From: an uncultured delta proteobacterium
Lineage (GTDB): Bacteria > Desulfobacterota > Desulfobacteria > Desulfobacterales > JAFDCJ01
Length of the DNA stretch: 64,000 nt
Assembly: GCA_963769935.1 (NCBI GenBank)
Contig: CAVYNY010000017.1
Coordinates: 32,001 to 96,000 of the forward strand
Direction: 5' to 3'
Part shown: piece after piece, positions 1 to 64,000 of the stretch
Layout of the letters: each line of letters starts with the position of its first letter
Position numbering within the stretch: position 1 is the stretch's first letter
Program-made: the position numbers and the translations under genes
The notes under the pieces: model-generated
The model's database searches: none
Told to the model about the DNA's origin: nothing
Seen by the model: only the letters and a program-made list of their open reading frames with translations

Positions 1-371
1 AGGTGGACTATGTCTTTGCCGGCGACTTCCACGGTTACGCCCGAACCCATTTCGGTTTGACCAATTACCTGGTGACCGGCGGCGGCGGTGCCCGCCTGAA
101 AAATAAAAAATTCAAACAATTTCATCATGCCGTGGTGGTGACGGTCAGCCAGGATCGGGTATCCGAGCGGATCATTCAGGTGGACAAAAGCGACGAGTTT
201 GAAGATGCTTTAGAAAAGTTGGCTGTCGGCGAGGTTTACCCCTGGCTTATTAAATATCGCATGTTTGTTGTGCCGGCCAATGCAATCCTGCTGGTTATTT
301 TTTTCGGCATGTTTTATACTCTGCGAAAGCGCCTTAAAAATGATGCGGGTCTATCTGCCATTAATTTGTAA
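1..371 (+). CDS. Metallophosphoesterase-family protein, C-terminal part (runs off window start) with C-terminal TM helix
   Basis: YVFAGDFHGY...YLVTGGGG resembles the last calcineurin-like phosphoesterase motifs; hydrophobic C-terminal segment. Confidence 0.65.
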   Translation, partial: VDYVFAGDFHGYARTHFGLTNYLVTGGGGARLKNKKFKQFHHAVVVTVSQDRVSERIIQVDKSDEFEDALEKLAVGEVYPWLIKYRMFVVPANAILLVIFFGMFYTLRKRLKNDAGLSAINL

Positions 372-490
372 ATTCATGCGGGTGGGACCCTGAACCAAGG
401 TGAAATCCCTCGAACAAAAACAAAAAAGGAAAGCATCCTAGTCATCATGGACATTATCGCATACATCGCAAAACACAGATTGCCATTCTC

Positions 491-2062
491 ATGTTGCTCC
501 TTTGCATGGGGTTTTTACTCTTCTTTTACAAGGTCGGAGACCGCGATCTCTGGGCGCCGGATGAAGATGAATACGCCCAGATGAGCCGGGAAATGATCCG
601 CGATGGCCACTGGATATTTCCGACCGTCAACGGCCAACCCTGGGCCATCAAGCCGGTGCTCTACAATTGGCTTATCGCCGCGGTTTCACTGCCGGGTGGG
701 GATGTCAATGAGTTTGACGCCCGGGTCTTTTCCGCCCTGGCCGCCCTGGGTACATTTTTGATGACGTTTTATCTTGGCCGGCGAATGTTTTCGACCCAAG
801 CGGGACTTTTAGCGGCAACGGTTTTAGGAACCAGCATTCTTTTTCTCAAATTCGCCCGCTGGTCGCAGACCTATATGCTGTCGACATTTTTTGCGATGCT
901 GGCACTTTTTCTTTTCTATCGGGGCTACCGATCGGAAGACAAACGCACGGTTTCCTACCTTTTGATGTATGCCGCCACCGGCCTGGGGGTGTTGACCATG
1001 GGGCCGGTCAACCTGGCAATGCCCGGTCTGGTCATATTCGTGTATCTGCTGTTCATGAAGGATTGGCGGCATATCAGGTACATGCGGTTGGGATGGGGAA
1101 TTCTGATCTTTGTGGCGATCACAGCCCCCTGGTACGTCGCGGTGAGTCTGCAGGAGGGCTACGCCTTCGACCTGCTCATCAAAACCAATGTTTCGCGTTA
1201 TTTTCATACCTGGACCCACGAGGAGCCTTTCTATTACTACCTGATAAATCTGCCGTGGGCCTTTGCACCCTGGTCGCTGTTTTTGCCGGGCGCCTTCCAT
1301 TCGGCCTTTTCCCGGCGGTCACAGGACGACCGCAACGCACTGCGCTTTCTGCTGATCTGGGCCATCGGCCTGTTTGTGTTCTTTTCCATTTCCCAGGCCA
1401 AGCGCGACGAATACATTCTGGGCCTTTATCCGGCCCTGGCGCTTTTGGTGGGGTATTGGGGCGACAAAGCCATTCAGCTCTGGCCCGATAAATATTACCG
1501 CAAGTGGGTGATCGTCCCGTCGCTGATCTTCCTGGGGCTTATGGCGCTGGCAACCCTGGCGCTGCCGGTGGCAACGGGCATTTTCTTCAAGCAATGGTTT
1601 TGGGCGGCCACGGGCGTGAGCGTGATCACCGGGATCTGCGCCGTGCTGCTATGGGTTGCCTGGCGCCGCAATCAGGCCCGCCGCCTGCTGTTTTTGCCGG
1701 CGGCCTTCATGCTGGTATTTACGCTCTACGCCGTGCAGGTGCTGATACCCAGAATGGAAATTTACAAGTCGCCGCGCCCATTTTGCGAGCAGATTACAGC
1801 GCGGCTGGCAACCGGCGGGCAGTGGGCCATGTACAAATTTTACCGGGCGGCCTATGTCTATTACACGGACAGTTTCTGCAAAGTTTTAGAGGACGATAAC
1901 GAATTGCAGGTGTTTCTCGATCAGCCGACCCTATCTCTGGTGGTTATGCGAGAAAAGCAATACAGACGATTAAGCGATGCCCTCAAGGCCAAAACTCAGC
2001 TGCTTTTCCAGGACCAAATCGGTCATCGCGCGATGGTGCTGATCTCCAATCGGAAGGGGTAG
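491..2062 (+). CDS. ArnT/PMT-family (GT39/GT83-like) membrane glycosyltransferase
   Basis: LWAPDEDEYAQMSREM motif, KPVLYNWL, many TM helices, HEEPFYYY. The true start may be ATG 447 with a 1-nt deletion near 480. Confidence 0.85.
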   Translation: MLLLCMGFLLFFYKVGDRDLWAPDEDEYAQMSREMIRDGHWIFPTVNGQPWAIKPVLYNWLIAAVSLPGGDVNEFDARVFSALAALGTFLMTFYLGRRMFSTQAGLLAATVLGTSILFLKFARWSQTYMLSTFFAMLALFLFYRGYRSEDKRTVSYLLMYAATGLGVLTMGPVNLAMPGLVIFVYLLFMKDWRHIRYMRLGWGILIFVAITAPWYVAVSLQEGYAFDLLIKTNVSRYFHTWTHEEPFYYYLINLPWAFAPWSLFLPGAFHSAFSRRSQDDRNALRFLLIWAIGLFVFFSISQAKRDEYILGLYPALALLVGYWGDKAIQLWPDKYYRKWVIVPSLIFLGLMALATLALPVATGIFFKQWFWAATGVSVITGICAVLLWVAWRRNQARRLLFLPAAFMLVFTLYAVQVLIPRMEIYKSPRPFCEQITARLATGGQWAMYKFYRAAYVYYTDSFCKVLEDDNELQVFLDQPTLSLVVMREKQYRRLSDALKAKTQLLFQDQIGHRAMVLISNRKG

Positions 2063-2065
2063 TAT

Positions 2066-2749
2066 ATGAAATTACTCCTCGTGGATGATGAACCGGGCCT
2101 TTTGGATCAACTCGTCAAAATGCTCACCCGCCAGCGCTACGATGTCGATACCGCCGCCGACGGAGAAGCCGCCCTGGACAAACTGTTTGAAAACCCTTAC
2201 GATTTGGTTGTCCTGGACATTATGCTGCCGAAGACCGACGGGTTGACGGTGCTTAAGGAAATGCGTGCGGCCGGCATCCGGACTCCCGTCCTCATGCTGA
2301 CCGCGAAGGGCGCGGTCGAAGACAAGGTCAAGGGGTTGGATTACGGGGCGGACGACTATCTGGCCAAACCCTTTGCCACGGCCGAATTGATGGCCAGAAT
2401 CCGCACGCTTTTCAGGCGCAGCGGTGAGCAGATGCATGCCGTACTGATCGTCAATGATATCACCCTGGATACCAGAACCCGCGAAGCCCGCCGTCAAGGT
2501 CGTATCCTAGAGCTGACACCCAAAGAATTTTCAATTTTGGAATTTCTCTTGTATAACAAAAACCGGGCGGTTTCCCGATTCACGCTGGCGGAGCATGTCT
2601 GGGGCGAGGCCTTCGATCCGTTTACCATGTCCAATTTCATCGACGTCCACCTGAAAAATCTGCGACGCAAAATCGGCGATGCCGGCGACCATAAGGTCAT
2701 TCGCACCATCCGCGGCATCGGATTTATCATCGAGGATGACCCAAGTTGA
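2066..2749 (+). CDS. OmpR-family DNA-binding response regulator
   Basis: LLVDDE, LDIMLP, GADDYLAKPF, winged helix ending IRTIRGIGF. Confidence 0.95.
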   Translation: MKLLLVDDEPGLLDQLVKMLTRQRYDVDTAADGEAALDKLFENPYDLVVLDIMLPKTDGLTVLKEMRAAGIRTPVLMLTAKGAVEDKVKGLDYGADDYLAKPFATAELMARIRTLFRRSGEQMHAVLIVNDITLDTRTREARRQGRILELTPKEFSILEFLLYNKNRAVSRFTLAEHVWGEAFDPFTMSNFIDVHLKNLRRKIGDAGDHKVIRTIRGIGFIIEDDPS

Positions 2750-4125
2750 AAATACGGCTAAAAATAGCTCTGTGGATTACCGGGGCCGGCGTTTTGGTAA
2801 GTCTGGTATTCTCGACAGTCGTATTTTTGGCAATGATTGAGCAGCCCTACCGCCTGATAGATAATGAGTTGAGTACGGTTTCCAAGTTTGTGATGCGCTT
2901 TGCGCTTCCGACAGGTGAAATACCGGAGCGGATAAAAAACACCAACTCGCCGATGAATTCAAAGGAATATTGGATCAAGATCTTCAACACCCATCAGACG
3001 GTCGTTTACCAGTCGGAATTGACCCGCTATGTAGATTTGCCGCTGTATGATAAGCATAGCGGATATACGGTCAGAACCACTGTCCCCGGCGAGCACTTGC
3101 GGCTGAACCGGGACAAAGAAAAGGAAGTGACTTTTCGGGTTAGAAGATTTCGGGTGCCGGTTAAAGGCGGCACCTATATCGTTCAGATCGGCAAGCCGAT
3201 TGAAAAGCTGGATGAAGAAACTATCGAGACAATAAAAGGGATTGCTTTCGGGCTAGCAACGGCGATGCTGCTGCTCGTTGTTCTGAGCTACCTGATCGCC
3301 GGCAAGGTGCTCAAACCGATCGGGGTGATTGACCGGTTGGCGCGGGAGATCAATGACAAAAACCTGAGCGTGCGCATTCCCCTCGGCCAAAGCCGCGACG
3401 AGCTCTATCGCCTGTCGAAGTCTCTCAATCGAATGTTCGACCGATTGCAGAGTTCTTTTGATACCCAAAAAGAGTTTGTCGCCAGTGCTTCTCATGAATT
3501 GAAAAGCCCGCTGGCCCTGCTGCAGCTGTCAATGGAGGACGGCATCCAAAATCCGGATTTGCCGGTAAGTTTCCGGGAGCAATTAATCCGGCAAACGGAT
3601 ATTGTGCGCCGAATGAGCCGACTGGTAAAAAACCTGCTGGATTTATCAGCCCTGGAGTTGAAAGAATGCCTCGATCTGAAGGAGATCGACCTGGCCGAAT
3701 TGATAAAATCGGTTCTCAGCGATTATGAAGTGGTATTCAGCACAAAAAAGATCGACGTCCAGGCCGATATCCCGCCAGAGCTGAAAGTCAAGGGGGATCG
3801 GGAAAATCTGCAGCGGGCCATTATCAACCTGGTCGACAACGCCGTCAAATATAATCAAGAAGGCGGGAAAATAAAACTGGAGGCGGCGGCAAAGAACAAG
3901 GGGGTGCACATGTCTTTGTTGAATACCGGCATGGGCATTCCGGCCGCGGATCTTGATCGCGTTTTTGTGCAGTTTTATCGGGTTGAAAAGTCACGATCCG
4001 CCGCCTACGGCGGATCGGGTCTGGGACTATCCATCGTAAAGCGTATCATCGAACTTCACGGCGGCCGTATAGACATAGAAAGCGACCCGTCTGCCTGGAC
4101 CCGCGTGAATATTTTTCTGCCGTAA
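2746..4125 (+). CDS. HAMP-domain sensor histidine kinase
   Basis: Two TM segments, HAMP, ASHELKSPL H-box, NLVDNAVKY, GSGLGLSI; overlaps the regulator stop codon. Confidence 0.95.
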   Translation: MKIRLKIALWITGAGVLVSLVFSTVVFLAMIEQPYRLIDNELSTVSKFVMRFALPTGEIPERIKNTNSPMNSKEYWIKIFNTHQTVVYQSELTRYVDLPLYDKHSGYTVRTTVPGEHLRLNRDKEKEVTFRVRRFRVPVKGGTYIVQIGKPIEKLDEETIETIKGIAFGLATAMLLLVVLSYLIAGKVLKPIGVIDRLAREINDKNLSVRIPLGQSRDELYRLSKSLNRMFDRLQSSFDTQKEFVASASHELKSPLALLQLSMEDGIQNPDLPVSFREQLIRQTDIVRRMSRLVKNLLDLSALELKECLDLKEIDLAELIKSVLSDYEVVFSTKKIDVQADIPPELKVKGDRENLQRAIINLVDNAVKYNQEGGKIKLEAAAKNKGVHMSLLNTGMGIPAADLDRVFVQFYRVEKSRSAAYGGSGLGLSIVKRIIELHGGRIDIESDPSAWTRVNIFLP

Positions 4126-4154
4126 TTAATTCCTGATTGCTATTTGCAAATTTC

Positions 4155-4871
4155 TTACTCCGCAAACATCCAGTTATCCGAGCCGGTCAACTTAATTCCG
4201 ACGCCTGTGAACCACACCCGAAAATTTTTATCCTCCCCCTGATGATTCAAAGCCACCACCAGTGGGCCCACCTGTCGATGATTTTCCCAGGTGGCGATGC
4301 TGGTGGGTTTGTCTGAACCGCCGCGGCGATAGGCCCATTGCTGCAGCCGGTAATCATCGGCAAGATAAACCTCATAAACATCACCGGGGGTATACGCCCC
4401 CTCGGTCGCCGAATAGGTGACCACGACACACCCGGCCGGGCCGCCGCCAATAGGAAGCTTTCGGCGGCCGACATCTTCCACTTTTGCATCGGTGTCCCAG
4501 ACAATGTGAAACGGAAACAACAGCCAGTAATTGTCATTGATGAACCAGGCATCAACCTTTTTCAGCGCGGATGAGGCGGTCCTTTCGATTTCATGACGAT
4601 AGTAAGTGACCGGTTCCCGATAATCCATCCCCTTGAACGTGACCCTGTTATTTTTGGGCTCCCAGATCCAGAAACGGCTGATCTGAATTTCGCCGAGCTT
4701 TATGTTAAACGTGTACTGGATCTGTTCAACCTGAGGAAAATATTGAACACCATAAGATTTGCCGATGCGCTGCCGTATGACTATCTCCGATGTTTGCTTG
4801 TCATGACCGGCACAGGCGCCAAGACCTATGAGCAGAAGAGATATCAGAAGACATCCCCCAAAAAATTTCAT
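4155..4871 (-). CDS. Uncharacterised lipoprotein (paralog of 7779..8501)
   Basis: Lipobox-like LGAC; shares FINDNYWLLFP, YTPGDVYE and RQVGPLV with 7779..8501. Confidence 0.8.
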   Translation of the reverse strand: MKFFGGCLLISLLLIGLGACAGHDKQTSEIVIRQRIGKSYGVQYFPQVEQIQYTFNIKLGEIQISRFWIWEPKNNRVTFKGMDYREPVTYYRHEIERTASSALKKVDAWFINDNYWLLFPFHIVWDTDAKVEDVGRRKLPIGGGPAGCVVVTYSATEGAYTPGDVYEVYLADDYRLQQWAYRRGGSDKPTSIATWENHRQVGPLVVALNHQGEDKNFRVWFTGVGIKLTGSDNWMFAE

Positions 4872-4894
4872 AAAATACCCCCTCCTTGACTTGC

Positions 4895-5506
4895 TTACTT
4901 TGCAAGTTTTGCAGCAATATTCGCTACATGCCGGCCCTGAAACCGTGCGGCCTCCAGTTCGTTTTCGCTCGGCATGCGGGAGCCGTCTCTGCCGGCGATC
5001 GTTGAAGCGCCGTAGGGGGAACCGCCGGTTATCTCATCGATGCGCATTTGCCCCTGGAACGCATAGGGCAGGCCCACAACCACAAACCCCTGATGCAGCA
5101 GGGTGATATGAAAACTTAGAATGGTGGATTCCTGCCCGCCGTGCTGGGTAGCGGAACTTGCAAAAACACTGCCCACTTTGCCTACCAGGGAACCATTGGC
5201 CCAGAGCTGCCCGGTGGCATCCAAAAACTGGCGCATCTGGCCGCACATGTTGCCGAAGCGGGTGGGGGTCCCGAAAATAATTGCGTCGGCGCCGGGCAAC
5301 TCATCCACTGTGCACACCGGTACATGGGCAAATGCTTTCTGGGCATCGACAGCGCCCATCTTTGCAAGCACGTCCTTCGTTAATGTTTCCGGAACGCGTC
5401 GCAGCTCGACTTCGGCTCCGTCCACTTGCTTGACGCCTTCAGCCACGGCCTCGGCCATTTTATAAATATGTCCATATGTCGAATAAAAAACAACTAATAC
5501 TTTCAT
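4895..5506 (-). CDS. wrbA: NAD(P)H:quinone oxidoreductase WrbA
   Basis: [29 protein letters not shown] motifs; GGAGG RBS. Confidence 0.95.
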
Positions 5507-5547
5507 GATTGATTCCTCCGTTTTTCAATTGAATATTGATGGACAAT

Positions 5548-5601
5548 AAAAAAAGCGCCGGTCTGCCCGGTCGCGTTTCCCTTTGACCAGACCGCGTTTT
5601 T
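5548..5601 (-). terminator. Terminator-like hairpin in the wrbA leader
   Basis: On the minus strand CGCGGTCTGGTC...GACCGGGCAGACCGGCGC is followed by a T7 run, ~45 nt before the wrbA ATG. Confidence 0.5.
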
Positions 5602-5629
5602 CTAAATTGTCATTGATGTCTCGATATTA

Positions 5630-5675
5630 ATTAGTTTAGCATCAAACTAATGCAGCCCTGTAATTCGGTCAAGAG
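5630..5675 (-). promoter_or_regulatory. wrbA sigma70 promoter with overlapping palindromic operator
   Basis: Minus strand TTGACC-17-TAGTTT; perfect inverted repeat ATTAGTTT-N6-AAACTAAT at 5630..5651. Confidence 0.6.
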
Positions 5676-5906
5676 ATTGCCCATATTTTCCGGCGGCCGC
5701 TATGAAATAATAAAGGAAAACTCTACGCAGATCGTGCCGGCTTGACAATGTGCCGCGTTGTCGTATTTTCGGGTAATAGATTCTTTCCTCGGATCCTTTC
5801 TTAATACCGTGTCAGATAACCTGGGGAAGAGATCTTTCTATTCTTAGTCTACCTGCCCGAGGGACAGCATCGATCCAAGTCTGCCATATTCAAAGGAGGA
5901 TACCAA

Positions 5907-6728
5907 GTGAATAATAAGTTCTTTAATATAACATCGGCCGTTTTCTTAACGGCAATTTTAGTTTTTGCTTTCTCACCGGCGCAGGCTTTTGAACTGCAAT
6001 GGTTCGGACAATCTGCTTTTAAAATCACTACCCCGGGCGGCAAAGTCATTTTGATTGACCCTTTTATCACGAAGAACCCGAAGACTCCCGAAGCTTTCAA
6101 GGACCTTGGAAAATTAGGAAAGATTGATTTGATACTTGTCACACACGGCCACGGCGATCATATCGGCGATACTGCTGAAATTTCAAAAATGAGCGGTGCA
6201 AAAGTGGCGATGAACGCCGATATGGGACATACCTTTGCCTCATTGGGATGGGTGCCGTATGATCGTTTAATCGGTTTTAACAAAGGCGGAACGATAACGC
6301 CGCTTGGCCCGGATATAAGAATCACCATGGTACAGGCCCAGCACAGTTCGGATGTGGTTTTTACCGACCCGGCGACGCAAAAGAAAACGGTGCTCCCGGG
6401 CGGCGAGCCGGTCGGCTACATCATTGAGCTGGAAAATGGCTTTAAAATTTACCATGCCGGGGACACGGGGGTTTTCGGCGACATGCAAATCATCGGAGAT
6501 TATTACAAACCGGACCTGGCTTTGTTACCCATAGGTGGACATTATACCATGGATCCGGCCGGCGCCGCCTATGCCGTTCGAAATTTCTTAAAGGTAAGCC
6601 GGATCATACCCATGCATTACGGTACCTTTCCGCCCCTGAAGGGGACCCCCCAGGAGCTGAAACAACAACTTGCGGGTCATTCCGCAGAGGTTATTGTAAT
6701 GGAGCCCGGTGAGAAACGAAATTTTTAA
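5907..6728 (+). CDS. Exported metallo-beta-lactamase-fold hydrolase (UPF0173-like)
   Basis: Signal peptide, THGHGDH, YHAGDTG, LPIGGHYTM, IPMHYGTFP; AAAGGAGG RBS. Confidence 0.9.
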   Translation: MNNKFFNITSAVFLTAILVFAFSPAQAFELQWFGQSAFKITTPGGKVILIDPFITKNPKTPEAFKDLGKLGKIDLILVTHGHGDHIGDTAEISKMSGAKVAMNADMGHTFASLGWVPYDRLIGFNKGGTITPLGPDIRITMVQAQHSSDVVFTDPATQKKTVLPGGEPVGYIIELENGFKIYHAGDTGVFGDMQIIGDYYKPDLALLPIGGHYTMDPAGAAYAVRNFLKVSRIIPMHYGTFPPLKGTPQELKQQLAGHSAEVIVMEPGEKRNF

Positions 6729-6879
6729 AATACTGCCAAGGGAAATATCCCCAGGCGGGCCGCAGGTCACTAAACCTTAAAAAAAGACTAAAATTAGAGC
6801 AGCGTTTGTGTTAAATAGACTTATGCGGAGGTGGTGTATCAGATTCGAAGTGAACTATATTCGGAAGAGAGTTTTAGAA

Positions 6880-7758
6880 ATGAAATTGAAATGCATTAAA
6901 ATTTTAATCCCTCTGGCCATTGTTATGGTTGTGTTTTCCATTTCCCCTCTGGGAGCTTCCGGAGCCGTCGAATGGAGCATCCTGAAAACGCTCAAGTTGG
7001 ATGCCGCCCCTATTGATATGGCCGTTTCCCCCGACGGCAGAAGAATTTTCGTGCTTACCGAGCAGGGAAAAATCATTGTTTATTCTGCCGATGCCGAAGA
7101 AGAGGCCACCATTGACGTGGGACGGCAGGTGGACAAAATCCGACTGGGCCCCGAGGGGGACATACTTATCTCAAACAGCCGTGAAAACAAAACGGTGCAG
7201 GTCTTTGCCGTTGACTTCATTCAGAAGATCAATATTTCCGGCTCCCCGTTCAAAGGCCCGGTCGATGCACCCATTGTGATTGTTGCTTTCGACGATTTCC
7301 AGTGACCTTACTGTGCCAGGCTTGTGCCGGTACTCGGGCAGGTGCTCGAAAAATATCCCAGGGATGTAAAAGTTGTCTTTAAAAATTTTCCGCTCAACAG
7401 CCACAGATTTGCCTTCCAAGCCGCGGCGGCCGCTCTGGCGGCCGGCGCCCAGGGAAAATTCTGGGAATTTCACGACCGGCTGTTTGAAAATTACAACCAC
7501 CTGAATGATCAGACAATTCGGGACATAGCCTTATCATTGAATTTGGATATGGTCGAATTCGAGAAAAAAATGAAAGACCCCGAAATACAAAAGAGAATCC
7601 GACAGGACATTATTGATGGGAGCCAAGCGGGGGTCAACAGCACCCCCACCGTCTTTATCAACGGCAGGCTTTTAAGAAACCGAAGCTTTGCAGGATTCCA
7701 GGCGGCTATTGAAAAAGAACTGCAATCGCTCGACAATAAGGCCGCTAAACCGAATTAA
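6880..7758 (+). CDS. DsbA/thioredoxin-fold selenoprotein (UPYC motif) with N-terminal signal and beta-propeller-like segment
   Basis: ORFs 6808..7305 and 7324..7758 are in the same frame, separated only by TGA 7303-7305: FDDFQ-U-PYCARL; downstream KNFPL, GKFWEFHD, GVNSTPTVFING; hairpin follows the UGA. Confidence 0.85.
7320..7340 (+). promoter_or_regulatory. Candidate bacterial SECIS element
   Basis: GCTTG-TG-CCGG-TAC-T-CGGGC can fold into a stem-loop with a G-containing apical loop ~20-25 nt after the UGA. Confidence 0.55.
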
Positions 7759-7778
7759 TTACTTATAAAAAGAAGGAG

Positions 7779-8501
7779 GTGTCCATTATGGATTCACCAA
7801 TAAAATATCTTCTAATTACATTAGTGCTGGGTATTACGGTTGCATGCTCCGGGGTCCAGAATCAGGCCGGGGCGGCGGACATGCGCCAGAAAGTCGCCGA
7901 AGCTTATGGAATTCAAAACTTCGGGCAAATCGAGCAGATCAGATATACGTTCAACGTGCAGTTGGGCGACAAAAGTGTCAGCCGATCCTGGATCTGGCAG
8001 CCGAAGACGGATGAGGTTACCTTTACGGCCGGCGGCAATGCGCAGCCGATCACCTATAGCCGCAAAAAAATTTCGGCTGCCGCCCCCGATAATTTGAAAA
8101 AGATCGACGGTATGTTTATCAATGACAATTACTGGCTTTTATTTCCGATACACATGGCCTGGGACCATCAGGCCAAGGTTGAGGATGCCGGTCAAAAAGA
8201 TTTGCCCATAGGCGCCGGAAAAGCCAGATGTCTGGTTGTGAGCTATCCGTCTGAAGGCGGCTATACGCCCGGCGATGTATACGAACTTTTTCTGGACGAC
8301 AGCTATCGGATAACCCAATGGATCTACCATAAAGGCGGTGCAGCAGCACCAACCAGGATCGCCACCTGGGAGGACAATCGCCAGGTAGGACCGTTGGTGC
8401 TTTCACTGAATCGTCCAGGGGCCGATAAAAATTTCCGCGTATGGTTTTCAGACGTGGCCGTCAAGACGAGCAGCTCAGCCAACTGGATTGGTGCAGATTA
8501 A
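7779..8501 (+). CDS. Uncharacterised lipoprotein (paralog of 4155..4871)
   Basis: Lipobox-like VAC; shared motifs with 4155..4871; AAGGAGG RBS. Confidence 0.8.
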   Translation: MSIMDSPIKYLLITLVLGITVACSGVQNQAGAADMRQKVAEAYGIQNFGQIEQIRYTFNVQLGDKSVSRSWIWQPKTDEVTFTAGGNAQPITYSRKKISAAAPDNLKKIDGMFINDNYWLLFPIHMAWDHQAKVEDAGQKDLPIGAGKARCLVVSYPSEGGYTPGDVYELFLDDSYRITQWIYHKGGAAAPTRIATWEDNRQVGPLVLSLNRPGADKNFRVWFSDVAVKTSSSANWIGAD

Positions 8502-8672
8502 ATTCCCGCTCCTCTTAAATTATCCGCCCTGAAAAATAGCACATTCAGAAAAAGAATTCTAGAATAAATCCAAAAAGACCGTTGTACTCACGGACATATT
8601 AATGATAGAAATCGGACAAAATTTTCGAAAACCCCTGAAATTTAAAAACCTGTAGAAAATGAAAGGAGACAT

Positions 8673-9131
8673 ATGAAAACAATCGCCAGGGTCGCAACCT
8701 TCGTATTTATCGCTGCATTTGTGTTGACGGCTGCCTACGCTCAGTTTGATAAACCCGAAGACGCCATCAAATACCGTCAATCGGTCATGTTTCTGATTGG
8801 ACAGCATGTCAAGCGCATGGGAGCTGTCGTCCAGGGCAAGGCGGCCTACGACAAGGATGATTTTGCTGCCAACGCCGATGTCGTCGCAATGCTGGCAACC
8901 CTTCCGTGGCAGGCCTTCACGCAACCGGGTACCGATAAAGGTGATACGAACATGACTTCGGCGGTGTTTGAAAAGGAGGATCAATTCAGAGAAATATCGG
9001 AATCATTTCAAACTGCAACCGCAAAGCTGGCCAGTACCGCCCGAGACGGCGATCTTAACGCCATCAAGGCGCAATTCGGCAAGACTGCCCAAAACTGCAA
9101 CAACTGCCACAAGGAATTTCGTAAAAAGTAG
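8673..9131 (+). CDS. Cytochrome c' (class II cytochrome c)
   Basis: Signal peptide, PEDAIKYRQ, C-terminal CNNCH haem motif. Confidence 0.93.
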   Translation: MKTIARVATFVFIAAFVLTAAYAQFDKPEDAIKYRQSVMFLIGQHVKRMGAVVQGKAAYDKDDFAANADVVAMLATLPWQAFTQPGTDKGDTNMTSAVFEKEDQFREISESFQTATAKLASTARDGDLNAIKAQFGKTAQNCNNCHKEFRKK

Positions 9132-9301
9132 AGCCCAGCGGCTTCAGGTTCAGGGCTCAAAGGTTGCAATTGAAAACCATTGCCAAGAATAATAAAAACT
9201 ACCATATGCCGCTTACTTCACGTGGCCAATTGTCGTAACCATCGGCATATGCCAATGGGCGCAATCCAAGGCGGGAAACCCTGAACCGCTCAACCTAAAA
9301 T

Positions 9302-10003
9302 TCAATAAAGAATTAAATAGGCGGCGACTGCCACCACCGCAGCGATGGTAAGGGCCAAGGCCGGATTGCCCCAGGCAGAATCCTGGTTTTGATGCCATTC
9401 TTTGGTACCTGTGATCATCGGTTTGATCAGGTTTTCGCGCTTGGCGACAAGGTAGAACAGGACTGCACAGATATGGATTACCACCAGAACCAGGAGTACT
9501 TTTTGATTCAGGAGATGAATGCCCGTCAGCCAGTCACTGGTTTTCTTGCTGACCCAACCGTACAACGGACCTTCGAAAAGGATATCGTCATTGGCAAATA
9601 GACCGGTGCCGGCCTGAATGAGGAGTGAAATCAGCATGGCTATGATCGACCATCCACCGAGCGGATTGTGACCGAGATGGCGCCTTGAATCTGTGTGCAG
9701 CAGGGAAGATGCGTAGCGAATAACCGCGGCCGGACCCTTCACGAAGGTGATAAACCGCGACTGCTGTCCACCCGTAAAGCCCCATACCAGCCGGAATACA
9801 ACCAGCACTATGATCGCAAATCCGCTCCATTCGTGATACTTAAGGGCGTTGCCGCCGATTTTACCTGTAGAAAAAGAGAAAACAACCAACGCAACCAGCA
9901 GCCAGTGAAAAAGCCGCGTAGGGATATCCCATACCCGAATCGAGTACATCTTTTTTTCAGCATTTTCCGGTGTCGATTGAAAGTCCGATTTCGGGTCATT
10001 CAT
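9302..10003 (-). CDS. Cytochrome b/b561-like di-haem membrane protein
   Basis: VWDIPTRLFHW, HEWSG, GHNPLGG, VIHI...ENLIKPMITG; AAGGAG RBS before ATG 10003. Confidence 0.9.
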   Translation of the reverse strand: MNDPKSDFQSTPENAEKKMYSIRVWDIPTRLFHWLLVALVVFSFSTGKIGGNALKYHEWSGFAIIVLVVFRLVWGFTGGQQSRFITFVKGPAAVIRYASSLLHTDSRRHLGHNPLGGWSIIAMLISLLIQAGTGLFANDDILFEGPLYGWVSKKTSDWLTGIHLLNQKVLLVLVVIHICAVLFYLVAKRENLIKPMITGTKEWHQNQDSAWGNPALALTIAAVVAVAAYLILY

Positions 10004-10018
10004 TTTCAGCAGCTCCTT

Positions 10019-10176
10019 AGGGCTCACTCAAAAATAACTTCACATTTTATACGCCGCTGCATCCCACCCGGCTGCGTTGCGAAAGCTCGGAATATCCAGA
10101 AATTCCTGCGTTTTCGCACCTTGCCAGCCGAGCGCCGCAACGCCTGAAATTGTGGACTAATTTTTTCGTGAACCCT
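10019..10176. mobile_element. MITE-like element
   Basis: ~158 bp non-coding element with imperfect terminal inverted repeats AGGGCTCACTCAAAAATAACTTCACATTT / AAATTGTGGACTAATTTTTTCGTGAACCCT and an internal palindrome. Confidence 0.6.
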
Positions 10177-10381
10177 TTTCAGAAGAAATACAACATTATT
10201 GCCGGAATTCAAGGGGATCGCCGATGAGTTTTTCCGCGAATCCGGCTATTCTTGCTGGGATAAATATAGGCTTTATATTCAAAGGAATGCCTGGCATGCG
10301 AGTCCTGAAGGAGATTCAATCCTGCAAGTAAAGAATCCTGGCCCACAGGACCAGGTTTTAAATGTCGGAACAAAAAAGGAA

Positions 10382-11179
10382 TTATTTTCTTGATTTCATC
10401 CATTTCAGATATGAGGTGGGGCTGCTGAGTTCAGTTAGTTTTAATTTGCGGTCCAGATTCGTGCTTCTCATCCACAGCAGGCCGTACTGATCTTCATTGT
10501 CATATTTAAGCATGACCTCAGTGAGGCCTTCCGACCATAAATATCTCTCGCCGGCCCCCTTGATTTGGTTGCCTTGGCCGAATTGGTTAAAGACCGCATC
10601 GCGCAGGGCGGTGTAATTCGCCGGTCCCTGGATCCAGACCGTAACTGTGTAAAGCTGATCCTTCCAGAAAGAATAAATTACGGCTGTCAGGGCGGCCTCA
10701 CCGAGTTTTAAAACATCTGCCGGCCGAACATATTCTATGACTTCATCCAGTCCCGAATCGATCGGCCTTTTCTCCAGTCCTATCAGACCGGACAGCCGGA
10801 CGCCCCACTTCAGATCGTTAAAACCGTCCTTGCGCAAAACAAGGGCTTTATCTGCCGGCCGGGGCTGTGATTGTGCGGTGGAAACGGAGTCCTCCGCCGG
10901 CTGTGGATTGCTTTGTTTTATGTCGGCCGGGTTTTGATTCTCAGGGGCACCGGATTTTTCCGGCACGCCGCTGGTGCTTTCAATGCGTACAACTTTGCTT
11001 TGCGGTATGCTGGCTTTCAGTCCCTGCAGAATAAACCATACCTGATCCGAATCCTGCCAGGCCCTTTCGACTTTTAATTCGTTACCGTTTTTCAAATGCA
11101 AAATGTCAGTCCACGCCGTCAGCGGTATTAAAATCAAAAATAAAACAGCAGCCGTCATGTGACAGGTTCTGGGAGTCAT
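10382..11179 (-). CDS. Exported hypothetical protein
   Basis: Signal peptide, DILHLKNG small N-domain, low-complexity linker, C-terminal domain starting DGFNDLKWG. Confidence 0.75.
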   Translation of the reverse strand: MTPRTCHMTAAVLFLILIPLTAWTDILHLKNGNELKVERAWQDSDQVWFILQGLKASIPQSKVVRIESTSGVPEKSGAPENQNPADIKQSNPQPAEDSVSTAQSQPRPADKALVLRKDGFNDLKWGVRLSGLIGLEKRPIDSGLDEVIEYVRPADVLKLGEAALTAVIYSFWKDQLYTVTVWIQGPANYTALRDAVFNQFGQGNQIKGAGERYLWSEGLTEVMLKYDNEDQYGLLWMRSTNLDRKLKLTELSSPTSYLKWMKSRK

Positions 11180-11206
11180 TTCAAATTTTAGCTCATTTTC
11201 TCAACA

Positions 11207-11926
11207 TTAAGGTTGCATGGAAACAATGATTTCAACACGGCGATTTTTTCGGCGGCCTTCTTCGGTATCGTTGGAAGCCAGCGCACGATACTCGCCGAAG
11301 CCCATGGTTGATAATCTCCTCGGATCAATGGCAGTGGATTTGAGCAAGAATTCAGCCACCGATCCGGCGCGTGCCATGGACAATCCCAGGTTGGATTTAA
11401 ACGGACCACCCTCCAAAGGCACATTGTCCGTGTGACCGGCAATGATCAGCTCCCCCCTGGTTTTGCTCAGGACCTCTCCAATTTTAAGCAGCAGCGGCTC
11501 GAATTCTTTTTTAAGCCTGGCCTGCCCGGTATCAAAGGTGGCCTCCCCCAGCATGCGGATGGTAACCTGGTCTTCCTTCACCGATACATCCACAAACTCT
11601 TTAAATTCCTGGAATTCGTTTTCCAGTTCCTCCAGGACCGGATCAACGACATCTTGTACTTTAATTAAAACTATTGTCTGGTCGAATTCTTTGGCAATCA
11701 TTTTCTGACCTTTGGGGGATTCGAAGACCGGTTTTTTACGCTGCATCCCGAAGGCGTTTTTTAAAGAACCGGATACGACCCGGTATTTGTTGCGGTCCGT
11801 CTCGGAAAACGACAGCATGAGAATGAAAAAGCAGAGCAGCAGGCTCATTAGATCCCCGAAGGTTACCATCCATGCCGGCGCGCCCTCTTCAACTTCCTCG
11901 ACAACCGTCTGGGCTTCATCACTCAC
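11207..11926 (-). CDS. motB: Flagellar stator MotB/PomB
   Basis: APAWMVTFGDLMSLLLCFF with conserved Asp; OmpA-like C-terminus (GHTDN, NRRVEI). Confidence 0.92.
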   Translation of the reverse strand: MSDEAQTVVEEVEEGAPAWMVTFGDLMSLLLCFFILMLSFSETDRNKYRVVSGSLKNAFGMQRKKPVFESPKGQKMIAKEFDQTIVLIKVQDVVDPVLEELENEFQEFKEFVDVSVKEDQVTIRMLGEATFDTGQARLKKEFEPLLLKIGEVLSKTRGELIIAGHTDNVPLEGGPFKSNLGLSMARAGSVAEFLLKSTAIDPRRLSTMGFGEYRALASNDTEEGRRKNRRVEIIVSMQP

Positions 11927-12708
11927 TATGCGGCACCCCCGCTTTTGACTTTTGGCACGACTTTCAAACGATCTTTGGGCGAGAGATGAATTTTAAGCGT
12001 CTCCTGAAAGACCATGCCGGATAAACCGCGCGCGATACCGAGGGCGGCATCGAGAATAAGATTTTTGGTCACCTGTTCCTGCTGGCTTCTGAGCGCAAGC
12101 TTATCTGCCAGGGGTAAAAAAGCCAGGTTGGACAGCACGGCCCCGTAGAGGGTGGTTAAAAGGGCTACGGCCATAGCCGGACCGATGTCCTGCGGGTTGG
12201 CCATATTGCCCAGCATTTGAACCAATCCGATGAGGGTTCCGATCATTCCGAAGGCGGGTGCCGATCCCCCCATGCCTTTGAAGACTTTTTGCCCGGTTAA
12301 GTGGCGCTGGATGGTTAGATTGATGTCTTTGTTCAGCAACTCCTTAATTTGCTCCTCGTCAAAGCCGTCTGCCAGGAACTGAAAAGCTTTGGCGGCAAAA
12401 TCATCATCCGGTTTTTCGTTTTCCAAAGCCATCAATCCTCTTTCCTTGGCGACTTTAGCGATGCCCACCATCTTTTCCATGATTTGGTCCGGCGGTTGAA
12501 TTTTAACCGCGAAGGCCTTCATGGCAACCCGGAACGAATTGACGACATCGGACATTGTAAATTTGATAAAGCAGGTGGCTACCGTACCGCCGACAACAAT
12601 CAACAGGCCCGGTATATTGACAAATATCAGCGCATTGCCGCCGGTAACGATGGCCAGAGCAATTAAAAATGTACCACCGACCAGCCCTATGATGGTTGCT
12701 ATATCCAA
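11926..12708 (-). CDS. motA: Flagellar stator MotA/PomA
   Basis: MDIATIIG, APAFGMIGTLIGLVQML, IGPAMAVALLTTLYG. Confidence 0.92.
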   Translation of the reverse strand: MDIATIIGLVGGTFLIALAIVTGGNALIFVNIPGLLIVVGGTVATCFIKFTMSDVVNSFRVAMKAFAVKIQPPDQIMEKMVGIAKVAKERGLMALENEKPDDDFAAKAFQFLADGFDEEQIKELLNKDINLTIQRHLTGQKVFKGMGGSAPAFGMIGTLIGLVQMLGNMANPQDIGPAMAVALLTTLYGAVLSNLAFLPLADKLALRSQQEQVTKNLILDAALGIARGLSGMVFQETLKIHLSPKDRLKVVPKVKSGGAA

Positions 12709-13101
12709 ATTATCAACACCTGCTCTTCATCAGAGCCGCCACCCGTGGCCCTGAAACTGTTGGTCATCTATCTATTTGAAATTTTTAAAATATGAGAGAG
12801 GATGATTTGAATACCGTTTCCACATTCCACTTTATCGAAGATTAATTCAACACCCCTTTGATCGGCCAATCGGGCCAAAACTTAAGTGAAAATCCGCCTA
12901 AAAAGGAGATCATTTCAATTATTCGCCGCCAATACCTATCAGTATTTGTTATGCTTATTGATTGACATGGGCCGGCATTTGTTCGTATTATGAGCCCAAA
13001 TCAATTACCGGCCTTTCAGAATCCGTGAATTGAGCCGTCTAAATAATCAAATAAACGGAAAAAATTTAATTAATGGCAAACAGCAGCTCCGGGATTGGAA
13101 C

Positions 13102-13686
13102 ATGGTGAAAGTATTGTTTTGTACATTGGTAGGCCTGCTAATGGTAGGCCAGTCAGTTATGGCGGCAGATGACGCTTCTGCTGAAGCGGTATTGAAGAAG
13201 AATCTGGCGGCCGTATTTGCGGTCCTGGAAAAAAAGGACCTGGTCCAGGAGACGAAAAACAAGGAAATCGTCGATATCGTAACTCCGATGTTTGATTTTT
13301 CTCTGATGGCCAAGCTGACGTTGGGGAAAAAATACTGGTCCGGCCTCACCGGGGACCAAAAGGAAAAATTTACCCAACTATTTATCAATCGCCTGCGGAC
13401 ATCCTATCTTGGCCGGCTTACCCTCTATACGGATGAAAAAGTTGTTTATGAACCGCCTGTCGAGAACAACCAAAAAATTAATATTCCGACACATCTGGTC
13501 TCCCAAGACAGGAAGATATCCATTTTGTACAAGTTTTATGATTCAGAGCCCGGATGGAAAGTTTATGATTTAGAGATTCAGGGTGTCAGCATTATCCGAA
13601 GCTACCGGGAGCAGTTTGACCAGATCCTGCAGAATGGGACGTTTGAAGATCTGCTGGCGAAGATGGAAAAACCGGGCGTAGAATAG
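13102..13686 (+). CDS. MlaC/Ttg2D (HpnM-like) periplasmic lipid-binding protein
   Basis: Signal peptide, FDFSLMAKLTLGKKYW, WKVYDLEIQGVSIIRSYREQF. Confidence 0.88.
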   Translation: MVKVLFCTLVGLLMVGQSVMAADDASAEAVLKKNLAAVFAVLEKKDLVQETKNKEIVDIVTPMFDFSLMAKLTLGKKYWSGLTGDQKEKFTQLFINRLRTSYLGRLTLYTDEKVVYEPPVENNQKINIPTHLVSQDRKISILYKFYDSEPGWKVYDLEIQGVSIIRSYREQFDQILQNGTFEDLLAKMEKPGVE

Positions 13687-13807
13687 AAACTGCTTAAAAG
13701 TTCGGATCCGGCTGGCGCATTGGCCCTGATTATGTCGGGGCATTGCGCGCTGCAACGAGGTTTAAAACTGATCCTTAAATCTTCAATTTCCAAGTCTAAA
13801 ATTACCT

Positions 13808-16332
13808 ATGAGTGGATTGCCGCCCCTGCTGATAAATTTTTACGATAAGCTTGTGTTGAAGCGACCGCGAATCATTTTGTTCTGTCTTTTGGTGCTGGTT
13901 TCTTTTCTGGGATATAAGGCCAAAGATTTTAAACTGGATGCCTCTGCCCAAACGCTGATTATCGAAACCGACCAAGACTTGCGCTACTCCCAGATGATCA
14001 GATCCCGTTATGGGGGATATGACTATCTTATGTTGACCTATACTCCGAAGGACGATTTGTTCGCGGACCACGTCCTGAAAACGCTTGGACGGCTGCGAAT
14101 GATTTAAGACGGCTGCCGAGTGTGGCGGAGGTGGTTTCCATCCTGGATGCGCCGTTGCTGGAGAGCCCGCCGGCGCCGGTTAAGCAGTTGGCCACCAGCA
14201 TCGAGACGCTCGAATCGCCCACCGTTGACAGGAGGCTGGCTAAAATCGAATTCGCCGGCAGCCCGCTTTATCGCAACCTGTTGGTCAGCGCGGACCTCAA
14301 AACAACGGCCCTTCAAATTAAATTTCATCCCGATGAGGTCTATGAGCAATTGTTGACCCGGCACGATCAGTTGCTGGCAAAACAGCGGCAGGGTGCGCTT
14401 ACGGCGGCCGAGCATGATGAATTAAAAAGAGTCGCTGCGGAAATTGAAAATCGACAGGACGAGCTAAAGGAAATCCGCCACCGGGACATTGCTGCAATTC
14501 GCGAGATAATGGACCGTTACCGCGGCGATGCCGAGCTTTTTCTGGGCGGTATCAGCATGGTTACCGACGATCTGATCAGCTTTATCAAGAATGATTTGAA
14601 AATATTCGGGCTCGGAGTACTGTTTTTTCTGATAGCCGCCTTAGGCATGATATTTCGCAGCAAGCGCTGGGTGATACTGCCGATTCTTTGCTGTGCATCT
14701 GCGGCCATTGCCATGATGGGTCTGCTGGGGATGTTCGACTGGCCGGTGACGGTGATATCTTCCAATTTCATTTCCTTACAACTCATTGTCACAATGGCCA
14801 TGACGATCCATTTGATCGTACGCTATCGGTTGCTTCTGGCTAATAATCCCGCCGCCGAACAGCGCCAGCTTATACTCGATACCGTGCGGCAGATGATGAC
14901 ACCCTGTCTTTTTGCCGCCCTGACGACAATTGCCGGTTTCGGCTCGCTTTTATTCTGCAATATCCTGCCGGTCAAAACATTTGGATGGATGATGATCGCC
15001 GGTATTTCGGTATCGCTGATTCTGACATTTTTGATATTTCCGGCCGGTCTGATGCTGATGAAAAAGAAAACGATTCCGCCCGCCGGAAAATCACGCTATT
15101 CATTGACATCGTTTTTGGCCGGATTTACGGAAGCCCACGGCACCGCCATTCTGGCTGCCGGCAGCATCATCTTTATTATCAGCGCCGTCGGCATATCCCG
15201 GCTGACCGTAGAAAACAGCTTCATTGACTATTTTAAAGATTCTACCGAAATCTACCGGGGCATGAAGGTCATCGATCAAAAGCTGGGCGGCACCACGCCC
15301 CTGGATGTCATCATTGGACTTGATGGATCCGGCAAGCCGAAAACGGCGGCGCCTGCCAAGACCGCCGGGATCGATGCAAACAGCGACGATGAATTTGATA
15401 AATTCGATGAATTCGAAAAAAAAGATGATAACGATAAATATTGGTTTACTGCAGGCAAGATGGCGCTGGTCACCAGGATTCACAATTACCTTGACGGTTT
15501 GCCGGAAACCGGAAAAGTGCTTTCGCTGGCCACCATGCTCAAAATTGCTGAAAAGTTAAACCATGGCAAGCCGCTGGACAATTTTCAACTGGCCCTGCTG
15601 TACAGCGAACTGCCCGCGAAGTTCAGAGACGTCGTGTTAAACCCATATGTATCCATGGCCCATGATCAGCTGCGTTTCTCCGATCCGGGTAAAGGATTCT
15701 GCCAAAACATTAAAACGGGACCTGCTTCTGAAAAAAATCAGATCCGATCTGAAGCAGAAATTCGGTTTGAAGCCGGATCAGATCCATATGACCGGACTGC
15801 TGGTGCTCTACAACAATATGCTGCAGAGTCTGTTTGAGTCACAGATCCTGACGCTGGCAATTGTGGTGCTGGCACTATTGGGAATGTTCTGGATCCTTTT
15901 CAGGTCTCTGAAAGTTGCTTTGATAGCGCTGGTACCCAATTTGCTGGCAGTTGGCGCGGTGCTGGGTTTTATGGGATGGCTGAACATTCCCCTTGATATG
16001 ATGACCATCACCATCGCGGCGATCAGCATGGGAATTGCTGTGGACAATACGATTCATTATATCTATCGATTCAAGAGGGAATTCAAAGTGAGCGCGGTTA
16101 CATCAACACGGTGCATTTTTGTCATGCAAGCATCGGCAGCGCCATGTATTACACGTCGGTTACCATCATCCTCGGTTTTTCCATCCTCGTTCTGTCCAAT
16201 TTCCTTCCCAGCATCTATTTCGGTCTGCTGACGGGACTGGCCATGTTCATTGCGATGTTTGCCTCCCTGACGCTGCTGCCGCAATTGCTGGTCGTCTTAA
16301 AACCTTACGGGCCGGAAGATAGTGATAATTGA
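13808..16332 (+). CDS. MMPL/RND-family lipid transporter, split by three apparent frameshifts (~14095, ~15680, ~16090)
   Basis: Contiguous pieces 13808..14107, 14122..15837, 15647..16231 and 16111..16332 carry consecutive MMPL motifs (LTTIAGFGSL, ENSFIDYFK, GIAVDNTIHY, LGFSILVLSNF). Confidence 0.85.
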
Positions 16333-16501
16333 TTGCGGATTTTGGAGTTTTCATCCAATCCTTTTTCCCTTTACCGACGATGGGTCGGCGGCATTGCCAC
16401 CCCATATTTCTTTACAAAAATCTTCCTCAATAGTATAGACCATTCTGTCGTCTGTTTTCTGTCATCTGCTTTCTATCATCAGTCATCTTGTGAGCTGAGG
16501 A

Positions 16502-17767
16502 GTGCCGACGATGCAATACTTACCCGATCATGACCCCGAGGTTGCCGCAATTATCCGCCGGGAAGAAGCCAGAATTGAAGACACCCTGGATCTCATTGCT
16601 GCTGAAAATCATGCGCCGCGATCCATTTTTGAAGCGCAAGGATCCATCTTCAGCACCAAAGCGGCCGAAGGGTATCCGGGCAACCGTTTCCATGCCGGCT
16701 GCCGGCAGGCCGATGATTTGGAGCGTCTCGCAATATCAAGAGCCGGCCGTCTTTTTGGCGCGGATCATGCCAATGTGCAGCCCCACAGCGGAGTTTCAGC
16801 CAATCTTGCGGTTTACTTCGCGGTGCTTAATGTAGGCGACAGAATTCTTTCCATGAAATTATCCCACGGGGGGCATCTTTCCCATGGGGACCCGTCGTCA
16901 ATTACCAGCAAGTGTTTTAACTTCCGGCATTACGGCCTAAATCTTGAAACCGAGTACATCGATTATGACGAGGTCCAAGATCTGGCGCGGGATTTCGGGC
17001 CCCGTATGATCGTGGCCGGTGCCAGTTCCTATCCCCGGTTGATCGATTATGAAAAAATGGCGCAGATCGCTGCAAGTGTCTCAGCTTATCTGCTGGTGGA
17101 TATGGCCCACATTGCCGGGCTGGTTGCGGCCGGATTGATTCCCAGCCCGGTGCCGCATGCGGATTTTGTGACCTTTACCACCTACAAGACCCTTCAAGGG
17201 GGCCGGGGCGGCGTGATATTGTGCCGGCGGGACCATGCCAAAAAAATCAGTCGTGCCATCTTTCCGGGTGCCCAGGGAACGCCCTCCCTCAATCTGCTGG
17301 CCGCCAAAGCGGTGTGCTTCAAGCTGGCCATGGAGCCGGAATTTAAAAAACTGCAAAAAAAGACATTGGAAAATGCCGTTGCTTTAGCGGCCGGCTTCGA
17401 AAAGAAAGGTTATCGCCTTGTCACCGGCGGCACCGACAACCATTTGATTCTGCTTGATTTAAGACCAAAGGATTTAACCGGTGATGTTGCCGAACATACC
17501 CTGGAGTCGGTGGGAATCGTTGTCAACCGCAACGTCATTCCGGGAGATCCCCAAAGGCCGGAGGTCGCCAGCGGCATCAGAGCCGGCAGTCCGGGTATAA
17601 CGTCAAGGGGTATGGGAGCGAGCGAGGTTTTTCAAATCGTTGATTTGATGAATCGTGCCATGATCAACCGGCGAAATGGTGAGGTCCTGGCGCAGGTGTC
17701 AAAAGCGGTTGTCGATTTGTGCCGGAGGTTTCCGGTTTATAAAAAACAGGAAGAGGTTGTGATATGA
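16502..17767 (+). CDS. glyA: Serine hydroxymethyltransferase-family enzyme (divergent active site)
   Basis: LIAAEN, ANVQPHSG, HGGHLSHG, DMAHIAGLVAAG, PLP lysine in TTYKTL, GGTDNHL. Confidence 0.9.
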   Translation: MPTMQYLPDHDPEVAAIIRREEARIEDTLDLIAAENHAPRSIFEAQGSIFSTKAAEGYPGNRFHAGCRQADDLERLAISRAGRLFGADHANVQPHSGVSANLAVYFAVLNVGDRILSMKLSHGGHLSHGDPSSITSKCFNFRHYGLNLETEYIDYDEVQDLARDFGPRMIVAGASSYPRLIDYEKMAQIAASVSAYLLVDMAHIAGLVAAGLIPSPVPHADFVTFTTYKTLQGGRGGVILCRRDHAKKISRAIFPGAQGTPSLNLLAAKAVCFKLAMEPEFKKLQKKTLENAVALAAGFEKKGYRLVTGGTDNHLILLDLRPKDLTGDVAEHTLESVGIVVNRNVIPGDPQRPEVASGIRAGSPGITSRGMGASEVFQIVDLMNRAMINRRNGEVLAQVSKAVVDLCRRFPVYKKQEEVVI

Positions 17768-18426
17768 CCAAATTTGTTGAACTCAGCCACATTATCACAG
17801 ACGGCATGATAACGTATACCGGTCTTCCGGGCCCCATTATCAGAGACTATGTGAGCCGCGCTGCCTCGCGGGAACATTATGCCGCCGGCACAACATTTCA
17901 AATCGGCAAAATAGAGATGGTGGCGAACACCGGTACCTATATCGATGCGCCGTTTCATCGATATGAAGACGGCGGGGATTTGTCGCAGCTTAAAATTGGT
18001 TCGGCGGCCGACCTCGACGGATTGGTTGTTCATGCCGCTAAGGCGACCCGGGCAATAAAACCGGAGATTTTCAAAGGCCGGGATGTGAAAGACAAGGCTG
18101 TGCTGATCCATACCGGATGGGACAGGCATTGGGGGACAGGTCGGTATTTCGATGATTACCCGTATTTGACCGGGGAAGCGGCAGCGTTTCTGAAATCAGC
18201 GGGGGCCGTCCTCGTTGGGATAGACTCGCTGAACATAGACGACAACACAGATGGAACCCGGCCGGCCCATACCATCCTGCTGGGGGCAGAAATACCGATT
18301 GTCGAGCATCTGCACGACCTGGGGGCCCTGCCGGATTCCGGGTTTAAATTTTTCGCCGTTCCGGCCCCCATTAAAGGTATGGGATCTTTTCCGGTGCGGG
18401 CTTTCGCGATAATCAATTTGCCCTGA
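17764..18426 (+). CDS. Cyclase-family (kynurenine formamidase-like) protein
   Basis: NTGTYIDAPFH, VGIDSLNID, IPIVEHL, GSFPVRAFA; ATGA overlap with the SHMT gene. Confidence 0.9.
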   Translation: MTKFVELSHIITDGMITYTGLPGPIIRDYVSRAASREHYAAGTTFQIGKIEMVANTGTYIDAPFHRYEDGGDLSQLKIGSAADLDGLVVHAAKATRAIKPEIFKGRDVKDKAVLIHTGWDRHWGTGRYFDDYPYLTGEAAAFLKSAGAVLVGIDSLNIDDNTDGTRPAHTILLGAEIPIVEHLHDLGALPDSGFKFFAVPAPIKGMGSFPVRAFAIINLP

Positions 18427-18509
18427 TTGAAAACGCTCAATTGCGGGACAAGCACATGAAGTTCGATTTTTGCTTGAAAGTTGTATAAATATCGTATACA
18501 TCATTTTTG

Positions 18510-18765
18510 AAGGAGTGGGTCCCTCAAATAGGGTTCGACATATACGGAGAGGAGCAGAGACACTGATTTTAGGAGACAGAGAAGAACTAATTTGGAGGGA
18601 TGAGAAGATCTGCCGGGGGATATTCAAAAGGGAGCGAATGGCGCTCGCCACCGGGACTTACAGACGGATCATTTTCTCTCTCGGTTCATTTTTTCGAAAT
18701 TACAATTCGACCGGTAAAAAGATGCTCTGAAGTGGCTTCATGAACCTTAAGGACCCACTCTTCCT
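18510..18765 (+). ncRNA. Putative structured non-coding RNA or long leader
   Basis: Nested long-range complementarity (18513-22/18751-60; 18531-36/18742-47; 18607-12/18665-70; 18632-36/18642-46); 11 GGA motifs. Confidence 0.4.
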
Positions 18766-19167
18766 CTTATCCCGTGCCGCCATCGAAATCCCGGTTCGCT
18801 GAACCAGGACGCCTTACCTTTTCAAAGCGAGAATCATTTCGGAAGGAAATAACAGCTGTTGATGGTATCCGCGCGTTTTTATCTCAAATCCATTAAAACC
18901 GTTTGACCGCCGCTAATGTCCGCTAATTCAATCGTCCGGCTTCTAACACGGCTTTCTGCAATTTTACCCCAAATGTTATAAATAATCCTCTATCGATGGG
19001 AAGAAAAACAATTAACATCCGGCAGATTAGTGCTTGACACAAAATTTAATGGCAGGGTACAGTGCCCTGAAATTTGGGTTATTCTGTCTGTAAGCAAATC
19101 CTTAAGAAATTGCGCTTATGACTCAAGTCTGCTTCAGGACCGGATGTTTAGAAAAGGACCGGAATCA

Positions 19168-20130
19168 ATGACTCGTTTAAGCAGCGTTTTTCTGAAAGAT
19201 GTCGATCGTGTTGAGATAACTACCCTGATCGATAACTATGTCGACCTTATGCTGCAGGATACTCCCATTGTTAAAAGACCTCCGCTTTCAAATGGCAAAG
19301 AACTGCCCCGTGAAACCTTGACGGCGGAACACGGTCTTTCCCTCTTGGTTACGACCTGCCGGGGTTCTGAAAAGCATTCCGTGCTTTTGGATGCCGGGTA
19401 CAATAAAAATAGTGTGCTGCGCAACATCGATCAACTCGGCGTCGATATTCAATCTGTCGAAGCGATCGTTCTCAGCCATGCGCACATGGACCATGCCGGC
19501 GCATTATATTCCATCCTCGATAGAATATCGAAACCGATAGCGCTGGTTGTGCACCCGGATATTTTCTCGTTTCCTCGATTTTTGGAGGATAAAAACGGGA
19601 ACCGCGTATTTTTCCCCCGAACTATCATCAAAGAAGATATCGCAGCGACCGGCTTGACGCTTATCGAGAGCCGAACCCCCACCCTCATTGCCCATGATAC
19701 CATCGCTGTAACGGGCGAAGTGGAGAGGACAACCGATTTCGAGAAGGGGATGCCGAATGCCTATTTACAGGTGGATGGGCACTATCAGGAAGACCGCATT
19801 ATCGATGATCAATCCCTGGTCGTTCAACTGAAAAACAACCGCTTGGTCCTGATCACCGGCTGCTGCCACGCAGGCATTATCAACACCATCCGCTTTGCAC
19901 AGAAGTTGACGGGAATTGAGAACGTTTATGGGGTGCTCGGAGGGCTTCATCTGAGCGGCGCTTTTTTTGAAACGGTTATCGATAGAACCGTTGAAACATT
20001 AAAAGAGATCCATCCGGAAGTTATCGTCCCCATGCACTGCACCGGATGGAACGCCGCCAAAAAACTGGCAGATGCCTTGCCCGATTCATTTATAATAAAC
20101 AGCGTTGGATCAAAGTTTATATTAACCTGA
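19168..20130 (+). CDS. MBL-fold metallohydrolase
   Basis: AEHGLSL, SHAHMDHAG, DDQSL, TGCCHAG, GGLHL, PMHCTG. Confidence 0.9.
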   Translation: MTRLSSVFLKDVDRVEITTLIDNYVDLMLQDTPIVKRPPLSNGKELPRETLTAEHGLSLLVTTCRGSEKHSVLLDAGYNKNSVLRNIDQLGVDIQSVEAIVLSHAHMDHAGALYSILDRISKPIALVVHPDIFSFPRFLEDKNGNRVFFPRTIIKEDIAATGLTLIESRTPTLIAHDTIAVTGEVERTTDFEKGMPNAYLQVDGHYQEDRIIDDQSLVVQLKNNRLVLITGCCHAGIINTIRFAQKLTGIENVYGVLGGLHLSGAFFETVIDRTVETLKEIHPEVIVPMHCTGWNAAKKLADALPDSFIINSVGSKFILT

Positions 20131-20192
20131 AGCCCCCTGAAGGAATGGATCTTGTCAGGAAATAACTGCTTCAGCCAAAGGAGATTATCCCG

Positions 20193-21284
20193 ATGAAAAG
20201 AAAATCAGTCATTATCATTGCCGTTTTGTTGACCTTGGCGCTCGCAGAGCTGCCTGCCGCCCGAAAATGTTTTGCCGCGGCCGAAGTTTTCAATTTTAAG
20301 TTCGCCCATATTTTTCCGCCGACCGCCAAGCACTCGCTAATCTGTGAAGCCTTTATCAAGGATCTTGAAGAGCGGTCCGGCGGACGCATCAAAACCAGCT
20401 ATTTCGGCGGCGGCTCACTGCTCAAACCACCCGGCATGTACAATGGCATAGAAATGGGAATCGCTGATATGGGGTTCGCCCATATCGAGTATACCCCGGG
20501 CCGTTTTCCGGTAACCGAAGCTTGCGACCTGCCGCTGGGCTACCCCAGTGGATGGGTATCGAACATGGTGGTAAACGACTTTTACAACACATTCAAACCA
20601 AAGGAATGGGACAAGGTCAAGGTGCTCTGGATGCATGCCAGTACACCCAACGTCATGATCTCCACCCAGCCGATTCGCACATTAGAGGATTTTAAGGGGT
20701 TGACCATCAGGGGACCGGGCCGGGTCGGAGATACCGTCAAAGCCCTGGGCGCATCCCCTGCCCCGATGCCGATTATGGAAGTTTACGACGGTCTGTCCAA
20801 AGGCGTCATTCAGGGCGTCAACACCCCCTTTGAGACGCTGAAAACCTTCAGGTTCGCCGAGGTCGCGAAATATACGACCTCCAGCTGGCAGGTCGGCAAC
20901 ATATATACCTTTTATGTCATCATGAACAAAAAAAGTTATGAAAGGCTGCCGGCGGATTTAAAGTTGATTCTTGAGGAACTTAGCGGGGAGTATAAAGAGA
21001 AGTTCGCTTTGATGTGGAATTCACTGGATTTTGACGGCAAGGATTTTGCCGCCGCAAAAGGGGTTGAGATCCTGCAGCTGACCCCGGACCAGGTGGATAA
21101 ATGGAAAAAAGCCACGGAGCCGGTGATCGATAACTATGTTAAGGACATGACTTCAAAAGGATATTCCGAAAGTGAAGTCAGAGGCTGGATCGCCTTTCTG
21201 CGGCAGCGGATTGATTTTTGGACCGCTAAGCAGCTTGATTACCGGATTAAATCCGTCACCGGACCGGATGAAATGAGACCTTAG
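20193..21284 (+). CDS. dctP: TRAP transporter substrate-binding protein
   Basis: Signal peptide, SGGRIK, YTPGRFP, DFKGLTIR, EVYDGLSKG. Confidence 0.9.
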   Translation: MKRKSVIIIAVLLTLALAELPAARKCFAAAEVFNFKFAHIFPPTAKHSLICEAFIKDLEERSGGRIKTSYFGGGSLLKPPGMYNGIEMGIADMGFAHIEYTPGRFPVTEACDLPLGYPSGWVSNMVVNDFYNTFKPKEWDKVKVLWMHASTPNVMISTQPIRTLEDFKGLTIRGPGRVGDTVKALGASPAPMPIMEVYDGLSKGVIQGVNTPFETLKTFRFAEVAKYTTSSWQVGNIYTFYVIMNKKSYERLPADLKLILEELSGEYKEKFALMWNSLDFDGKDFAAAKGVEILQLTPDQVDKWKKATEPVIDNYVKDMTSKGYSESEVRGWIAFLRQRIDFWTAKQLDYRIKSVTGPDEMRP

Positions 21285-21516
21285 TGCTTCGATTCGCAAT
21301 TACAGTTACGTATGCTTGGATTGAGAATTATTAATATTGCTCACTCAGCACTAAGTCCTGAGTGAATAAATACGCCACCGTATTTATGAATCGACGGACT
21401 TAGGGTTAGGTCGGTGCCGGTCGCCCGCCCCGGATAGAAAAAAAGCTGGAAGATCATATTGCCCGGCGAAATATTCCGGGGCCGGGCATATCCATTCGAA
21501 AAAGAGGCCGTGACTT

Positions 21517-22017
21517 TTGACGTCCCTGCTTGAAAAATTTGACCGTTTCAACCAAAGGTTCAGCTACCTCGTGGAGTGGATCGGTCTTGGCAGCCTGCTC
21601 CTGATGATGCTTATAACGTGCATGGACGTGATGGGAGCGAAGATATTCCGCCTGCCGGTTCCGGGGGCAATTGATTTCGTCATGTTGTTGCAGTTGTTCT
21701 CAATCTCCTTTGCCGTTGCCGCCAGCCTCATTTTAGGCCGGCATGTTGAGGTGGAATTTTTCGTTCCGCTGCTCCCAAAGGTCGTGCGCGGGATCGTGGA
21801 TTGCATTATCCAGCTGTTGGGCTTGCTGCTGTTTGTATTGATCTGCTGGCGTCTGATGGTTTATGGGCACATGCTTCAGACGTCCCATGAGGTGACGTCT
21901 ACAATTCGGATACCGCTCTATCCCTTTGCCTATGCAATGGTCTTGGCCTTCATCCCGGTCTGTCTGGTATACCTGCAGCGGTTTATCGTATCACTCATGA
22001 GGTTAATAAAAAATTGA
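21517..22017 (+). CDS. dctQ: TRAP transporter small permease
   Basis: Four TM helices, HVEVEF, lies between dctP and dctM. Confidence 0.88.
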   Translation: MTSLLEKFDRFNQRFSYLVEWIGLGSLLLMMLITCMDVMGAKIFRLPVPGAIDFVMLLQLFSISFAVAASLILGRHVEVEFFVPLLPKVVRGIVDCIIQLLGLLLFVLICWRLMVYGHMLQTSHEVTSTIRIPLYPFAYAMVLAFIPVCLVYLQRFIVSLMRLIKN

Positions 22018-23318
22018 GTCCTGTGGTCACCGGTATCGTCGGCATCGCGCTGCTTCTTCTGCTTTTTCTCTTGAGGATGCCCGTCGCTTTTTCAATGACG
22101 CTTGTCGGCGTCGCCGGCTTCAGCTATTTGACAGGTCTGGAACCGGGCCTGGGAGTTCTGAGGCAGGATATCTTTGAGACATTTTCCTCCTACCCGCTGT
22201 CCGTGATCCCCATGTTCATTCTCATGGGCTCCTTTGCTTTTGCCTCGGGGATCAGCCGCAGGCTATATGACACTGCGTATACATGGGTTGGACACTTGCG
22301 CGGGGGATTGACGATTGCCACCGTTCTGGCATGTTCGGGATTCGCCGCCATATGCGGTTCAACTGCTGCAACGGCGGCCACCATGGGAAAGATTGCGCTG
22401 CCGGAGATGAAAAAGTATAAATACAGCGATATGCTGGCTACCGGAACCATTGCCGCAGCGGGCACGCTGGGCATTCTTATTCCGCCCAGTACCATATTGA
22501 TTGTCTACGGAATATTAACGGAGGAATCGATTGGAAAGCTTTTTGTGGCCGGACTGCTGCCGGGTGTGATTTTGAGCCTTTTGTTCGTCGCTACCGTAGC
22601 CATAATATGCACGCGCAACCCGCAACTGGGGCCTTCCGGCGCCTCTACTACCTGGCGTGAAAAGGTAAAAGCGGTCAAGGGGATCATTGAGGCCTTTATT
22701 CTCTTTGTGCTGACGATCGGCGGATTGTTTCTAGGCTGGTTCAGCCCCACTCAGGCCGGAGCGATTGGTGCCGGCGGTGCCCTGTTGATCGGGTTGATCC
22801 GGCGGCAGCTCAGCTGGCAAAGCTTTTTTGAAGCCGGCAAAGACGGCCTGCGGACTTCGTGTATGGTGCTGTTCATCATCACCGGCGCCACGGTATTCGG
22901 CCATTTCATGGCTGTCACGATGATTCCGTTCATGCTCGCCGATTGGGTCGGCAGCCTTCCGATACCGAGCTTCGCCATAATGGCGGTAATTGTCTTTATA
23001 TACTTTGTCGGCGGGTTCTTCATGGATTCCATGGCCCTTGTGGTGGTCACCATCCCGATTTTCTTCCCGATGGTGATGAAGCTCGGGTTCGATCCCATCT
23101 GGTTCGGGGTTATTATCGTGCTGGTAGCGGAGATGGGCGTCATTACACCCCCGGTGGGCGTCAATGTGTTTGTAATCAAGGGAATAGCTCCGGAAATACC
23201 GCTCGAAGTCATATTCAAAGGCATCTTGCCGTTTCTGCTGGCTCTCATACTGTTTACGATTGTCCTGATGATATTTCCCCAAATTGCAACATTTTTACCC
23301 AGCCTTATCACCTATTAG
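22014..23318 (+). CDS. dctM: TRAP transporter large permease
   Basis: IPMFILMG, GTLGILIPPS, ITPPVGVNVF. Confidence 0.95.
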   Translation: MSPVVTGIVGIALLLLLFLLRMPVAFSMTLVGVAGFSYLTGLEPGLGVLRQDIFETFSSYPLSVIPMFILMGSFAFASGISRRLYDTAYTWVGHLRGGLTIATVLACSGFAAICGSTAATAATMGKIALPEMKKYKYSDMLATGTIAAAGTLGILIPPSTILIVYGILTEESIGKLFVAGLLPGVILSLLFVATVAIICTRNPQLGPSGASTTWREKVKAVKGIIEAFILFVLTIGGLFLGWFSPTQAGAIGAGGALLIGLIRRQLSWQSFFEAGKDGLRTSCMVLFIITGATVFGHFMAVTMIPFMLADWVGSLPIPSFAIMAVIVFIYFVGGFFMDSMALVVVTIPIFFPMVMKLGFDPIWFGVIIVLVAEMGVITPPVGVNVFVIKGIAPEIPLEVIFKGILPFLLALILFTIVLMIFPQIATFLPSLITY

Positions 23319-23389
23319 CGGAAACCCGAAAAGTCGGTTCAAAAAATTTTAAAGGGCAGGTAAAACTCGCAAGACTCTGGAGACCCGAT

Positions 23390-23881
23390 ATGGAAAAGCA
23401 AGATCTGCTGAAAGGCAAGCGGATTCTAATCGTAGATGACGAACCGGATGTCCTGGATGCGTTGGCCGACTTGTTGGGCATGTGCGAACTAACAACGGCG
23501 TCGACCTTTGAAGAAGCTCGGCAAAAATTGCTTGCCGGCCCTTTTGATATGGCAATTTTAGATATTATGGGGGTCGACGGCTATAAACTTCTGGAATTGG
23601 CCACGCAAAGAAAAATTACCGCCATCATGCTGACCGCGCATGCGCTGAGTCCGGAAGACACCCTCAAGTCCCATAAAAAGGGCGCAGCCTATTATCTTCC
23701 CAAGGAAGAAATGTTCAACATCGAACGACACCTGATCGATGTGCTGGAAGCGCAGGCAAAAGGCCGGAATACGTGGGTGCGCTGGTTCGACCGGTTCGCC
23801 TCGTATTATGAAAGAAAATTCGGGCCCGACTGGCAGGAGACTGACAAAAAATACTGGGACAAATTCAAAAACTATTATTGA
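23390..23881 (+). CDS. Single-domain response regulator with aromatic-rich C-terminal extension
   Basis: ILIVDDEPD, LDIMGVDG, MLTAHA, YLPKE; real gene is the 3' part of ORF 22859..23881. Confidence 0.88.
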   Translation: MEKQDLLKGKRILIVDDEPDVLDALADLLGMCELTTASTFEEARQKLLAGPFDMAILDIMGVDGYKLLELATQRKITAIMLTAHALSPEDTLKSHKKGAAYYLPKEEMFNIERHLIDVLEAQAKGRNTWVRWFDRFASYYERKFGPDWQETDKKYWDKFKNYY

Positions 23882-24160
23882 CCCCGCTGAAACAGACAGG
23901 GAGCGCTAAACGTATCGAGGACCCGCTTGACCGGTTCAACCCAACTTGAAAAGGACTGCGGCGAATCAAACTCATCCACGATGTCCGCTTCGCCTTCTTT
24001 GACCTTGACCCACTCGCTGTCGGTGAGCATGTCCAGGCTGGTGGGAGCGGTTTCCAACCACGGTAATTAATCCGCCGGACCCTCGATTAACAATTTTCTT
24101 CAGTTTTCAAAAAACAATTTACAATCCTGAATGTACTATTTTTCAGGGCGGATTAATTAG

Positions 24161-24397
24161 TTAAAGAAGATCACGCAAAAGGGCGGCGCAGGTATCCGAC
24201 ATTTCGATCCCGGTTTCCTCGACCGCAATTGCTTCCCGCTCACAGATTTCAACGCAGCTAAGACAGCCCACACAATCTTTCGCATTTACGGGGGTCGACT
24301 TACCATTTCGCATTTCAAAAACTTCCGATGTGCAGGCTTCCAGACATTCTTCACAGCCGTTACATTTTTCCTGGTTCAGTGTTATTTTAAATCCCAT
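24161..24397 (-). CDS. 2x[4Fe-4S] ferredoxin
   Basis: CNGCEECLEAC and CVGCLSCVEIC; AGGAG RBS upstream of ATG 24397. Confidence 0.9.
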   Translation of the reverse strand: MGFKITLNQEKCNGCEECLEACTSEVFEMRNGKSTPVNAKDCVGCLSCVEICEREAIAVEETGIEMSDTCAALLRDLL

Positions 24398-24688
24398 CTT
24401 GTGATAGATCCTCCTTTGTACCGCTTTGTGTCCGTGGCTGGACTTATACAAAGTTGAATGATGCCACTAGATTCGGAATTTTTCACAAAAATGTCAACAG
24501 AAAAATTGTATCCAAAATATAAAGCAATCCAGGAAAATTTCAAAATTATTGGTTGACCCTTATCGGGCTATATTTTGGCAGAAAATTAATTAATATATTG
24601 AATTATATACATATTTAAAAAATATATTTTTGTTGACATTTCATAGGTGATCGATTAAAAATACTAATATCTCACAAAATTAAAGCCA

Positions 24689-24700
24689 TTTGTATACAAA
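24689..24700. promoter_or_regulatory. GntR/FadR-type operator palindrome
   Basis: Perfect TTTGTATACAAA at the gntR start; related TTGTATCCAA at 24506-24515 and TTATACAA near 24444; TTGACA on both strands in the divergent intergenic region. Confidence 0.65.
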
Positions 24701-25388
24701 ATTGGAAAAATCTGCCACTCAATTAAAGATCTCAAAAAAGTCCGTCCCGGTGCGGGAAAGGGCTTATAACGATTTGAAATCCGACCTGCTTTCCGGCCGT
24801 TTTACCCCGGGAGAAAGACTGACCGAAGAGCATTTGGCAAAAAGCTTGGGCGTCAGCCGAACACCGGTCAGAGAAGCCCTTCATAAGCTGGAATCCGAAG
24901 GTTTGGTCAAGCCCCTGGAAAGCAGGGGTTTTTACGTTGCACGGGATTCGCGCGAAGAGCTGGAGGATCTTTTCGATATCAGGGCCGCCTTGGAAGGCTA
25001 TGCGATAAGATTAATCTGCGCCCGAATATCCGCGGAAACAATCAAACAGCTCAACGAATTCATCAAAAAAGCAGAAGATGCACTTGCCCGCAAGCAACTC
25101 GATGAGATCTTTGAATACAACACCCAATTTCATGATGTTCTTCACGGCGTGATTGCCCGCAAAACCCGATTCCACACCCTGATTGCCGATACCCGCAAAT
25201 ATGTGCTGCGCTACCGCAAGGACAGCCTTCATTATTTCGACGGTGCGCGGCGAACCATCGACGGGCACAAAAAAATACTGATGGCCATTAGTCTGAAAGA
25301 CCCGGAGCTATGTGAGCGTGTGATGCGGCAACATATCCGGGAGGCCAAAGAAGAGGCATTGCATAAAATTTCTGAGAAAAAACAATGA
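24690..25388 (+). CDS. GntR-family (FCD domain) transcriptional regulator
   Basis: PGERLTEEHLAKSLGVSRTPVREAL wHTH; FCD motifs FHDVL and GHKKI. Confidence 0.93.
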   Translation: MYTKLEKSATQLKISKKSVPVRERAYNDLKSDLLSGRFTPGERLTEEHLAKSLGVSRTPVREALHKLESEGLVKPLESRGFYVARDSREELEDLFDIRAALEGYAIRLICARISAETIKQLNEFIKKAEDALARKQLDEIFEYNTQFHDVLHGVIARKTRFHTLIADTRKYVLRYRKDSLHYFDGARRTIDGHKKILMAISLKDPELCERVMRQHIREAKEEALHKISEKKQ

Positions 25389-25441
25389 TCCGCTGAAATA
25401 AACAGTGTTTGTTTCCGGATATTCCGAATGAGGAGGTTCTG

Positions 25442-26197
25442 ATGAAAGCAGATAAAGACAAATGTATCGCCTGCAAACGATGTTTTGCATATTGCCCCAT
25501 GGGCCGGATACAGACTTTTCATCGGCATGAGAAAATTCCCGGCCGCATTTACATTGAAATAGACCAGGACGCCTGTACCGACTGCGGCATGTGCGTGCGG
25601 GCCAACATCTGTCCGGTCAATGCCCTTTATCAGCAAGTCGAGGAATGGCCGCGGGAAATCAGAGGTATTTTGAGCAATCCGCTCATCGAGTTCAAGGGCT
25701 CGCAGGTGCCGGGACGGGGAACTGAAGAGATGAAAACCAACGACGTTAAAGGCTCCTTTCTGCCCGGTGAGGTTGGGGTCGGAGTTGAGCTGGGCCGTCC
25801 CGGTGTAGGGGCTTATTTCAGGGACGTCGAAATCATCGCGATGGCCTTGATGGGCGCGAACATCGGCTATGAACTGGCCGCGGAAAATCCGGTTACCCAT
25901 TTCATGTCGGACAAAAAAACGGGCAAACTGCGAGACGATGTGCTCGGTGAAAAGGCAACATCCGCAATTATTGAGGGCAAGTGCAAGTTGGAAAAACTGC
26001 CCGAGGCGTTAAAGGCTTTGCAGGAGGCTGCTGAAAAGGTCGATACGGTGTTTACCGTGGAAGTGATCACAAAGGTTACGCCGGAAGGAGAGGTGCCCAC
26101 CAAAGCCGTCCTGGAAAAATTAGGCTTCTGGTACTCCATCAACAGTAAGAACAACCTCGGGCTGGGACTGCCGGCCTTTGATTTTTACGGATCATAA
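25442..26197 (+). CDS. 4Fe-4S dicluster protein with uncharacterised C-terminal domain
   Basis: CIACKRCFAYCP and CTDCGMCVRANICP; C-domain with GRGTEEMKTNDV and ELGRPGVG; GAGGAGG RBS. Confidence 0.88.
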   Translation: MKADKDKCIACKRCFAYCPMGRIQTFHRHEKIPGRIYIEIDQDACTDCGMCVRANICPVNALYQQVEEWPREIRGILSNPLIEFKGSQVPGRGTEEMKTNDVKGSFLPGEVGVGVELGRPGVGAYFRDVEIIAMALMGANIGYELAAENPVTHFMSDKKTGKLRDDVLGEKATSAIIEGKCKLEKLPEALKALQEAAEKVDTVFTVEVITKVTPEGEVPTKAVLEKLGFWYSINSKNNLGLGLPAFDFYGS

Positions 26198-26209
26198 AGG
26201 AGACGATTC

Positions 26210-26857
26210 ATGACACACAGCTTGCACCGCAGGGGGGACTACGAGAGCCTCAAGGAAGATTTTGTGGTACTGGGCTGCCCGGCGACGGGCGTCAACAAGG
26301 TCGGGTCCGCCCCCAAGACCCAGAATTTTTTGAGCATCTGTTACAAGCACGGTCCGGTCAACCTGGGCGATATGAAAACCGGCAATATTTACAACACCAC
26401 CATGGATGATATCCTGGCAAGTGTAACGGATGGTACCATCGTTCAGTGTACTTTCGACAACCGGGATAAAATTGTGGATTTGATGAAAGAACTCAAGGAG
26501 AGAAGACCCGGAATATCCGTCATCATTTCCGGCGTGACCGATGTCGTGCAGCAGTGTATGTTCGAAGCCGGACTCGGTCCGATCCATTCACTCGAGTATT
26601 CATTGGGGACCTGGGGCAAAACCGAAAGATTGCCCGGGTATGCGGTATTGAAGCTGGTTACGATGTGCGGGCATGCCATGATTGCCTCCGACCTGGTGGG
26701 TAAAATGGTGCGGGACGTCAAACGCGGGCGCCGGACCATCAGATCCTGTGTGGTGGAATTGGCCCGGTGCTGTACCTGCGGCAACTTCAATTTGACACGC
26801 GGAGAAAAGATATTCCAGGAAGTCCTTTCAACCTATACGGTTCATAGTCTGTACTGA
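26210..26857 (+). CDS. Hypothetical Cys/His-rich (probable metal-binding) protein
   Basis: AAGGAG RBS; THSLHR, TMCGH and CCTCGNFN motifs; tightly spaced in the operon. Confidence 0.82.
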   Translation: MTHSLHRRGDYESLKEDFVVLGCPATGVNKVGSAPKTQNFLSICYKHGPVNLGDMKTGNIYNTTMDDILASVTDGTIVQCTFDNRDKIVDLMKELKERRPGISVIISGVTDVVQQCMFEAGLGPIHSLEYSLGTWGKTERLPGYAVLKLVTMCGHAMIASDLVGKMVRDVKRGRRTIRSCVVELARCCTCGNFNLTRGEKIFQEVLSTYTVHSLY

Positions 26858-26890
26858 AACCGGAAACGTTACAAGTATAAGGAGACAAAG

Positions 26891-28204
26891 ATGCGATATG
26901 TACTGGTGGGCGGGAGCGCTGCAGCCGTAAGTGCGCTGGAGGCGATTCGATCCGTTGACAAGTCGTCGCCAATTGATTTGTTCAGCGATGAAAAAGCGCC
27001 GCTTTTTTCAAGAGTGCTTCTTCCCTACTATGTGGCCGAGGAGCTCTCGAAACCGCTGTTAAATTTCAGATCGGCTGATTTTTTCCAGGAAAACAATGTT
27101 ACGGCCCATATCGGCGTCAGGGTTCAAGCGATTGATCCGGCTGCCAAAACGGTGACCGCCGATGACGGCCACACCTATGCCTATGACAAGTTGCTGCTTG
27201 CCACCGGCGGCAATGCGATCGTCCCAAAATTACCGGGCGTTGACAAGGAAGGCATCTCGCCGCTCAAGACCATGCAGGATGCGGAAAGAATATATAATTT
27301 TGACGGCGGCCGGGCGGTGGTCATCGGTGCCGGCAGCATCGGCGTCGAGTCCTGTATCAGCCTGATGCGAAGGGGTGTCAAGGTCACATTGCTCGAACAG
27401 TTGGGCCAGGTGCTGCCGACGGTTTTTGATGACGAGGCGGCCGGCATCATCCGGGAAGTCATCGAGCAGATGGGAATCGAGGTGATCACCGGCGAGCGCG
27501 CGATTGAATTTACCGGCAACGGCCGGGTGCAGAGTGTTGTGACGAGCACCGGCGAGATTGAGTGCGACAATGTCATTTTGTCCGTTGGGGTCAGGCCGGC
27601 GGTGGAGCTGGCCGAGCAGGCCGGGATCGAGGTCGGCATGATGGGCGGAATCACAACCGATGCCGCTATGATGACGAGTCGGCAGGATATATATGCCGCC
27701 GGGGATGTATGTGAGACCTTTGATATTGCCCGCAACCAGCCTTTTATCAATGCCATCTGGCCGATGGCCGTGGAACAGGGCCGGATTGCCGGACTGAATA
27801 TGGCCGGGCAAAGCAGACAATACGGCGGGTCCGTCCGAATGAACTCCATCGGTAATTTTATCGGTATTCCGGCCATGTCCATGGGTGTTACCCGCACCGA
27901 GGAATGCTCATATGTCGATGAAGATTGTCACTTCCAGGAGATCAAAAAACGGACCCGGAACACTTACAAGAAGATCATTTTAAAAAACGGATGCATTGTC
28001 GGGGCGATCTTCATCGGGGTGGGTCAAACCCAGCGCTGCGGCCTTATATCGATTCTTCTCAGGCGGCAAATTGACGTTTCCGACTATATTCAAACATTGA
28101 TGAGCAACAATTTGAGCTTCATGGATATCCTGCCGTTGTTGCGGCGCTACGGCGACAAGTTCACCGAACCCGAATACAAAGAGCTGATGGATACGGGGCT
28201 TTAG
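26891..28204 (+). CDS. FAD-dependent pyridine nucleotide oxidoreductase (FNOR/rubredoxin-reductase-like)
   Basis: LVGGSAAA, YDKLLLATG, VIGAGSIG, IYAAGD, AVEQGRIAGLNM. Confidence 0.92.
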   Translation: MRYVLVGGSAAAVSALEAIRSVDKSSPIDLFSDEKAPLFSRVLLPYYVAEELSKPLLNFRSADFFQENNVTAHIGVRVQAIDPAAKTVTADDGHTYAYDKLLLATGGNAIVPKLPGVDKEGISPLKTMQDAERIYNFDGGRAVVIGAGSIGVESCISLMRRGVKVTLLEQLGQVLPTVFDDEAAGIIREVIEQMGIEVITGERAIEFTGNGRVQSVVTSTGEIECDNVILSVGVRPAVELAEQAGIEVGMMGGITTDAAMMTSRQDIYAAGDVCETFDIARNQPFINAIWPMAVEQGRIAGLNMAGQSRQYGGSVRMNSIGNFIGIPAMSMGVTRTEECSYVDEDCHFQEIKKRTRNTYKKIILKNGCIVGAIFIGVGQTQRCGLISILLRRQIDVSDYIQTLMSNNLSFMDILPLLRRYGDKFTEPEYKELMDTGL

Positions 28205-28425
28205 GTTTTGAAAACTTCACCGTTCAATGGTTCAGAGGTCCAGGGTTAACTTCGAATCCGAACCGATAGTTGCATCAGTTTTGAAAGAAAATTGTTCGCG
28301 GGTAGAACACTCTTAGAAGATTAAAGCATAATAATTGGCGTGAACGCCAATCCACCAGGTAATTAAAGGATACCCTGAACGGGGAACTTTGAACCTGGGA
28401 ACCCTTTGTTGACGAGGAGGACAAA

Positions 28426-28875
28426 TTGCAGGTTATAAAAGTAGATCCCAAGAAATGTACCGGTTGCCACCAGTGCGAGCTTTGGTGCGGAACGGAAATC
28501 GCATCTCTCGCCAAGGAATTATCCGGCGCAATCAATGAAGAACCCCAGCCGGTGCCCCGGGTGTATGTGGAAGGTAAAAAGCTGGCCCTGCAGTGCCGGC
28601 ATTGTGTTGAGGCGCCGTGCCTGGATGCCTGCCCCAACGGAACCATGCGGCGGGACCCGGAAACCGGACTGGTGTATGTAAATGAGCCGACCTGTATTGC
28701 ATGCTGGATGTGTGTGATGGTATGTCCCTTCGGCATCATCAATCCGTCGCCGACCCACCGGGTGGCAATTAAATGCGACCGCTGCCGTAACATGGGCTAC
28801 CCCATATGTGCGGAGGTATGTCCGACTCAGGCCATATCCGTTGAACCCCGGCAGGACTATCGTAAAGTCTTTTAA
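28426..28875 (+). CDS. cooF: CooF-like 4x[4Fe-4S] electron-transfer subunit
   Basis: CTGCHQCELWC, CRHCVEAPCLDACP, CIACWMCVMVCPFG, KCDRC...ICAEVCPT; GAGGAGG RBS. Confidence 0.85.
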   Translation: MQVIKVDPKKCTGCHQCELWCGTEIASLAKELSGAINEEPQPVPRVYVEGKKLALQCRHCVEAPCLDACPNGTMRRDPETGLVYVNEPTCIACWMCVMVCPFGIINPSPTHRVAIKCDRCRNMGYPICAEVCPTQAISVEPRQDYRKVF

Positions 28876-28916
28876 AAGGAAGATTGTGCAACTTATGGCA
28901 AAGTTAATAAAAATTA

Positions 28917-28998
28917 ATCACGAAAACACGAAATTCGGAAAGCACGAAATTAGATAATTATTTTTTTTCGTGTTTTCGCCCTTTCGTGCTTTCGTGAT
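28917..28998. repeat. Palindromic intergenic element built from CACGAAA units
   Basis: CACGAAAACACGAAATTCGGAAAGCACGAAA ... TTTCGTGTTTTCGCCCTTTCGTGCTTTCGTG. Confidence 0.7.
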
Positions 28999-29055
28999 AA
29001 AAAATTTCTGTTGAGTTCCGGGTGCTTAGGTTTAGGCATAAGAAAGGAGAAAAAG

Positions 29056-30754
29056 ATGGAGTTTATCCAGAGAAAGACCGCTGATCGTGCCGTTAACCAT
29101 TTCCTGCTGAAAGCAGCAGATCAGGAGATAAACGTTACATGGGACCGGTTTGAAGGTCAGCTTCCAGAATGCGGATTTTGTGAATCAGGCTTGAGCTGTC
29201 GAGACTGCCTGCAGGGTCCCTGCATCAGCCATCCGTTCAGAGGTCAGAGCAAGCTGGGTGTATGCGGTAAAGACAAGGACGTACTGACGGCTCAATCTTT
29301 GTTGCGGCTGGTGCTGAAGGGGACCATGTCCTATCTCGATCAGCTGAATGATTTTGTCAATGAGTTTCAGGCCGGTGCCGTCGAACCGGCCAACAAGAAA
29401 CAGGCCGGGCAGACCGTGAAAGCGATTCTGGATCTGCTGCATACGGGCAGCTCCGAGGTTGTCGGCGAGTTTCCGGCAGCTCTGGTGGAAGTCTGGAAAA
29501 CGACAGGCGTCCTCCCCCAAGGAATTGCCAGCGATGTGTTCAAGGCTTCCCAGCGGCTGGAAGGCGGTTTCAGCGATATGGAGGAAACGCTGTTGTGGTC
29601 CTTTAAAACCGCGCTGCTTGGATGTATGAGCGACAGACTCCAGCATAAATTAAAAGCAGCGGTTTTCGGCCGCACCGCTCCGGCAGAACTTGAAGTCAAT
29701 CTGGGTGTTCTTAAAAGCGATGGCCCCACCATTCTTATCTATGGTCCGGTTTCGCCGCTGCTCAAACAAAAGATTGCCGAAACGGCGGAGGAGAAAAACG
29801 TCAATGTGATGGGCGTCTGTACAGATCCGCTGCTGCCCTCCTATCGTTTTTTCCCGGTTACGACCTATGTTTCCCAAGAGGTTCCCCTGATGACCGGTGC
29901 CGTGGATCTGATTGTCGTCGGGAGCCAATTTGTCAACCCGTCTTTGGCTGCCGTCGCCATCGATTGGAAGGTAGCCGTGGTGCCGACCGATGGGTTAAAT
30001 CAAAATCCGGATACGGCTGCATTTGCTCAACAGATCGTAGCGCAGGCCGCGCAGGCTTTTGAAATGCGAAAGAACATTGCCAGAGACATTCCCATGGTCA
30101 AAGAATCGGCCGTCATGGGCTATTCTGCCGCCGAAATCGACATCAATAAGATTGTGCAGGCCCTGGAAAGCGGCAGCATCAAGGGCATCGCAATCCTGGC
30201 CGGCAGTAATAACGTCAAATACACCCAGGACGAGGAGCTGGTTACGATCGCCAAGCAGTTGCTGGCTCACGATATTTTGTGTGTTTCGGATGGGGAAGCC
30301 AGTGTCAGCCTGGCCAAATACCGGCTGTTGGATCCGGCCGGCCGGGACAAGGATTGCGGCCCTGGTGTCAAAGCCCTGCTGGCGTCGCTACGGGGAGAAT
30401 GTACCGTCGGTAATCGACTGGAGCCTGACGGATTTTCTGTTGACTTTAGGCGGTGCCGGCGAAAAGGCGCTTTCGGATTACCCGATCTGTGCCTATTTTC
30501 CGGAAGCCAACCGTACGGCCGAAGTAACCAAAGCGATGTGGACGGTGGCCATGGGCGTTTCCACTTATTTCTGGCCCTGTCTGCCGGTGACCGGCAGTGT
30601 CAGAACCCAGAAGGCCTTGAGCGATTTATGCCGGCAAAAATTCGGCTCAAAGCTGCATGTCGTAACCCAGAAAATCGATGCCCGATCCAAAGCCGGCTTG
30701 TTTATAAAAGAGATTGAAGCGCCGGCCCCGATGTCGGGAAAGTCGTGGGAATAA
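29056..30754 (+). CDS. Ni-CODH (CooS)-like protein lacking most C-cluster ligands; one apparent frameshift near 30390
   Basis: WDRFEGQLPECGFC...CRDCLQGPC...GVCG, EVNLGVL, TGAVDL, GIAILAGSNN, LPVTGS; C-terminus continues in ORF 30059..30754. Confidence 0.85.
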
Positions 30755-30759
30755 TCTCT

Positions 30760-31162
30760 TGGTGTCAGGTGTCAGTGTTCAGGTGTCAGCCAAACGAAGC
30801 TCTATAAATTTTTGGCGGCATTAAAAGAGACTGTGGAAGCGGTTTTTAACTGCGATCTGTCATTTTGTGATCTGACTTCGGCATAAAGTCTTCTGGAGAC
30901 TGACACCTCGTGTGAAACTACATTTAGTTTCTTCCACGATCAGACTGGACGCTCGCGGCCAGAGGCGGCGCTTATATGAAACTTCATTAAATTCGATGCC
31001 ATTTTTATGAAGTGTCTCACCGCTGAGAGCGCAGAGAGTGCGGAGATTAATTAAACTTTTCTTTCTCGGCGTTTTCGGCGGTGAACTATTATGTTTCTTT
31101 TTCGATCAGACTGGACGCTCGCGGCCAGAGGCGGTGCTGACACCCGAAACCTGAAACCTTCA
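30760..31162. repeat. Nested intergenic repeat cluster
   Basis: GGTGTCA tandem units pairing with CTGACACC/CTGAAACC; exact 32-nt duplicate CGATCAGACTGGACGCTCGCGGCCAGAGGCGG at 30937-30968 and 31103-31134; CACCGC...GCGGTG hairpin at 31017-31085. Confidence 0.75.
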
Positions 31163-31188
31163 ACATATATACCTGGAGAAATTTTAAC

Positions 31189-32373
31189 ATGCCTTACCAA
31201 AGCGGTCGTCATTTCCTGCAGATCCCCGGCCCCACCAACGTTCCCGATCGGATCCTGCGGGCCATGGGCAAACCGACCATCGACCACCGCGGTCCGGAAT
31301 TCGCTCAGCTGGCGTTGGATCTGTCGGCGGGTCTGCAGCGGATCTTTCAAACCACCGGTCCGGTAATTGTGTATCCATCCTCGGGAACCGGCGCCTGGGA
31401 AGCGGCCATCGTCAATACGCTTTCGTCCGGCGACAAGGTCCTCATGTTTGAAACCGGCCATTTCGCTACGCTCTGGCGCAACATGGCTGCAAGCTTCGGG
31501 CTGGAGGTTGATTTTGTGCCGACCAACTGGAGACACGGGGTGGACCCTGCGATAGTCGAGCAAAAACTGGTCGAAGACCGGAATCATGAGATAAAATCGG
31601 TGATGGTGGTTCACAACGAAACTTCCACCGGAGTTACCAGCCGGATTCCGCTTATTCGAAAGGCCATCGACCGCGCCCAACATCCGGCCCTGTTGATGGT
31701 CGACACCATTTCATCGCTGGCCTCGATTGACTACCGGCATGAAGCGTGGGGGGTGGATGTCACCGTGGGCTGTTCCCAAAAGGGTCTTATGCTGCCTCCG
31801 GGGCTGGGTTTGAATGCCGTCAGCCAAAAGGCCCTGGCCGCGGGGCAATCGGCGAAGCTGCCGAAGTCTTTCTGGGATTGGAATGCCATGCTGGGGGCCA
31901 ACCAACAGGGCTTCTTCCCCTATACCCCGGCCACCAATTTGCTTTACGGCCTGCGGGAAGCCATTAGCATGCTGGAAGAAGAGGGGCTGTCGAACGTTTT
32001 TGCCCGCCATGACCGGCATGCCGAAGCCACCCGTCGGGCCGTGCGTGCCTGGGGACTCGAGGTTTTGTGCGAAACCCCCGAGGAATACAGCAGCTCGCTG
32101 ACCGCCGTCATGATGCCCGCTGGACATGACACCGCCGTCCTGCTGGATCTGGTTTTAAAGAAATTCGATTTGTCGCTCGGCATCGGACTGGGCAAGCTCA
32201 GGGGTAAAATTTTCCGTATCGGCCATCTGGGCTATTTCAACGACCTGATGCTGGCCGGAACCCTGGCCGGGCTGGAGATGGGACTCTCTCTGGCCGGGAT
32301 TCCCTTTTCCAAGGGAGGGGTGACGGCGGCGCTTGAATATCTGGAAGGCACCCACAGGCAAAATACCGGGTAA
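31189..32373 (+). CDS. Class V PLP aminotransferase (serine/alanine-glyoxylate aminotransferase-like)
   Basis: GRHFLQIPGPTNVP, VHNETSTGV, VDTISSL, CSQKGLMLPPG, FRIGHLG. Confidence 0.92.
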   Translation: MPYQSGRHFLQIPGPTNVPDRILRAMGKPTIDHRGPEFAQLALDLSAGLQRIFQTTGPVIVYPSSGTGAWEAAIVNTLSSGDKVLMFETGHFATLWRNMAASFGLEVDFVPTNWRHGVDPAIVEQKLVEDRNHEIKSVMVVHNETSTGVTSRIPLIRKAIDRAQHPALLMVDTISSLASIDYRHEAWGVDVTVGCSQKGLMLPPGLGLNAVSQKALAAGQSAKLPKSFWDWNAMLGANQQGFFPYTPATNLLYGLREAISMLEEEGLSNVFARHDRHAEATRRAVRAWGLEVLCETPEEYSSSLTAVMMPAGHDTAVLLDLVLKKFDLSLGIGLGKLRGKIFRIGHLGYFNDLMLAGTLAGLEMGLSLAGIPFSKGGVTAALEYLEGTHRQNTG

Positions 32374-32502
32374 TCCGCGGCTGGAATGGTGCACATGCGA
32401 TCTTTGGTTGTTGTCATCCTTTATTTCCGCCGCAGTCAAAATAAACCGATGAGACGCCGATCGGCCGTCTCAAATGCCTCAGGAAGAGAAAGGAGAAAAA
32501 CC

Positions 32503-33489
32503 ATGAAGCGTTCAATTTTGTTGGTCACCGTCATGTCTTTAGCCCTCATTTTATCCGGTGCTTTCAGTGCCCAGGCGGTTGAGCTTAAATTCGGGCACGT
32601 GGGAGCCCCGGGCTCCCTGTTTTCAATATGTGTGGATGAATTTGCCAAACGCGTCAACGCCCAGATGGGACCCGATGTAACCGTGGTCGCCTTTGGTTCG
32701 AGCCAGCTCGGCAAGGACCAGGAGCTTTTGAAAAAGCTCAGACTCGGCACCGTCGATTTTGCATTGCCCTCGACAGTCATGTCCTCAGTGGTCGACGTCT
32801 TCGGCCTTTTCGAAATGCCCTACCTGGTAAAAAACCGTTTACATATGCGGGCGATCCGGGATCGTCTCTTCTGGAGCAAACTGGAGCCGGCGGTCGAAAA
32901 GCAGGGCTATAAAATCATCGCCGTCTGGGAAAACGGCTTTCGCAACATTACCAACAATGTCAGACCCATCAACGTTCCGGCCGACCTGGCGGGAATCAAG
33001 CTGCGCACCCCCAAAGGGGAATGGCGCTTGAAGATGTTCAAAAGCTACGGCGCCAATCCCACGCCCATGGCGCTGTCGGAGGTCTTTGTCGCTCTTCAAA
33101 CCGGCGTCATCGACGGGCAGGAAAACCCCCTGGCCCAGATCTACAGCCAGAAATTCCAGGAAGTCCAGAAATACCTGTCCATGACGGGCCACGTATATAC
33201 TCCGGCCTACGTGACGGTCGGCGCCCAGCGCTGGGCCAAACTGCCGGCTGATCAGCGCGCCAAACTCCAAGCCATCGCTCAGGGCATGCAGGAATTCGTC
33301 TACCTGAAGGCCGAACAGCTCGACAATGAGCTTCTGGAAAAAATGAAAGGCTCGGTTGAGATCAACACCGCCGATAAAGACGCCTTTATCCAATCCAGCA
33401 GCGACATCTATGCCGAATTCGGCAAAACCGTTCCGGGAGGTGCCGAACTCGTGCAACAAGCCGTGGAACTGGGAAACATCTACAAGTAA
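32503..33489 (+). CDS. dctP: TRAP transporter substrate-binding protein
   Basis: Signal peptide, WENGFRNIT, LQTGVIDGQENP, EVQKYLSMTGH. Confidence 0.93.
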   Translation: MKRSILLVTVMSLALILSGAFSAQAVELKFGHVGAPGSLFSICVDEFAKRVNAQMGPDVTVVAFGSSQLGKDQELLKKLRLGTVDFALPSTVMSSVVDVFGLFEMPYLVKNRLHMRAIRDRLFWSKLEPAVEKQGYKIIAVWENGFRNITNNVRPINVPADLAGIKLRTPKGEWRLKMFKSYGANPTPMALSEVFVALQTGVIDGQENPLAQIYSQKFQEVQKYLSMTGHVYTPAYVTVGAQRWAKLPADQRAKLQAIAQGMQEFVYLKAEQLDNELLEKMKGSVEINTADKDAFIQSSSDIYAEFGKTVPGGAELVQQAVELGNIYK

Positions 33490-33500
33490 AACAACGCTGG

Positions 33501-33533
33501 CCACATCCGGGGTTATGCCCGGATGTGGTTTAT
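33501..33533 (+). terminator. Rho-independent terminator or stability hairpin after dctP
   Basis: CCACATCCGG-N8-CCGGATGTGG followed by TTTATT. Confidence 0.7.
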
Positions 33534-33752
33534 TCAATTGAAAACTGAAGATTGTAAATTGAATATTTATGGATGTCGCTGCGCTCCGTCTTTTATAAAA
33601 TAGATCCGCCTTTAATTGGGCCATATGGCATATGGTACAAGTGCTGATAGCGACATATGGTATTTTTAAAATGACACATGGCGCTATCGAAGGCGGACCT
33701 TAAATATTCAATTTTCAATCGAAAATATTCAATCAATGGGGGGGTGTTTTTG

Positions 33753-34304
33753 TTGGCACAATTTCGCAAAGGCTTTGAACGTCTGATGGAAGCCATCGTC
33801 ATTTTGCTCATGGTGACCCTGACCGTCATTGTTCTGGTTGCCGTAATTTACCGCAAAGCCGGCGCCTCGCTGAGCTGGTATGACGAGATTGCATCCGTTT
33901 TACTCGCCTGGCTTACTTATTACGGTGCCGCCCTGGCCGCCATTCACCGGGAACATATCGGATTTGCCGGCCTCATCAAAGCTCTGAAGCCCGCTGTACG
34001 CATCCCATTAATTGTCATCAGCGAAGTCTGCATTCTCGGTTTTTTTGCGCTGCTGGCCTGGGTCGGATTCCAGGTCTTGGTCATCCTTAAAGGCGATTCC
34101 CTGATCAGTCTACCGGAAGTCCCCACCCGCTTGACCCAATCCGTTATTCCCATCGGAGCAATCCTTTTTATTATCGCCGAGGCACTCGGCATTCCGGAGC
34201 TGCTGAAAAAAGCGGCCAAACCCGACGGATTCGCCAATGTCGACGTACCGACTGAGATGGAAACCAACTCAGTGACGGCCGCTACGGAGGGACCTCGCCC
34301 ATGA
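33753..34304 (+). CDS. dctQ: TRAP transporter small permease
   Basis: WYDEIAS, HIGF, four TM helices. Confidence 0.88.
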   Translation: MAQFRKGFERLMEAIVILLMVTLTVIVLVAVIYRKAGASLSWYDEIASVLLAWLTYYGAALAAIHREHIGFAGLIKALKPAVRIPLIVISEVCILGFFALLAWVGFQVLVILKGDSLISLPEVPTRLTQSVIPIGAILFIIAEALGIPELLKKAAKPDGFANVDVPTEMETNSVTAATEGPRP

Positions 34305-35584
34305 CGCTTTTTTTGATGCTTTTAGGCTTGTTTGCGCTGATTGCCATTAATGTCCCGATCGCCATCGCCCTGGCCGTCGTCGCGGTGGTGGCCATGATCG
34401 CCACCCAGGGCGTCGGCATCTTGCCCAACGTCGCCCTGGTCATGTTTGACGGCGCCACCAATTTCCCATTGCTGGCGATCCCCTTGTTCATTTTCGCCGG
34501 CGCCATCATGAACACCTCCGGAATTTCAAAGCGGCTGATCGCCTTTGCCTCGGCATTGATCGGATTTGTCAAAGGCGGCCTGGCCATGGTCACTATCGCC
34601 GCCTCGATGTTCTTCGCCGAGATGTCCGGCTCCGCGGTGGCCGATGTGGCCGCCCTGGGATCGATTCTCATTCCGGCCATGAAACGCAAGGGGTATCCAA
34701 GAGGCTTTGCGGCGGCCGTGACCTCCTCTTCGGCCACTCTGGCCGTCATCATCCCGCCGTCGATACCCATGATTCTCTATGCGGTCATGTCGGACAGCTC
34801 GGTGGTCCAGCTGTTTGTGGCCGGAATCATCCCCGGTATTCTGGGCGGCGTCATTATGATGGTTGTCTGTTACTGGTTTGCGGTTCGCTACAGCTACCCG
34901 GTGGAGGAGGTCTTCAAGTTCAAGCGGGTGTGGACTACCTTCAGGGCCGCCTCCTGGGCCTTTTTGCTGCCTGTGATCATTTTAGGAGGGATCTTCGGCG
35001 GCCTGGTGACGGCTACCGAGGGGGCCGGCCTGGCGGTGGCTGCGGCACTTTTTATCGGCGCCGTCATCTATCGTGAGCTCAACTGGCCGCATCTGCGGCA
35101 GGCCATCATCGAAGGCGGAATCTCCACGGCGGTCGTCATGCTGTTGGTGGCCGCCTCGGCTTTGGTGGGAAATTATCTCACGGAGCTTCAGGTGCCCCAG
35201 CAGCTGGCGGCGGCCATTACGCAGTGGACCCAAAACCGCTATCTGGTCCTGGCGCTGTTGAATGTTTTTTTTCTGGTAGTCGGGCTGTTTCTGCATTCCG
35301 CGGCTGCCATCATCCTGGTGGTACCGATCGTCATGCCGCTGGTCCACGCCATCGGCATCGATCCGGTACATTTCGGGCTTGTCGTCACCCTCAACCTGGG
35401 CATCGGCCAGCAAACCCCGCCGGTAGCCAGCGTGCTGATAACCGCCTGTTCGGTGGCCAAGGCGGATATCTGGGAAGTCAGCCGTATAAACGTCTTTTTT
35501 GTCGCCGTCATAGTGGCGGTGCTCCTGCTGGTCACCTATGTGCCGGCGATACCGATGTCGCTGGTGAGGCTGTTTTACGGATAA
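34301..35584 (+). CDS. dctM: TRAP transporter large permease
   Basis: LLAIPLFIFAG, IIPPSIPMI, GQQTPPV. Confidence 0.95.
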   Translation: MTLFLMLLGLFALIAINVPIAIALAVVAVVAMIATQGVGILPNVALVMFDGATNFPLLAIPLFIFAGAIMNTSGISKRLIAFASALIGFVKGGLAMVTIAASMFFAEMSGSAVADVAALGSILIPAMKRKGYPRGFAAAVTSSSATLAVIIPPSIPMILYAVMSDSSVVQLFVAGIIPGILGGVIMMVVCYWFAVRYSYPVEEVFKFKRVWTTFRAASWAFLLPVIILGGIFGGLVTATEGAGLAVAAALFIGAVIYRELNWPHLRQAIIEGGISTAVVMLLVAASALVGNYLTELQVPQQLAAAITQWTQNRYLVLALLNVFFLVVGLFLHSAAAIILVVPIVMPLVHAIGIDPVHFGLVVTLNLGIGQQTPPVASVLITACSVAKADIWEVSRINVFFVAVIVAVLLLVTYVPAIPMSLVRLFYG

Positions 35585-35647
35585 TTAATCCGCCCTGGAA
35601 AATAGCATATTCATGGTTGTGATATGTTTCTTGTAAAATGAGGAAGT

Positions 35648-36809
35648 ATGATGCGATTTGAATTTGCCACCGCCACGCGGATAATTTTTGGAATGGGAAG
35701 CATAAAGGAAGCCGGCCGCCATGCCGCCCCAATGGGCCGCCATGCGTTTGTTGTCACCGGCCGGAGCGTTGAGCGGGCCGCACCCCTGATAGACGGTCTA
35801 AAAGAAAATGCGGTAAGCTGTTCACAGTTCAGCATTGCCGCAGAGCCGACAACCGACCTGGCCCTGGCGGCGGTGCGGGAGGCGCGTCGGCAACATTGCG
35901 ATGTGGTCATCGGAATCGGCGGGGGCAGCGTGTTGGACACCGGCAAGGTGGTGGCTGCACTGTTGACCAACAGCGGCGATTTAATGGATTATCTCGAAGT
36001 CATTGGGTCCGGCCGACCGCTGCAGCATGCGTCGGCCCCCTATATCGCCATTCCCACTACGGCCGGCACCGGTGCCGAGGTGACGCGCAATGCGGTTCTG
36101 GATTCACCCGCGCATTGTGTCAAGGTCAGCATGCGAAGCCCTTTTATGCTGCCGCAGCTGGCGCTTGTGGATCCGGAGTTGACCTTCTCGGTGCCGCCCG
36201 CCATAACGGCCAGCACAGGCCTGGATGCGTTCACCCAGCTGCTGGAGGCTTTCGTTTGCCGTCAGCCCAATCCTCTCACAGACGCTGTCTGCCGCGAAGG
36301 GCTGCAGCGGGCGGCACGGTCATTGACAAAAGCTTATCTTGCCGGCCATAACGCCGATGCGCGCTGCGATATGAGTCTGGCAAGTCTCTTTGGCGGGCTG
36401 GCGCTGGCCAATGCAAAATTGGGTGCGGTGCATGGGTTTGCCGGGCCCTTGGGGGGCATGTACCCTGCGGCGCATGGTGCGCTGTGCGCCGGCCTGCTGC
36501 CGCATGTCATGGATATAAATGTGAGGGCGCTGCGCGCCAGAGCGCCGGAATCCCAGGCGTTGGATCGCTATGATGAGATCGCGCGGATTGGTGACCGCTG
36601 CGCCCGACCGCACGCGCGGCGGATGGGATCGCCTGGGTGCGGGATTTATGCCGGCAGCTTAAGGTGCCGCCGCTGGCCGACCATGGAATAAAGATCAGGA
36701 TTTTGCAACCATCGTTGACAAAGCCCGCCGGGCCAGCAGCATGAAAGGAAATCCGATTGAACTGACCGCCGATGAGTTATTGGAGATTCTTCAGCGTGCG
36801 ATTTGCTAA
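35648..36809 (+). CDS. Iron-containing alcohol dehydrogenase (apparent frameshifts near 36590-36695)
   Basis: GGGSVLDTGK, IPTTAGTGAEVT, LGAVHG, HGALCA; typical C-terminus ASSMKGNPIELT...AIC* lies in a shifted frame ending at 36809. Confidence 0.88.
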
Positions 36810-37028
36810 TGAGTTCATTATTGTTTAGACACGAGTTCACCGCCCGCTGCGCTCGAGATCGCAGAGCACGCAGAGGCAAAATCCGCAAAGGCATAATAAA
36901 GATCGTTTTATTCTTTGCGTTCTCAGCGAGCTCTGCGGTGAATACGTTTTTTGAATCGCACACCCAAGTTTAAATAATTATTGCCGTACCAGTAGTTGGA
37001 TTTTGATAAAAGGACCAGAATTCGCTTA

Positions 37029-39475
37029 TTAAGAGCTGAGGATTTCGTTGATTTTTTGGGAGAGTCGTTTCAAGTTGAAGGGTTTTTGAATAAATCCATT
37101 GCATCCGCGTTTTAACAGTTCACCGGCCTGGCCATCGATACTGTATCCGCTGGAAAGCAGGACCTTCACCTGCGGATTGATTTTCTTCAGTCGGTCATAT
37201 ACCTCCCCCCTCCCATTTGGGGCATCACCATATCTAGAATTACCAAATCGATTTCGTCCTTATTTTTTTTGAAGCGTTCAACCGCCTCGCGGCCGGTTTG
37301 GGCTGCCAGCACCTTGTATCCAAGCCTTTCAACCTGCATGACTCCGACATTGAGCACCATCTCTTCATCGTCTACAATCAGAAGGGTCCCGCTTCCCAGA
37401 ATAACCTCACTCGTCATTTCGACAGACGGCTGAACCCTTTTGTCGGAAGCCGGCAGATAAATGTGGAAGGTGGTTCCGTGGCCTTTCTCGGAATCGACTT
37501 CAATGTTGCCGTTGTGCCCTTTGACAATGCCGTAAACAGATGCCAGCCCCAGTCCGGTGCCGCCGCCCAACCCTTTGGTGGTAAAAAAAGGATCGAAAAT
37601 GCGGGACTGGATGGCTTTGTCAATACCCTCCCCGGAGTCTGTTATCGCCAGATGCACATAGGCGCCCCTTGGCGGCGTGTACAGTTTGCTCTTTAATTCG
37701 CCATGGGTGGAATTGGCGGTTTTGATAACCAGCGCGCCCCCTGCCGGCATGGCCTCGACCGCATTTACATAAAGATTCAGCAGCATCTGTTCAATTTGTC
37801 CCTGGTCCACCTCGATCGGAAACAGGTCCGGTGCAAGTTCGTGGGTGATGAAAATTTCCTTTTTTGTTCTGCCAAACGTTTCGGAGGTTTCCCGCACAAG
37901 CTGGTTCAGATCGATCGGCCGGACTTCATATTTTCCTTTTTTGGCATAGCCCAGCAATTGCGAGGTAAGTTTGGCGCCGCTTTGGATTTGTTTTTCAATG
38001 TTTCTTAAATTTGCGTAAACCGGATGGCTGGGATCGAGATCATACATTGCCAAAGAAACGTTGCCCTGAATGGTCGCCATCAGATTGTTAAAATCATGGG
38101 CGATGCCGCCGGCCAGGGTGCCGATAGCCTCCATTTTTTGCGATTGGATCAGCTGATTTTCGAGTCTTTTTTCATTGGTAATGTTTCGGATGAAACTGAG
38201 AGACGCCGGCCTGCCGGTCCATGTGATCGACACGGAATTGATTTGCAGCCATAATTGGTCCCCTGTTTTGGCAAGCGCTCTGAAGGTATAGTTGCTGATA
38301 ACGCTTTCACCCTTTAACCGGAGTTCATGCCTTTCCAACACCATTTTTCTGTCATCCGGGTGGACTATATCGGCAAAGGAGGCACCGATTAATTCGTTTT
38401 CAGAATAGCCGGTTATTGCCAGCGCGCGCGGATTGGCGAACATCAGTGAGCCGTCCTGGGCCACAACGATGGCGTCGTTGGCATTTTCAACCAGCAGGCG
38501 GTACTTTTCTTCGGATTCCAGCAGGGCCATTTCGGCCAGTTTCTGATCATTGATATCCTTGATAAATGAAATTCGAAGTCCGGAGGTCAAAATAGACGAA
38601 GTAAACTGGCAGATCCTCTGCCGGCCGTCTTTTCTGGTAATAGTTGCCTCCCGGATGCGCGGCTGCTCTGCCGTATCGATTTTCCTTGCTTCTTCACTAA
38701 TCATTCGGCGATAATTTTCATCCGGATACATCTTTTCCAGCCAGGTAAATCCATCCGGTATTTCTTCCTTTATATACCCTGATATTCTTTCAAGCTGGGA
38801 ATTAAATATCAAAATGTTCTGCTCGGGATCGAGCACCATCACGCCGTGGGGCGCGGACTCGATCGAAAAACGGTACAGCGTTTCACTTTCCCGCAGTGCT
38901 TCTTCGATTCTGCGGCGTTCGGCGATTTCTCCTTCCAACAGGCGGTTGGCTTTGATCAGGTCGGCGGTTCGCTCGGCAATCCGCTGCTCGAGAAGATTAT
39001 GGGCGCGATGAAGCTTATCTTGCGCACGATTGCGGACGGTGACATCTTCAAGAACATTGTAAAACCGGTCTTCAAGCTTGATCACATGTACGATGATGTC
39101 GTGGATTCCGCCTGATTTGTCGATGAAACGCCGGATAAACCGGGTCGATCTGTCATCTGACGCGATCCACCGATCCACCTCAAATGATTTTTCAGCCCGG
39201 TAATCCGAATTCGGCATCAGTTTTTCCCGCCAGGCTTTTTGATCCGGAATGTCGTCCGCCGTATAACCAAATACTTTCGTGAACTGGGGATTCATGTACA
39301 TGGTTTCTAAATCGGCGGTACCGACCACAATAGGAAAAGGCAATTTTTCAACCATGTCCCTGAAGAGCGCTTCATTTCTTCGCAATGCTTCCCTGGTATG
39401 TTCCAGGTCGAATGCCTTTTTTCCCAATACATTAACTCTATGTGTTAATTCTTCATAGGTTGGTTCCTTTGACAT
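37029..39475 (-). CDS. PAS-domain hybrid sensor histidine kinase/response regulator (1-nt G-run deletion near 37205)
   Basis: Three PAS domains, GGIAHDFNN, FDPFFTTK, GTGLGL; the receiver domain continues in another frame as VLLSSGYS...FIQKPF...SS*. Confidence 0.9.
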
Positions 39476-39689
39476 TGCAAAGCCTCCCCTGGCGAATTGC
39501 AGCCCGCAAATCGAACTCGCTTTGGTTGATTAGCTCGCAAATACTCGGCCTATCTCTAATTAACTCATCTATATGTTTAATACCGGAGTTTGTCAATAAG
39601 AGCAGCAGTCGCAACAGAGCACCATCTTTTGCGGTCGTGCTTCATCAACTATCGAGCGAAAAAAAACCTTGACACAAGCTTGCGAGGTG

Positions 39690-39732
39690 ATTTAAATACA
39701 CATTTAAAATGTTCATTTAAAATGTTCATTTT
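39690..39732. promoter_or_regulatory. Probable TetR operator array
   Basis: Tandem ATTTAAAATGTTC units with TTTAAA palindromes directly after TTGACA at 39669. Confidence 0.55.
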
Positions 39733-39750
39733 ATTAAACTTGGAGGGGGA

Positions 39751-40425
39751 ATGAACCCGGCTAAAAAACAACGCACTGACACCCCGGCGCAGCTTCTGGA
39801 CGCGGCCTGCGAGGTGTTTGCAGAAAAAGGCTATCGAAGGGCAACGATCGCGGAGATATGCAAACGCGGACGCGCGAACATTGCAGCCGTCAACTACTAT
39901 TTCCGCAACAAGGAGACCTTGTATGCCGAAGCCTGGCGGCTGGCATTTCAGCGGTCGCTGGAGGCCCATCCGCCCAACGGCGGAATTTCCGCCGCGGCAC
40001 CGAGCGAAGAGAGACTGCGCGGGCACATCCTATCGCTGATGCGGCGGATCATCGATCCCCGGAGCCATGAATTTGAGATTGTCCGCAAGGAAATGGCCCA
40101 CCCGACGGGCCTGCTGGCAGAGGTCATGCGGGCTTCCATCGAGCCGGTCGGAAAAGCCCTGTCCGGCATTGTCGAGCAACTGTTGGGTCCCAAAGCTTCG
40201 GACCGACAGGTCAGGCTGTGCCAGATGAGCATCATGGCGCAGTGCCTGCACCCCATGATGCGGGAACGCTTTCGCAAACTGCTGCCGGCTCACGCCGGTG
40301 AACCATCACCATTGAACGCCGGCATCGAGGCCATCGCCGAACATGTAACGCGATTCAGCCTGGCCGGAATTCAGGAGATACGGCGTCGGATCGAGTGTGG
40401 CGAGCTCGACGAACCCAAACATTGA
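39751..40425 (+). CDS. TetR/AcrR-family regulator (CerR-like C-terminus)
   Basis: LLDAACEVFAEKGY, ANIAAVNYYFRNKETLY, EMAHPT, SIMAQCL. Confidence 0.9.
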   Translation: MNPAKKQRTDTPAQLLDAACEVFAEKGYRRATIAEICKRGRANIAAVNYYFRNKETLYAEAWRLAFQRSLEAHPPNGGISAAAPSEERLRGHILSLMRRIIDPRSHEFEIVRKEMAHPTGLLAEVMRASIEPVGKALSGIVEQLLGPKASDRQVRLCQMSIMAQCLHPMMRERFRKLLPAHAGEPSPLNAGIEAIAEHVTRFSLAGIQEIRRRIECGELDEPKH

Positions 40426-40437
40426 GAGCTTGTATCC

Positions 40438-41793
40438 ATGAAAACTTTGATCAAAAAGTGCCTTATCGGCATGTTGGTGTTGGGGGGTGCGGGAGCGGGA
40501 GCCGCATGGTATTTTCAAAGCGCCCAGGGCCAACCGGTTGCCTATCGCACCGCTGAGGTCAAACGCGATGACCTTGTGGTTTCCATCGCAGCCACCGGCA
40601 CGGTGGAACCCGAGGAGGTGATCGACGTCGGGGCCCAGGTTGCGGGGCAGATCCTGTCCTTCGGAAAGGACCGGAACGGCAAATCCATCGACTATGGATC
40701 CGCTGTGGAGGAAGGGATGGTGCTGGCCCGGATCGATGACTCGCTGTATGCAGCCGATGCGGCCCAGGCCGCCGCCCAACTGCACTTAGCCAAGGCAGGC
40801 GTCGTCAGAGCCGAGGCCGACCTGGAGCAGGTGAAAGCCAAGCTCTACCAGACTCAGCGCGACTGGGAGCGGGCCCAGAAACTCGGGCCGTCCGAGGCCC
40901 TGGCCGCCAGCAGTTATGATGCTTACAAATCGGCCTATGAAACTGCCAAGGCCAATGTCGCGGTGGCCATGGCCGCCATCGGGCAGGCGCAAGCTACCAT
41001 GGATCAGGCTGAGGCAGTCCTGCAGCGCGCGCAGCGCAACCTCGGGTACTGCACGATCCGGTCGCCGGTCAACGGCATCATCATCGACCGGCGCGTCAAC
41101 ATCGGTCAGACCGTCGTAGCCAGCCTCAATGCGCCGAGCCTCTTTCTGATCGCCAAAGACCTCAAACGCATGCAGGTCTGGGCTTCCGTCAACGAGGCCG
41201 ATATCGGCAGTATCCGCCCCGGCCAACCCGTAACCTTTACCGTCGATGCCTATCCCGACCAGGTCTTCCGTGGAGAGGTCGGAAAGATCCGCCTGAACGC
41301 TACCATGACGCAGAACGTGGTTACCTATACCGTGGAAATCATTACCGACAACTCCAGCGGGAAGCTGCTGCCTTATCTGACGGCAAACGTCAGCTTCGAG
41401 GTTCACCGTCGCAGCAACGTACTGCTGGTGCCCAAAGCCGCCTTAGCCTGGTCACCGACGCCCGAACAGGTTGTGCCGGAGTATCGGACGGCGGCCGCCG
41501 GGTCGAACGGCAATGGAAACCATCCGCAGGATCAACCTACTTCCATGAAACCGGCACGCGGCGGCGCCGAAAGGGAGCAGGCGGGTATTGTCTGGGTCCC
41601 ACAGCAGAATCTGGTGCGGCCTGTCCGGGTTAAAATCGGCCTGAGCGACGGCGCGCTGACCGAAATATCCGGCGAAGCATTACAGGAAGGTCAACCGGTC
41701 ATTATTGGAGAAAAGCAGGCGGCAACCGCCGATACCGCCTCCGCAAATCCTTTCACGCCGCAATTGCGCCGGAGAAACACAGCGAACCGGTAA
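40438..41793 (+). CDS. macA: MacA-like periplasmic adaptor subunit
   Basis: ATGTVEP, VGAQVAG, GQTVVASLNAPSLF, NEADIG, QNVVTYTV. Confidence 0.9.
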   Translation: MKTLIKKCLIGMLVLGGAGAGAAWYFQSAQGQPVAYRTAEVKRDDLVVSIAATGTVEPEEVIDVGAQVAGQILSFGKDRNGKSIDYGSAVEEGMVLARIDDSLYAADAAQAAAQLHLAKAGVVRAEADLEQVKAKLYQTQRDWERAQKLGPSEALAASSYDAYKSAYETAKANVAVAMAAIGQAQATMDQAEAVLQRAQRNLGYCTIRSPVNGIIIDRRVNIGQTVVASLNAPSLFLIAKDLKRMQVWASVNEADIGSIRPGQPVTFTVDAYPDQVFRGEVGKIRLNATMTQNVVTYTVEIITDNSSGKLLPYLTANVSFEVHRRSNVLLVPKAALAWSPTPEQVVPEYRTAAAGSNGNGNHPQDQPTSMKPARGGAEREQAGIVWVPQQNLVRPVRVKIGLSDGALTEISGEALQEGQPVIIGEKQAATADTASANPFTPQLRRRNTANR

Positions 41794-41837
41794 TTGGAAT
41801 CTGACCCGCTTTTACGCAATTCCGGAGGAAGGGGATC

Positions 41838-42608
41838 ATGGCGCTTATCGAATTGCGAAATATTTGCAAGACATACCACATCGGGGATTTGGACATTCCG
41901 GTATTGCGGGATGTCTCGTTGACCGTCGACCGCGGCGAGCTGGTTGCCCTGATGGGTGCGTCGGGCTCGGGCAAAAGTACGCTGATGAATATTCTGGGAT
42001 GCCTCGATCGACCTACTTCAGGTGAATACTGGCTGGACGGGCAGGAAGTGTCCCGGCTCTCCGCCGACCAGCGCGCGCTGCTGCGCAGCCGCACGGCCGG
42101 TTTCGTGTTCCAGAGCTTCAACCTCTTACCTCGCACCAGTGCCATCGAGAACGTAATGATGCCCCTGTCGTATGCAACCGGGAACCAGCCCGAGCGGGAG
42201 TCCCGGCGCAGATCGGCAGAACTGCTCGAACGCGTGGGACTGGGAGAACGACTCGATCACCTGCCTTCCCAGCTTTCCGGCGGACAGCAGCAGAGAGTTG
42301 CCATTGCACGGGCTTTGGTCAACCGGCCGGCACTGCTGTTTGCCGACGAGCCGACCGGCAATCTGGATTCGCATACCAGCGAGGATGTCCTGGAGATGTT
42401 CGAGCAGCTCAACCAAGAGGACGGCATTACGATTGTCCTGGTAACCCATGATGCCGAAGTTGCGCGGCACGCCCGGCGCATCATCCGCATCCGCGACGGT
42501 GTGATCGAGGATGACGCCTCGGTCGCCGGCCGCCGGCAACCGCCCGAGCGCCGGCAGTCTTCAAATGCCTTGGGTGTAAAACAGACGGAAATGGGAGGTG
42601 CCGGGTGA
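41838..42608 (+). CDS. MacB/LolD-type ABC ATP-binding protein
   Basis: [33 protein letters not shown]. Confidence 0.95.
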   Translation: MALIELRNICKTYHIGDLDIPVLRDVSLTVDRGELVALMGASGSGKSTLMNILGCLDRPTSGEYWLDGQEVSRLSADQRALLRSRTAGFVFQSFNLLPRTSAIENVMMPLSYATGNQPERESRRRSAELLERVGLGERLDHLPSQLSGGQQQRVAIARALVNRPALLFADEPTGNLDSHTSEDVLEMFEQLNQEDGITIVLVTHDAEVARHARRIIRIRDGVIEDDASVAGRRQPPERRQSSNALGVKQTEMGGAG

Positions 42609-43984
42609 AAATCTATCGCACAGTGCAGACAGCCCTCCGGGCGCTGCGCCGCAACCCGATGCGGGCGGCCTTGACGACCCTGGGGATCGTCATCGGCGTG
42701 GGGGCGGTTATCGCCATGATGGAAATCGGCAAAGGCTCTTCGGAAGCCATCCAGAAGTCAATTGCCAGTATGGGTGCGAACAACCTCCTGATCCAACCCG
42801 GCACTGCCGCCAGCGGCGGTGTCAGCTTCGGTTCGGGCAGCGTCATGACGCTGACACCCCAGGACGCTGAAGCGATCCTGAAGGAATGCCCGGCCGTTCG
42901 CAGCGTGGCGCCGGTGGTTCGCGCCCGCACTCAAGTGGTCTATGCCGGCCGCAACTGGGTTCCGTTCTCGATCTACGGTACCACGCCGGCCTATCTCGAG
43001 GTGCGTGACTGGAACAATCTGGCCGAAGGCGAGGTCTTCACTGAACGCGACGTGCGCAATGCCAACCGGGTCTGTCTGCTGGGGCAGACCCTGGTCCGCG
43101 AACTGTTCCAGGGCTTGTCTCCGATCGGCAAGGACATTCGGATCAACAACGTATTGTTCAAGGTAGTGGGCGTGCTGAGCCGCAAGGGGGCCAACATGAT
43201 GGGAATGGACCAGGACGACGTCGTCATGGCGCCCTGGACAACCATCAAATACCGGGTGGCAGGCTCGCCGCTGGCCAACGTCAACCAAAGCAGCCCAAGT
43301 TCCAGCTCCGGCAGCTCGTCCACGGTCAACTCGCTCAGCCAGCTTTATCCCGGCGGGCAACAGAACCTTTACCCGGCGCCGTCGGCGATCCAGGCCGCCG
43401 ACACCCCGCTGCCGGTGCGCTTTACCAACGTGGATCAAATTCTGGTTTCGGCGCGGTCCTCCCACGAAATCCAGCAGGCCGTCAGCCAGATGACAGAGGT
43501 GCTGCGCGAGCGCCACCGGATTCACCACGGCGAGCCGGACGATTTCCACATCCGCGACATGACCGAAATGACCAAGGTCCTGTCTTCGACGGCCACGCTG
43601 ATGACCAATTTGCTGCTGTGCGTCGCGCTGATCTCCCTGGTGGTCGGCGGGGTCGGCATCATGAACATCATGCTTGTTTCCGTCACCGAACGCACCCGGG
43701 AAATCGGGTTGCGAATGGCGGTGGGGGCGCGCAGCCGCGACATTCTCAGGCAATTTCTGGTGGAAGCGGTGGTCCTGTGCCTGGCCGGCGGTGCCATGGG
43801 CATCCTGCTGGGCCATGGCGGCTCGCACCTCGTCAGGCTGCTCCTGCACTGGCCCATCGGGACTTCCCTGGTCGCTATTGCATCGGCGGTTATCGTCTCA
43901 GCCAGTGTGGGCATCCTGTTCGGCTATTATCCGGCCTGGAAGGCTTCACGGCTGGACCCTATCGATGCATTGAGATACGAATAA
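42605..43984 (+). CDS. MacB-type ABC permease
   Basis: LTTLGIVIGVGAVI, VGGVGIMNIMLVSVTERTREIG, FGYYPA...LDPIDALRYE. Confidence 0.95.
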   Translation: MKIYRTVQTALRALRRNPMRAALTTLGIVIGVGAVIAMMEIGKGSSEAIQKSIASMGANNLLIQPGTAASGGVSFGSGSVMTLTPQDAEAILKECPAVRSVAPVVRARTQVVYAGRNWVPFSIYGTTPAYLEVRDWNNLAEGEVFTERDVRNANRVCLLGQTLVRELFQGLSPIGKDIRINNVLFKVVGVLSRKGANMMGMDQDDVVMAPWTTIKYRVAGSPLANVNQSSPSSSSGSSSTVNSLSQLYPGGQQNLYPAPSAIQAADTPLPVRFTNVDQILVSARSSHEIQQAVSQMTEVLRERHRIHHGEPDDFHIRDMTEMTKVLSSTATLMTNLLLCVALISLVVGGVGIMNIMLVSVTERTREIGLRMAVGARSRDILRQFLVEAVVLCLAGGAMGILLGHGGSHLVRLLLHWPIGTSLVAIASAVIVSASVGILFGYYPAWKASRLDPIDALRYE

Positions 43985-44032
43985 CCCCGCCAGCAAGGAG
44001 GGTTAACATTCGCCATTAAAGGAATCCAGAAC

Positions 44033-45478
44033 ATGTTGTGCAGGAACGACACCGCTTCCCATAGAAAGCCCTTTCCGGCCTGCCTGGCCCTGGCCATGTT
44101 CCTGTGCCTTGGCAGTGTGACCGGTTGTCTCGTCGGTCCGGATTATCAGCCGCCGCAAATGCAGGTGCCGGCCGCCTGGTCCGGTCCAACCAGCGCTCAG
44201 CCGACTCCGGCCGAGGTCCAGGATCTTGTCCATTGGTGGACCACATTCAATGATCCCGCTTTGACCTCCCTGGAGGATCAGGCCGCAGCGTCCAACTTGG
44301 ACCTGCAGTTGGCCGCAGCGCGCATCCGGCAAGCACGGGCAGCGCGGGGTATCGCGGTTGCCGGCCTCGGACCCACGGTGAATGCTTCCGGCGACGTGGT
44401 GCGCAGCCGTACCGCCGTCACAACCGGCAACCGAATCCAAGGCAACATCAGCAACCTGTACCAGACCGGCCTGGATTCATCCTGGGAACTGGACATCTTC
44501 GGTGGAACCAGACGCAACATCGAGGCGGCCGACGCCGATCTTCAAGCCGCAGTGGAGGATCGCCGGGACGTGCTGGTGACCTTGACGGCTGAAGTGGCGC
44601 TCAACTATATCGACCTGCGTTCCTTTCAGCAGCGGATTAAAATTGCCCGGCAGAACCTCAAGGCGCAGGAGCACACGGCCGAACTGACCCACCAAAGATT
44701 CGAGGCCGGCTTCGTGGGCCGCCTGGATGTGGCCAACGCCGACGCCCAGGTCGCCACCACCGCTTCGATGATCCCGTTGCTGGAGTCCTCCGCCCAGCAG
44801 GCCATCTACAGCCTGGGAATTCTTCTGGGCCGGGAGCCGTCTGCCCTGCTGGAAGAGTTGGCGCCGGCTGCCGCCATTCCGGCCGCCCCTCCCGAGGTGC
44901 CGGCAGGCCTTCCGGCGGGTATGCTGCGAAGACGCCCGGACATCCGCCGAGCCGAAGCGGAGATTCATTCCGCCACGGCCCGCATCGGTGTGGCCACGGC
45001 CGACCTGTTCCCCAGGTTCGCGCTTTCCGGCGCGGTCGGTTACCGCAGCAATCAGTTCTCCTCATGGGTGGACTGGATCAATCGTTTCTGGTCGGTGGGC
45101 CCCTCGGCCAGTTGGCAGGTCTTTGCCAGCGGCGCCATTCGCTCCAATATCAAGTTCCAGGAAGCCCTCCAGGAGCAATCGGTCCTCGCCTATCAGCAGA
45201 CCGTCCTGACAGCCCTGCAGGATGTTGAAAACGCCTTGATTGCCTCCGCCAAAGAGGCGGATCACCTCAAGGCACTGGCGGAAGCGGTTGCGGCCAATCG
45301 CCAGGCGGTGGAGCTTTCGACCCAGCTCTACACGCAAGGCCAGATCGACTTTCTCAACGTGCTGGATGCCCAGCGATCCCTGTTCGTTTCGGAAGATGCG
45401 CTGGTTCAGAGCACCGGCAATGTCTCGACAAATCTGGTCGCGTTATACAAAGCGCTTGGCGGGGGCTGGGACAATTAG
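44033..45478 (+). CDS. NodT/OprM-family outer membrane efflux lipoprotein
   Basis: GCLVGPDY lipobox, WELDIFG, RRPDIRRAE, LYKALGGGW. Confidence 0.93.
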   Translation: MLCRNDTASHRKPFPACLALAMFLCLGSVTGCLVGPDYQPPQMQVPAAWSGPTSAQPTPAEVQDLVHWWTTFNDPALTSLEDQAAASNLDLQLAAARIRQARAARGIAVAGLGPTVNASGDVVRSRTAVTTGNRIQGNISNLYQTGLDSSWELDIFGGTRRNIEAADADLQAAVEDRRDVLVTLTAEVALNYIDLRSFQQRIKIARQNLKAQEHTAELTHQRFEAGFVGRLDVANADAQVATTASMIPLLESSAQQAIYSLGILLGREPSALLEELAPAAAIPAAPPEVPAGLPAGMLRRRPDIRRAEAEIHSATARIGVATADLFPRFALSGAVGYRSNQFSSWVDWINRFWSVGPSASWQVFASGAIRSNIKFQEALQEQSVLAYQQTVLTALQDVENALIASAKEADHLKALAEAVAANRQAVELSTQLYTQGQIDFLNVLDAQRSLFVSEDALVQSTGNVSTNLVALYKALGGGWDN

Positions 45479-45564
45479 GCGAAACTTTGTATGAGCAATG
45501 ATTTATGTCTTTGGGCATAAAAGCGAATAACTTATAATTAATTCTTGACTCGCTTAGGTTTGTA

Positions 45565-48500
45565 ATGATGGCTCACACCGTCGGCTCAGCAACGGACTGC
45601 GGATCTTTGGGACTTTTCAGCCTCTTTTCCGCCCGGCGGATCTTTGAGGATACCAACCAGGACGAATACCCGGACCGTCTGGGGTTGGCTATCGAGGTGG
45701 ATCCACGGCTGGATGACGCTTCCATTTGGGCCCAGGTGTTAAATCTCACGGCCAGGCTGGCAATTGAGGTCACGGCCCTGGATTTGCCGCTGGTAAGGCC
45801 TTTGCGCCCGAAGCCCGGGAATCAGCCGGCGCTCGTCGTGCTGTGTCCTGACCATAATTTGCCGGCAGCCGCCGAAATCAAGCATCAAAAGCCCGCCAGG
45901 GTGACCATCGGCGGCCGGTGCCCTCAGAGCATCGCGCGGGTGATTGCCGGCCTCGCGCTATCGCCGGCCTCAGGCGGTCTGCTGTCTCGAAACTGGCGTA
46001 CCATCCGGCTGGTCGAGCCGGAGGCTTGTGCCATGGAAATTTCTTATGGCCGCCTTAGCACAAGGGAATGGATTCCCCTGCCCCCATTTCCCACCCCGGG
46101 AAAACCTCGCGGCAGGTCTACATCTCCTAAAAAACTCGATCTTCTAAATCCCTTCGGCTGCGCCTATGATATTCCGCCGGACGAGCCCCGCGGGCAAGGC
46201 CTGAACCTGAAATTGGTCATCGATGCCTTGCGGCTTTCCCCGCAGTTGGGAATGGTTCTGTCGGATCTGGTGGCCGCAGCGGTCCTGGAGGCCACGGATA
46301 TGACGCTGCCGTTGGTTGTGGCCGGCTCGATGCCCCAAACCGGACTTGTGTTAAAGGTATGCGAGCAAAAGCCGAAGCGTTCGGGTGTCACCCACCAAAT
46401 TCGCTTTTTTTCCCGGCGCTCCAAACGACAGCTTGTCATCCTGGCCGAGGGTCAAACCACACCCTTGACAACAGCCTTGAGGGAATGGATCCAGTTGACA
46501 CTTTACCGGCACGGTCGCGGCTGCGAGCCGGTGGACGCGTTCCACACCGAGGTGGAAGGCGTGCGGGATTTAGTGGCCGGCTGCGGCCGCTGGGGGCGTT
46601 GGGCCCAGCATCTTATGCAAGCCGCATCCGGTGGGCCGGTGCTGCCGCCGGCCACCGGCGCTGAGCGAACCAAAGTGCTGCGCGCCTGCCGCGCGCTTTG
46701 CCTGGCGCCGCCCACCAAAGCCCCAAGTTCCACCTTGTACCGGCGTTCAGCCTGGCGCTCTGAAAACCAACAAATTCTGGATCTTGCCCGACGGCTGCGG
46801 CCCGGCACCGGCCGGCTGGAGGGGCTGGTCTTTGTCAGCAAGCCGCGCCACACCCGGCTTGATCTCAAAAAGCAGCTGACGTCGATTTTAAGCCAAAAAG
46901 GGTATCGGGCCGATCTGACGGTTCTCAACGCCTACAAACCCGGCCTGTCCTGGCTGCTCGAGGTCGTCGTCAAAACGTTGCAGGGAATCGAACATCCGGC
47001 CGAAATCGAGCTGGCCTACCGCTCTTTTAAAGTTGAGGGGGGCAGCCTGGAATTGCCCGGCCGCTGGCTGCAGGAAATATTTCCGGGGCCCGACCTGCTG
47101 GCCGGAGCGCTGGGGTGGAAGCCGGATCGCATCCGGCTTGTCCGGCGACGAAATCTTGCCGATGCGTATCGCATACGAGCCTGGAACACGCAGGGGCGCC
47201 TGGTGTTTACCCGGGGATTCACCCCCTTTGTCAGCCGTATGCCCTATCTCGCCGCCCGGCCGCAGGCGGGAACCATTTATCCGACTTGCGGAGGAATCCG
47301 CCTGCACCAGGGGCGGAACACCGTCCTCGACAAGGCTGTGATGACCGACCGCGAACATTTCTGGCGCACATTTCAGACGCGCTGGCTGCCGGCCTTGGAA
47401 ACTCAGATGCTAAAGCATCTGGCGGCGCTAAACGGTGAAATGGATGCGGCTTTTTGGGAAGAGGTTCGGCTGGAGGTGGCCCTGGAAGAGACGGATGTGC
47501 GCTTAAACCTGGGTGCCGAGCGCATCTGCCCGATGGAGGCCTTGCACGAGGATCTCTACTTCGGTCTGCTGAATTTTTTCCATATCTTTGGCCGCGAACA
47601 CAAGCTTGCCCCGGCAATTCAGTTCGGCCGCATTCTGCCCCTGGTTTCGGCCCGCTTGGAGGGAACGCGACCATCGGCCCGCATGATTGCCCGGCCATTT
47701 CAGCGGCCCGCAACAAAAGGCACCCGCCGCCCCCGGCCCCAAGTGACCGCCCTGAGATTTGAACGCGGGCAATGGCATCTTGAATTCAGCGGCGGGATCA
47801 AGGGGCTGACGCTCGAAAATGTTCGCCATCTGTGTACGGTAGCACATGCCTGGGGAATTTCTATGGAACCGTCCCAAATGCAAGGCCGGTTGCAGGTGAA
47901 GATCAAAGCGCCCCGGCCTGTGCGTCGCGCAGCCCTCCGATCCGGCCGCCAATCCCCGCCTCCCGAAGACCGCCTGCTCAGCGCTCAGGAAGTATCCGGC
48001 TGGATTGAGCATCTTGGTCGGATGCCCCATCTGCAGGCCTGGCAGGCCGGCCGTTCCTGGCAGGGGCGGCCTATCTGGGCCATCGAAGCCGGACTGCAGG
48101 GCGGAGGAAAACTTGCGTCTGTGGCCAAAGCCCGTCTTCTCAAGCCCACGCTGCTGATCAATGCGCGCCACCACGCCAACGAAATCTCCAGCACCAACGC
48201 CGTGCTGCACCTGGCCTGGCAATTGAGCACCACCCCGCAGGGGCGGGAGACCTTGCAACATAACAATATCGTGATCATTCCCCTTGAAAACGCAGACGGT
48301 GTGGCCACGCTGGAAGCGCTTTTGCCGGGGGCACCCGACCACAAGCTGCATGCCGCCCGTTACAACGCGTTGGGAGTGGAGTGGTATGCGGACTATTTTG
48401 CCGATCCGCCCCGCTTTGCCGAAGCCCGGGTTAAACCGCGCCTTTGGCGCCGCTGGTTGCCGCAAATCGTGCTGGACGCCCACGGGGTGCCCAGCCACGA

Positions 48501-49020
48501 ATGGGATCAGCCCTTCTCCGGCTACGTCCCCCCCAAACCCTTTCAAGAATTCTGGCTTCCCAAAACCTTTGTCTACGCGATCGTGCCCTTCATCGACCAG
48601 CCCGGCCACCCCGGTCATGACATGGCCGGCCGATTGGTGCACCGCATGCGACAGGCGCTTACCAACGACCGCGAGATCATCGACCTTAACCGCGAATTAA
48701 GCGACCGCTACCGGCGCTATGCCCGCTCAGCCGAACCCGGCATATTTCCGGCTTGTACCGAAGATACCCTGGTGGCTTTGCCGCCCCAAAAACGGGTTGC
48801 CAAAACCAACTTCGCAGAACGCCGCTGGCCCCTGACCCAGTCAGAAATCATTACCGAAGTTACCGACGAGGTTGCATCGGGCCGCCTGCTGGCGCTGTGC
48901 GCCAGGGCCCATCGCCTGATTGCCGGGGCGCTTATCGAATTCATGCGCCCTGAAAAGCCGGGTGCCATCATCCGAACCCAACTGCCGGAGGGCGGGGTGT
49001 TGTTGAGGTGGCGCCGGTAG
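45565..49020 (+). CDS. Large M14 zinc carboxypeptidase-domain protein
   Basis: C-terminal NARHHANE, ENADG, DAHG zinc-ligand motifs; ~800-aa N-terminal region not recognised. Confidence 0.8.
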   Translation: MMAHTVGSATDCGSLGLFSLFSARRIFEDTNQDEYPDRLGLAIEVDPRLDDASIWAQVLNLTARLAIEVTALDLPLVRPLRPKPGNQPALVVLCPDHNLPAAAEIKHQKPARVTIGGRCPQSIARVIAGLALSPASGGLLSRNWRTIRLVEPEACAMEISYGRLSTREWIPLPPFPTPGKPRGRSTSPKKLDLLNPFGCAYDIPPDEPRGQGLNLKLVIDALRLSPQLGMVLSDLVAAAVLEATDMTLPLVVAGSMPQTGLVLKVCEQKPKRSGVTHQIRFFSRRSKRQLVILAEGQTTPLTTALREWIQLTLYRHGRGCEPVDAFHTEVEGVRDLVAGCGRWGRWAQHLMQAASGGPVLPPATGAERTKVLRACRALCLAPPTKAPSSTLYRRSAWRSENQQILDLARRLRPGTGRLEGLVFVSKPRHTRLDLKKQLTSILSQKGYRADLTVLNAYKPGLSWLLEVVVKTLQGIEHPAEIELAYRSFKVEGGSLELPGRWLQEIFPGPDLLAGALGWKPDRIRLVRRRNLADAYRIRAWNTQGRLVFTRGFTPFVSRMPYLAARPQAGTIYPTCGGIRLHQGRNTVLDKAVMTDREHFWRTFQTRWLPALETQMLKHLAALNGEMDAAFWEEVRLEVALEETDVRLNLGAERICPMEALHEDLYFGLLNFFHIFGREHKLAPAIQFGRILPLVSARLEGTRPSARMIARPFQRPATKGTRRPRPQVTALRFERGQWHLEFSGGIKGLTLENVRHLCTVAHAWGISMEPSQMQGRLQVKIKAPRPVRRAALRSGRQSPPPEDRLLSAQEVSGWIEHLGRMPHLQAWQAGRSWQGRPIWAIEAGLQGGGKLASVAKARLLKPTLLINARHHANEISSTNAVLHLAWQLSTTPQGRETLQHNNIVIIPLENADGVATLEALLPGAPDHKLHAARYNALGVEWYADYFADPPRFAEARVKPRLWRRWLPQIVLDAHGVPSHEWDQPFSGYVPPKPFQEFWLPKTFVYAIVPFIDQPGHPGHDMAGRLVHRMRQALTNDREIIDLNRELSDRYRRYARSAEPGIFPACTEDTLVALPPQKRVAKTNFAERRWPLTQSEIITEVTDEVASGRLLALCARAHRLIAGALIEFMRPEKPGAIIRTQLPEGGVLLRWRR

Positions 49021-49119
49021 GATAAACGGTATTTGGGATTGCGCATCGGGCATTTTTGAGCTAAATAAAACCGCAACCAATTCAAATTCAACCTTTTTCA
49101 AGGAAGGGAGGAACGTGTC

Positions 49120-50688
49120 ATGCGTAACATCCGGTTAAGCCTATTTGTGCTGCTTATGGTATGCCCGGTGCTGGCCTTCGGCGGCCAGCAGCCCGTTGCG
49201 GGCGGAACCCTGATCTGGGGCCGCGGCGGGGACTCGGTCAATCTGGATCTGGCTCAGGCGACCGACGGGGAGTCCATCAAGGCCGGGATCCAGATCTTTG
49301 AAAACCTGGTGATGTTCGGCCGCAACTCGATGGACATCGAGCCCCAGCTCGCTAAATCCTGGACAGTCTCCGAAGACGGGCTGACCTGGACCTTCAAGCT
49401 GCGCGAGGGGGTCAAATTCCACGACGGCACCCCGTTCAATGCCCAGGCGGTCTATGACTCCTTTGCCCGCATTATCGACGAGAAGCATCCTTGGCACGGC
49501 TTCGGCAAATGGCGCTACCTGAGCTTGTCTTTGGGGCCGGTCGATCAAATCAAGATCATCGACGAATACACCATCGCCCTGATCACCAAAAAGCCCTATG
49601 CCCCGCTGCTCAACAACCTGGCCTTGTGGCTGTGCCCGATCCTTTCACCTGCGGCCATGGCCGAGTACAAAGATCAAATCGGACTGCACCCGGTGGGAAC
49701 CGGCCCCTTTAAATTCGTCAAGTGGGTCAAAGACGACCAGATCGTCCTGGAGCGCAACGAGGATTACTGGGGTGAAAAAGCCAAAGTCGACAAGATCATC
49801 CTCAAGAGCATCCCCGAGCCATCGGCCCGTCTGATGGCGCTGCAGTCGGGCACCGTCGACATGGCCGATGATCTCGACCCGGATTCCATCAATCTGGTCA
49901 AAAAGGATTCCCGCCTGGCAATCATCGAACGGCCCAGCATCAATGTCGGGTATCTGGCGCTCAACACCCAGAAGCCGGCCCTGGCCGATGTTCGTGTGCG
50001 CCGCGCCATTAACCATGCCATTGACAAGCAAACCCTGATCAAAGCCATCTATCAGGGTCTGGCGATCCCGGCCAAAAATCCTTTTGCGCCCACCATCTGG
50101 GGCTACAACGATGCCATCGAGCCCTATGATTACAGCCCTGAAAAGGCCAAGCAGCTTCTGGCCGACGCCAACTTCGATTTTAACTCCGAACTGGAATTGT
50201 GGGCCATGCCGGTTTCCAGAGTCTACATGCCCGAGCCGGTCAAAACCGCCGAGTTGATCCAGGCCTATCTGGCGGCGGTGGGCATCAAAACCAAAATCGT
50301 GCGCTACGACTGGGGAACCTATCTGAGCAAAACCGCCAACGGCGAGGACGATATGTGTATGCTCGGCTGGCTGGGCGGCAATGCCGATCCGGACAACTTC
50401 CTTTACGGCCTGCTGTCCGCCGACACGGCCAAAACCCCGGGGGCTGCCAACGTAGCCCTATGGAAAAATGCCGAATTTACCGAACTGTGTCTCAAAGCCC
50501 AGCGGATATTCGACAAGGCCGAGCGCACCAAACTCTACCTTAAGGCCCAGGTAATTTTTCACGATCAGGCCCCCTGGGTGCCGCTGGCTCATTCGACCAT
50601 TGTGCGGTGCTTCAGCAAGCGGCTGCACGATGTCCCGCTGCGGCCCAACGGGCTGAATTCTTTCCAGATGGTTTGGAAGGAGCAGTAA
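49120..50688 (+). CDS. dppA: Dipeptide/oligopeptide ABC substrate-binding protein
   Basis: LAKSWTVSEDGLTWTFKLREGVKFHDG, PVGTGPF, WAMPVSRVYMP, GGNADPDNFL. Confidence 0.9.
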   Translation: MRNIRLSLFVLLMVCPVLAFGGQQPVAGGTLIWGRGGDSVNLDLAQATDGESIKAGIQIFENLVMFGRNSMDIEPQLAKSWTVSEDGLTWTFKLREGVKFHDGTPFNAQAVYDSFARIIDEKHPWHGFGKWRYLSLSLGPVDQIKIIDEYTIALITKKPYAPLLNNLALWLCPILSPAAMAEYKDQIGLHPVGTGPFKFVKWVKDDQIVLERNEDYWGEKAKVDKIILKSIPEPSARLMALQSGTVDMADDLDPDSINLVKKDSRLAIIERPSINVGYLALNTQKPALADVRVRRAINHAIDKQTLIKAIYQGLAIPAKNPFAPTIWGYNDAIEPYDYSPEKAKQLLADANFDFNSELELWAMPVSRVYMPEPVKTAELIQAYLAAVGIKTKIVRYDWGTYLSKTANGEDDMCMLGWLGGNADPDNFLYGLLSADTAKTPGAANVALWKNAEFTELCLKAQRIFDKAERTKLYLKAQVIFHDQAPWVPLAHSTIVRCFSKRLHDVPLRPNGLNSFQMVWKEQ

Positions 50689-50739
50689 CTAATTAACAGG
50701 CCCGGTTTTTTATGGCGATAGAAAGGGATCAAGCGACTC

Positions 50740-51750
50740 ATGCCCTTGGGCTATATATTCAGACGCCTCGTGCAGCTGATCCTGATAATGTTCGGGGTCT
50801 CCGTTCTGGTCTTTCTGATGCTCAGGATGATTCCCGGAGACCCCGCCCAGCTTTTATTGGGCGAGTATGCCAGTCCGCAGGAATTGGTCCGTTTGCGGGC
50901 TCAGCTGGGTCTTGATCAATCCTATTTCGTCCAATACGGAATCTACCTCAAAAACATCCTGCAGGGTGATTTCGGAAACTCCGTCCGCACCGGAGCACCG
51001 GTGATCGGTGAAATCGGCATCCGTCTGGCGGCCACCCTCGAACTGTCGTTGGCGGCCATGGTGATCGCCACGGTGATGGGAATTGCAGCCGGCGTCATTT
51101 CGGCCGTCCGGCAGCACTCGATTTTAGATTACGGCGCCATGATTCTGGCCTTGATCGGTGTGTCCATGCCCATCTTCTGGTTGGGACTGATGCTCATCTA
51201 TCTGTTGGCCGTCAGGTTCCCGATCCTGCCCATGATGGGCCGCATCAGCATGGGAGTCGAGATGCCGCCCGTGACCGGCCTGATTCTCGTCGACACCTTG
51301 ATCGCCGGTCAATTCGGCATGTTTTGGGACGGCATCCGCCACCTGATATTGCCCTCTTTTACCCTGGCCACCATACCGATGGCCGTCGTAGCGCGCATCA
51401 CGCGCTCTGCCATGCTCGAGGTTCTCAATAAAGACTATGTCCGCACGGCCCGGGCCAAGGGCATGACCGAAGCGGTGGTCATTCTGCGGCATGCGTTGCG
51501 CAATGCCTTTTTGCCGGTGGTCACCGTCCTGGGCCTCAACCTCGGCCTGCTGCTGGGCGGGGCGGTCCTGACCGAAACCATTTTCTCTTGGCCCGGTCTG
51601 GGACGCTATGTGGTGGATTCGCTGATGGGCCGGGACTACGCCGCCGTCCAGGGCTGCATTTTGATTTTCGCGGTTATGATGGCGTCGATCAACCTGGTGG
51701 TAGACCTCGTCTACGTTTTGTTGGATCCGAGGATTCGCGTTCATGACTAA
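50740..51750 (+). CDS. dppB: Dipeptide ABC permease
   Basis: IPGDPA, GVSMPIFWLG, DYVRTARAKG, ETIFSWPGLG. Confidence 0.93.
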   Translation: MPLGYIFRRLVQLILIMFGVSVLVFLMLRMIPGDPAQLLLGEYASPQELVRLRAQLGLDQSYFVQYGIYLKNILQGDFGNSVRTGAPVIGEIGIRLAATLELSLAAMVIATVMGIAAGVISAVRQHSILDYGAMILALIGVSMPIFWLGLMLIYLLAVRFPILPMMGRISMGVEMPPVTGLILVDTLIAGQFGMFWDGIRHLILPSFTLATIPMAVVARITRSAMLEVLNKDYVRTARAKGMTEAVVILRHALRNAFLPVVTVLGLNLGLLLGGAVLTETIFSWPGLGRYVVDSLMGRDYAAVQGCILIFAVMMASINLVVDLVYVLLDPRIRVHD

Positions 51751-52582
51751 ATTTCAAGCGCTCCACGACCTGTTGCGCAACCGAAGTGCGGCGGTCGGCA
51801 TGCTGCTTACCGCCATCATTTTGCTCGTGGCCATCGTGGGACCCGGCCTGGCGCCTTACGATCCCAACGCCCCGGTACCCCTGGAGCGCCTCAAAGGCCC
51901 CAGCGCCGCGCACTATTTCGGTACCGACAGCCTGGGCCGGGACATTTTCAGCCGTGTGATCTACGGCGCCCGTATTTCCGTCATGATCGGACTCATTTCG
52001 GTGAGCATCTCTCTGGTACCGGGAACGCTATTGGGCCTTTTGGCCGGCTATTTCGGAGGCTGGATGGACAGTCTGATCATGCGCCTGATGGATATGCTGC
52101 TGGCCTTTCCGGCCATTCTGCTGGCGATCTTTATCACCGCCATTCTGGGGCCCAGTCTGCCAAACACCATGATTGCCGTGGGGATCGTCTATATCCCGCA
52201 CTATGCCCGCATCGTCCGCTCCAGTGTGCTGTCTTTGAGAGAACAGCTTTTTGTTCAGGCCGCCGCTCAGCTGGGAGGCAGCCACGCAAGGATTATCTTC
52301 TGGCACATCCTGCCCAACGCGCTGCCGCCCATCATTGTCTATGCCACTCTGGGGATGGGCACCGCCGTGCTGCAAGCCGCTGCATTAGGGTTTCTCGGTC
52401 TGGGCGCCCAACCGCCTCAGCCCGAATGGGGAGCCATGCTCAGCGAAGGCCGCCAGTACATCCAGCTGGCCCCCCACGTCGTCGCCTTCCCGGGCGCCGC
52501 GATTCTACTGCTGGTGCTGGGATTCAACCTGTTCGGCGACGGGCTGCGGGATGTGCTGGATCCATCTTTGAGGTCCCAATGA
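51743..52582 (+). CDS. dppC: Dipeptide ABC permease
   Basis: FGTDSLGRD, HILPN, PPQPEWG, GDGLRDVLDP. Confidence 0.93.
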   Translation: MTKFQALHDLLRNRSAAVGMLLTAIILLVAIVGPGLAPYDPNAPVPLERLKGPSAAHYFGTDSLGRDIFSRVIYGARISVMIGLISVSISLVPGTLLGLLAGYFGGWMDSLIMRLMDMLLAFPAILLAIFITAILGPSLPNTMIAVGIVYIPHYARIVRSSVLSLREQLFVQAAAQLGGSHARIIFWHILPNALPPIIVYATLGMGTAVLQAAALGFLGLGAQPPQPEWGAMLSEGRQYIQLAPHVVAFPGAAILLLVLGFNLFGDGLRDVLDPSLRSQ

Positions 52583-52700
52583 GCCGACCGATTTTGGAAA
52601 TAAAAGACCTCAAGAACCAGTTCAAACCAGACAGGGGGTGGCCAAGGCCGTCGACGGAGTGGATCTGGCCATCGGCCGCGGCGAAACGGTGGGAGTGGTT
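52579..52700 (+). pseudogene. dppD: 5' stub of a DppD-like ABC ATPase, truncated just before Walker A
   Basis: MSRPILEIKDLKNQF then (shifted frame) TRQGVAKAVDGVDLAIGRGETVGVV; followed by REP-like DNA instead of GESGxGK. Confidence 0.8.
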
Positions 52701-53028
52701 TTTAACCACGATTACGGGCGTTGGCCCGACCGAATTGATCGCGGCTGCCTCCAGCCCGTAGGGCTTACGCCCCGGAGGGAAACCGCTCCCACAACATCTT
52801 AAAACTTTTCTCAGCTTCCCAAGAAGTTTCGTCTTTGATCAAACTGGCTGCTTTGCAGGCCAGCGGCAGCGCTGACATCTGAAACCCACCTGTACGAACG
52901 TCCCGATTTATGTGTAACAATTTACGATCTCTGCCCTCCGCAGCTTTTATTGACCTGCTGACTACCAGGCCATATATTATTTGACCACAACTCGGGCACA
53001 GACAAATTTAAAACACGAGAGAAAATGA

Positions 53029-55005
53029 ATGGGTATTGCGACTGACATCATCCTTCTTATTATTGCGGCGTTTATTTGTGGTCTAGTGCTGCAGCGGCTC
53101 GGGCAACCCTTAATTATCGGCTATCTCGCTGCGGGAGTAATCTTGGGACCCCATACAGGGGGGCTTACGATCTCCAATATTCACGAGATTGAGCTGCTCG
53201 CCGAGATCGGCATTGCGCTGCTTCTGTTCGCCCTCGGACTTGAATTTTCTCTCAAAGATCTCAAGCCGGTTAAAGAAGTGGCGCTTATAGGCACACCGAT
53301 CCAAATCGTCCTTACCATGGGCCTTGGTATCGGTATTGGACACTTGATGGGATGGAATTGGAAGCCGTCGCTATGGCTCGGTGCCCTTATTTCTGTTTCG
53401 AGCACCATGGTGATTCTCAAAACGTTGATGAACCAGGGCTGGTTGGGAACCCTTTCGAGTAAGGTGATGATCGGGATGCTCATAGTTCAGGATTTGGCGG
53501 TGATCCCGATGATGATCATTCTCCCCCAGCTGAACAATCCGGCGATGGGGCTGCCGGCTCTTGGTTTCGCAGCCCTGAAAGCCGGGGCGTTCATCATTGG
53601 GATGATCCTGCTCGGCACCAGGTTGTTGCCGCGCCTGATGGCACATATCGCCAAACTCGGCTCAAGGGAGCTTTTTTTGCTGGCAATCACCGCTATCGGG
53701 CTGGGGGTGGGTTATATAACTTACCTGGTAGGGCTTTCGTTTGCATTTGGCGCGTTTGTCGCCGGAATGGTGCTGAGCGAGTCGGACTATGGCCATCAGG
53801 CCCTAAGTGATATTATTCCGCTGCGCGATCTCTTTGGCCTGTTGTTTTTTACATCGGTCGGCATGCTCTTTGACCCAGCATTTCTATTAAATCATATACG
53901 GCAGGTGGTTATCCTGGTGCTGGCAGTCTGCCTGGGCAAGGGACTTATTTTCGCGCTGATAGTTCGAGTTTTCAAATATCGAAATGTAATACCCTTGGCC
54001 GTTGGGCTGGGCTTGTTTCAAATTGGTGAGTTCTCCTTGGTTCTCGCCAGGGTGGGGCTATCGACGAACTCGATTGGGAGTGATCTTTACTCTTTGATAC
54101 TGACCACTGCTATCCTGACGATGGTTCTCACGCCTTTTCTCTCAGGCCAGACTGCAAGGATATACGCATTGAAAAAGAGGTGGTTCCGCCATGAAGCGCT
54201 CGAGTCATCAAACCTGCCCGATGCCGGAGTTGCCGGCCATGTTGTTATTGCCGGCGGCGGACGCGTGGGGTTTCAGATAGCCCAGATCCTGAAACGTTTG
54301 AACCTGCAGGTTGTGATCATCGAGCTTGATCACCGGCGGTTTGAACAAGCCAAGGAAGCTGGAATGGCGGTTGTTTATGGCGATGCCGGCCAGGAAATTG
54401 TTCTTGAGGCGGCCGGAATCAAAGATGCCTCGCTTCTGATCATGACGATTCCCGGACTTGTTGCGGCCAGATCGGTCCTAGTTCAGTCAAAGCGTTTAAA
54501 TGAACGGCTCCAAATCGTAGCCCGAATATCCGGTCCGGATTATTTTGCCGTATTAAAGGAGTTGGGAGTCTCCCAAGCGGTACTGCCGGAATTCGAGGCG
54601 AGCCTTGAAATGACCCGCCAATCTCTTCTCCGTCTCCAAGTTCCACCGACCGAAGTTCACCGCTATACGGATACCGTGCGACAGGATCTTTATGCCCATT
54701 TGCTTAATAAAGGCGATGAATACCGAGTGCTTTCCCAACTCCGGGATGCCGAACAGCAATTTGATTTGCAATGGTTCCAGTTGGCTCCGGAGAGCACGAT
54801 TGTTCATCGGTCGATAGGAGAGAGCGAAATACGAAGAAAAACAGGCGCCTCTGTCGTGGGCATTGTCCGGGAGGGGCAGCTTAAGCCGAATCCGCATGCG
54901 GATTTTGTTTTGCTGCCGCATGATCTGGTAGCAATAATCGGCAGTGATGGCGACCGGGTGGCATTTTGCCGTATGGCGGCATCTGCCGCCTGCAACGAGC
55001 ATTGA
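53029..55005 (+). CDS. CPA2-family cation:proton antiporter with TrkA-N and TrkA-C domains
   Basis: [57 protein letters not shown]-17-TATATT promoter near 52950. Confidence 0.92.
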
Positions 55006-55023
55006 CAAGGGCCTGCAAAACCG

Positions 55024-55206
55024 TCAAGCAGCCGGCTTGTGCTTGAGAATTTCCTCGCGCGTCAATCCCTGCATCTCGTGAGGGAAGACCAGCCACTGGC
55101 CAGTGGAGCGCACGTAGTAGTCGGGCACCAGGGCGCTGCGATTCTTGGTGGGTTTGTAGTAGACGGTGGCGATGCGCATCTGTTCGGGGAGATTGCGGCG
55201 GCAGCG
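55024..55206 (-). pseudogene. 3' fragment of a phosphoribosyltransferase-like gene
   Basis: Manual translation RCRRNLPEQMRIATVYYKPTKNRSALVPDYYVRSTGQWLVFPHEMQGLTREEILKHKPAA*; resembles PRTase C-termini; no 5' part. Confidence 0.6.
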
Positions 55207-55248
55207 CCTCCCTTCGGGCGTCCGCGCTCCCCAGGCCGCTGGTCCAGG

Positions 55249-56280
55249 TCAGTCTGTCACATTGGGATTGCGTTCGCTGAACGCGGCACGCTGGTGCCAG
55301 TACGGATAGATCGGCAGGCGGCGGCTGGCGGCATCCAGTTTGGCGATATGCGCCTTGTCGAGTTGCCAGCCGATGGCACCCAGATTTTGCTTCAGCTGTT
55401 CTTCGTTGCGTGCGCCGATGACAACGCTGGCGACTGTCGGGCGCTGCGTTACCCAGTTGAGCGCGACCTGCGGGACGCTCTTGCCTGCCTCCTTGGCGAC
55501 CTCATCGAGCGCGTCGATCACGTCGTACAAATATTCCTCTTCCACCGGTGGGCCGCCCGCCGCGCCGCCTTGCTGGATGCGTCCGTCGCCCGGCGCCTGG
55601 CCACGGCGCATTTTGCCCGTGAGCCGGCCCCAGCCCAGCGGACTCCAGGCCATGGTACCCAGGCCTTCGGACAGCGCCAACGGCATCAATTCCCATTCGT
55701 ACTCCCGGCCGATCAGCGAGTAGTAGCCCTGATAGCTCACGTACCGGCCCAGGCCATAGCGCTCCGAGGTGGCCAATGACTTCATGACATGCCAGCCGGA
55801 AAAATTCGAGCAGCCGATGTAACGGATTTTGCCGGCCCGGATCAGGTCGTCCAGCGTGCGCAGGGTTTCCTCCACCGGCGTGAGCGCGTCGAACCCGTGC
55901 ATGAAATAGACATCTATGTAGTCGGTGCCCAGGCGCTTGAGGCTGGCTTCGCACTGCTCGAGCAGGTGATGGCGCGAGGAGCCCTTGTCATTGGGGCCGG
56001 GCCCCATGGAGAAAGTTGCCTTGGTGGAGATCAGTACCTCGGAGCGTCTTCCTTTAAGCGCCTCGCCGAGAATTTGCTCGGAGGCGCCACCGGAGTACAC
56101 GTTGGCGGTATCGAAGAAATTCAGCCCTGCTTCCAGGCAGATGTCGACAAGCCGACGAGCCTGCTGCGCTTCCGTGGTGCCCCACTTGCTGAACATCTCG
56201 CCGACGCCCCCGAAGGTGCCGGTGCCCAGGGTGAGTACGGGAACTTTCAGGCCGGAGCGGCCGAACTGGCGATATTCCAT
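55249..56280 (-). CDS. Aldo/keto reductase
   Basis: FDTANVYSGG, ISTKA, SLKRLGTDYID, YIGCSNF, WSPLGWG; AAGGAG RBS; GC-rich codons. Confidence 0.95.
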   Translation of the reverse strand: MEYRQFGRSGLKVPVLTLGTGTFGGVGEMFSKWGTTEAQQARRLVDICLEAGLNFFDTANVYSGGASEQILGEALKGRRSEVLISTKATFSMGPGPNDKGSSRHHLLEQCEASLKRLGTDYIDVYFMHGFDALTPVEETLRTLDDLIRAGKIRYIGCSNFSGWHVMKSLATSERYGLGRYVSYQGYYSLIGREYEWELMPLALSEGLGTMAWSPLGWGRLTGKMRRGQAPGDGRIQQGGAAGGPPVEEEYLYDVIDALDEVAKEAGKSVPQVALNWVTQRPTVASVVIGARNEEQLKQNLGAIGWQLDKAHIAKLDAASRRLPIYPYWHQRAAFSERNPNVTD

Positions 56281-56304
56281 GATGGCTCCTTGAAGATTGG
56301 GGGA

Positions 56305-56568
56305 TTATTTCCCGGCGCGGTGATTTCGCAGGATGGCGGCAAGCAGGCCGGGGAAACGCTTGTCGATTTCCGCCCGCCGCACGGTATTACGCATGGCGAC
56401 GCCGATTTTCTGCGAGCGAATCAAGCCGGCCTTCCGCAGCACCTTGTGGTGGAAGGAAATCGTGGACGGCGGCAAGCCGGTTCAGGCTTCATTGCAGCTC
56501 ATGCCCTCGCTGTCGATCAGCTTGGCGATAATCTCGCGCCGCGTGGGGTCGGAAAGCACGTACAGCAT
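56305..56568 (-). pseudogene. ArsR/SmtB-family regulator, apparently 5'-truncated, with in-frame TGA
   Basis: Manual translation MLYVLSDPTRREII...GMSCNEA*TGLPPSTISFHHKVLRKAGLI...RFPGLLAAIL; TGA at 56482-56484. Confidence 0.75.
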
Positions 56569-56930
56569 ATTGAAGCACCCATCAAAGCAAACTTTACATA
56601 TTCAAGTAATCATAGCCGGTTTTGCTGTCAAGATTAATTTTTACACCGGGAGTGCATTTTCAGGCCAATTCGAGTATAGCTCGCCGGTTTGCCTGGGCTG
56701 GAACTTTTTAAAGGTAGGATTCCGTCTTCGTTCTTTAGGCTTCGCTTTCAGCTACGACCCAACAGGTCGAACTACGCCGCGACAAGCCCATCGGATGCAG
56801 CACATCCATCAGGTAATCATCCGCGCCGGGCGATGAGGATTTATCATAGATGAGGAAGGACTCAGTTGGTCCGCCTCAGGTGGATTGGCTCGAGGAGGCG
56901 GTTTACGCTTGACATCCCACAAGCCCAGGC
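56569..56930 (-). mobile_element. IS91-family remnant A: transposase C-terminal tail plus downstream end sequence
   Basis: Fragments LGLWDVKRKPPPRANP and SFLIYDKSSSPGADDYLMD; 146-bp segment 56569-56714 is about 90% identical to 60070-60216. Confidence 0.7.
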
Positions 56931-57180
56931 TTTTTGATGCGCATGGCGTGCGGTTCCTTGCTTAATGCCCGGATGGTCGATCTGTCTTGAACGCATTGGA
57001 AACGGCGCCCCTGCGGGCAATCCGTGATTGGGTGGTACCGGCCCCGGTGCGGTGCCCGGCCCGCAATCCAACGGGGTGTCAGGGCACTGCGGGAGGGTGC
57101 CGATACCGTTGGAATTTATCAGAGTGATGGTAACGAATCGAAGGAGAAACACAATTTGCAGAGGAGGCAGGAAATTTTTT

Positions 57181-57196
57181 CCACAAGATATAGGGT
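57181..57196. promoter_or_regulatory. NrdR-box-like site
   Basis: CCACAAGATATAGGGT resembles the NrdR consensus; upstream (minus strand) of an AAGGAA RBS and ATG CGC ATC AAA AAG at 56944. Confidence 0.45.
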
Positions 57197-57242
57197 CAAT
57201 CTCGAGAGATGGGGCCTCTGAAAGATTGATTCCAGTAGAAAA

Positions 57243-58040
57243 CTACAGGATCTTCGACAGGAACTGCCGTGTGCGTTCCTCGCGCGGATGATTGAAGAAG
57301 GCCGCGGGTGTGCCTTCCTCGATGATCTTGCCGTCTTCCATCATCAGCACCCGGTCGGCGGCCTCGCGGGCGAAGCCCATCTCGTGGGTGACCACCACCA
57401 TCGTCATGCCTTCTTGGGCCAGCGTTTTCATCACCTCGAGCACCTCGCCGACGAGCTCGGGGTCGAGTGCCGAAGTGGGCTCGTCGAAGAGCATCAGCTT
57501 TGGCTGCATCGCCAGCGCCCGGGCGATCGCCACCCGCTGCTGCTGGCCGCCGGAGAGCTGGCTGGGATAGGAATGCATGCGCTCGGCCAGGCCGACGCGG
57601 CGCAGCAGCTCGTGGGCGCTGTCAAGCGCCTGCTCCCGGGAGATCTTGCGAACATGGATGGGCGCCTCGATGACATTTTCCAGCGCCGTCATGTGGCCGA
57701 AGAGATTGAAGCGCTGGAAGACCATGCCGATCTCGGCACGACGGGCGCAGACCTCGCGGTCGCGCAGCTCGTAGATGCGCTCGCCCATTTGCTTGTAACC
57801 GACCATGTGACCATCCACCCACAGTCTGCCGGCATCGATCTTCTCGAGATGATTGATGCAGCGCAGGAAGGTCGATTTGCCCGAGCCTGATGCCCCCAGC
57901 AGGCACACCACCTCGCCGCGCTGCACCTCGAGGGAGATGCCCTTCAACACCTCGATATGGCCGAAGCGCTTGTATACCGCCTCGGCCTTGACCATTGGCG
58001 TCGATGGTGTCGGTGTTTGGGTGGCAGGGCGATCATTCAT
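57243..58040 (-). CDS. Polar amino-acid ABC ATP-binding protein (GlnQ-like)
   Basis: [41 protein letters not shown]. Confidence 0.95.
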
Positions 58041-58933
58041 GGACTGGGCACTCCGGTGGAGAAACGGACAAGGAAACGGCGGAATTTTTGCAACGGGGTG
58101 GCCGGCAGGCTGCGGCTGGCGCCGCGGCCGAAATGGCGCTCGATGTAGAACTGGCCGATCGACAACAGCGTCGTCACCATCAAGTACCAGATGCAAGCCA
58201 CCAAGAGCAGTGGGATCGTGCGGTAGTTGACCGAATAGATGAGCTGCACCGAGTAGAGCAGCTCGGTGACCGCGATGACGCTCACCAGCGAGGTGGTCTT
58301 GAGCATCGAGATGGTCTCGTTGCCGGTGGGCGGGATGATCACCCGCATCGCCTGCGGCAGGATGATGCGGCGCATCGTCAATAGCCGCGACATGCCCAGC
58401 GCCGAGGCCGCCTCGCTCTGGCCCTCGTCGACCGAGAGGATGCCGGCGCGGACGATCTCGGTCATGTAGGCGGCCTCGTTGAGCCCCAGCGCCAGGATGG
58501 CGGCGACGAACGGGGTAATCAGCGCGTTGGCGTTCAGGGTGAAGCCGCCCCAGCCGATGACCGGATAGAGCGCGGTGATGTTGAACCAGAAGATGATTTG
58601 CACCAGTACCGGGGTACCGCGGAAGAACCAGATGTAGAACCAGGCCGCGCCTGCCACCAGCGGATTGGGCGACAGCCGCATCACCGCCAACACGACGCCC
58701 AGAACGATGCCGATGGCCATCGAGATGACGGTGAGTTCGAGGGTGAGCACCAGGCCGTCCAGCACCCGCATCGAGAAGAAAAACTGCCCGACAATGCTCC
58801 ACTCGAAGCGCGGATTGGTGGTAATCGAATACAGCGCCGCCAGCGACAGCAGCAGCACCATCGCCCCGGCGATCCACCGGCCGGTATGGCGCACCGGTAT
58901 CGACTTGATCGGCTCAGGCGTTTCCGGCGGCAA
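58037..58933 (-). CDS. Polar amino-acid ABC permease
   Basis: [36 protein letters not shown]. Confidence 0.95.
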
Positions 58934-58993
58934 TGATCTTCTCCCATCGAGCGCTCATTGCGCTCATTTTATTGTCCTTTTCAACCATGAACA

Positions 58994-59026
58994 GATCCCG
59001 CGCGGCCGGACATGCCGCGCGGGATC
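58994..59026. terminator. Strong intergenic hairpin after the substrate-binding gene
   Basis: GATCCCGCGCGGC-N7-GCCGCGCGGGATC. Confidence 0.55.
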
Positions 59027-59075
59027 GGGAATAACGGGAAGGGCAATGCCCGCTCCCCTTCATTTCCCTCGCGGT

Positions 59076-59939
59076 TTATTGCTCGGCGACATTAATCTTC
59101 GAGGTCTTCAGTGCCCCCTGGCTGATGCCCCACTTGTCCAGGATCTTCGCGTATTCACCGTTTTTCATCAGGTGCTCGACGGCGGCGCGCAGCGGCTCGG
59201 CCAGGCCCGAATTTTTCGGCACGACGATGCCATAGGGCACGTTGTTATACGCCTTGCCCGAGAGTTTGAATTGCCCATGGGATTCCTTGACAATCCACGC
59301 GGCCACCGGCGAATCGGCCATGCCCACCTGGGCGCGGCCACTGGCAATGGCGAGATTGGCGCCGTTCTGATCGGGAAAGACGGAGACGGTCACCGGACTC
59401 TTGCCGGCAGCGGTGCATTTCTTGCTCTGGGCATTGGCGTCATCGACCTGGATCGTGCCCTTCTCGATGGCCACCGTCTTGCCGCACAGGTCGGCGAGCC
59501 CCTCGATCTTCGGGCCACCATGCGCCTTCACATAGAAGGAGGTGCCGGCGACGAGATAGGTGACGAAGTCGACGACTTTCTCGCGTTTCTTCGTATCGCT
59601 GAACGACGGACATGCCCAGGTCATACTTGCCCGACTGCAGGCCCGGGATGATGCTGTCGAAGCTGGCGTTGACGAATTTGAACTTCACGCCCAACACCTT
59701 GCCGATGGCGTGACCGAGATCGACATCGGCGCCGACGACGGTCTTACCGTCCTTGCCGATGAATTCCATCGGAGCATAGCTGGCGTCGGAGGCCACGGTG
59801 AGCACGCCCTTGTCCTTGTATTTCGCCGGCAGACCGGCGGCGCTTGCGCTGGTGACGGTGACGGGGCGACCAGGGCCAGGGCCGCGCCCAAGCCGAGCGC
59901 GCGGCTGATCGAATGTTTCAACGATTGGCGAGTTTTCAT
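59076..59939 (-). CDS. Polar amino-acid ABC substrate-binding protein (two apparent frameshifts, ~59865 and ~59610)
   Basis: Signal in 59685..59939, DASYAPMEF/FDSIIPGL in 59440..60066, DLCGKTVAIEKGT/YAKILDKWG in 59076..59624; AGGAGG RBS. Confidence 0.85.
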
Positions 59940-60069
59940 AGATCCTCCTATAGGTTAAAGATAAGAACTTGCTTTTCCAGAGCGGATAAATCGAAATTCG
60001 CGAATTGTGTATCGGCTTCAGCTTCCGACTTCGCTCTCCGAGGTACGACGGGACAAGGCAGCTCAACAG

Positions 60070-60600
60070 ATTAAAGCACCCATCAGAGCAAACTATACAT
60101 ACTCAAATAATCAAAGCCGGTTTTGCTGTCAAGACTAATTTTTTACGCCGGGAGTGTATTTTCAGGCCAATTCGAATAGAGCTCACCGGTTTACCTGGGC
60201 TGGAACTTTTTAAAGGATCGACTTGATAGATTTTCTGGATCAACCTTGCCCAATTTTGGCGGAATTCTTTGGGTGAAACCGTAGATTCAATCAGCGCGGA
60301 ACTTGATCATCGGTGCCGGCCTTTTTTGCGTAACCAACTTGATTTATTAGAATGATATCCATAATAACGAACCATCTGTTCGCCCTTATTGGGGATATGG
60401 GTTGTTAATTGTGCTAACCAGTCCAGCGCGTCAAACGTTTTAGACGTTTTACCGTCCTTGGATGCATAGATCACTTTGGCAATTCCGTCTAATGAATCTG
60501 ATGGCGCCACATACCTCATGCGCTCCTGTGAAAAAGATGCCCTGATAATATAACGTGCTAAATTTTCAAGACCTTCCTGATTGTGCGGCCAGATGGCTTT
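60070..60600 (-). mobile_element. IS91-family (rolling-circle, Y2) transposase remnant B plus downstream end sequence
   Basis: GLENLARYIIRASFSQERM, LDWLAQLTTHIPNKGEQMVRYYG, NWARLIQKIYQVDPL; fused directly to the repeat shared with remnant A. Confidence 0.85.
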
Positions 60601-60803
60601 GTTGAAAGACTTGGCATTGTTTTAAACGAGACGTCCACCGGCTGTTATGCTTGGGCGCTGCTATCAAACCATTTCATTTGTTGCTGAGGACCGGTCAAGC
60701 ACCGATTGCCCATGTGACGGGACTCGTGATGGAAAACATCGAATTTTCCGAATCATGTTGCTGCATGTCGGCCGCCGGATAATTTCTACGGCTAATCCGT
60801 TTT

Positions 60804-61514
60804 TCAGAAACCCAGATATGCCTCCCGCACTTTCGGATCCTTCTCCAGGTCCTTGCCCGTACCTTCCTGAAAGATCCTGCCGTTTTCGATGACATAGCAG
60901 TAGTCGGCGATCTTCAATGTCTGGTGGACGTTCTGCTCCACGAGAAAAATTGTCAACCCTTCTTTGTGGAGTTCTTTGATCACATTGAACACCTCCTGGA
61001 CCAGTATCGGTGCCAGGCCCAGGCTGGGTTCGTCAAACATGATGAAATCGGGGCTCTGCATCAGGCCGCGGCCAATGGCGACCATCTGCTGCTCGCCGCC
61101 GGAAAGGGTCTCGGCCAGTTGCTTTCGCCGCTCTCCCAGCCGCGGAAAGATGTCATAAACCTTTTCCAGGTTCTTCCGGCGATTTTTTTTTGACCGAGGC
61201 AGGTAGGACCCCACGATGAGGTTTTCCTCCACGTCCATTTTGGGGAAGAGCTGGCGCCCCTCCGGCACAAGCGTAATGCCCAGATTCACGGTGTCGTGAA
61301 CCGGCAGCGTCGTGATATCCTCTCCTTTGTAGAGCATTTTCCCCGCGGTTGCGTGCTGAAGGCCGCAGATCGCTTTCAAGGTCGTGGTTTTACCGGCGCC
61401 GTTTGCGCCCAGAAGGGCCACGAGCTTGCCGGGCTGGACCGAAAAGGATATATCCCACAGGGCCTGCGTTCCGCCGTAATGTACCGATACATCGTTAACG
61501 TCGAGAATGTTCAT
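60804..61514 (-). CDS. livF: Branched-chain amino-acid ABC ATPase
   Basis: GANGAGKTT, VPEGRQLF, LSGGEQQM, DEPSLGLAP, VREAYLG. Confidence 0.95.
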   Translation of the reverse strand: MNILDVNDVSVHYGGTQALWDISFSVQPGKLVALLGANGAGKTTTLKAICGLQHATAGKMLYKGEDITTLPVHDTVNLGITLVPEGRQLFPKMDVEENLIVGSYLPRSKKNRRKNLEKVYDIFPRLGERRKQLAETLSGGEQQMVAIGRGLMQSPDFIMFDEPSLGLAPILVQEVFNVIKELHKEGLTIFLVEQNVHQTLKIADYCYVIENGRIFQEGTGKDLEKDPKVREAYLGF

Positions 61515-62236
61515 TCAGCTTCCTCCCCCAGATAGGCTTTGATGACTTCCGGATTCTTGGCCACTTCGGCAGGCGTGCCCAGGGCGATCTGTTTGCCGAA
61601 GTTGAGAACCGCCACCCGGTCGCTGATGTTCATGATCACCCGCATGATATGCTCTACGATGAGGATACTGATGCCGCTGTCCCTCAGTTTCAAAATGAGC
61701 TGAATGGTCAGGTCCGTCTCGGTGGGATTCAGCCCCGCCACCACCTCATCCAGCAGCAGCAGGGAAGGCTCGAGTGCCATGGCCTTGCTCACTTCCAAGC
61801 GCTTGCGGCTTGCCAGGGGGAGGCTGGCCGCCGACATGCGGGCCCGATCCGCCAGTCCGGTGAATTCCAGAATCGACCAGGCATGTTTTTCGGCGTCGGG
61901 CCGGCGAGGATGACGGGAAAAAGCGGCGATGACGACGTTTTCCAGCACCGTCAGACCGGGAAAGGGCTTGACCACCTGGAACGTGCGGCCGATGCCGAGC
62001 GTGGCCAATTTGTATGGCGGACGGCCGCTGACATCCACCCCTTTGAAGAGAATGCGGCCCCGTGTGGGAGCGAAATAGCCGCTCACCACGTTGAAGATGG
62101 TCGTCTTGCCGGCGCCGTTCGGTCCGATTAGGCCGACGATTTCCCCTTTCGACACCTCAAAAGAGACATTGTCCACAGCGTGGAGTCCGCCGAATGTTTT
62201 GGTGATCGAATCGAGTTGCAGGATGGCGTCAGACAT
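61511..62236 (-). CDS. livG: Branched-chain amino-acid ABC ATPase
   Basis: FGGLHAV, GPNGAGKTT, GRTFQ, LDEVVAGLN, VIKAYLG. Confidence 0.95.
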   Translation of the reverse strand: MSDAILQLDSITKTFGGLHAVDNVSFEVSKGEIVGLIGPNGAGKTTIFNVVSGYFAPTRGRILFKGVDVSGRPPYKLATLGIGRTFQVVKPFPGLTVLENVVIAAFSRHPRRPDAEKHAWSILEFTGLADRARMSAASLPLASRKRLEVSKAMALEPSLLLLDEVVAGLNPTETDLTIQLILKLRDSGISILIVEHIMRVIMNISDRVAVLNFGKQIALGTPAEVAKNPEVIKAYLGEEAE

Positions 62237-63230
62237 GTTCCGCTCCTCCTTTTTCCGCCTTGAAGTCGGCCGGCGCGTCGTTTATTCCCACCCCTTTCTT
62301 TAGGGCCTTTTTCCCGCCGGCGTACCCGGTGAGGGTGCCCCAAAGACCGTTCGGCAGAAAGACCACCGTCAAAGCGATCATGGCCCCGAGAATGATAAGG
62401 TAAAGGACCTGGTATTCGGAGAGGTAGGCCCAGAAATAGGTCTTGAAGGCATAAACCAGAACGGCGCCTATCGCCGGTCCTATGAGGGTGCCCAGGCCGC
62501 CGAAAACAGCCATGACCATGGCCTGATCGGTGACGATGTCGGCCAGTACCGAAGCCGGATCGATAAAGGTGATCCAGTAGGCGTAGATCCCCCCCAACAC
62601 GCCGGCGGGCACTGCCGAGAGCGCAAAGGCTTTGGTTTTGATAAGGGCCGGGTTCAGTCCCAGTGCCATGGCGCCGGATTCGTCCTCCCGCATGGCCTTT
62701 AGCTTCAATCCGAAGGGGGCCCGCTCCAGCAGAAACCAGAGCAGGAGAAAGGTGGCCGCGACTACTATGAGCATCAGATAATAGAAAAAATTGGGGTGTA
62801 GAAAGGGCGGCAGCCGCATGCCGTCTGGACCGCCGGTGATGTTCATCACCAGCGCGACCTGCATAACGGCCAACTGCAGGGCCCAGGTGGCGATGGCGAA
62901 ATAGGCGCCCTTCAGGCGAAGGGTGGGTACTCCGGCAATCACCGCGGCGGCGGCGGCGGCCAATCCCGCCGCGGGGAGTGTGGCGGCGAAGGTCCAGCCG
63001 TATTTCATCATGAGGATTGCCGTCACATAGGCGCCGATGCCGAAAAATGCGCCGTGGCCGAAATTGAGGTAGCCGGTGTAACCGGCCATGACGTCCCAGG
63101 TGATGGCCATGCCGATCCACATGAAGCATTCGGTTACGATGCGCAGTACAAAGGAATCCTGTGTGAATCGTGGGATGATCAGTAGTACCGCCATGATCAG
63201 GCAGAAAATGAGGGTCTTTTTGTTTCGCAT
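62229..63230 (-). CDS. livM: Branched-chain amino-acid ABC permease
   Basis: GYTGYLNFGHGAFFGIGAY, LRLKGAYFAIAT, GGLGTLIGP. Confidence 0.92.
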   Translation of the reverse strand: MRNKKTLIFCLIMAVLLIIPRFTQDSFVLRIVTECFMWIGMAITWDVMAGYTGYLNFGHGAFFGIGAYVTAILMMKYGWTFAATLPAAGLAAAAAAVIAGVPTLRLKGAYFAIATWALQLAVMQVALVMNITGGPDGMRLPPFLHPNFFYYLMLIVVAATFLLLWFLLERAPFGLKLKAMREDESGAMALGLNPALIKTKAFALSAVPAGVLGGIYAYWITFIDPASVLADIVTDQAMVMAVFGGLGTLIGPAIGAVLVYAFKTYFWAYLSEYQVLYLIILGAMIALTVVFLPNGLWGTLTGYAGGKKALKKGVGINDAPADFKAEKGGAEHV

Positions 63231-63232
63231 GG

Positions 63233-64000
63233 CTATACCCCCCTCCCGAACAGGCCCTTGGGTGATGCGAGCAGCACTGCGTAGAGGATGACGAAGACGG
63301 CCAGCAGTGTGTAGCCCGGATTGAAATAGATGAGGAAAAAGGACTGGACCAGCCCCAGCAGGATGGCGGCCCAGGGTACTCCCGAAAGGTAACCCATCCC
63401 GGCCAGCACCACGATGAAAAACGACATTACCGTGTATTTCGCCCCCATTTGGGCGCTGATCGAAAAGGTGCAGCCGATGAGCACCCCGGACATGGCGCTG
63501 ATGCCGACGTAAATGCCGTAGACCCAACAATTGGTCCGCTTGGCGTTGATACCCATGAGCCCGGCGGCCTCCTTGTTCTGGGCCAGGGCCCGCACCGCCA
63601 GCCCAAAGTCAGTTTTTTTGAGAAGCAGGTTGAGCAGCACGGTGACGATCAGGGCGTACACCAACCCCACAAGTCGTATGGTCGGAATGGTCACGAAGAA
63701 ATCCCCCCACTCCAGGGAAAGGGAGTCGGCGGACAAGTTCGACGGAATGGACCGACTGTAAAAACCGAAGGTTGTCAGGCCCAACCCCTTGAACATAAGG
63801 GCCAGACCGAATGTGAAGACAAGGGCCATAAGGAGCGGGTTTCCCTTTTTGCCGCTCAAGACTCTGTGGATGACCGGCTGGAACAAATACCCGACAAGCC
63901 CGAACCCTACGAAGACCACCGGCAGATAGAGCAGGGGTTCGATCCGGGTCCATTGGCTGAGATAAAATCCCAGAAACGCCCCCAGCATGATCCATTCCCC
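63233..64000 (-). CDS. livH: Branched-chain amino-acid ABC permease (5' end outside window)
   Basis: GEWIMLGAF, KTDFGLAVRA, AAGLMGIN, SPKGLFG. Confidence 0.9.
   Translation of the reverse strand, partial: GEWIMLGAFLGFYLSQWTRIEPLLYLPVVFVGFGLVGYLFQPVIHRVLSGKKGNPLLMALVFTFGLALMFKGLGLTTFGFYSRSIPSNLSADSLSLEWGDFFVTIPTIRLVGLVYALIVTVLLNLLLKKTDFGLAVRALAQNKEAAGLMGINAKRTNCWVYGIYVGISAMSGVLIGCTFSISAQMGAKYTVMSFFIVVLAGMGYLSGVPWAAILLGLVQSFFLIYFNPGYTLLAVFVILYAVLLASPKGLFGRGV

Follow-up and report, generated by a model that had tools for sequence, protein, structure and literature searches.

Positions 24161–30754 of the window, by which we mean the whole 64,000-nucleotide stretch of DNA analysed, carry a divergent ferredoxin gene followed by genes for a GntR-type regulator, two uncharacterised proteins that we refer to as subunits A (Fes) and B (Ths), a FAD-dependent NAD(P)H oxidoreductase (FNOR), a CooF-type polyferredoxin and a homologue of the carbon monoxide dehydrogenase (CODH) CooS (Table 1). 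The gene set observed in a preliminary description of this locus is confirmed, except that the six co-oriented genes it placed behind GntR already include GntR. The full order Fes–Ths–FNOR–CooF–CooS was recovered at 39 of 52 close loci, with 12 others stopping at contig edges, and many close loci also have a divergent ferredoxin gene upstream. Synteny is kept across several phyla, as anticipated for a ligand-less CooS that accompanies both uncharacterised proteins. The gene cluster is real and conserved, and is present in many uncultured anaerobic bacteria; none of the named matches listed is a cultured isolate, so there is no physiology to borrow. The conserved unit extends past cooS into an aminotransferase gene and a TRAP importer. 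Importers of this type had been noted on both sides of the cluster: the downstream one is kept in congeners and is usually replaced by a TTT (TctABC) importer in distant loci, whereas the upstream one is not conserved. In nine congener regions, six of which have at least about 4 kb of upstream sequence, nothing closely resembled the upstream TRAP or MBL-fold genes.

Table 1. Genes and control elements of the cluster, with positions in the window
Feature	Position	Strand	Remarks
2x[4Fe-4S] ferredoxin, 78 aa	24161–24397	−	Divergent; Pfam Fer4_7/Fer4
Operator box 1, TTGTATCCAA	24506–24515		Just downstream of minus-strand promoter-like site 24543–24516
Operator box 2, palindrome TTTGTATACAAA	24689–24700		Downstream of plus-strand promoter-like site 24633–24662
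GntR/FCD regulator	24690–25388	+	Pfam GntR and FCD; start codon uncertain
Subunit A (Fes), 251 aa, carries GRGTEEMKTNDV	25442–26197	+	Fe-S protein
Subunit B (Ths; THSLHR protein), 215 aa	26210–26857	+	Without Pfam/NCBIfam match
FNOR, FAD-dependent NAD(P)H oxidoreductase, 437 aa	26891–28204	+	Pfam Pyr_redox_2
CooF-type polyferredoxin, 149 aa	28426–28875	+	Pfam Fer4_11
Putative clade-G CooS homologue, Prismane/CODH family, without C-cluster ligands	29056–30754	+	
Class-V aminotransferase, putative serine/aspartate:glyoxylate type	31189–32373	+	Best PDB match 6pk1, 368 bits
TRAP importer DctP-Q-M	32503–35584	+	Downstream; kept in congeners

The preliminary description gave one operator; a second box lies at 24506–24515. 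Box 2 overlaps a possible TTG start of gntR, and its palindrome is present twice in the 8 Mb genome. The pair of boxes, common to both promoters, occurs in 33 of 44 close loci as compared with 1 of 5307 own-genome tiles, in keeping with the proposal that the ferredoxin shares the GntR control region. The boxes are retained at four loci where gntR has relocated downstream (L032, L040, L046, L049) and are absent in five loci with a different regulator. GntR would likely repress both divergent promoters until an acid or product binds. At one locus (L031) the operator pair precedes an aminotransferase gene standing apart from the cluster, and the aminotransferase is likely co-regulated with the operon; a scan of the window's own genome revealed no further clear regulon member. 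Counts of promoter-like (14 vs 10.5±3.1) and terminator-like elements (22 vs 15.6±3.5) were not clearly higher than in shuffled sequences. RNA-library contigs from one study that bridge A–B and cooF–cooS were considered as evidence of expression and co-transcription and rejected: a control stretch was also covered, in 28–29 of 30 bins, and contigs cannot reveal transcripts.

Subunit A consists of an N-terminal 2x[4Fe-4S] domain followed by an ACT-like domain bearing the motifs GRGTEEMKTND, ELGRPG and KxNxGLG. Subunit B comprises a ferredoxin-like alpha/beta domain and a helical domain, with a predicted metal site and the residues C153-G-H155, C188-x-C190, H6, H126, R7 and N194. Family and structure searches with A matched only the ferredoxin domain and generic ACT-like folds. 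For B there were no matches in Pfam or NCBIfam, none in the PDB by sequence and only weak, unrelated ones by profile, none by Foldseek at E≤0.001, none by VIA at Z≥5 among 48161 chains (best Z 4.5), and hypothetical clusters only in the Atlas. These family and fold searches detected no TPP, pterin or flavin domain in either protein, only the ferredoxin and generic ACT-like domains, and the profiles of A and B showed no similarity to one another (probability 0.5%). Blank searches of this kind do not prove either fold new. We found no description of the A/B pair or of a ligand-less clade G in the literature searched, in which coverage of subscription journals is limited.

Several lines of evidence indicate that A and B act together. 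A lies within about 1 kb of B on the same strand for 149 of 155 distinct B genes (four of the six B genes without an adjacent A sit at contig edges), and the two are fused in the order A–B in one protein (P0245) and B–A in three others (P0250, P0267, P0268). The preliminary description had proposed that the two uncharacterised proteins interact, and structure prediction supports this: the modelled complex scored 0.93 against 0.01 for the best of three controls, where the mark used was attained by 116 of 157 solved pairs and 2 of 215 mismatched pairs, and modelling runs shared at least 93% of contacts with partner pLDDT of at least 89. C153, G154, H155, C188 and R7 are conserved in all 149 B proteins, as are the eight ferredoxin cysteines in 145–149, and GRG, K98, GRP and K236 in 150–151, of 151 A proteins. 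The model places the Cys/His site of B together with A's Lys/Arg/Glu motifs at the interface, next to the ferredoxin clusters of that subunit. We therefore predict, from the model, that A and B are the two halves of a heterodimeric iron-sulfur oxidoreductase that belongs to no described family, in which the interface site would be catalytic.

The A/B pair forms the core of the system and an independent module. There is no linked CooS at 96 of the 155 B genes, some of which are truncated by contig ends, and the pair occurs in three redox wirings: with the CooS/CooF/FNOR module, as a B–CooF fusion (P0136), and, in a single case (L173), with A fused to a GltD-type NAD(P)H flavoprotein. The last of these agrees with the earlier suggestion that NAD(P)H chemistry is linked to the pair. 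The family comprises 580 clusters at 50% identity and, in a sample of 301 genomes from the host phylum, occurs in 37; a genome may hold up to 10 A/B paralogues, suggesting several substrates.

The neighbourhoods of the 155 B genes point to what these substrates might be. Within 7 kb we found TTT/TRAP importers at 68 (19 of 548 own-genome windows), enzyme types of C2/hydroxy-acid metabolism at 56 (23 of 548) and an aminotransferase at 28 (3 of 548), counts that rest on queries picked after the loci were seen, that include kin which are not independent, and in which most matches score under curated cut-offs, the Gcl query catching other TPP enzymes too. Neighbours include Gcl-like, GlcD/E/F-like, Frc/Oxc-like, tartronate-semialdehyde-reductase-like, glycerate kinase and BhcC/BhcD-like genes, and dehydrogenases and AORs also lie near the pair. 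Where a close locus extends far enough to hold it, the aminotransferase is usually there (18 of 25), and it adjoins the A/B pair in unrelated settings (L079, L119, L174); its best NCBIfam model is BhcA (NF045640; 462.9 bits, under the cut-off of 650), and by sequence it appears to be a glyoxylate-type class V enzyme. These neighbours fit imported carboxylates, consistent with the imported organic substrate proposed earlier, and seem to point to glyoxylate or 2-hydroxy-acid catabolism. LarAH6-like, MalK/DcuS-like, oxaloacetate-decarboxylase-like and PdxA neighbours also fit malate, tartrate, lactate or tricarboxylates, and PDB matches to DctP and TctC were too distant to name a ligand.

In this assembly, one extra base at about 30391 shifts the cooS frame. 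The contigs of two of four sequencing runs lack one base at this position and close relatives encode an unbroken CooS of 565 aa, so the shift is probably an assembly error. That cooS is instead a decaying pseudogene in a cluster assembled by chance would fit the frameshift in the window and the broken copies in two relatives (L026, L042). Set against these, in addition to the base missing from the contigs of two runs, are the prevalence of full-length cooS among relatives, the maintenance of synteny in several phyla, and a dN/dS of about 0.1 (0.09–0.12 over six pairs); cooS is under purifying selection, and decay is largely refuted and barely credible.

What selection has preserved does not include the CODH active site. 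In an alignment with ChCODH-II and the three canonical CODHs of the same genome, H93 (Y at this position), H261, C333, C446 and C476 are missing from the window CooS, and a single Cys remains of the 294/295 pair; positions 261, 295, 333, 446 and 476 hold G/P, T, F, S and E, with the one Cys at 294. In the intact close relatives of this protein, C526 and K563 are missing as well (A at 563). The earlier view of the CODH site as dead is supported by these losses. The B-cluster cysteines C48/51/56/70 and the CxxC D-site are kept. The frameshifted ORF scores 188.5 bits against TIGR01702 (cut-off 478 bits), a low value due in part to the frame break. With these ligands lost, CO-dependent NAD(P)+ reduction by this CooS module appears very unlikely: the Ni-Fe-S C-cluster cannot be built, and CO at this CooS cannot be the electron source. 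The B-cluster is retained in all 56 linked CooS copies, whereas 42 lack every one of C333/446/476/526. A CooS tree requires at least two changes of C-cluster-Cys state.

By signature, length and gene context, the window CooS would belong to clade G: it has a type III (CxxC) D-site, Tyr for the acid-base His, Thr at 295, and the FNOR/CooF/Tct context. For the single published representative of that clade, G-1 (OGP75751, 561 aa; Inoue et al. 2019, PMC6344411), the available text gives the signature type III D-site, H, T, C, C, C, C, Tyr for the acid-base His and Lys, and the gene context unassigned gene, FNOR, CooF, CooS, TctC, x, TctA. Both signature, as published rather than by alignment, and gene order match four of our loci (L053, L055, L064, L065) that group with the window's close relatives. 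H261, C333, C446, C476, C526 and K563 are present in these four and, in contrast to G-1, have been lost from the window's group; the window CooS is thus a derived variant and not G-1 proper. Two CooS trees, both carrying long-branch warnings, conflict on the placement of the G-1-like four-Cys group, which is sister to the window's ligand-less group in one and nested within it in the other. The available text of PMC6344411 and PMC3328121 describes G-1 as a lone CODH associated with FNOR/CooF and makes no mention of the A/B pair, and CODH surveys, in the text available, exclude ligand-less or clade G sequences. Short CooS proteins of 436–532 aa that adjoin the pair in other phyla resemble, by description, the mini-CooS of Thermosinus carboxydivorans (Techtmann et al. 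2012, PMC3328121).

We propose that A/B is a new Fe-S oxidoreductase that oxidises an imported 2-oxo or 2-hydroxy acid and passes electrons via the B/D clusters of the ligand-less CooS and CooF to FNOR, a reading to which we give a little short of even confidence. The substrate would be a small acid, most likely glyoxylate or a close relative; electrons would run from A/B to the CooS clusters, then CooF, then FNOR, and emerge as NAD(P)H, with CooS serving as wire or scaffold. One ligand-less CooS group (n=9) has also lost the D-site, making passage through both B and D less plausible. As in the CO-oxidising CooS–CooF–FNOR module (PMC6344411, PMC8776680), the same three gene types are co-oriented and the proposed route ends at NAD(P)+; the difference is the two extra conserved subunits. 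In oxidising an acid or aldehyde to reduce Fe-S carriers, A/B would resemble TPP-dependent oxalate oxidoreductase, tungsten AOR and PadEFGHI, the last of which includes an NAD+ reductase, PadH, that is the top NCBIfam match of FNOR (at a score under the PadH cut-off). Unlike those enzymes, A/B has only the ferredoxin domain of A in common with them, and the TPP, pterin and flavin domains were not detected.

The preliminary description, whose interpretation as a whole is partly supported, had allowed for electron flow in either direction. NADH, at −320 mV, cannot reduce a carboxylate. As no donor near −500 mV is available without a C-cluster and the potential of NADH is too high, we infer the oxidative direction. 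Flow from NAD(P)H through FNOR, CooF and CooS to A/B could nevertheless reduce an oxo, imino or enoate group of higher potential; the sequence itself favours neither direction, and FNOR-type and GltD-type partners are reversible. The importers, the repressor-like operator layout and the nearby dehydrogenases and AORs fit catabolism instead, and easy reductions would presumably not require a multi-cluster chain, making this quite unlikely.

Thirteen of the 56 linked CooS keep C333/446/476/526, eight of them together with H261 and K563, which counts against CooS as a wire, since a pure wire would not need them. These copies would be explained if A/B cleaved CO from glyoxylate or oxalate by oxidative decarbonylation. 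In that case the ancestral clade-G CooS would have oxidised the CO, and derived operons would pass it to the cell's canonical CODH/ACS and keep the dead CooS as adaptor. Such a scheme gives a reason for a CODH as partner, and the window genome holds three CODHs with the full ligand set. We nonetheless regard it as unlikely: 12 of the 13 four-Cys forms have another residue in place of the acid-base H93, most B genes have no linked CooS, even if some are cut by contig ends, and we found no precedent in the literature searched.

Small ACT/ferredoxin-like folds, such as both A and B have, are often regulatory. The ACT-like match of A (Z 7.6, rmsd 2.6 over 78 residues) would accord with A/B being an accessory, maturase or ligand sensor while the altered CooS pocket forms a new catalytic site. 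Repurposed CODH scaffolds are documented for clade B RfCODH (PMC13592312) and, as cited in the available text of PMC13240472, for CODH-V (clade D), which are likewise turned from CO and linked to substrate importers. Those proteins, in contrast, keep most cluster ligands and the metal site, whereas here nearly all ligands are gone and catalysis would reside on another protein. No constraint is evident at the old ligand positions (F, W, S, G or Y at 333; S, T, G or Y at 446), in contrast to the invariant motifs of A/B, and A/B is frequently present without CooS; we judge a catalytic CooS pocket distinctly improbable. A broader extension of our favoured reading is possible but doubtful: A/B would found an anaerobic metalloenzyme family of wide occurrence, with a new Cys3/His cofactor site; it would oxidise or decarbonylate acids of the glyoxylate type with no need of TPP, CoA or pterin, and would repeatedly have made CODH into a catalytically empty electron conduit. 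In that case clade G CODHs would be subunits of the A/B enzyme and not free-standing CO oxidisers.

These findings define a large, unnamed two-subunit enzyme family and provide a testable role for the clade G CODHs, which context surveys have omitted. They also reveal a CODH fold maintained under selection without its active site, and imply that cooS matches in sediment genomes overcount CO oxidation. In the literature consulted, anaerobic C2 metabolism runs only via malyl-CoA, carboligase/glycerate, malate synthase or hydroxyaspartate routes; should A/B act on glyoxylate or a related acid, a direct oxidative route would be added to these.

The gene set of the preliminary description was borne out: a divergent ferredoxin gene precedes genes for a GntR/FCD regulator, A (Fes, an Fe-S protein of 251 aa), B (Ths, the 215-aa THSLHR protein), FNOR, CooF and a CODH-family protein (CooS). 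B, which had no family match, was found in 9 of 22 congeners and in 37 of the 301 host-phylum genomes (the source genome counted), as well as in 610 of the 619 pattern-matched GTDB stretches listed; its family forms 580 clusters at 50% identity. Named close relatives with B are mainly Desulfobacterota MAGs; more distant carriers are labelled Bacillota, Chloroflexota, Acidobacteriota and Pseudomonadota. The synteny expected of a conserved system was found, with FNOR, CooF and CooS genes 3' of B in 39 of the 52 loci whose B is at least 65% identical (close loci), 12 of the 52 stopping at contig edges. One locus that our script had binned as an edge case, L067, has no FNOR gene within 3.3 kb. An aminotransferase gene is present in 18 of the 25 close loci with room for it. 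TRAP importers were also noted on both sides of the cluster; the upstream TRAP is not kept in congeners.

Two boxes, TTG(T/G)AT(A/C)CAA, lie 184 bp apart, and each has a promoter-like site just 5' of it on the strand it belongs to, such sites being no more numerous overall than expected by chance. Of 44 close loci, 33 carry such a pair, against a single one of 5,307 own-genome tiles. Because the five box-less loci have a different regulator, only 23-26% identical, and the boxes keep their place where gntR has moved downstream and stand as a pair before a separately transcribed aminotransferase gene at L031, the ferredoxin gene, operon and aminotransferase gene likely form a single regulon.

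Positions of features (window coordinates unless a locus or contig is named; G000, source genome; L-numbers, loci carrying a B gene)
Feature	Position	Remark
MMPL-like gene	13808-16231	split over three overlapping frames
MBL-fold gene and TRAP importer	19144-23318	5' of the cluster; no counterpart seen near the operon in congeners
Ferredoxin gene	24161..24397	divergent
Boxes	24506; 24690	
A gene	25442..26197	
B gene	26210..26857	
cooS frame shift	near 30391	
Intergenic stretches	30760-31140; 33570-33735	very high contig depth, many joints
Aminotransferase gene	31189..32373	downstream
Single-base differences in run contigs	33494; 35597	
Fe-ADH ORF	35648-36691	seems to leave frame at its end
CODHs with full ligand set	G000:C10:56319-60208; C16:129587-131101	three in the genome, two in tandem
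Flavoprotein-A fusion	L173:3992-6112	707 aa
B without adjacent A gene	L080:6980; L083:10001	
Second ligand-less CooS group	L121, L128, L130, L136, L139-L143	
Second A/B paralogue	L031, L034, L038, L055, L064-L066, L117, L119	

Overall, the assembly looks indel-prone, and the two intergenic stretches in the table are probably dispersed repeats.

A adjoins B at 149 of 155 distinct B genes (the set after identical sequences were removed), and in some genomes the two are fused, in both orders. AlphaFold models were confident (pLDDT 95.3 and 90.0), and the interaction anticipated among the products was predicted for this pair: modelled from custom alignments, the complex scored 0.93 against 0.01 for the best control, a mark attained by 116 of 157 solved pairs and 2 of 215 mismatched pairs, with at least 93% of contacts shared among runs and partner pLDDT of at least 89. 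Structure prediction thus supports binding of A to B. The predicted interface comprises B residues 2-7, 126, 153-162 and 187-190 and A residues 15-22, 48-54, 92-103, 114-123 and 229-244, stretches that include invariant motifs of B (C-G-H and C-x-C, plus a His and an Arg) and of A (ferredoxin Cys, GRGT.E.K.N, E.GRP and K.N.G.G). We infer at this modelled interface a metal site of three Cys and a His, close enough to A's clusters for electron transfer, as well as an anion-binding pocket. The C-terminal domain of A is ACT-like (Z 7.6, rmsd 2.6, 78 residues), a common arrangement uninformative on function.

The CODH site, earlier judged dead, is indeed so: read against ChCODH-II (whose numbering we follow) and the genome's own canonical CODHs, the window CooS lacks H93, H261, C333, C446 and C476 and keeps a single Cys of the 294/295 pair, while retaining the B-cluster Cys and the CxxC D-site; C526 and K563 are gone in its intact close relatives. 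The frame shift in cooS is probably an assembly error, since contigs from runs X2 and X6 are one base shorter there (X1 and X3 have no depth) and close relatives encode 565 aa. All 56 linked CooS retain the B-cluster; 42 (one truncated) have none of C333, C446, C476 and C526, 13 have all four and one has one. A second ligand-less group (480-505 aa) also lacks the D-site Cys, leaving the B-cluster alone, and L113, L116 and L118 form a third. Decay of cooS is a rival reading, and a very unlikely one; dN/dS of ligand-less cooS is 0.09-0.12 (six pairs, four close loci), compared with 0.02-0.13 for the other four genes. Another unlikely rival is that the altered CooS pocket is itself catalytic, as in clade B (PMC13592312).

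Four loci match exactly the signature of G-1, a structural group of clade G Ni-CODH (Inoue et al., PMC6344411), whose representative has the same gene order, and they cluster with the window's close relatives with support of 100. Both CooS trees were built without the window piece and L018, the second also without L026 and L059; on the FastTree tree the ligand state must have changed twice or more, and the tree carries long-branch warnings. Short forms of linked CooS resemble mini-CooS (PMC3328121), which was assigned to clade G (PMC8776680). Surveys leave such sequences out (PMC13240472, PMC13056359, bioRxiv 2023.01.17.524042).

Within 7 kb of B, TTT/TRAP genes occur at 68 of 155 B genes versus 19 of 548 own-genome windows, C2/hydroxy-acid enzyme types at 56 versus 23 and an aminotransferase at 28 versus 3, counts that are inflated by kinship and come from queries picked after the loci were viewed. 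The aminotransferase, whose top PDB match is a serine-glyoxylate aminotransferase, occurs with B at 22 of the 46 genes whose CooS is ligand-less and at 1 of the 13 whose CooS has all four Cys. Among the selected neighbours scanned, others resemble, mostly under curated cut-offs, Gcl, GlcDEF, Frc/Oxc, tartronate-semialdehyde reductase, glycerate kinase, BhcC/BhcD, LarA racemases, MalK/DcuS sensors and AORs. By sequence resemblance, glyoxylate is their commonest shared node, with malate, tartrate or other acids suiting some paralogues.

At several loci the main operon has a second A/B paralogue next to it, ~40% identical and with N in place of H at position 3. A fused GlcD/F-type FAD dehydrogenase often accompanies this paralogue, and at L119 an operator-like box precedes it; it may catalyse a second step of the same pathway. 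Genomes G340 and G341 hold ten and seven B matches, with AORs, Ldh_2-type dehydrogenases and aldolases as paralogue neighbours (L163-L173), and at L169 BhcC/BhcD-like and LeuCD/LeuB-like genes. Succinate/malate-CoA-ligase-like and CitE/malyl-CoA-lyase-like genes come after the lone B gene of L080. At L173, immediately 5' of B, a GltD-type NAD(P)H flavoprotein is inserted in A, between the C-terminal domain and the first ferredoxin motif, which gives a second example of the kind of wiring seen with CooS/CooF/FNOR.

On the most likely reading, a small acid would be imported and converted to or from glyoxylate by the dehydrogenase and aminotransferase, oxidation would occur at the A/B interface site, and electrons would pass from A's clusters to the B/D clusters of CooS and on by way of CooF and FNOR to NAD(P)+, with ferredoxin as an alternative acceptor. 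We favour this oxidative direction because of redox potentials over the rival of reductive electron flow; a further rival has A/B release CO.

By signature, length and gene order, the CooS-CooF-FNOR part probably belongs to clade G, as a new form without the C-cluster ligands. For the A/B enzyme, the families and solved structures searched gave no match and the literature searched, with incomplete coverage, gave no description; for anaerobic glyoxylate/glycolate use, PMC8092247 and PMC6313629 give other routes. We conclude that this is a real and conserved redox system with no assigned function and with a core that looks new.

Follow-up and report, generated by a model that had tools for sequence, protein, structure and literature searches.

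Closest described systems

Several described members of the CO dehydrogenase (CODH) family resemble the protein studied here. The G-1 row in Table 2 of Inoue et al. (2019) lists a type III D motif, Tyr, His, Thr, four Cys, and Lys (PMC6344411). The mini-CooS of Thermosinus carboxydivorans is a 482-aa protein for which all cluster ligands were reported (Techtmann et al. 2012, PMC3328121), and the accessible text of Inoue et al. (2022) assigns it to clade G (PMC8776680). Gene clusters of CooS, CooF, and an FAD-dependent NAD(P) oxidoreductase (FNOR) are described for clades C-G, Geobacter sulfurreducens, and Clostridium spp. (PMC6344411). The Ni-free ChCODH-V of clade D and RfCODH of clade B have little or no CO activity and have been proposed to be repurposed scaffolds; in the available part of the same source, the known non-canonical CODHs retain a C-site cluster (PMC13592312). 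As far as the accessible texts describe their sequence selection, sequences with gaps or changes at the C-cluster positions were dropped by Inoue et al. (2019) (PMC6344411), and sequences altered at these positions were likewise dropped by Inoue et al. (2022) (PMC8776680) and left out by Bohm and Land (2026). None of the 24 groups of Inoue et al. presented there is without the last three Cys, and section 3.4 of Chongdar (2026) does not mention such forms. The branch defined in this study is thus one that these surveys, by their described design, filter out. A search of mainly open-access main texts found no description of a C-cluster-less (C-less) family or of the gene cassette described below. 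The term "CooS-like" in PMC7306483 refers to assembly fragments.

The window analysed here is a stretch of 64,000 nucleotides from an uncultured delta proteobacterium of the Desulfobacterales (GCA_963769935.1, contig CAVYNY010000017.1, positions 32,001 to 96,000), and it carries an operon with a CooS homologue (Table 1). Like the G-1 Ni-CODH, this protein has a type III D motif, Tyr for His93, Thr for Cys295, and an FNOR/CooF context. Of the His261, the four C-cluster Cys, and the Lys563 that are still present in G-1, however, none remains in the window protein. It resembles mini-CooS in being a short, deep-branching CooS that adjoins cooF; however, mini-CooS has 482 aa and all ligands, while the window protein has 565 aa and only the B and D ligands. 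The operon has the same three genes as the CooS-CooF-FNOR clusters and the same inferred route from CooF via FNOR to NAD(P), but it is without a CO-oxidising site and without cooC, and two extra genes of no known family are always present. As with ChCODH-V and RfCODH, a CODH fold that oxidises CO hardly or not at all is proposed to have been put to a new use. In contrast, both of those proteins assemble a multi-iron C-site cluster with most ligands, and the window protein retains none. The hybrid cluster protein (HCP) belongs to the same Prismane Pfam family, is Ni-free as the window protein would be, and holds its hybrid cluster by His, Cys, and Glu at equivalent positions. The window protein has no His or Cys at these positions, and no HCP was found among its 36 PDB matches.

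Table 1. Features of the operon and its borders, in window coordinates
Feature	Coordinates	Strand	Remarks
Small divergent 2x[4Fe-4S] ferredoxin	24161..24451	-	adjoins the operon and is conserved there
GntR/FCD regulator, first gene of the operon	24690..25388	+	in 30/35 close-subfamily loci
FeS251, 251 aa: 2x[4Fe-4S] ferredoxin domain and unassigned domain	25442..26197	+	
Hyp215, 215 aa, no known family, likely metal site	26210..26857	+	
FNOR, FAD-dependent NAD(P) oxidoreductase	26891..28204	+	top NCBIfam match PadH-like, below cut-off
CooF-like 4x[4Fe-4S] protein	28426..28875	+	89-95% identity in eight close loci, 69-80% in other classes
C-cluster-less CooS homologue	29056..30754	+	565 aa in intact orthologues; frame split by one extra base at 30391
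D-cluster CxxC (C39, C42), surface F41, and B-cluster C48, C51, C56, C70	29170..29265	+	retained
Class-V aminotransferase	31189..32373	+	BhcA-like aspartate-glyoxylate model 463 bits, cut-off 650; in 20/35 close loci
TRAP carboxylate transporter: dctP, small subunit, dctM	32386..35584	+	

Ligands, reading frame, and conservation of the CooS homologue

The ORF starts with the ATG at 29056. Codons 1-445 lie in one frame, and the C-terminal ~120 residues lie in another, which ends at 30754. The closest PDB sequence is Carboxydothermus CODH-II (ChCODH-II; E 9e-56), and all 36 PDB matches are CODHs. The PF03063 (Prismane family) score is 157 bits against a cut-off of 27, and the homology to CooS extends over the full length. 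Ligand positions were read from alignments in which the host's own canonical CooS sequences served as rulers; in the N-terminal part, the numbering of the window protein equals that of ChCODH-II. The first-pass annotation had stated that four B-cluster Cys and a CxxC D motif are kept, and the alignments to PDB and CooS sequences confirmed this: all four B-cluster Cys and the type III pair C39-x-x-C42 are present. Since the C-X2-C motif binds a [2Fe-2S] cluster in DvCODH (PMC6168284), the CooS homologue would also have a [2Fe-2S] D cluster. Every C-cluster and acid-base substitution listed in the first-pass annotation was also correct in the ChCODH-II alignment. Both acid-base residues are replaced (His93 by Tyr93 and Lys563 by Ala488), as are His261 (Pro231), Cys295 (Thr256), Cys333 (Phe292), Cys446 (Ser384), and Cys476 (Glu414). 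The loop of Cys526 has lost about five residues, and this ligand is deleted. One Cys had been counted as left of the site. This Cys255, in GVCT, does exist, but it aligns with Cys294, and the corresponding Cys301 of DvCODH does not ligate the canonical cluster (PMC6168284). Therefore, 0/6 canonical C-cluster ligands are left, and no alignment restored any of them.

The equivalog model TIGR01702 has a cut-off of 478 bits, which is missed by both the window ORF (188.5 bits) and the intact protein P0003 (210 bits). It had been noted that no cooC is nearby. Indeed, none is present in the operon, and a motif scan found one CooC-like gene, on contig C16 of the host. By analogy with known CODH chemistry, the CooS homologue is predicted not to oxidise CO and to form a dimer, likely one of two identical subunits without nickel. 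Three ligand-complete canonical CooS are encoded by the host. Two of them are tandem, near-identical 657-aa proteins with full ligand sets (contig C10:56277-60634), and the third lies in the acs cluster (C16:129143-131179). A separate 542-aa HCP is also encoded.

The extra base at 30391 is likely an assembly error, since it is missing from near-identical contigs of two of four sequencing runs that were compared; the other two runs have no contig at this base. One such contig covers 29205-30803 and differs by 18 other letters and a single gap, which lies at 30391. Six intact orthologous genes are collinear across this position. More one-base indels against near-identical contigs were found at 6779, 14097, 15680, 16085, and 33494, in agreement with the earlier view that the single indel fits a window-wide error pattern. 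A lesion private to the strain is a much less probable explanation. Indel errors are also likely in two ORFs downstream: in the Fe-alcohol dehydrogenase ORF (35648-36691), the family match breaks off after about residue 313, and the ORF of the hybrid kinase (37187-39475) stops within the receiver domain, as judged by eye. In another genome, the copy of the CooS homologue has an independent frameshift at about codon 340 (L044:11016-11023), and the aminotransferase gene of locus L045 is frameshifted too; none of these scattered indels of other assemblies is shared between them. Short intergenic repeats at 28955-29000, 30760-31160, and about 10010-10070 match many unrelated contigs. They are skipped in close strains, for example at the joint 28873-29041, and are likely small mobile repeats.

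Is the loss of the ligands peculiar to this copy? A homologue search listed 120 clusters with 79-95% identity, all 564-565 aa in length, and residues were counted in 116 collinear rows of 565 aa among those listed. In all 116 rows, C39, F41, C42, C48, C51, C56, and C70 are invariant, and positions 231, 256, 292, 384, 414, and 488 never hold the ligand residue. A Cys occurs within the shortened 526 loop in at least 22 of the 116 rows and is not conserved. Between window codons 1-445 and six orthologues, dN/dS was 0.09-0.13 (Nei-Gojobori, own script). Among the pairs of six orthologous genes, it was 0.01-0.07 for codons 1-100 (13 of 15 pairs were computable) and 0.07-0.19 for codons 226-565. Identity across classes is 67-78% for residues 1-100 and 44-52% for the remainder. 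In a set of 60 non-canonical rows, of which 49 are C-less and 11 retain most ligands, 60/60 keep the B-cluster Cys, G54-P55, P60-F61, and G71, and 59/60 keep F41. In 28 C-less orthologues, position 231 shows seven states, and position 292 is mostly F, W, or Y. The same ligand losses span four families of the phylum. Thus, the gene is maintained and not decaying, because 116/116 collinear homologues are without the ligand residues and dN/dS is about 0.1. The first-pass annotation had called the protein maintained; it had also considered that close orthologues with intact ligands might reveal decay of this copy, and no such orthologue is among the 116. These results clearly indicate a real, maintained, and undescribed C-cluster-less variant of the known CODH family, which many anaerobes have in common.

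Close orthologues are found in records of Deltaproteobacteria and Desulfobacterales, including the Olavius Delta 1 symbiont. Eight of 22 genomes of the host's genus carry the C-less gene. No orthologue was found among 300 genomes of the class outside the host's family, where the best match had E 1.9e-52 and 34% identity. More proteins of the C-less type exist among 50%-identity representatives, and some are from cultured Bacillota. Related C-less proteins occur in the cultured Desulfitibacter alkalitolerans (WP_028309265) and Neomoorella humiferrea (WP_106004215), and UniRef gives the latter the name "Carbon monoxide dehydrogenase 2". Of the 120 homologues listed in the search, 41 are named, and 39 of the 41 are labelled as a CO dehydrogenase catalytic subunit. 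Such labels are likely wrong for C-less homologues. The warning in the first-pass annotation that the gene would be mistaken for CO oxidation capacity thus holds for the database names, but the CO capacity of the host itself is not misjudged, because three canonical CooS are present. CO-oxidation calls are to be corrected in other genomes, as six near-complete genomes gave C-less CooS only.

The gene cassette, its distribution, and its origin

The gene order is gntR - FeS251 - Hyp215 - FNOR - cooF - cooS-like, followed by the class-V aminotransferase gene and the TRAP transporter genes, and the cooS homologue is co-oriented with cooF and FNOR. In orthologous loci of other classes, TctABC replaces TRAP. 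The first-pass annotation missed the two unannotated upstream genes for FeS251 and Hyp215, which are the constant partners. The six-gene order is kept in 8/8 loci of close genomes. Eight loci of other classes were chosen by a close Hyp215 match; the five core genes are present in seven of them and the eighth stops at a contig edge, with CooS identities of 48-56%. Three further C-less lineages (about 490, 496, and 520 aa) have the order cooF-cooS-FNOR-FeS251-Hyp215, and the D-cluster Cys are also gone in the 490- and 496-aa lineages. In 15 extra regions, the cassette is complete in 10, and contig ends cut the other five.

Hyp215 was detected in 38 of 301 sampled genomes of the phylum. A profile of 24 divergent CooS was run against 301 phylum genomes (E<=1e-105, at most four candidates per genome scored) and gave 33 matches, 17 short and 16 of standard length. 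All 17 short matches lie within 2.3 kb of a Hyp215 match, a count that is inflated by kinship and includes four sequences that had been in the profile. Of the matches classed as standard by their length alone, 15 of 16 are in genomes without a Hyp215 match. In loci of at least 8 kb, which overlap in origin, the CooS-like and CooF genes accompany close-subfamily Hyp215 in 33/35 cases and FNOR and FeS251 in 35/35, and a CooS-like gene accompanies distant-subfamily Hyp215 in 9/32 cases. The linkage is one-way; a close Hyp215 brings a CooS-like gene, and a distant Hyp215 mostly does not. FeS251 lies beside Hyp215 in 67/67 loci of at least 8 kb.

A scan for promoters and terminators gave matches at chance level only. 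In four metatranscriptome runs of one study, 55-62% of the words of the window are present, and contigs from three of the runs cover the operon. A control stretch is covered unevenly in these runs and evenly in a DNA run. These contigs alone, in which DNA carry-over is possible, hint that the operon is expressed.

Regarding the origin of the C-less protein, it was found that the CooS of locus L087, a 53% identical orthologue in the same operon, fits the G-1 row exactly. Seven rows show the G-1 pattern, one of them being cut off before the Lys; they belong to the same operon and make up a clade with support 100 inside a family of 37 rows. The remaining 30 rows, including the window protein, have none of the four Cys or the Lys. 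The window protein groups at 100/99 with the G-1-signature proteins in a tree built without the clade G representative OGP75751. By comparison with the G-1-signature proteins, it is probably a clade G derivative. The maximum-likelihood tree places G-1 inside the C-less rows, but a single loss was not rejected (AU p=0.254; 33 of 64 rows, ligand columns dropped). Neither multiple losses of the C cluster nor a regain in the 565-aa family is claimed from this test of C-less monophyly. The mini-CooS-like rows form a clade separate from the window protein. At locus L169, a mini-CooS-like gene follows FeS251-Hyp215-cooF, and over 105 aa its product shares 64% identity with a mini-CooS-like representative of 482 aa. 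Clade G and mini-CooS thereby gain a genomic context and a testable role other than CO metabolism.

Some variations were noticed among the related loci. The subfamily with the G-1 ligands (L087:9665-10960, L150-L159) has an FNOR of a different type, 41-48% identical to the window FNOR, and several of these loci have a second, divergently oriented FeS251/Hyp215 pair. The window FNOR is 59-72% identical to the FNOR of most other-class C-less loci. A clade of short CooS of 490-532 aa (P0132, P0135, P0139, P0152, P0173, and P0188) has four C-cluster Cys and is without His261 and Lys563. Two ligand-complete CooS (P0140 and P0144) have N-terminal fusions of about 220-230 aa; by eye, that of P0140 presumably resembles a c-di-GMP-binding PilZ-type domain.

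Predicted partners and a possible electron relay

Hyp215 has no Pfam or NCBIfam match, while at least 5403 clusters of homologues exist. In the alignments, H6, C153-G-H155, C188-x-C190-G-x-x-N194, and R197 are invariant. The AF2 model has a pLDDT of 90; no Foldseek match was obtained at E<=0.001, and the top Z was 4.5 among 48,161 chains. FeS251 combines two cluster motifs of the ferredoxin type with an unassigned domain in which GRGT-x-E-x-K, G-R-P-x-x-G, R92, E96, K98, R119, E178, and K236 are invariant. Its fold was matched clearly for the ferredoxin domain only, and the C-terminal domain gave Z<=6.7 against ACT/ferredoxin-like folds. Such weak matches of the two proteins establish neither a new fold nor a function. 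A PDB sequence search with both profiles returned ferredoxin domains or noise only, and the top clusters in the Atlas searches were all "hypothetical". Judging from the residue patterns, C153, H155, C188, C190, and H6 of Hyp215 may bind a catalytic metal, and FeS251 may supply Arg and Lys residues for carboxylate binding together with two clusters. Together, a Cys/His metal site, basic residues, and two clusters would suit an oxidoreductase of two subunits that acts on an anion. FeS251 and Hyp215 thus represent a large, unannotated family of protein pairs whose apparent metal site marks it as a candidate enzyme.

Other neighbours of the cassette are carboxylate transporters (Tct/TRAP), GlcD-like oxidases, a 2-hydroxyacid dehydrogenase, a ThDP lyase with a CoA transferase, and AOR. 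These neighbours also suggest an anionic substrate, likely a small carboxylate taken up from outside. The substrate is only weakly constrained, because the neighbouring enzymes are all below their family cut-offs. My tentative guess, with the odds clearly against it, is glyoxylate or a comparable small acid of the 2-oxo or 2-hydroxy type that enters by TRAP or Tct and is linked to the aminotransferase.

The reading I favour, with a probability of roughly 60%, is that the CooS homologue is an iron-sulfur relay between FeS251/Hyp215 and CooF, from which electrons pass to FNOR and NAD(P). The FeS251/Hyp215 pair would be the real catalyst and meet the substrate. The remaining B-D-B' chain of iron-sulfur clusters in the dimer would carry electrons between this pair and CooF, and the exit route from CooF via FNOR to NAD(P), modelled on known CODH chemistry, could run in either direction. 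According to the accessible part of one source, electrons in CODH travel from C via B' and D to the partner, and the B cluster lies 11.5 Å from the surface, which gives the chain at least two possible ports (PMC11924984). F41 is described as a mediator-contact residue of ChCODH-II (PMC10979024). It is this surface that selection preserves in the non-canonical rows, while the positions of the old pocket drift. The electron-transfer or scaffold role that had been suggested in the first-pass annotation is now better supported, because the cluster domain (residues 1-100) is under the strongest selection and because the B cluster, F41, and P60-F61 survive in several C-less lineages. A natural CODH with only B and D clusters would also be a clean tool for the study of electron relays.

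Some findings count against the relay. Purifying selection still acts on the former catalytic domains, and in the 28 C-less orthologues C255 (26/28), E/D414 (27/28), R486 (27/28), and the C-less-specific E489 (27/28) are conserved; a pure wire needs none of C255, E/D414, and E489. Since FeS251/Hyp215 often occur without the CooS module, the pair needs no such relay in general. Since the D-cluster Cys are lost in several C-less lineages, the B cluster is the only one found throughout, and it is not certain that a through-wire exists. The four conserved residues are what would be expected if the emptied pocket held a simpler site, a mononuclear metal or a substrate at C255, S384, E414, R486, and E489, so that the protein would itself act as an enzyme or a sensor with a connection to the B cluster. 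E489 is Ala in the G-1 and canonical rows, and other C-less lineages again show Asp or Glu at 414 and 489. Repurposed scaffolds have precedents in the Ni-free CODH-V and clade B, as described in the available part of PMC13592312. However, residues change freely at positions 231, 292, and 488 and in the Cys526 loop, 292 is occupied by bulky aromatics, exceptions occur at 255 (A, G) and 414 (G), and the 480-490 aa lineage shares none of those residues except the acids. A simpler site is therefore considered unlikely. The dimer may also be a mere platform that positions CooF, FNOR, and perhaps the pair, with the B cluster serving for folding or one-electron buffering. The D ligands are lost in several lineages, the surface loop (F41 and P60-F61) is conserved as strongly as the Cys, and the two clusters of FeS251 could reach CooF directly. 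On the other hand, a redox-active cubane 11.5 Å from the surface (PMC11924984, accessible part) is kept in 60/60 rows, and both D Cys are kept in 116/116 close homologues, which makes a platform without electron transfer improbable.

Might the protein instead assist or regulate the canonical CODHs of the host without being a catalyst itself, for example via heterodimers? The three canonical CooS of the host would allow this, but six genomes that are 97-100% complete (G365, G374, G410, G461, G474, and G503) gave C-less CooS matches only, with a profile that did find standard-length and more distant CODHs in other genomes. Moreover, the gene is linked to the cassette and not to canonical cooS, and such a role is very improbable. 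A decaying pseudogene, or an active CODH misread by the alignment, is already largely refuted and hardly credible. The window copy is frameshifted, and orthologues at about 53% identity with the G-1 signature keep the four C-cluster Cys, the His, and the Lys. Against this, near-identical contigs are without the extra base, dN/dS is about 0.1, identical losses are seen in 116 homologues and four families of the phylum, and no Cys is present at or beside three of the ligand positions.

Returning to the relay, the module in which the C-less variant is embedded may be a new kind of oxidoreductase. A wider proposal, to which I give slightly less than an even chance, is that the five gene products form an oxidoreductase complex not described before, with a recycled CODH as its wiring and with catalysis at a new Cys/His metal site; the family that provides this site is large (at least 5,400 clusters) and unannotated. 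The clade G and mini-CooS "CODHs" would then be partly intact members of this module and not enzymes of CO metabolism, and the C cluster would have been discarded within the module, possibly more than once.

Up to eight copies of Hyp215 occur per genome (G350 and G388). At locus L112, three tandem FeS251/Hyp215 pairs lie behind a single cooF-cooS-FNOR set. This arrangement suggests that the pairs are interchangeable catalytic heads on one electron module.
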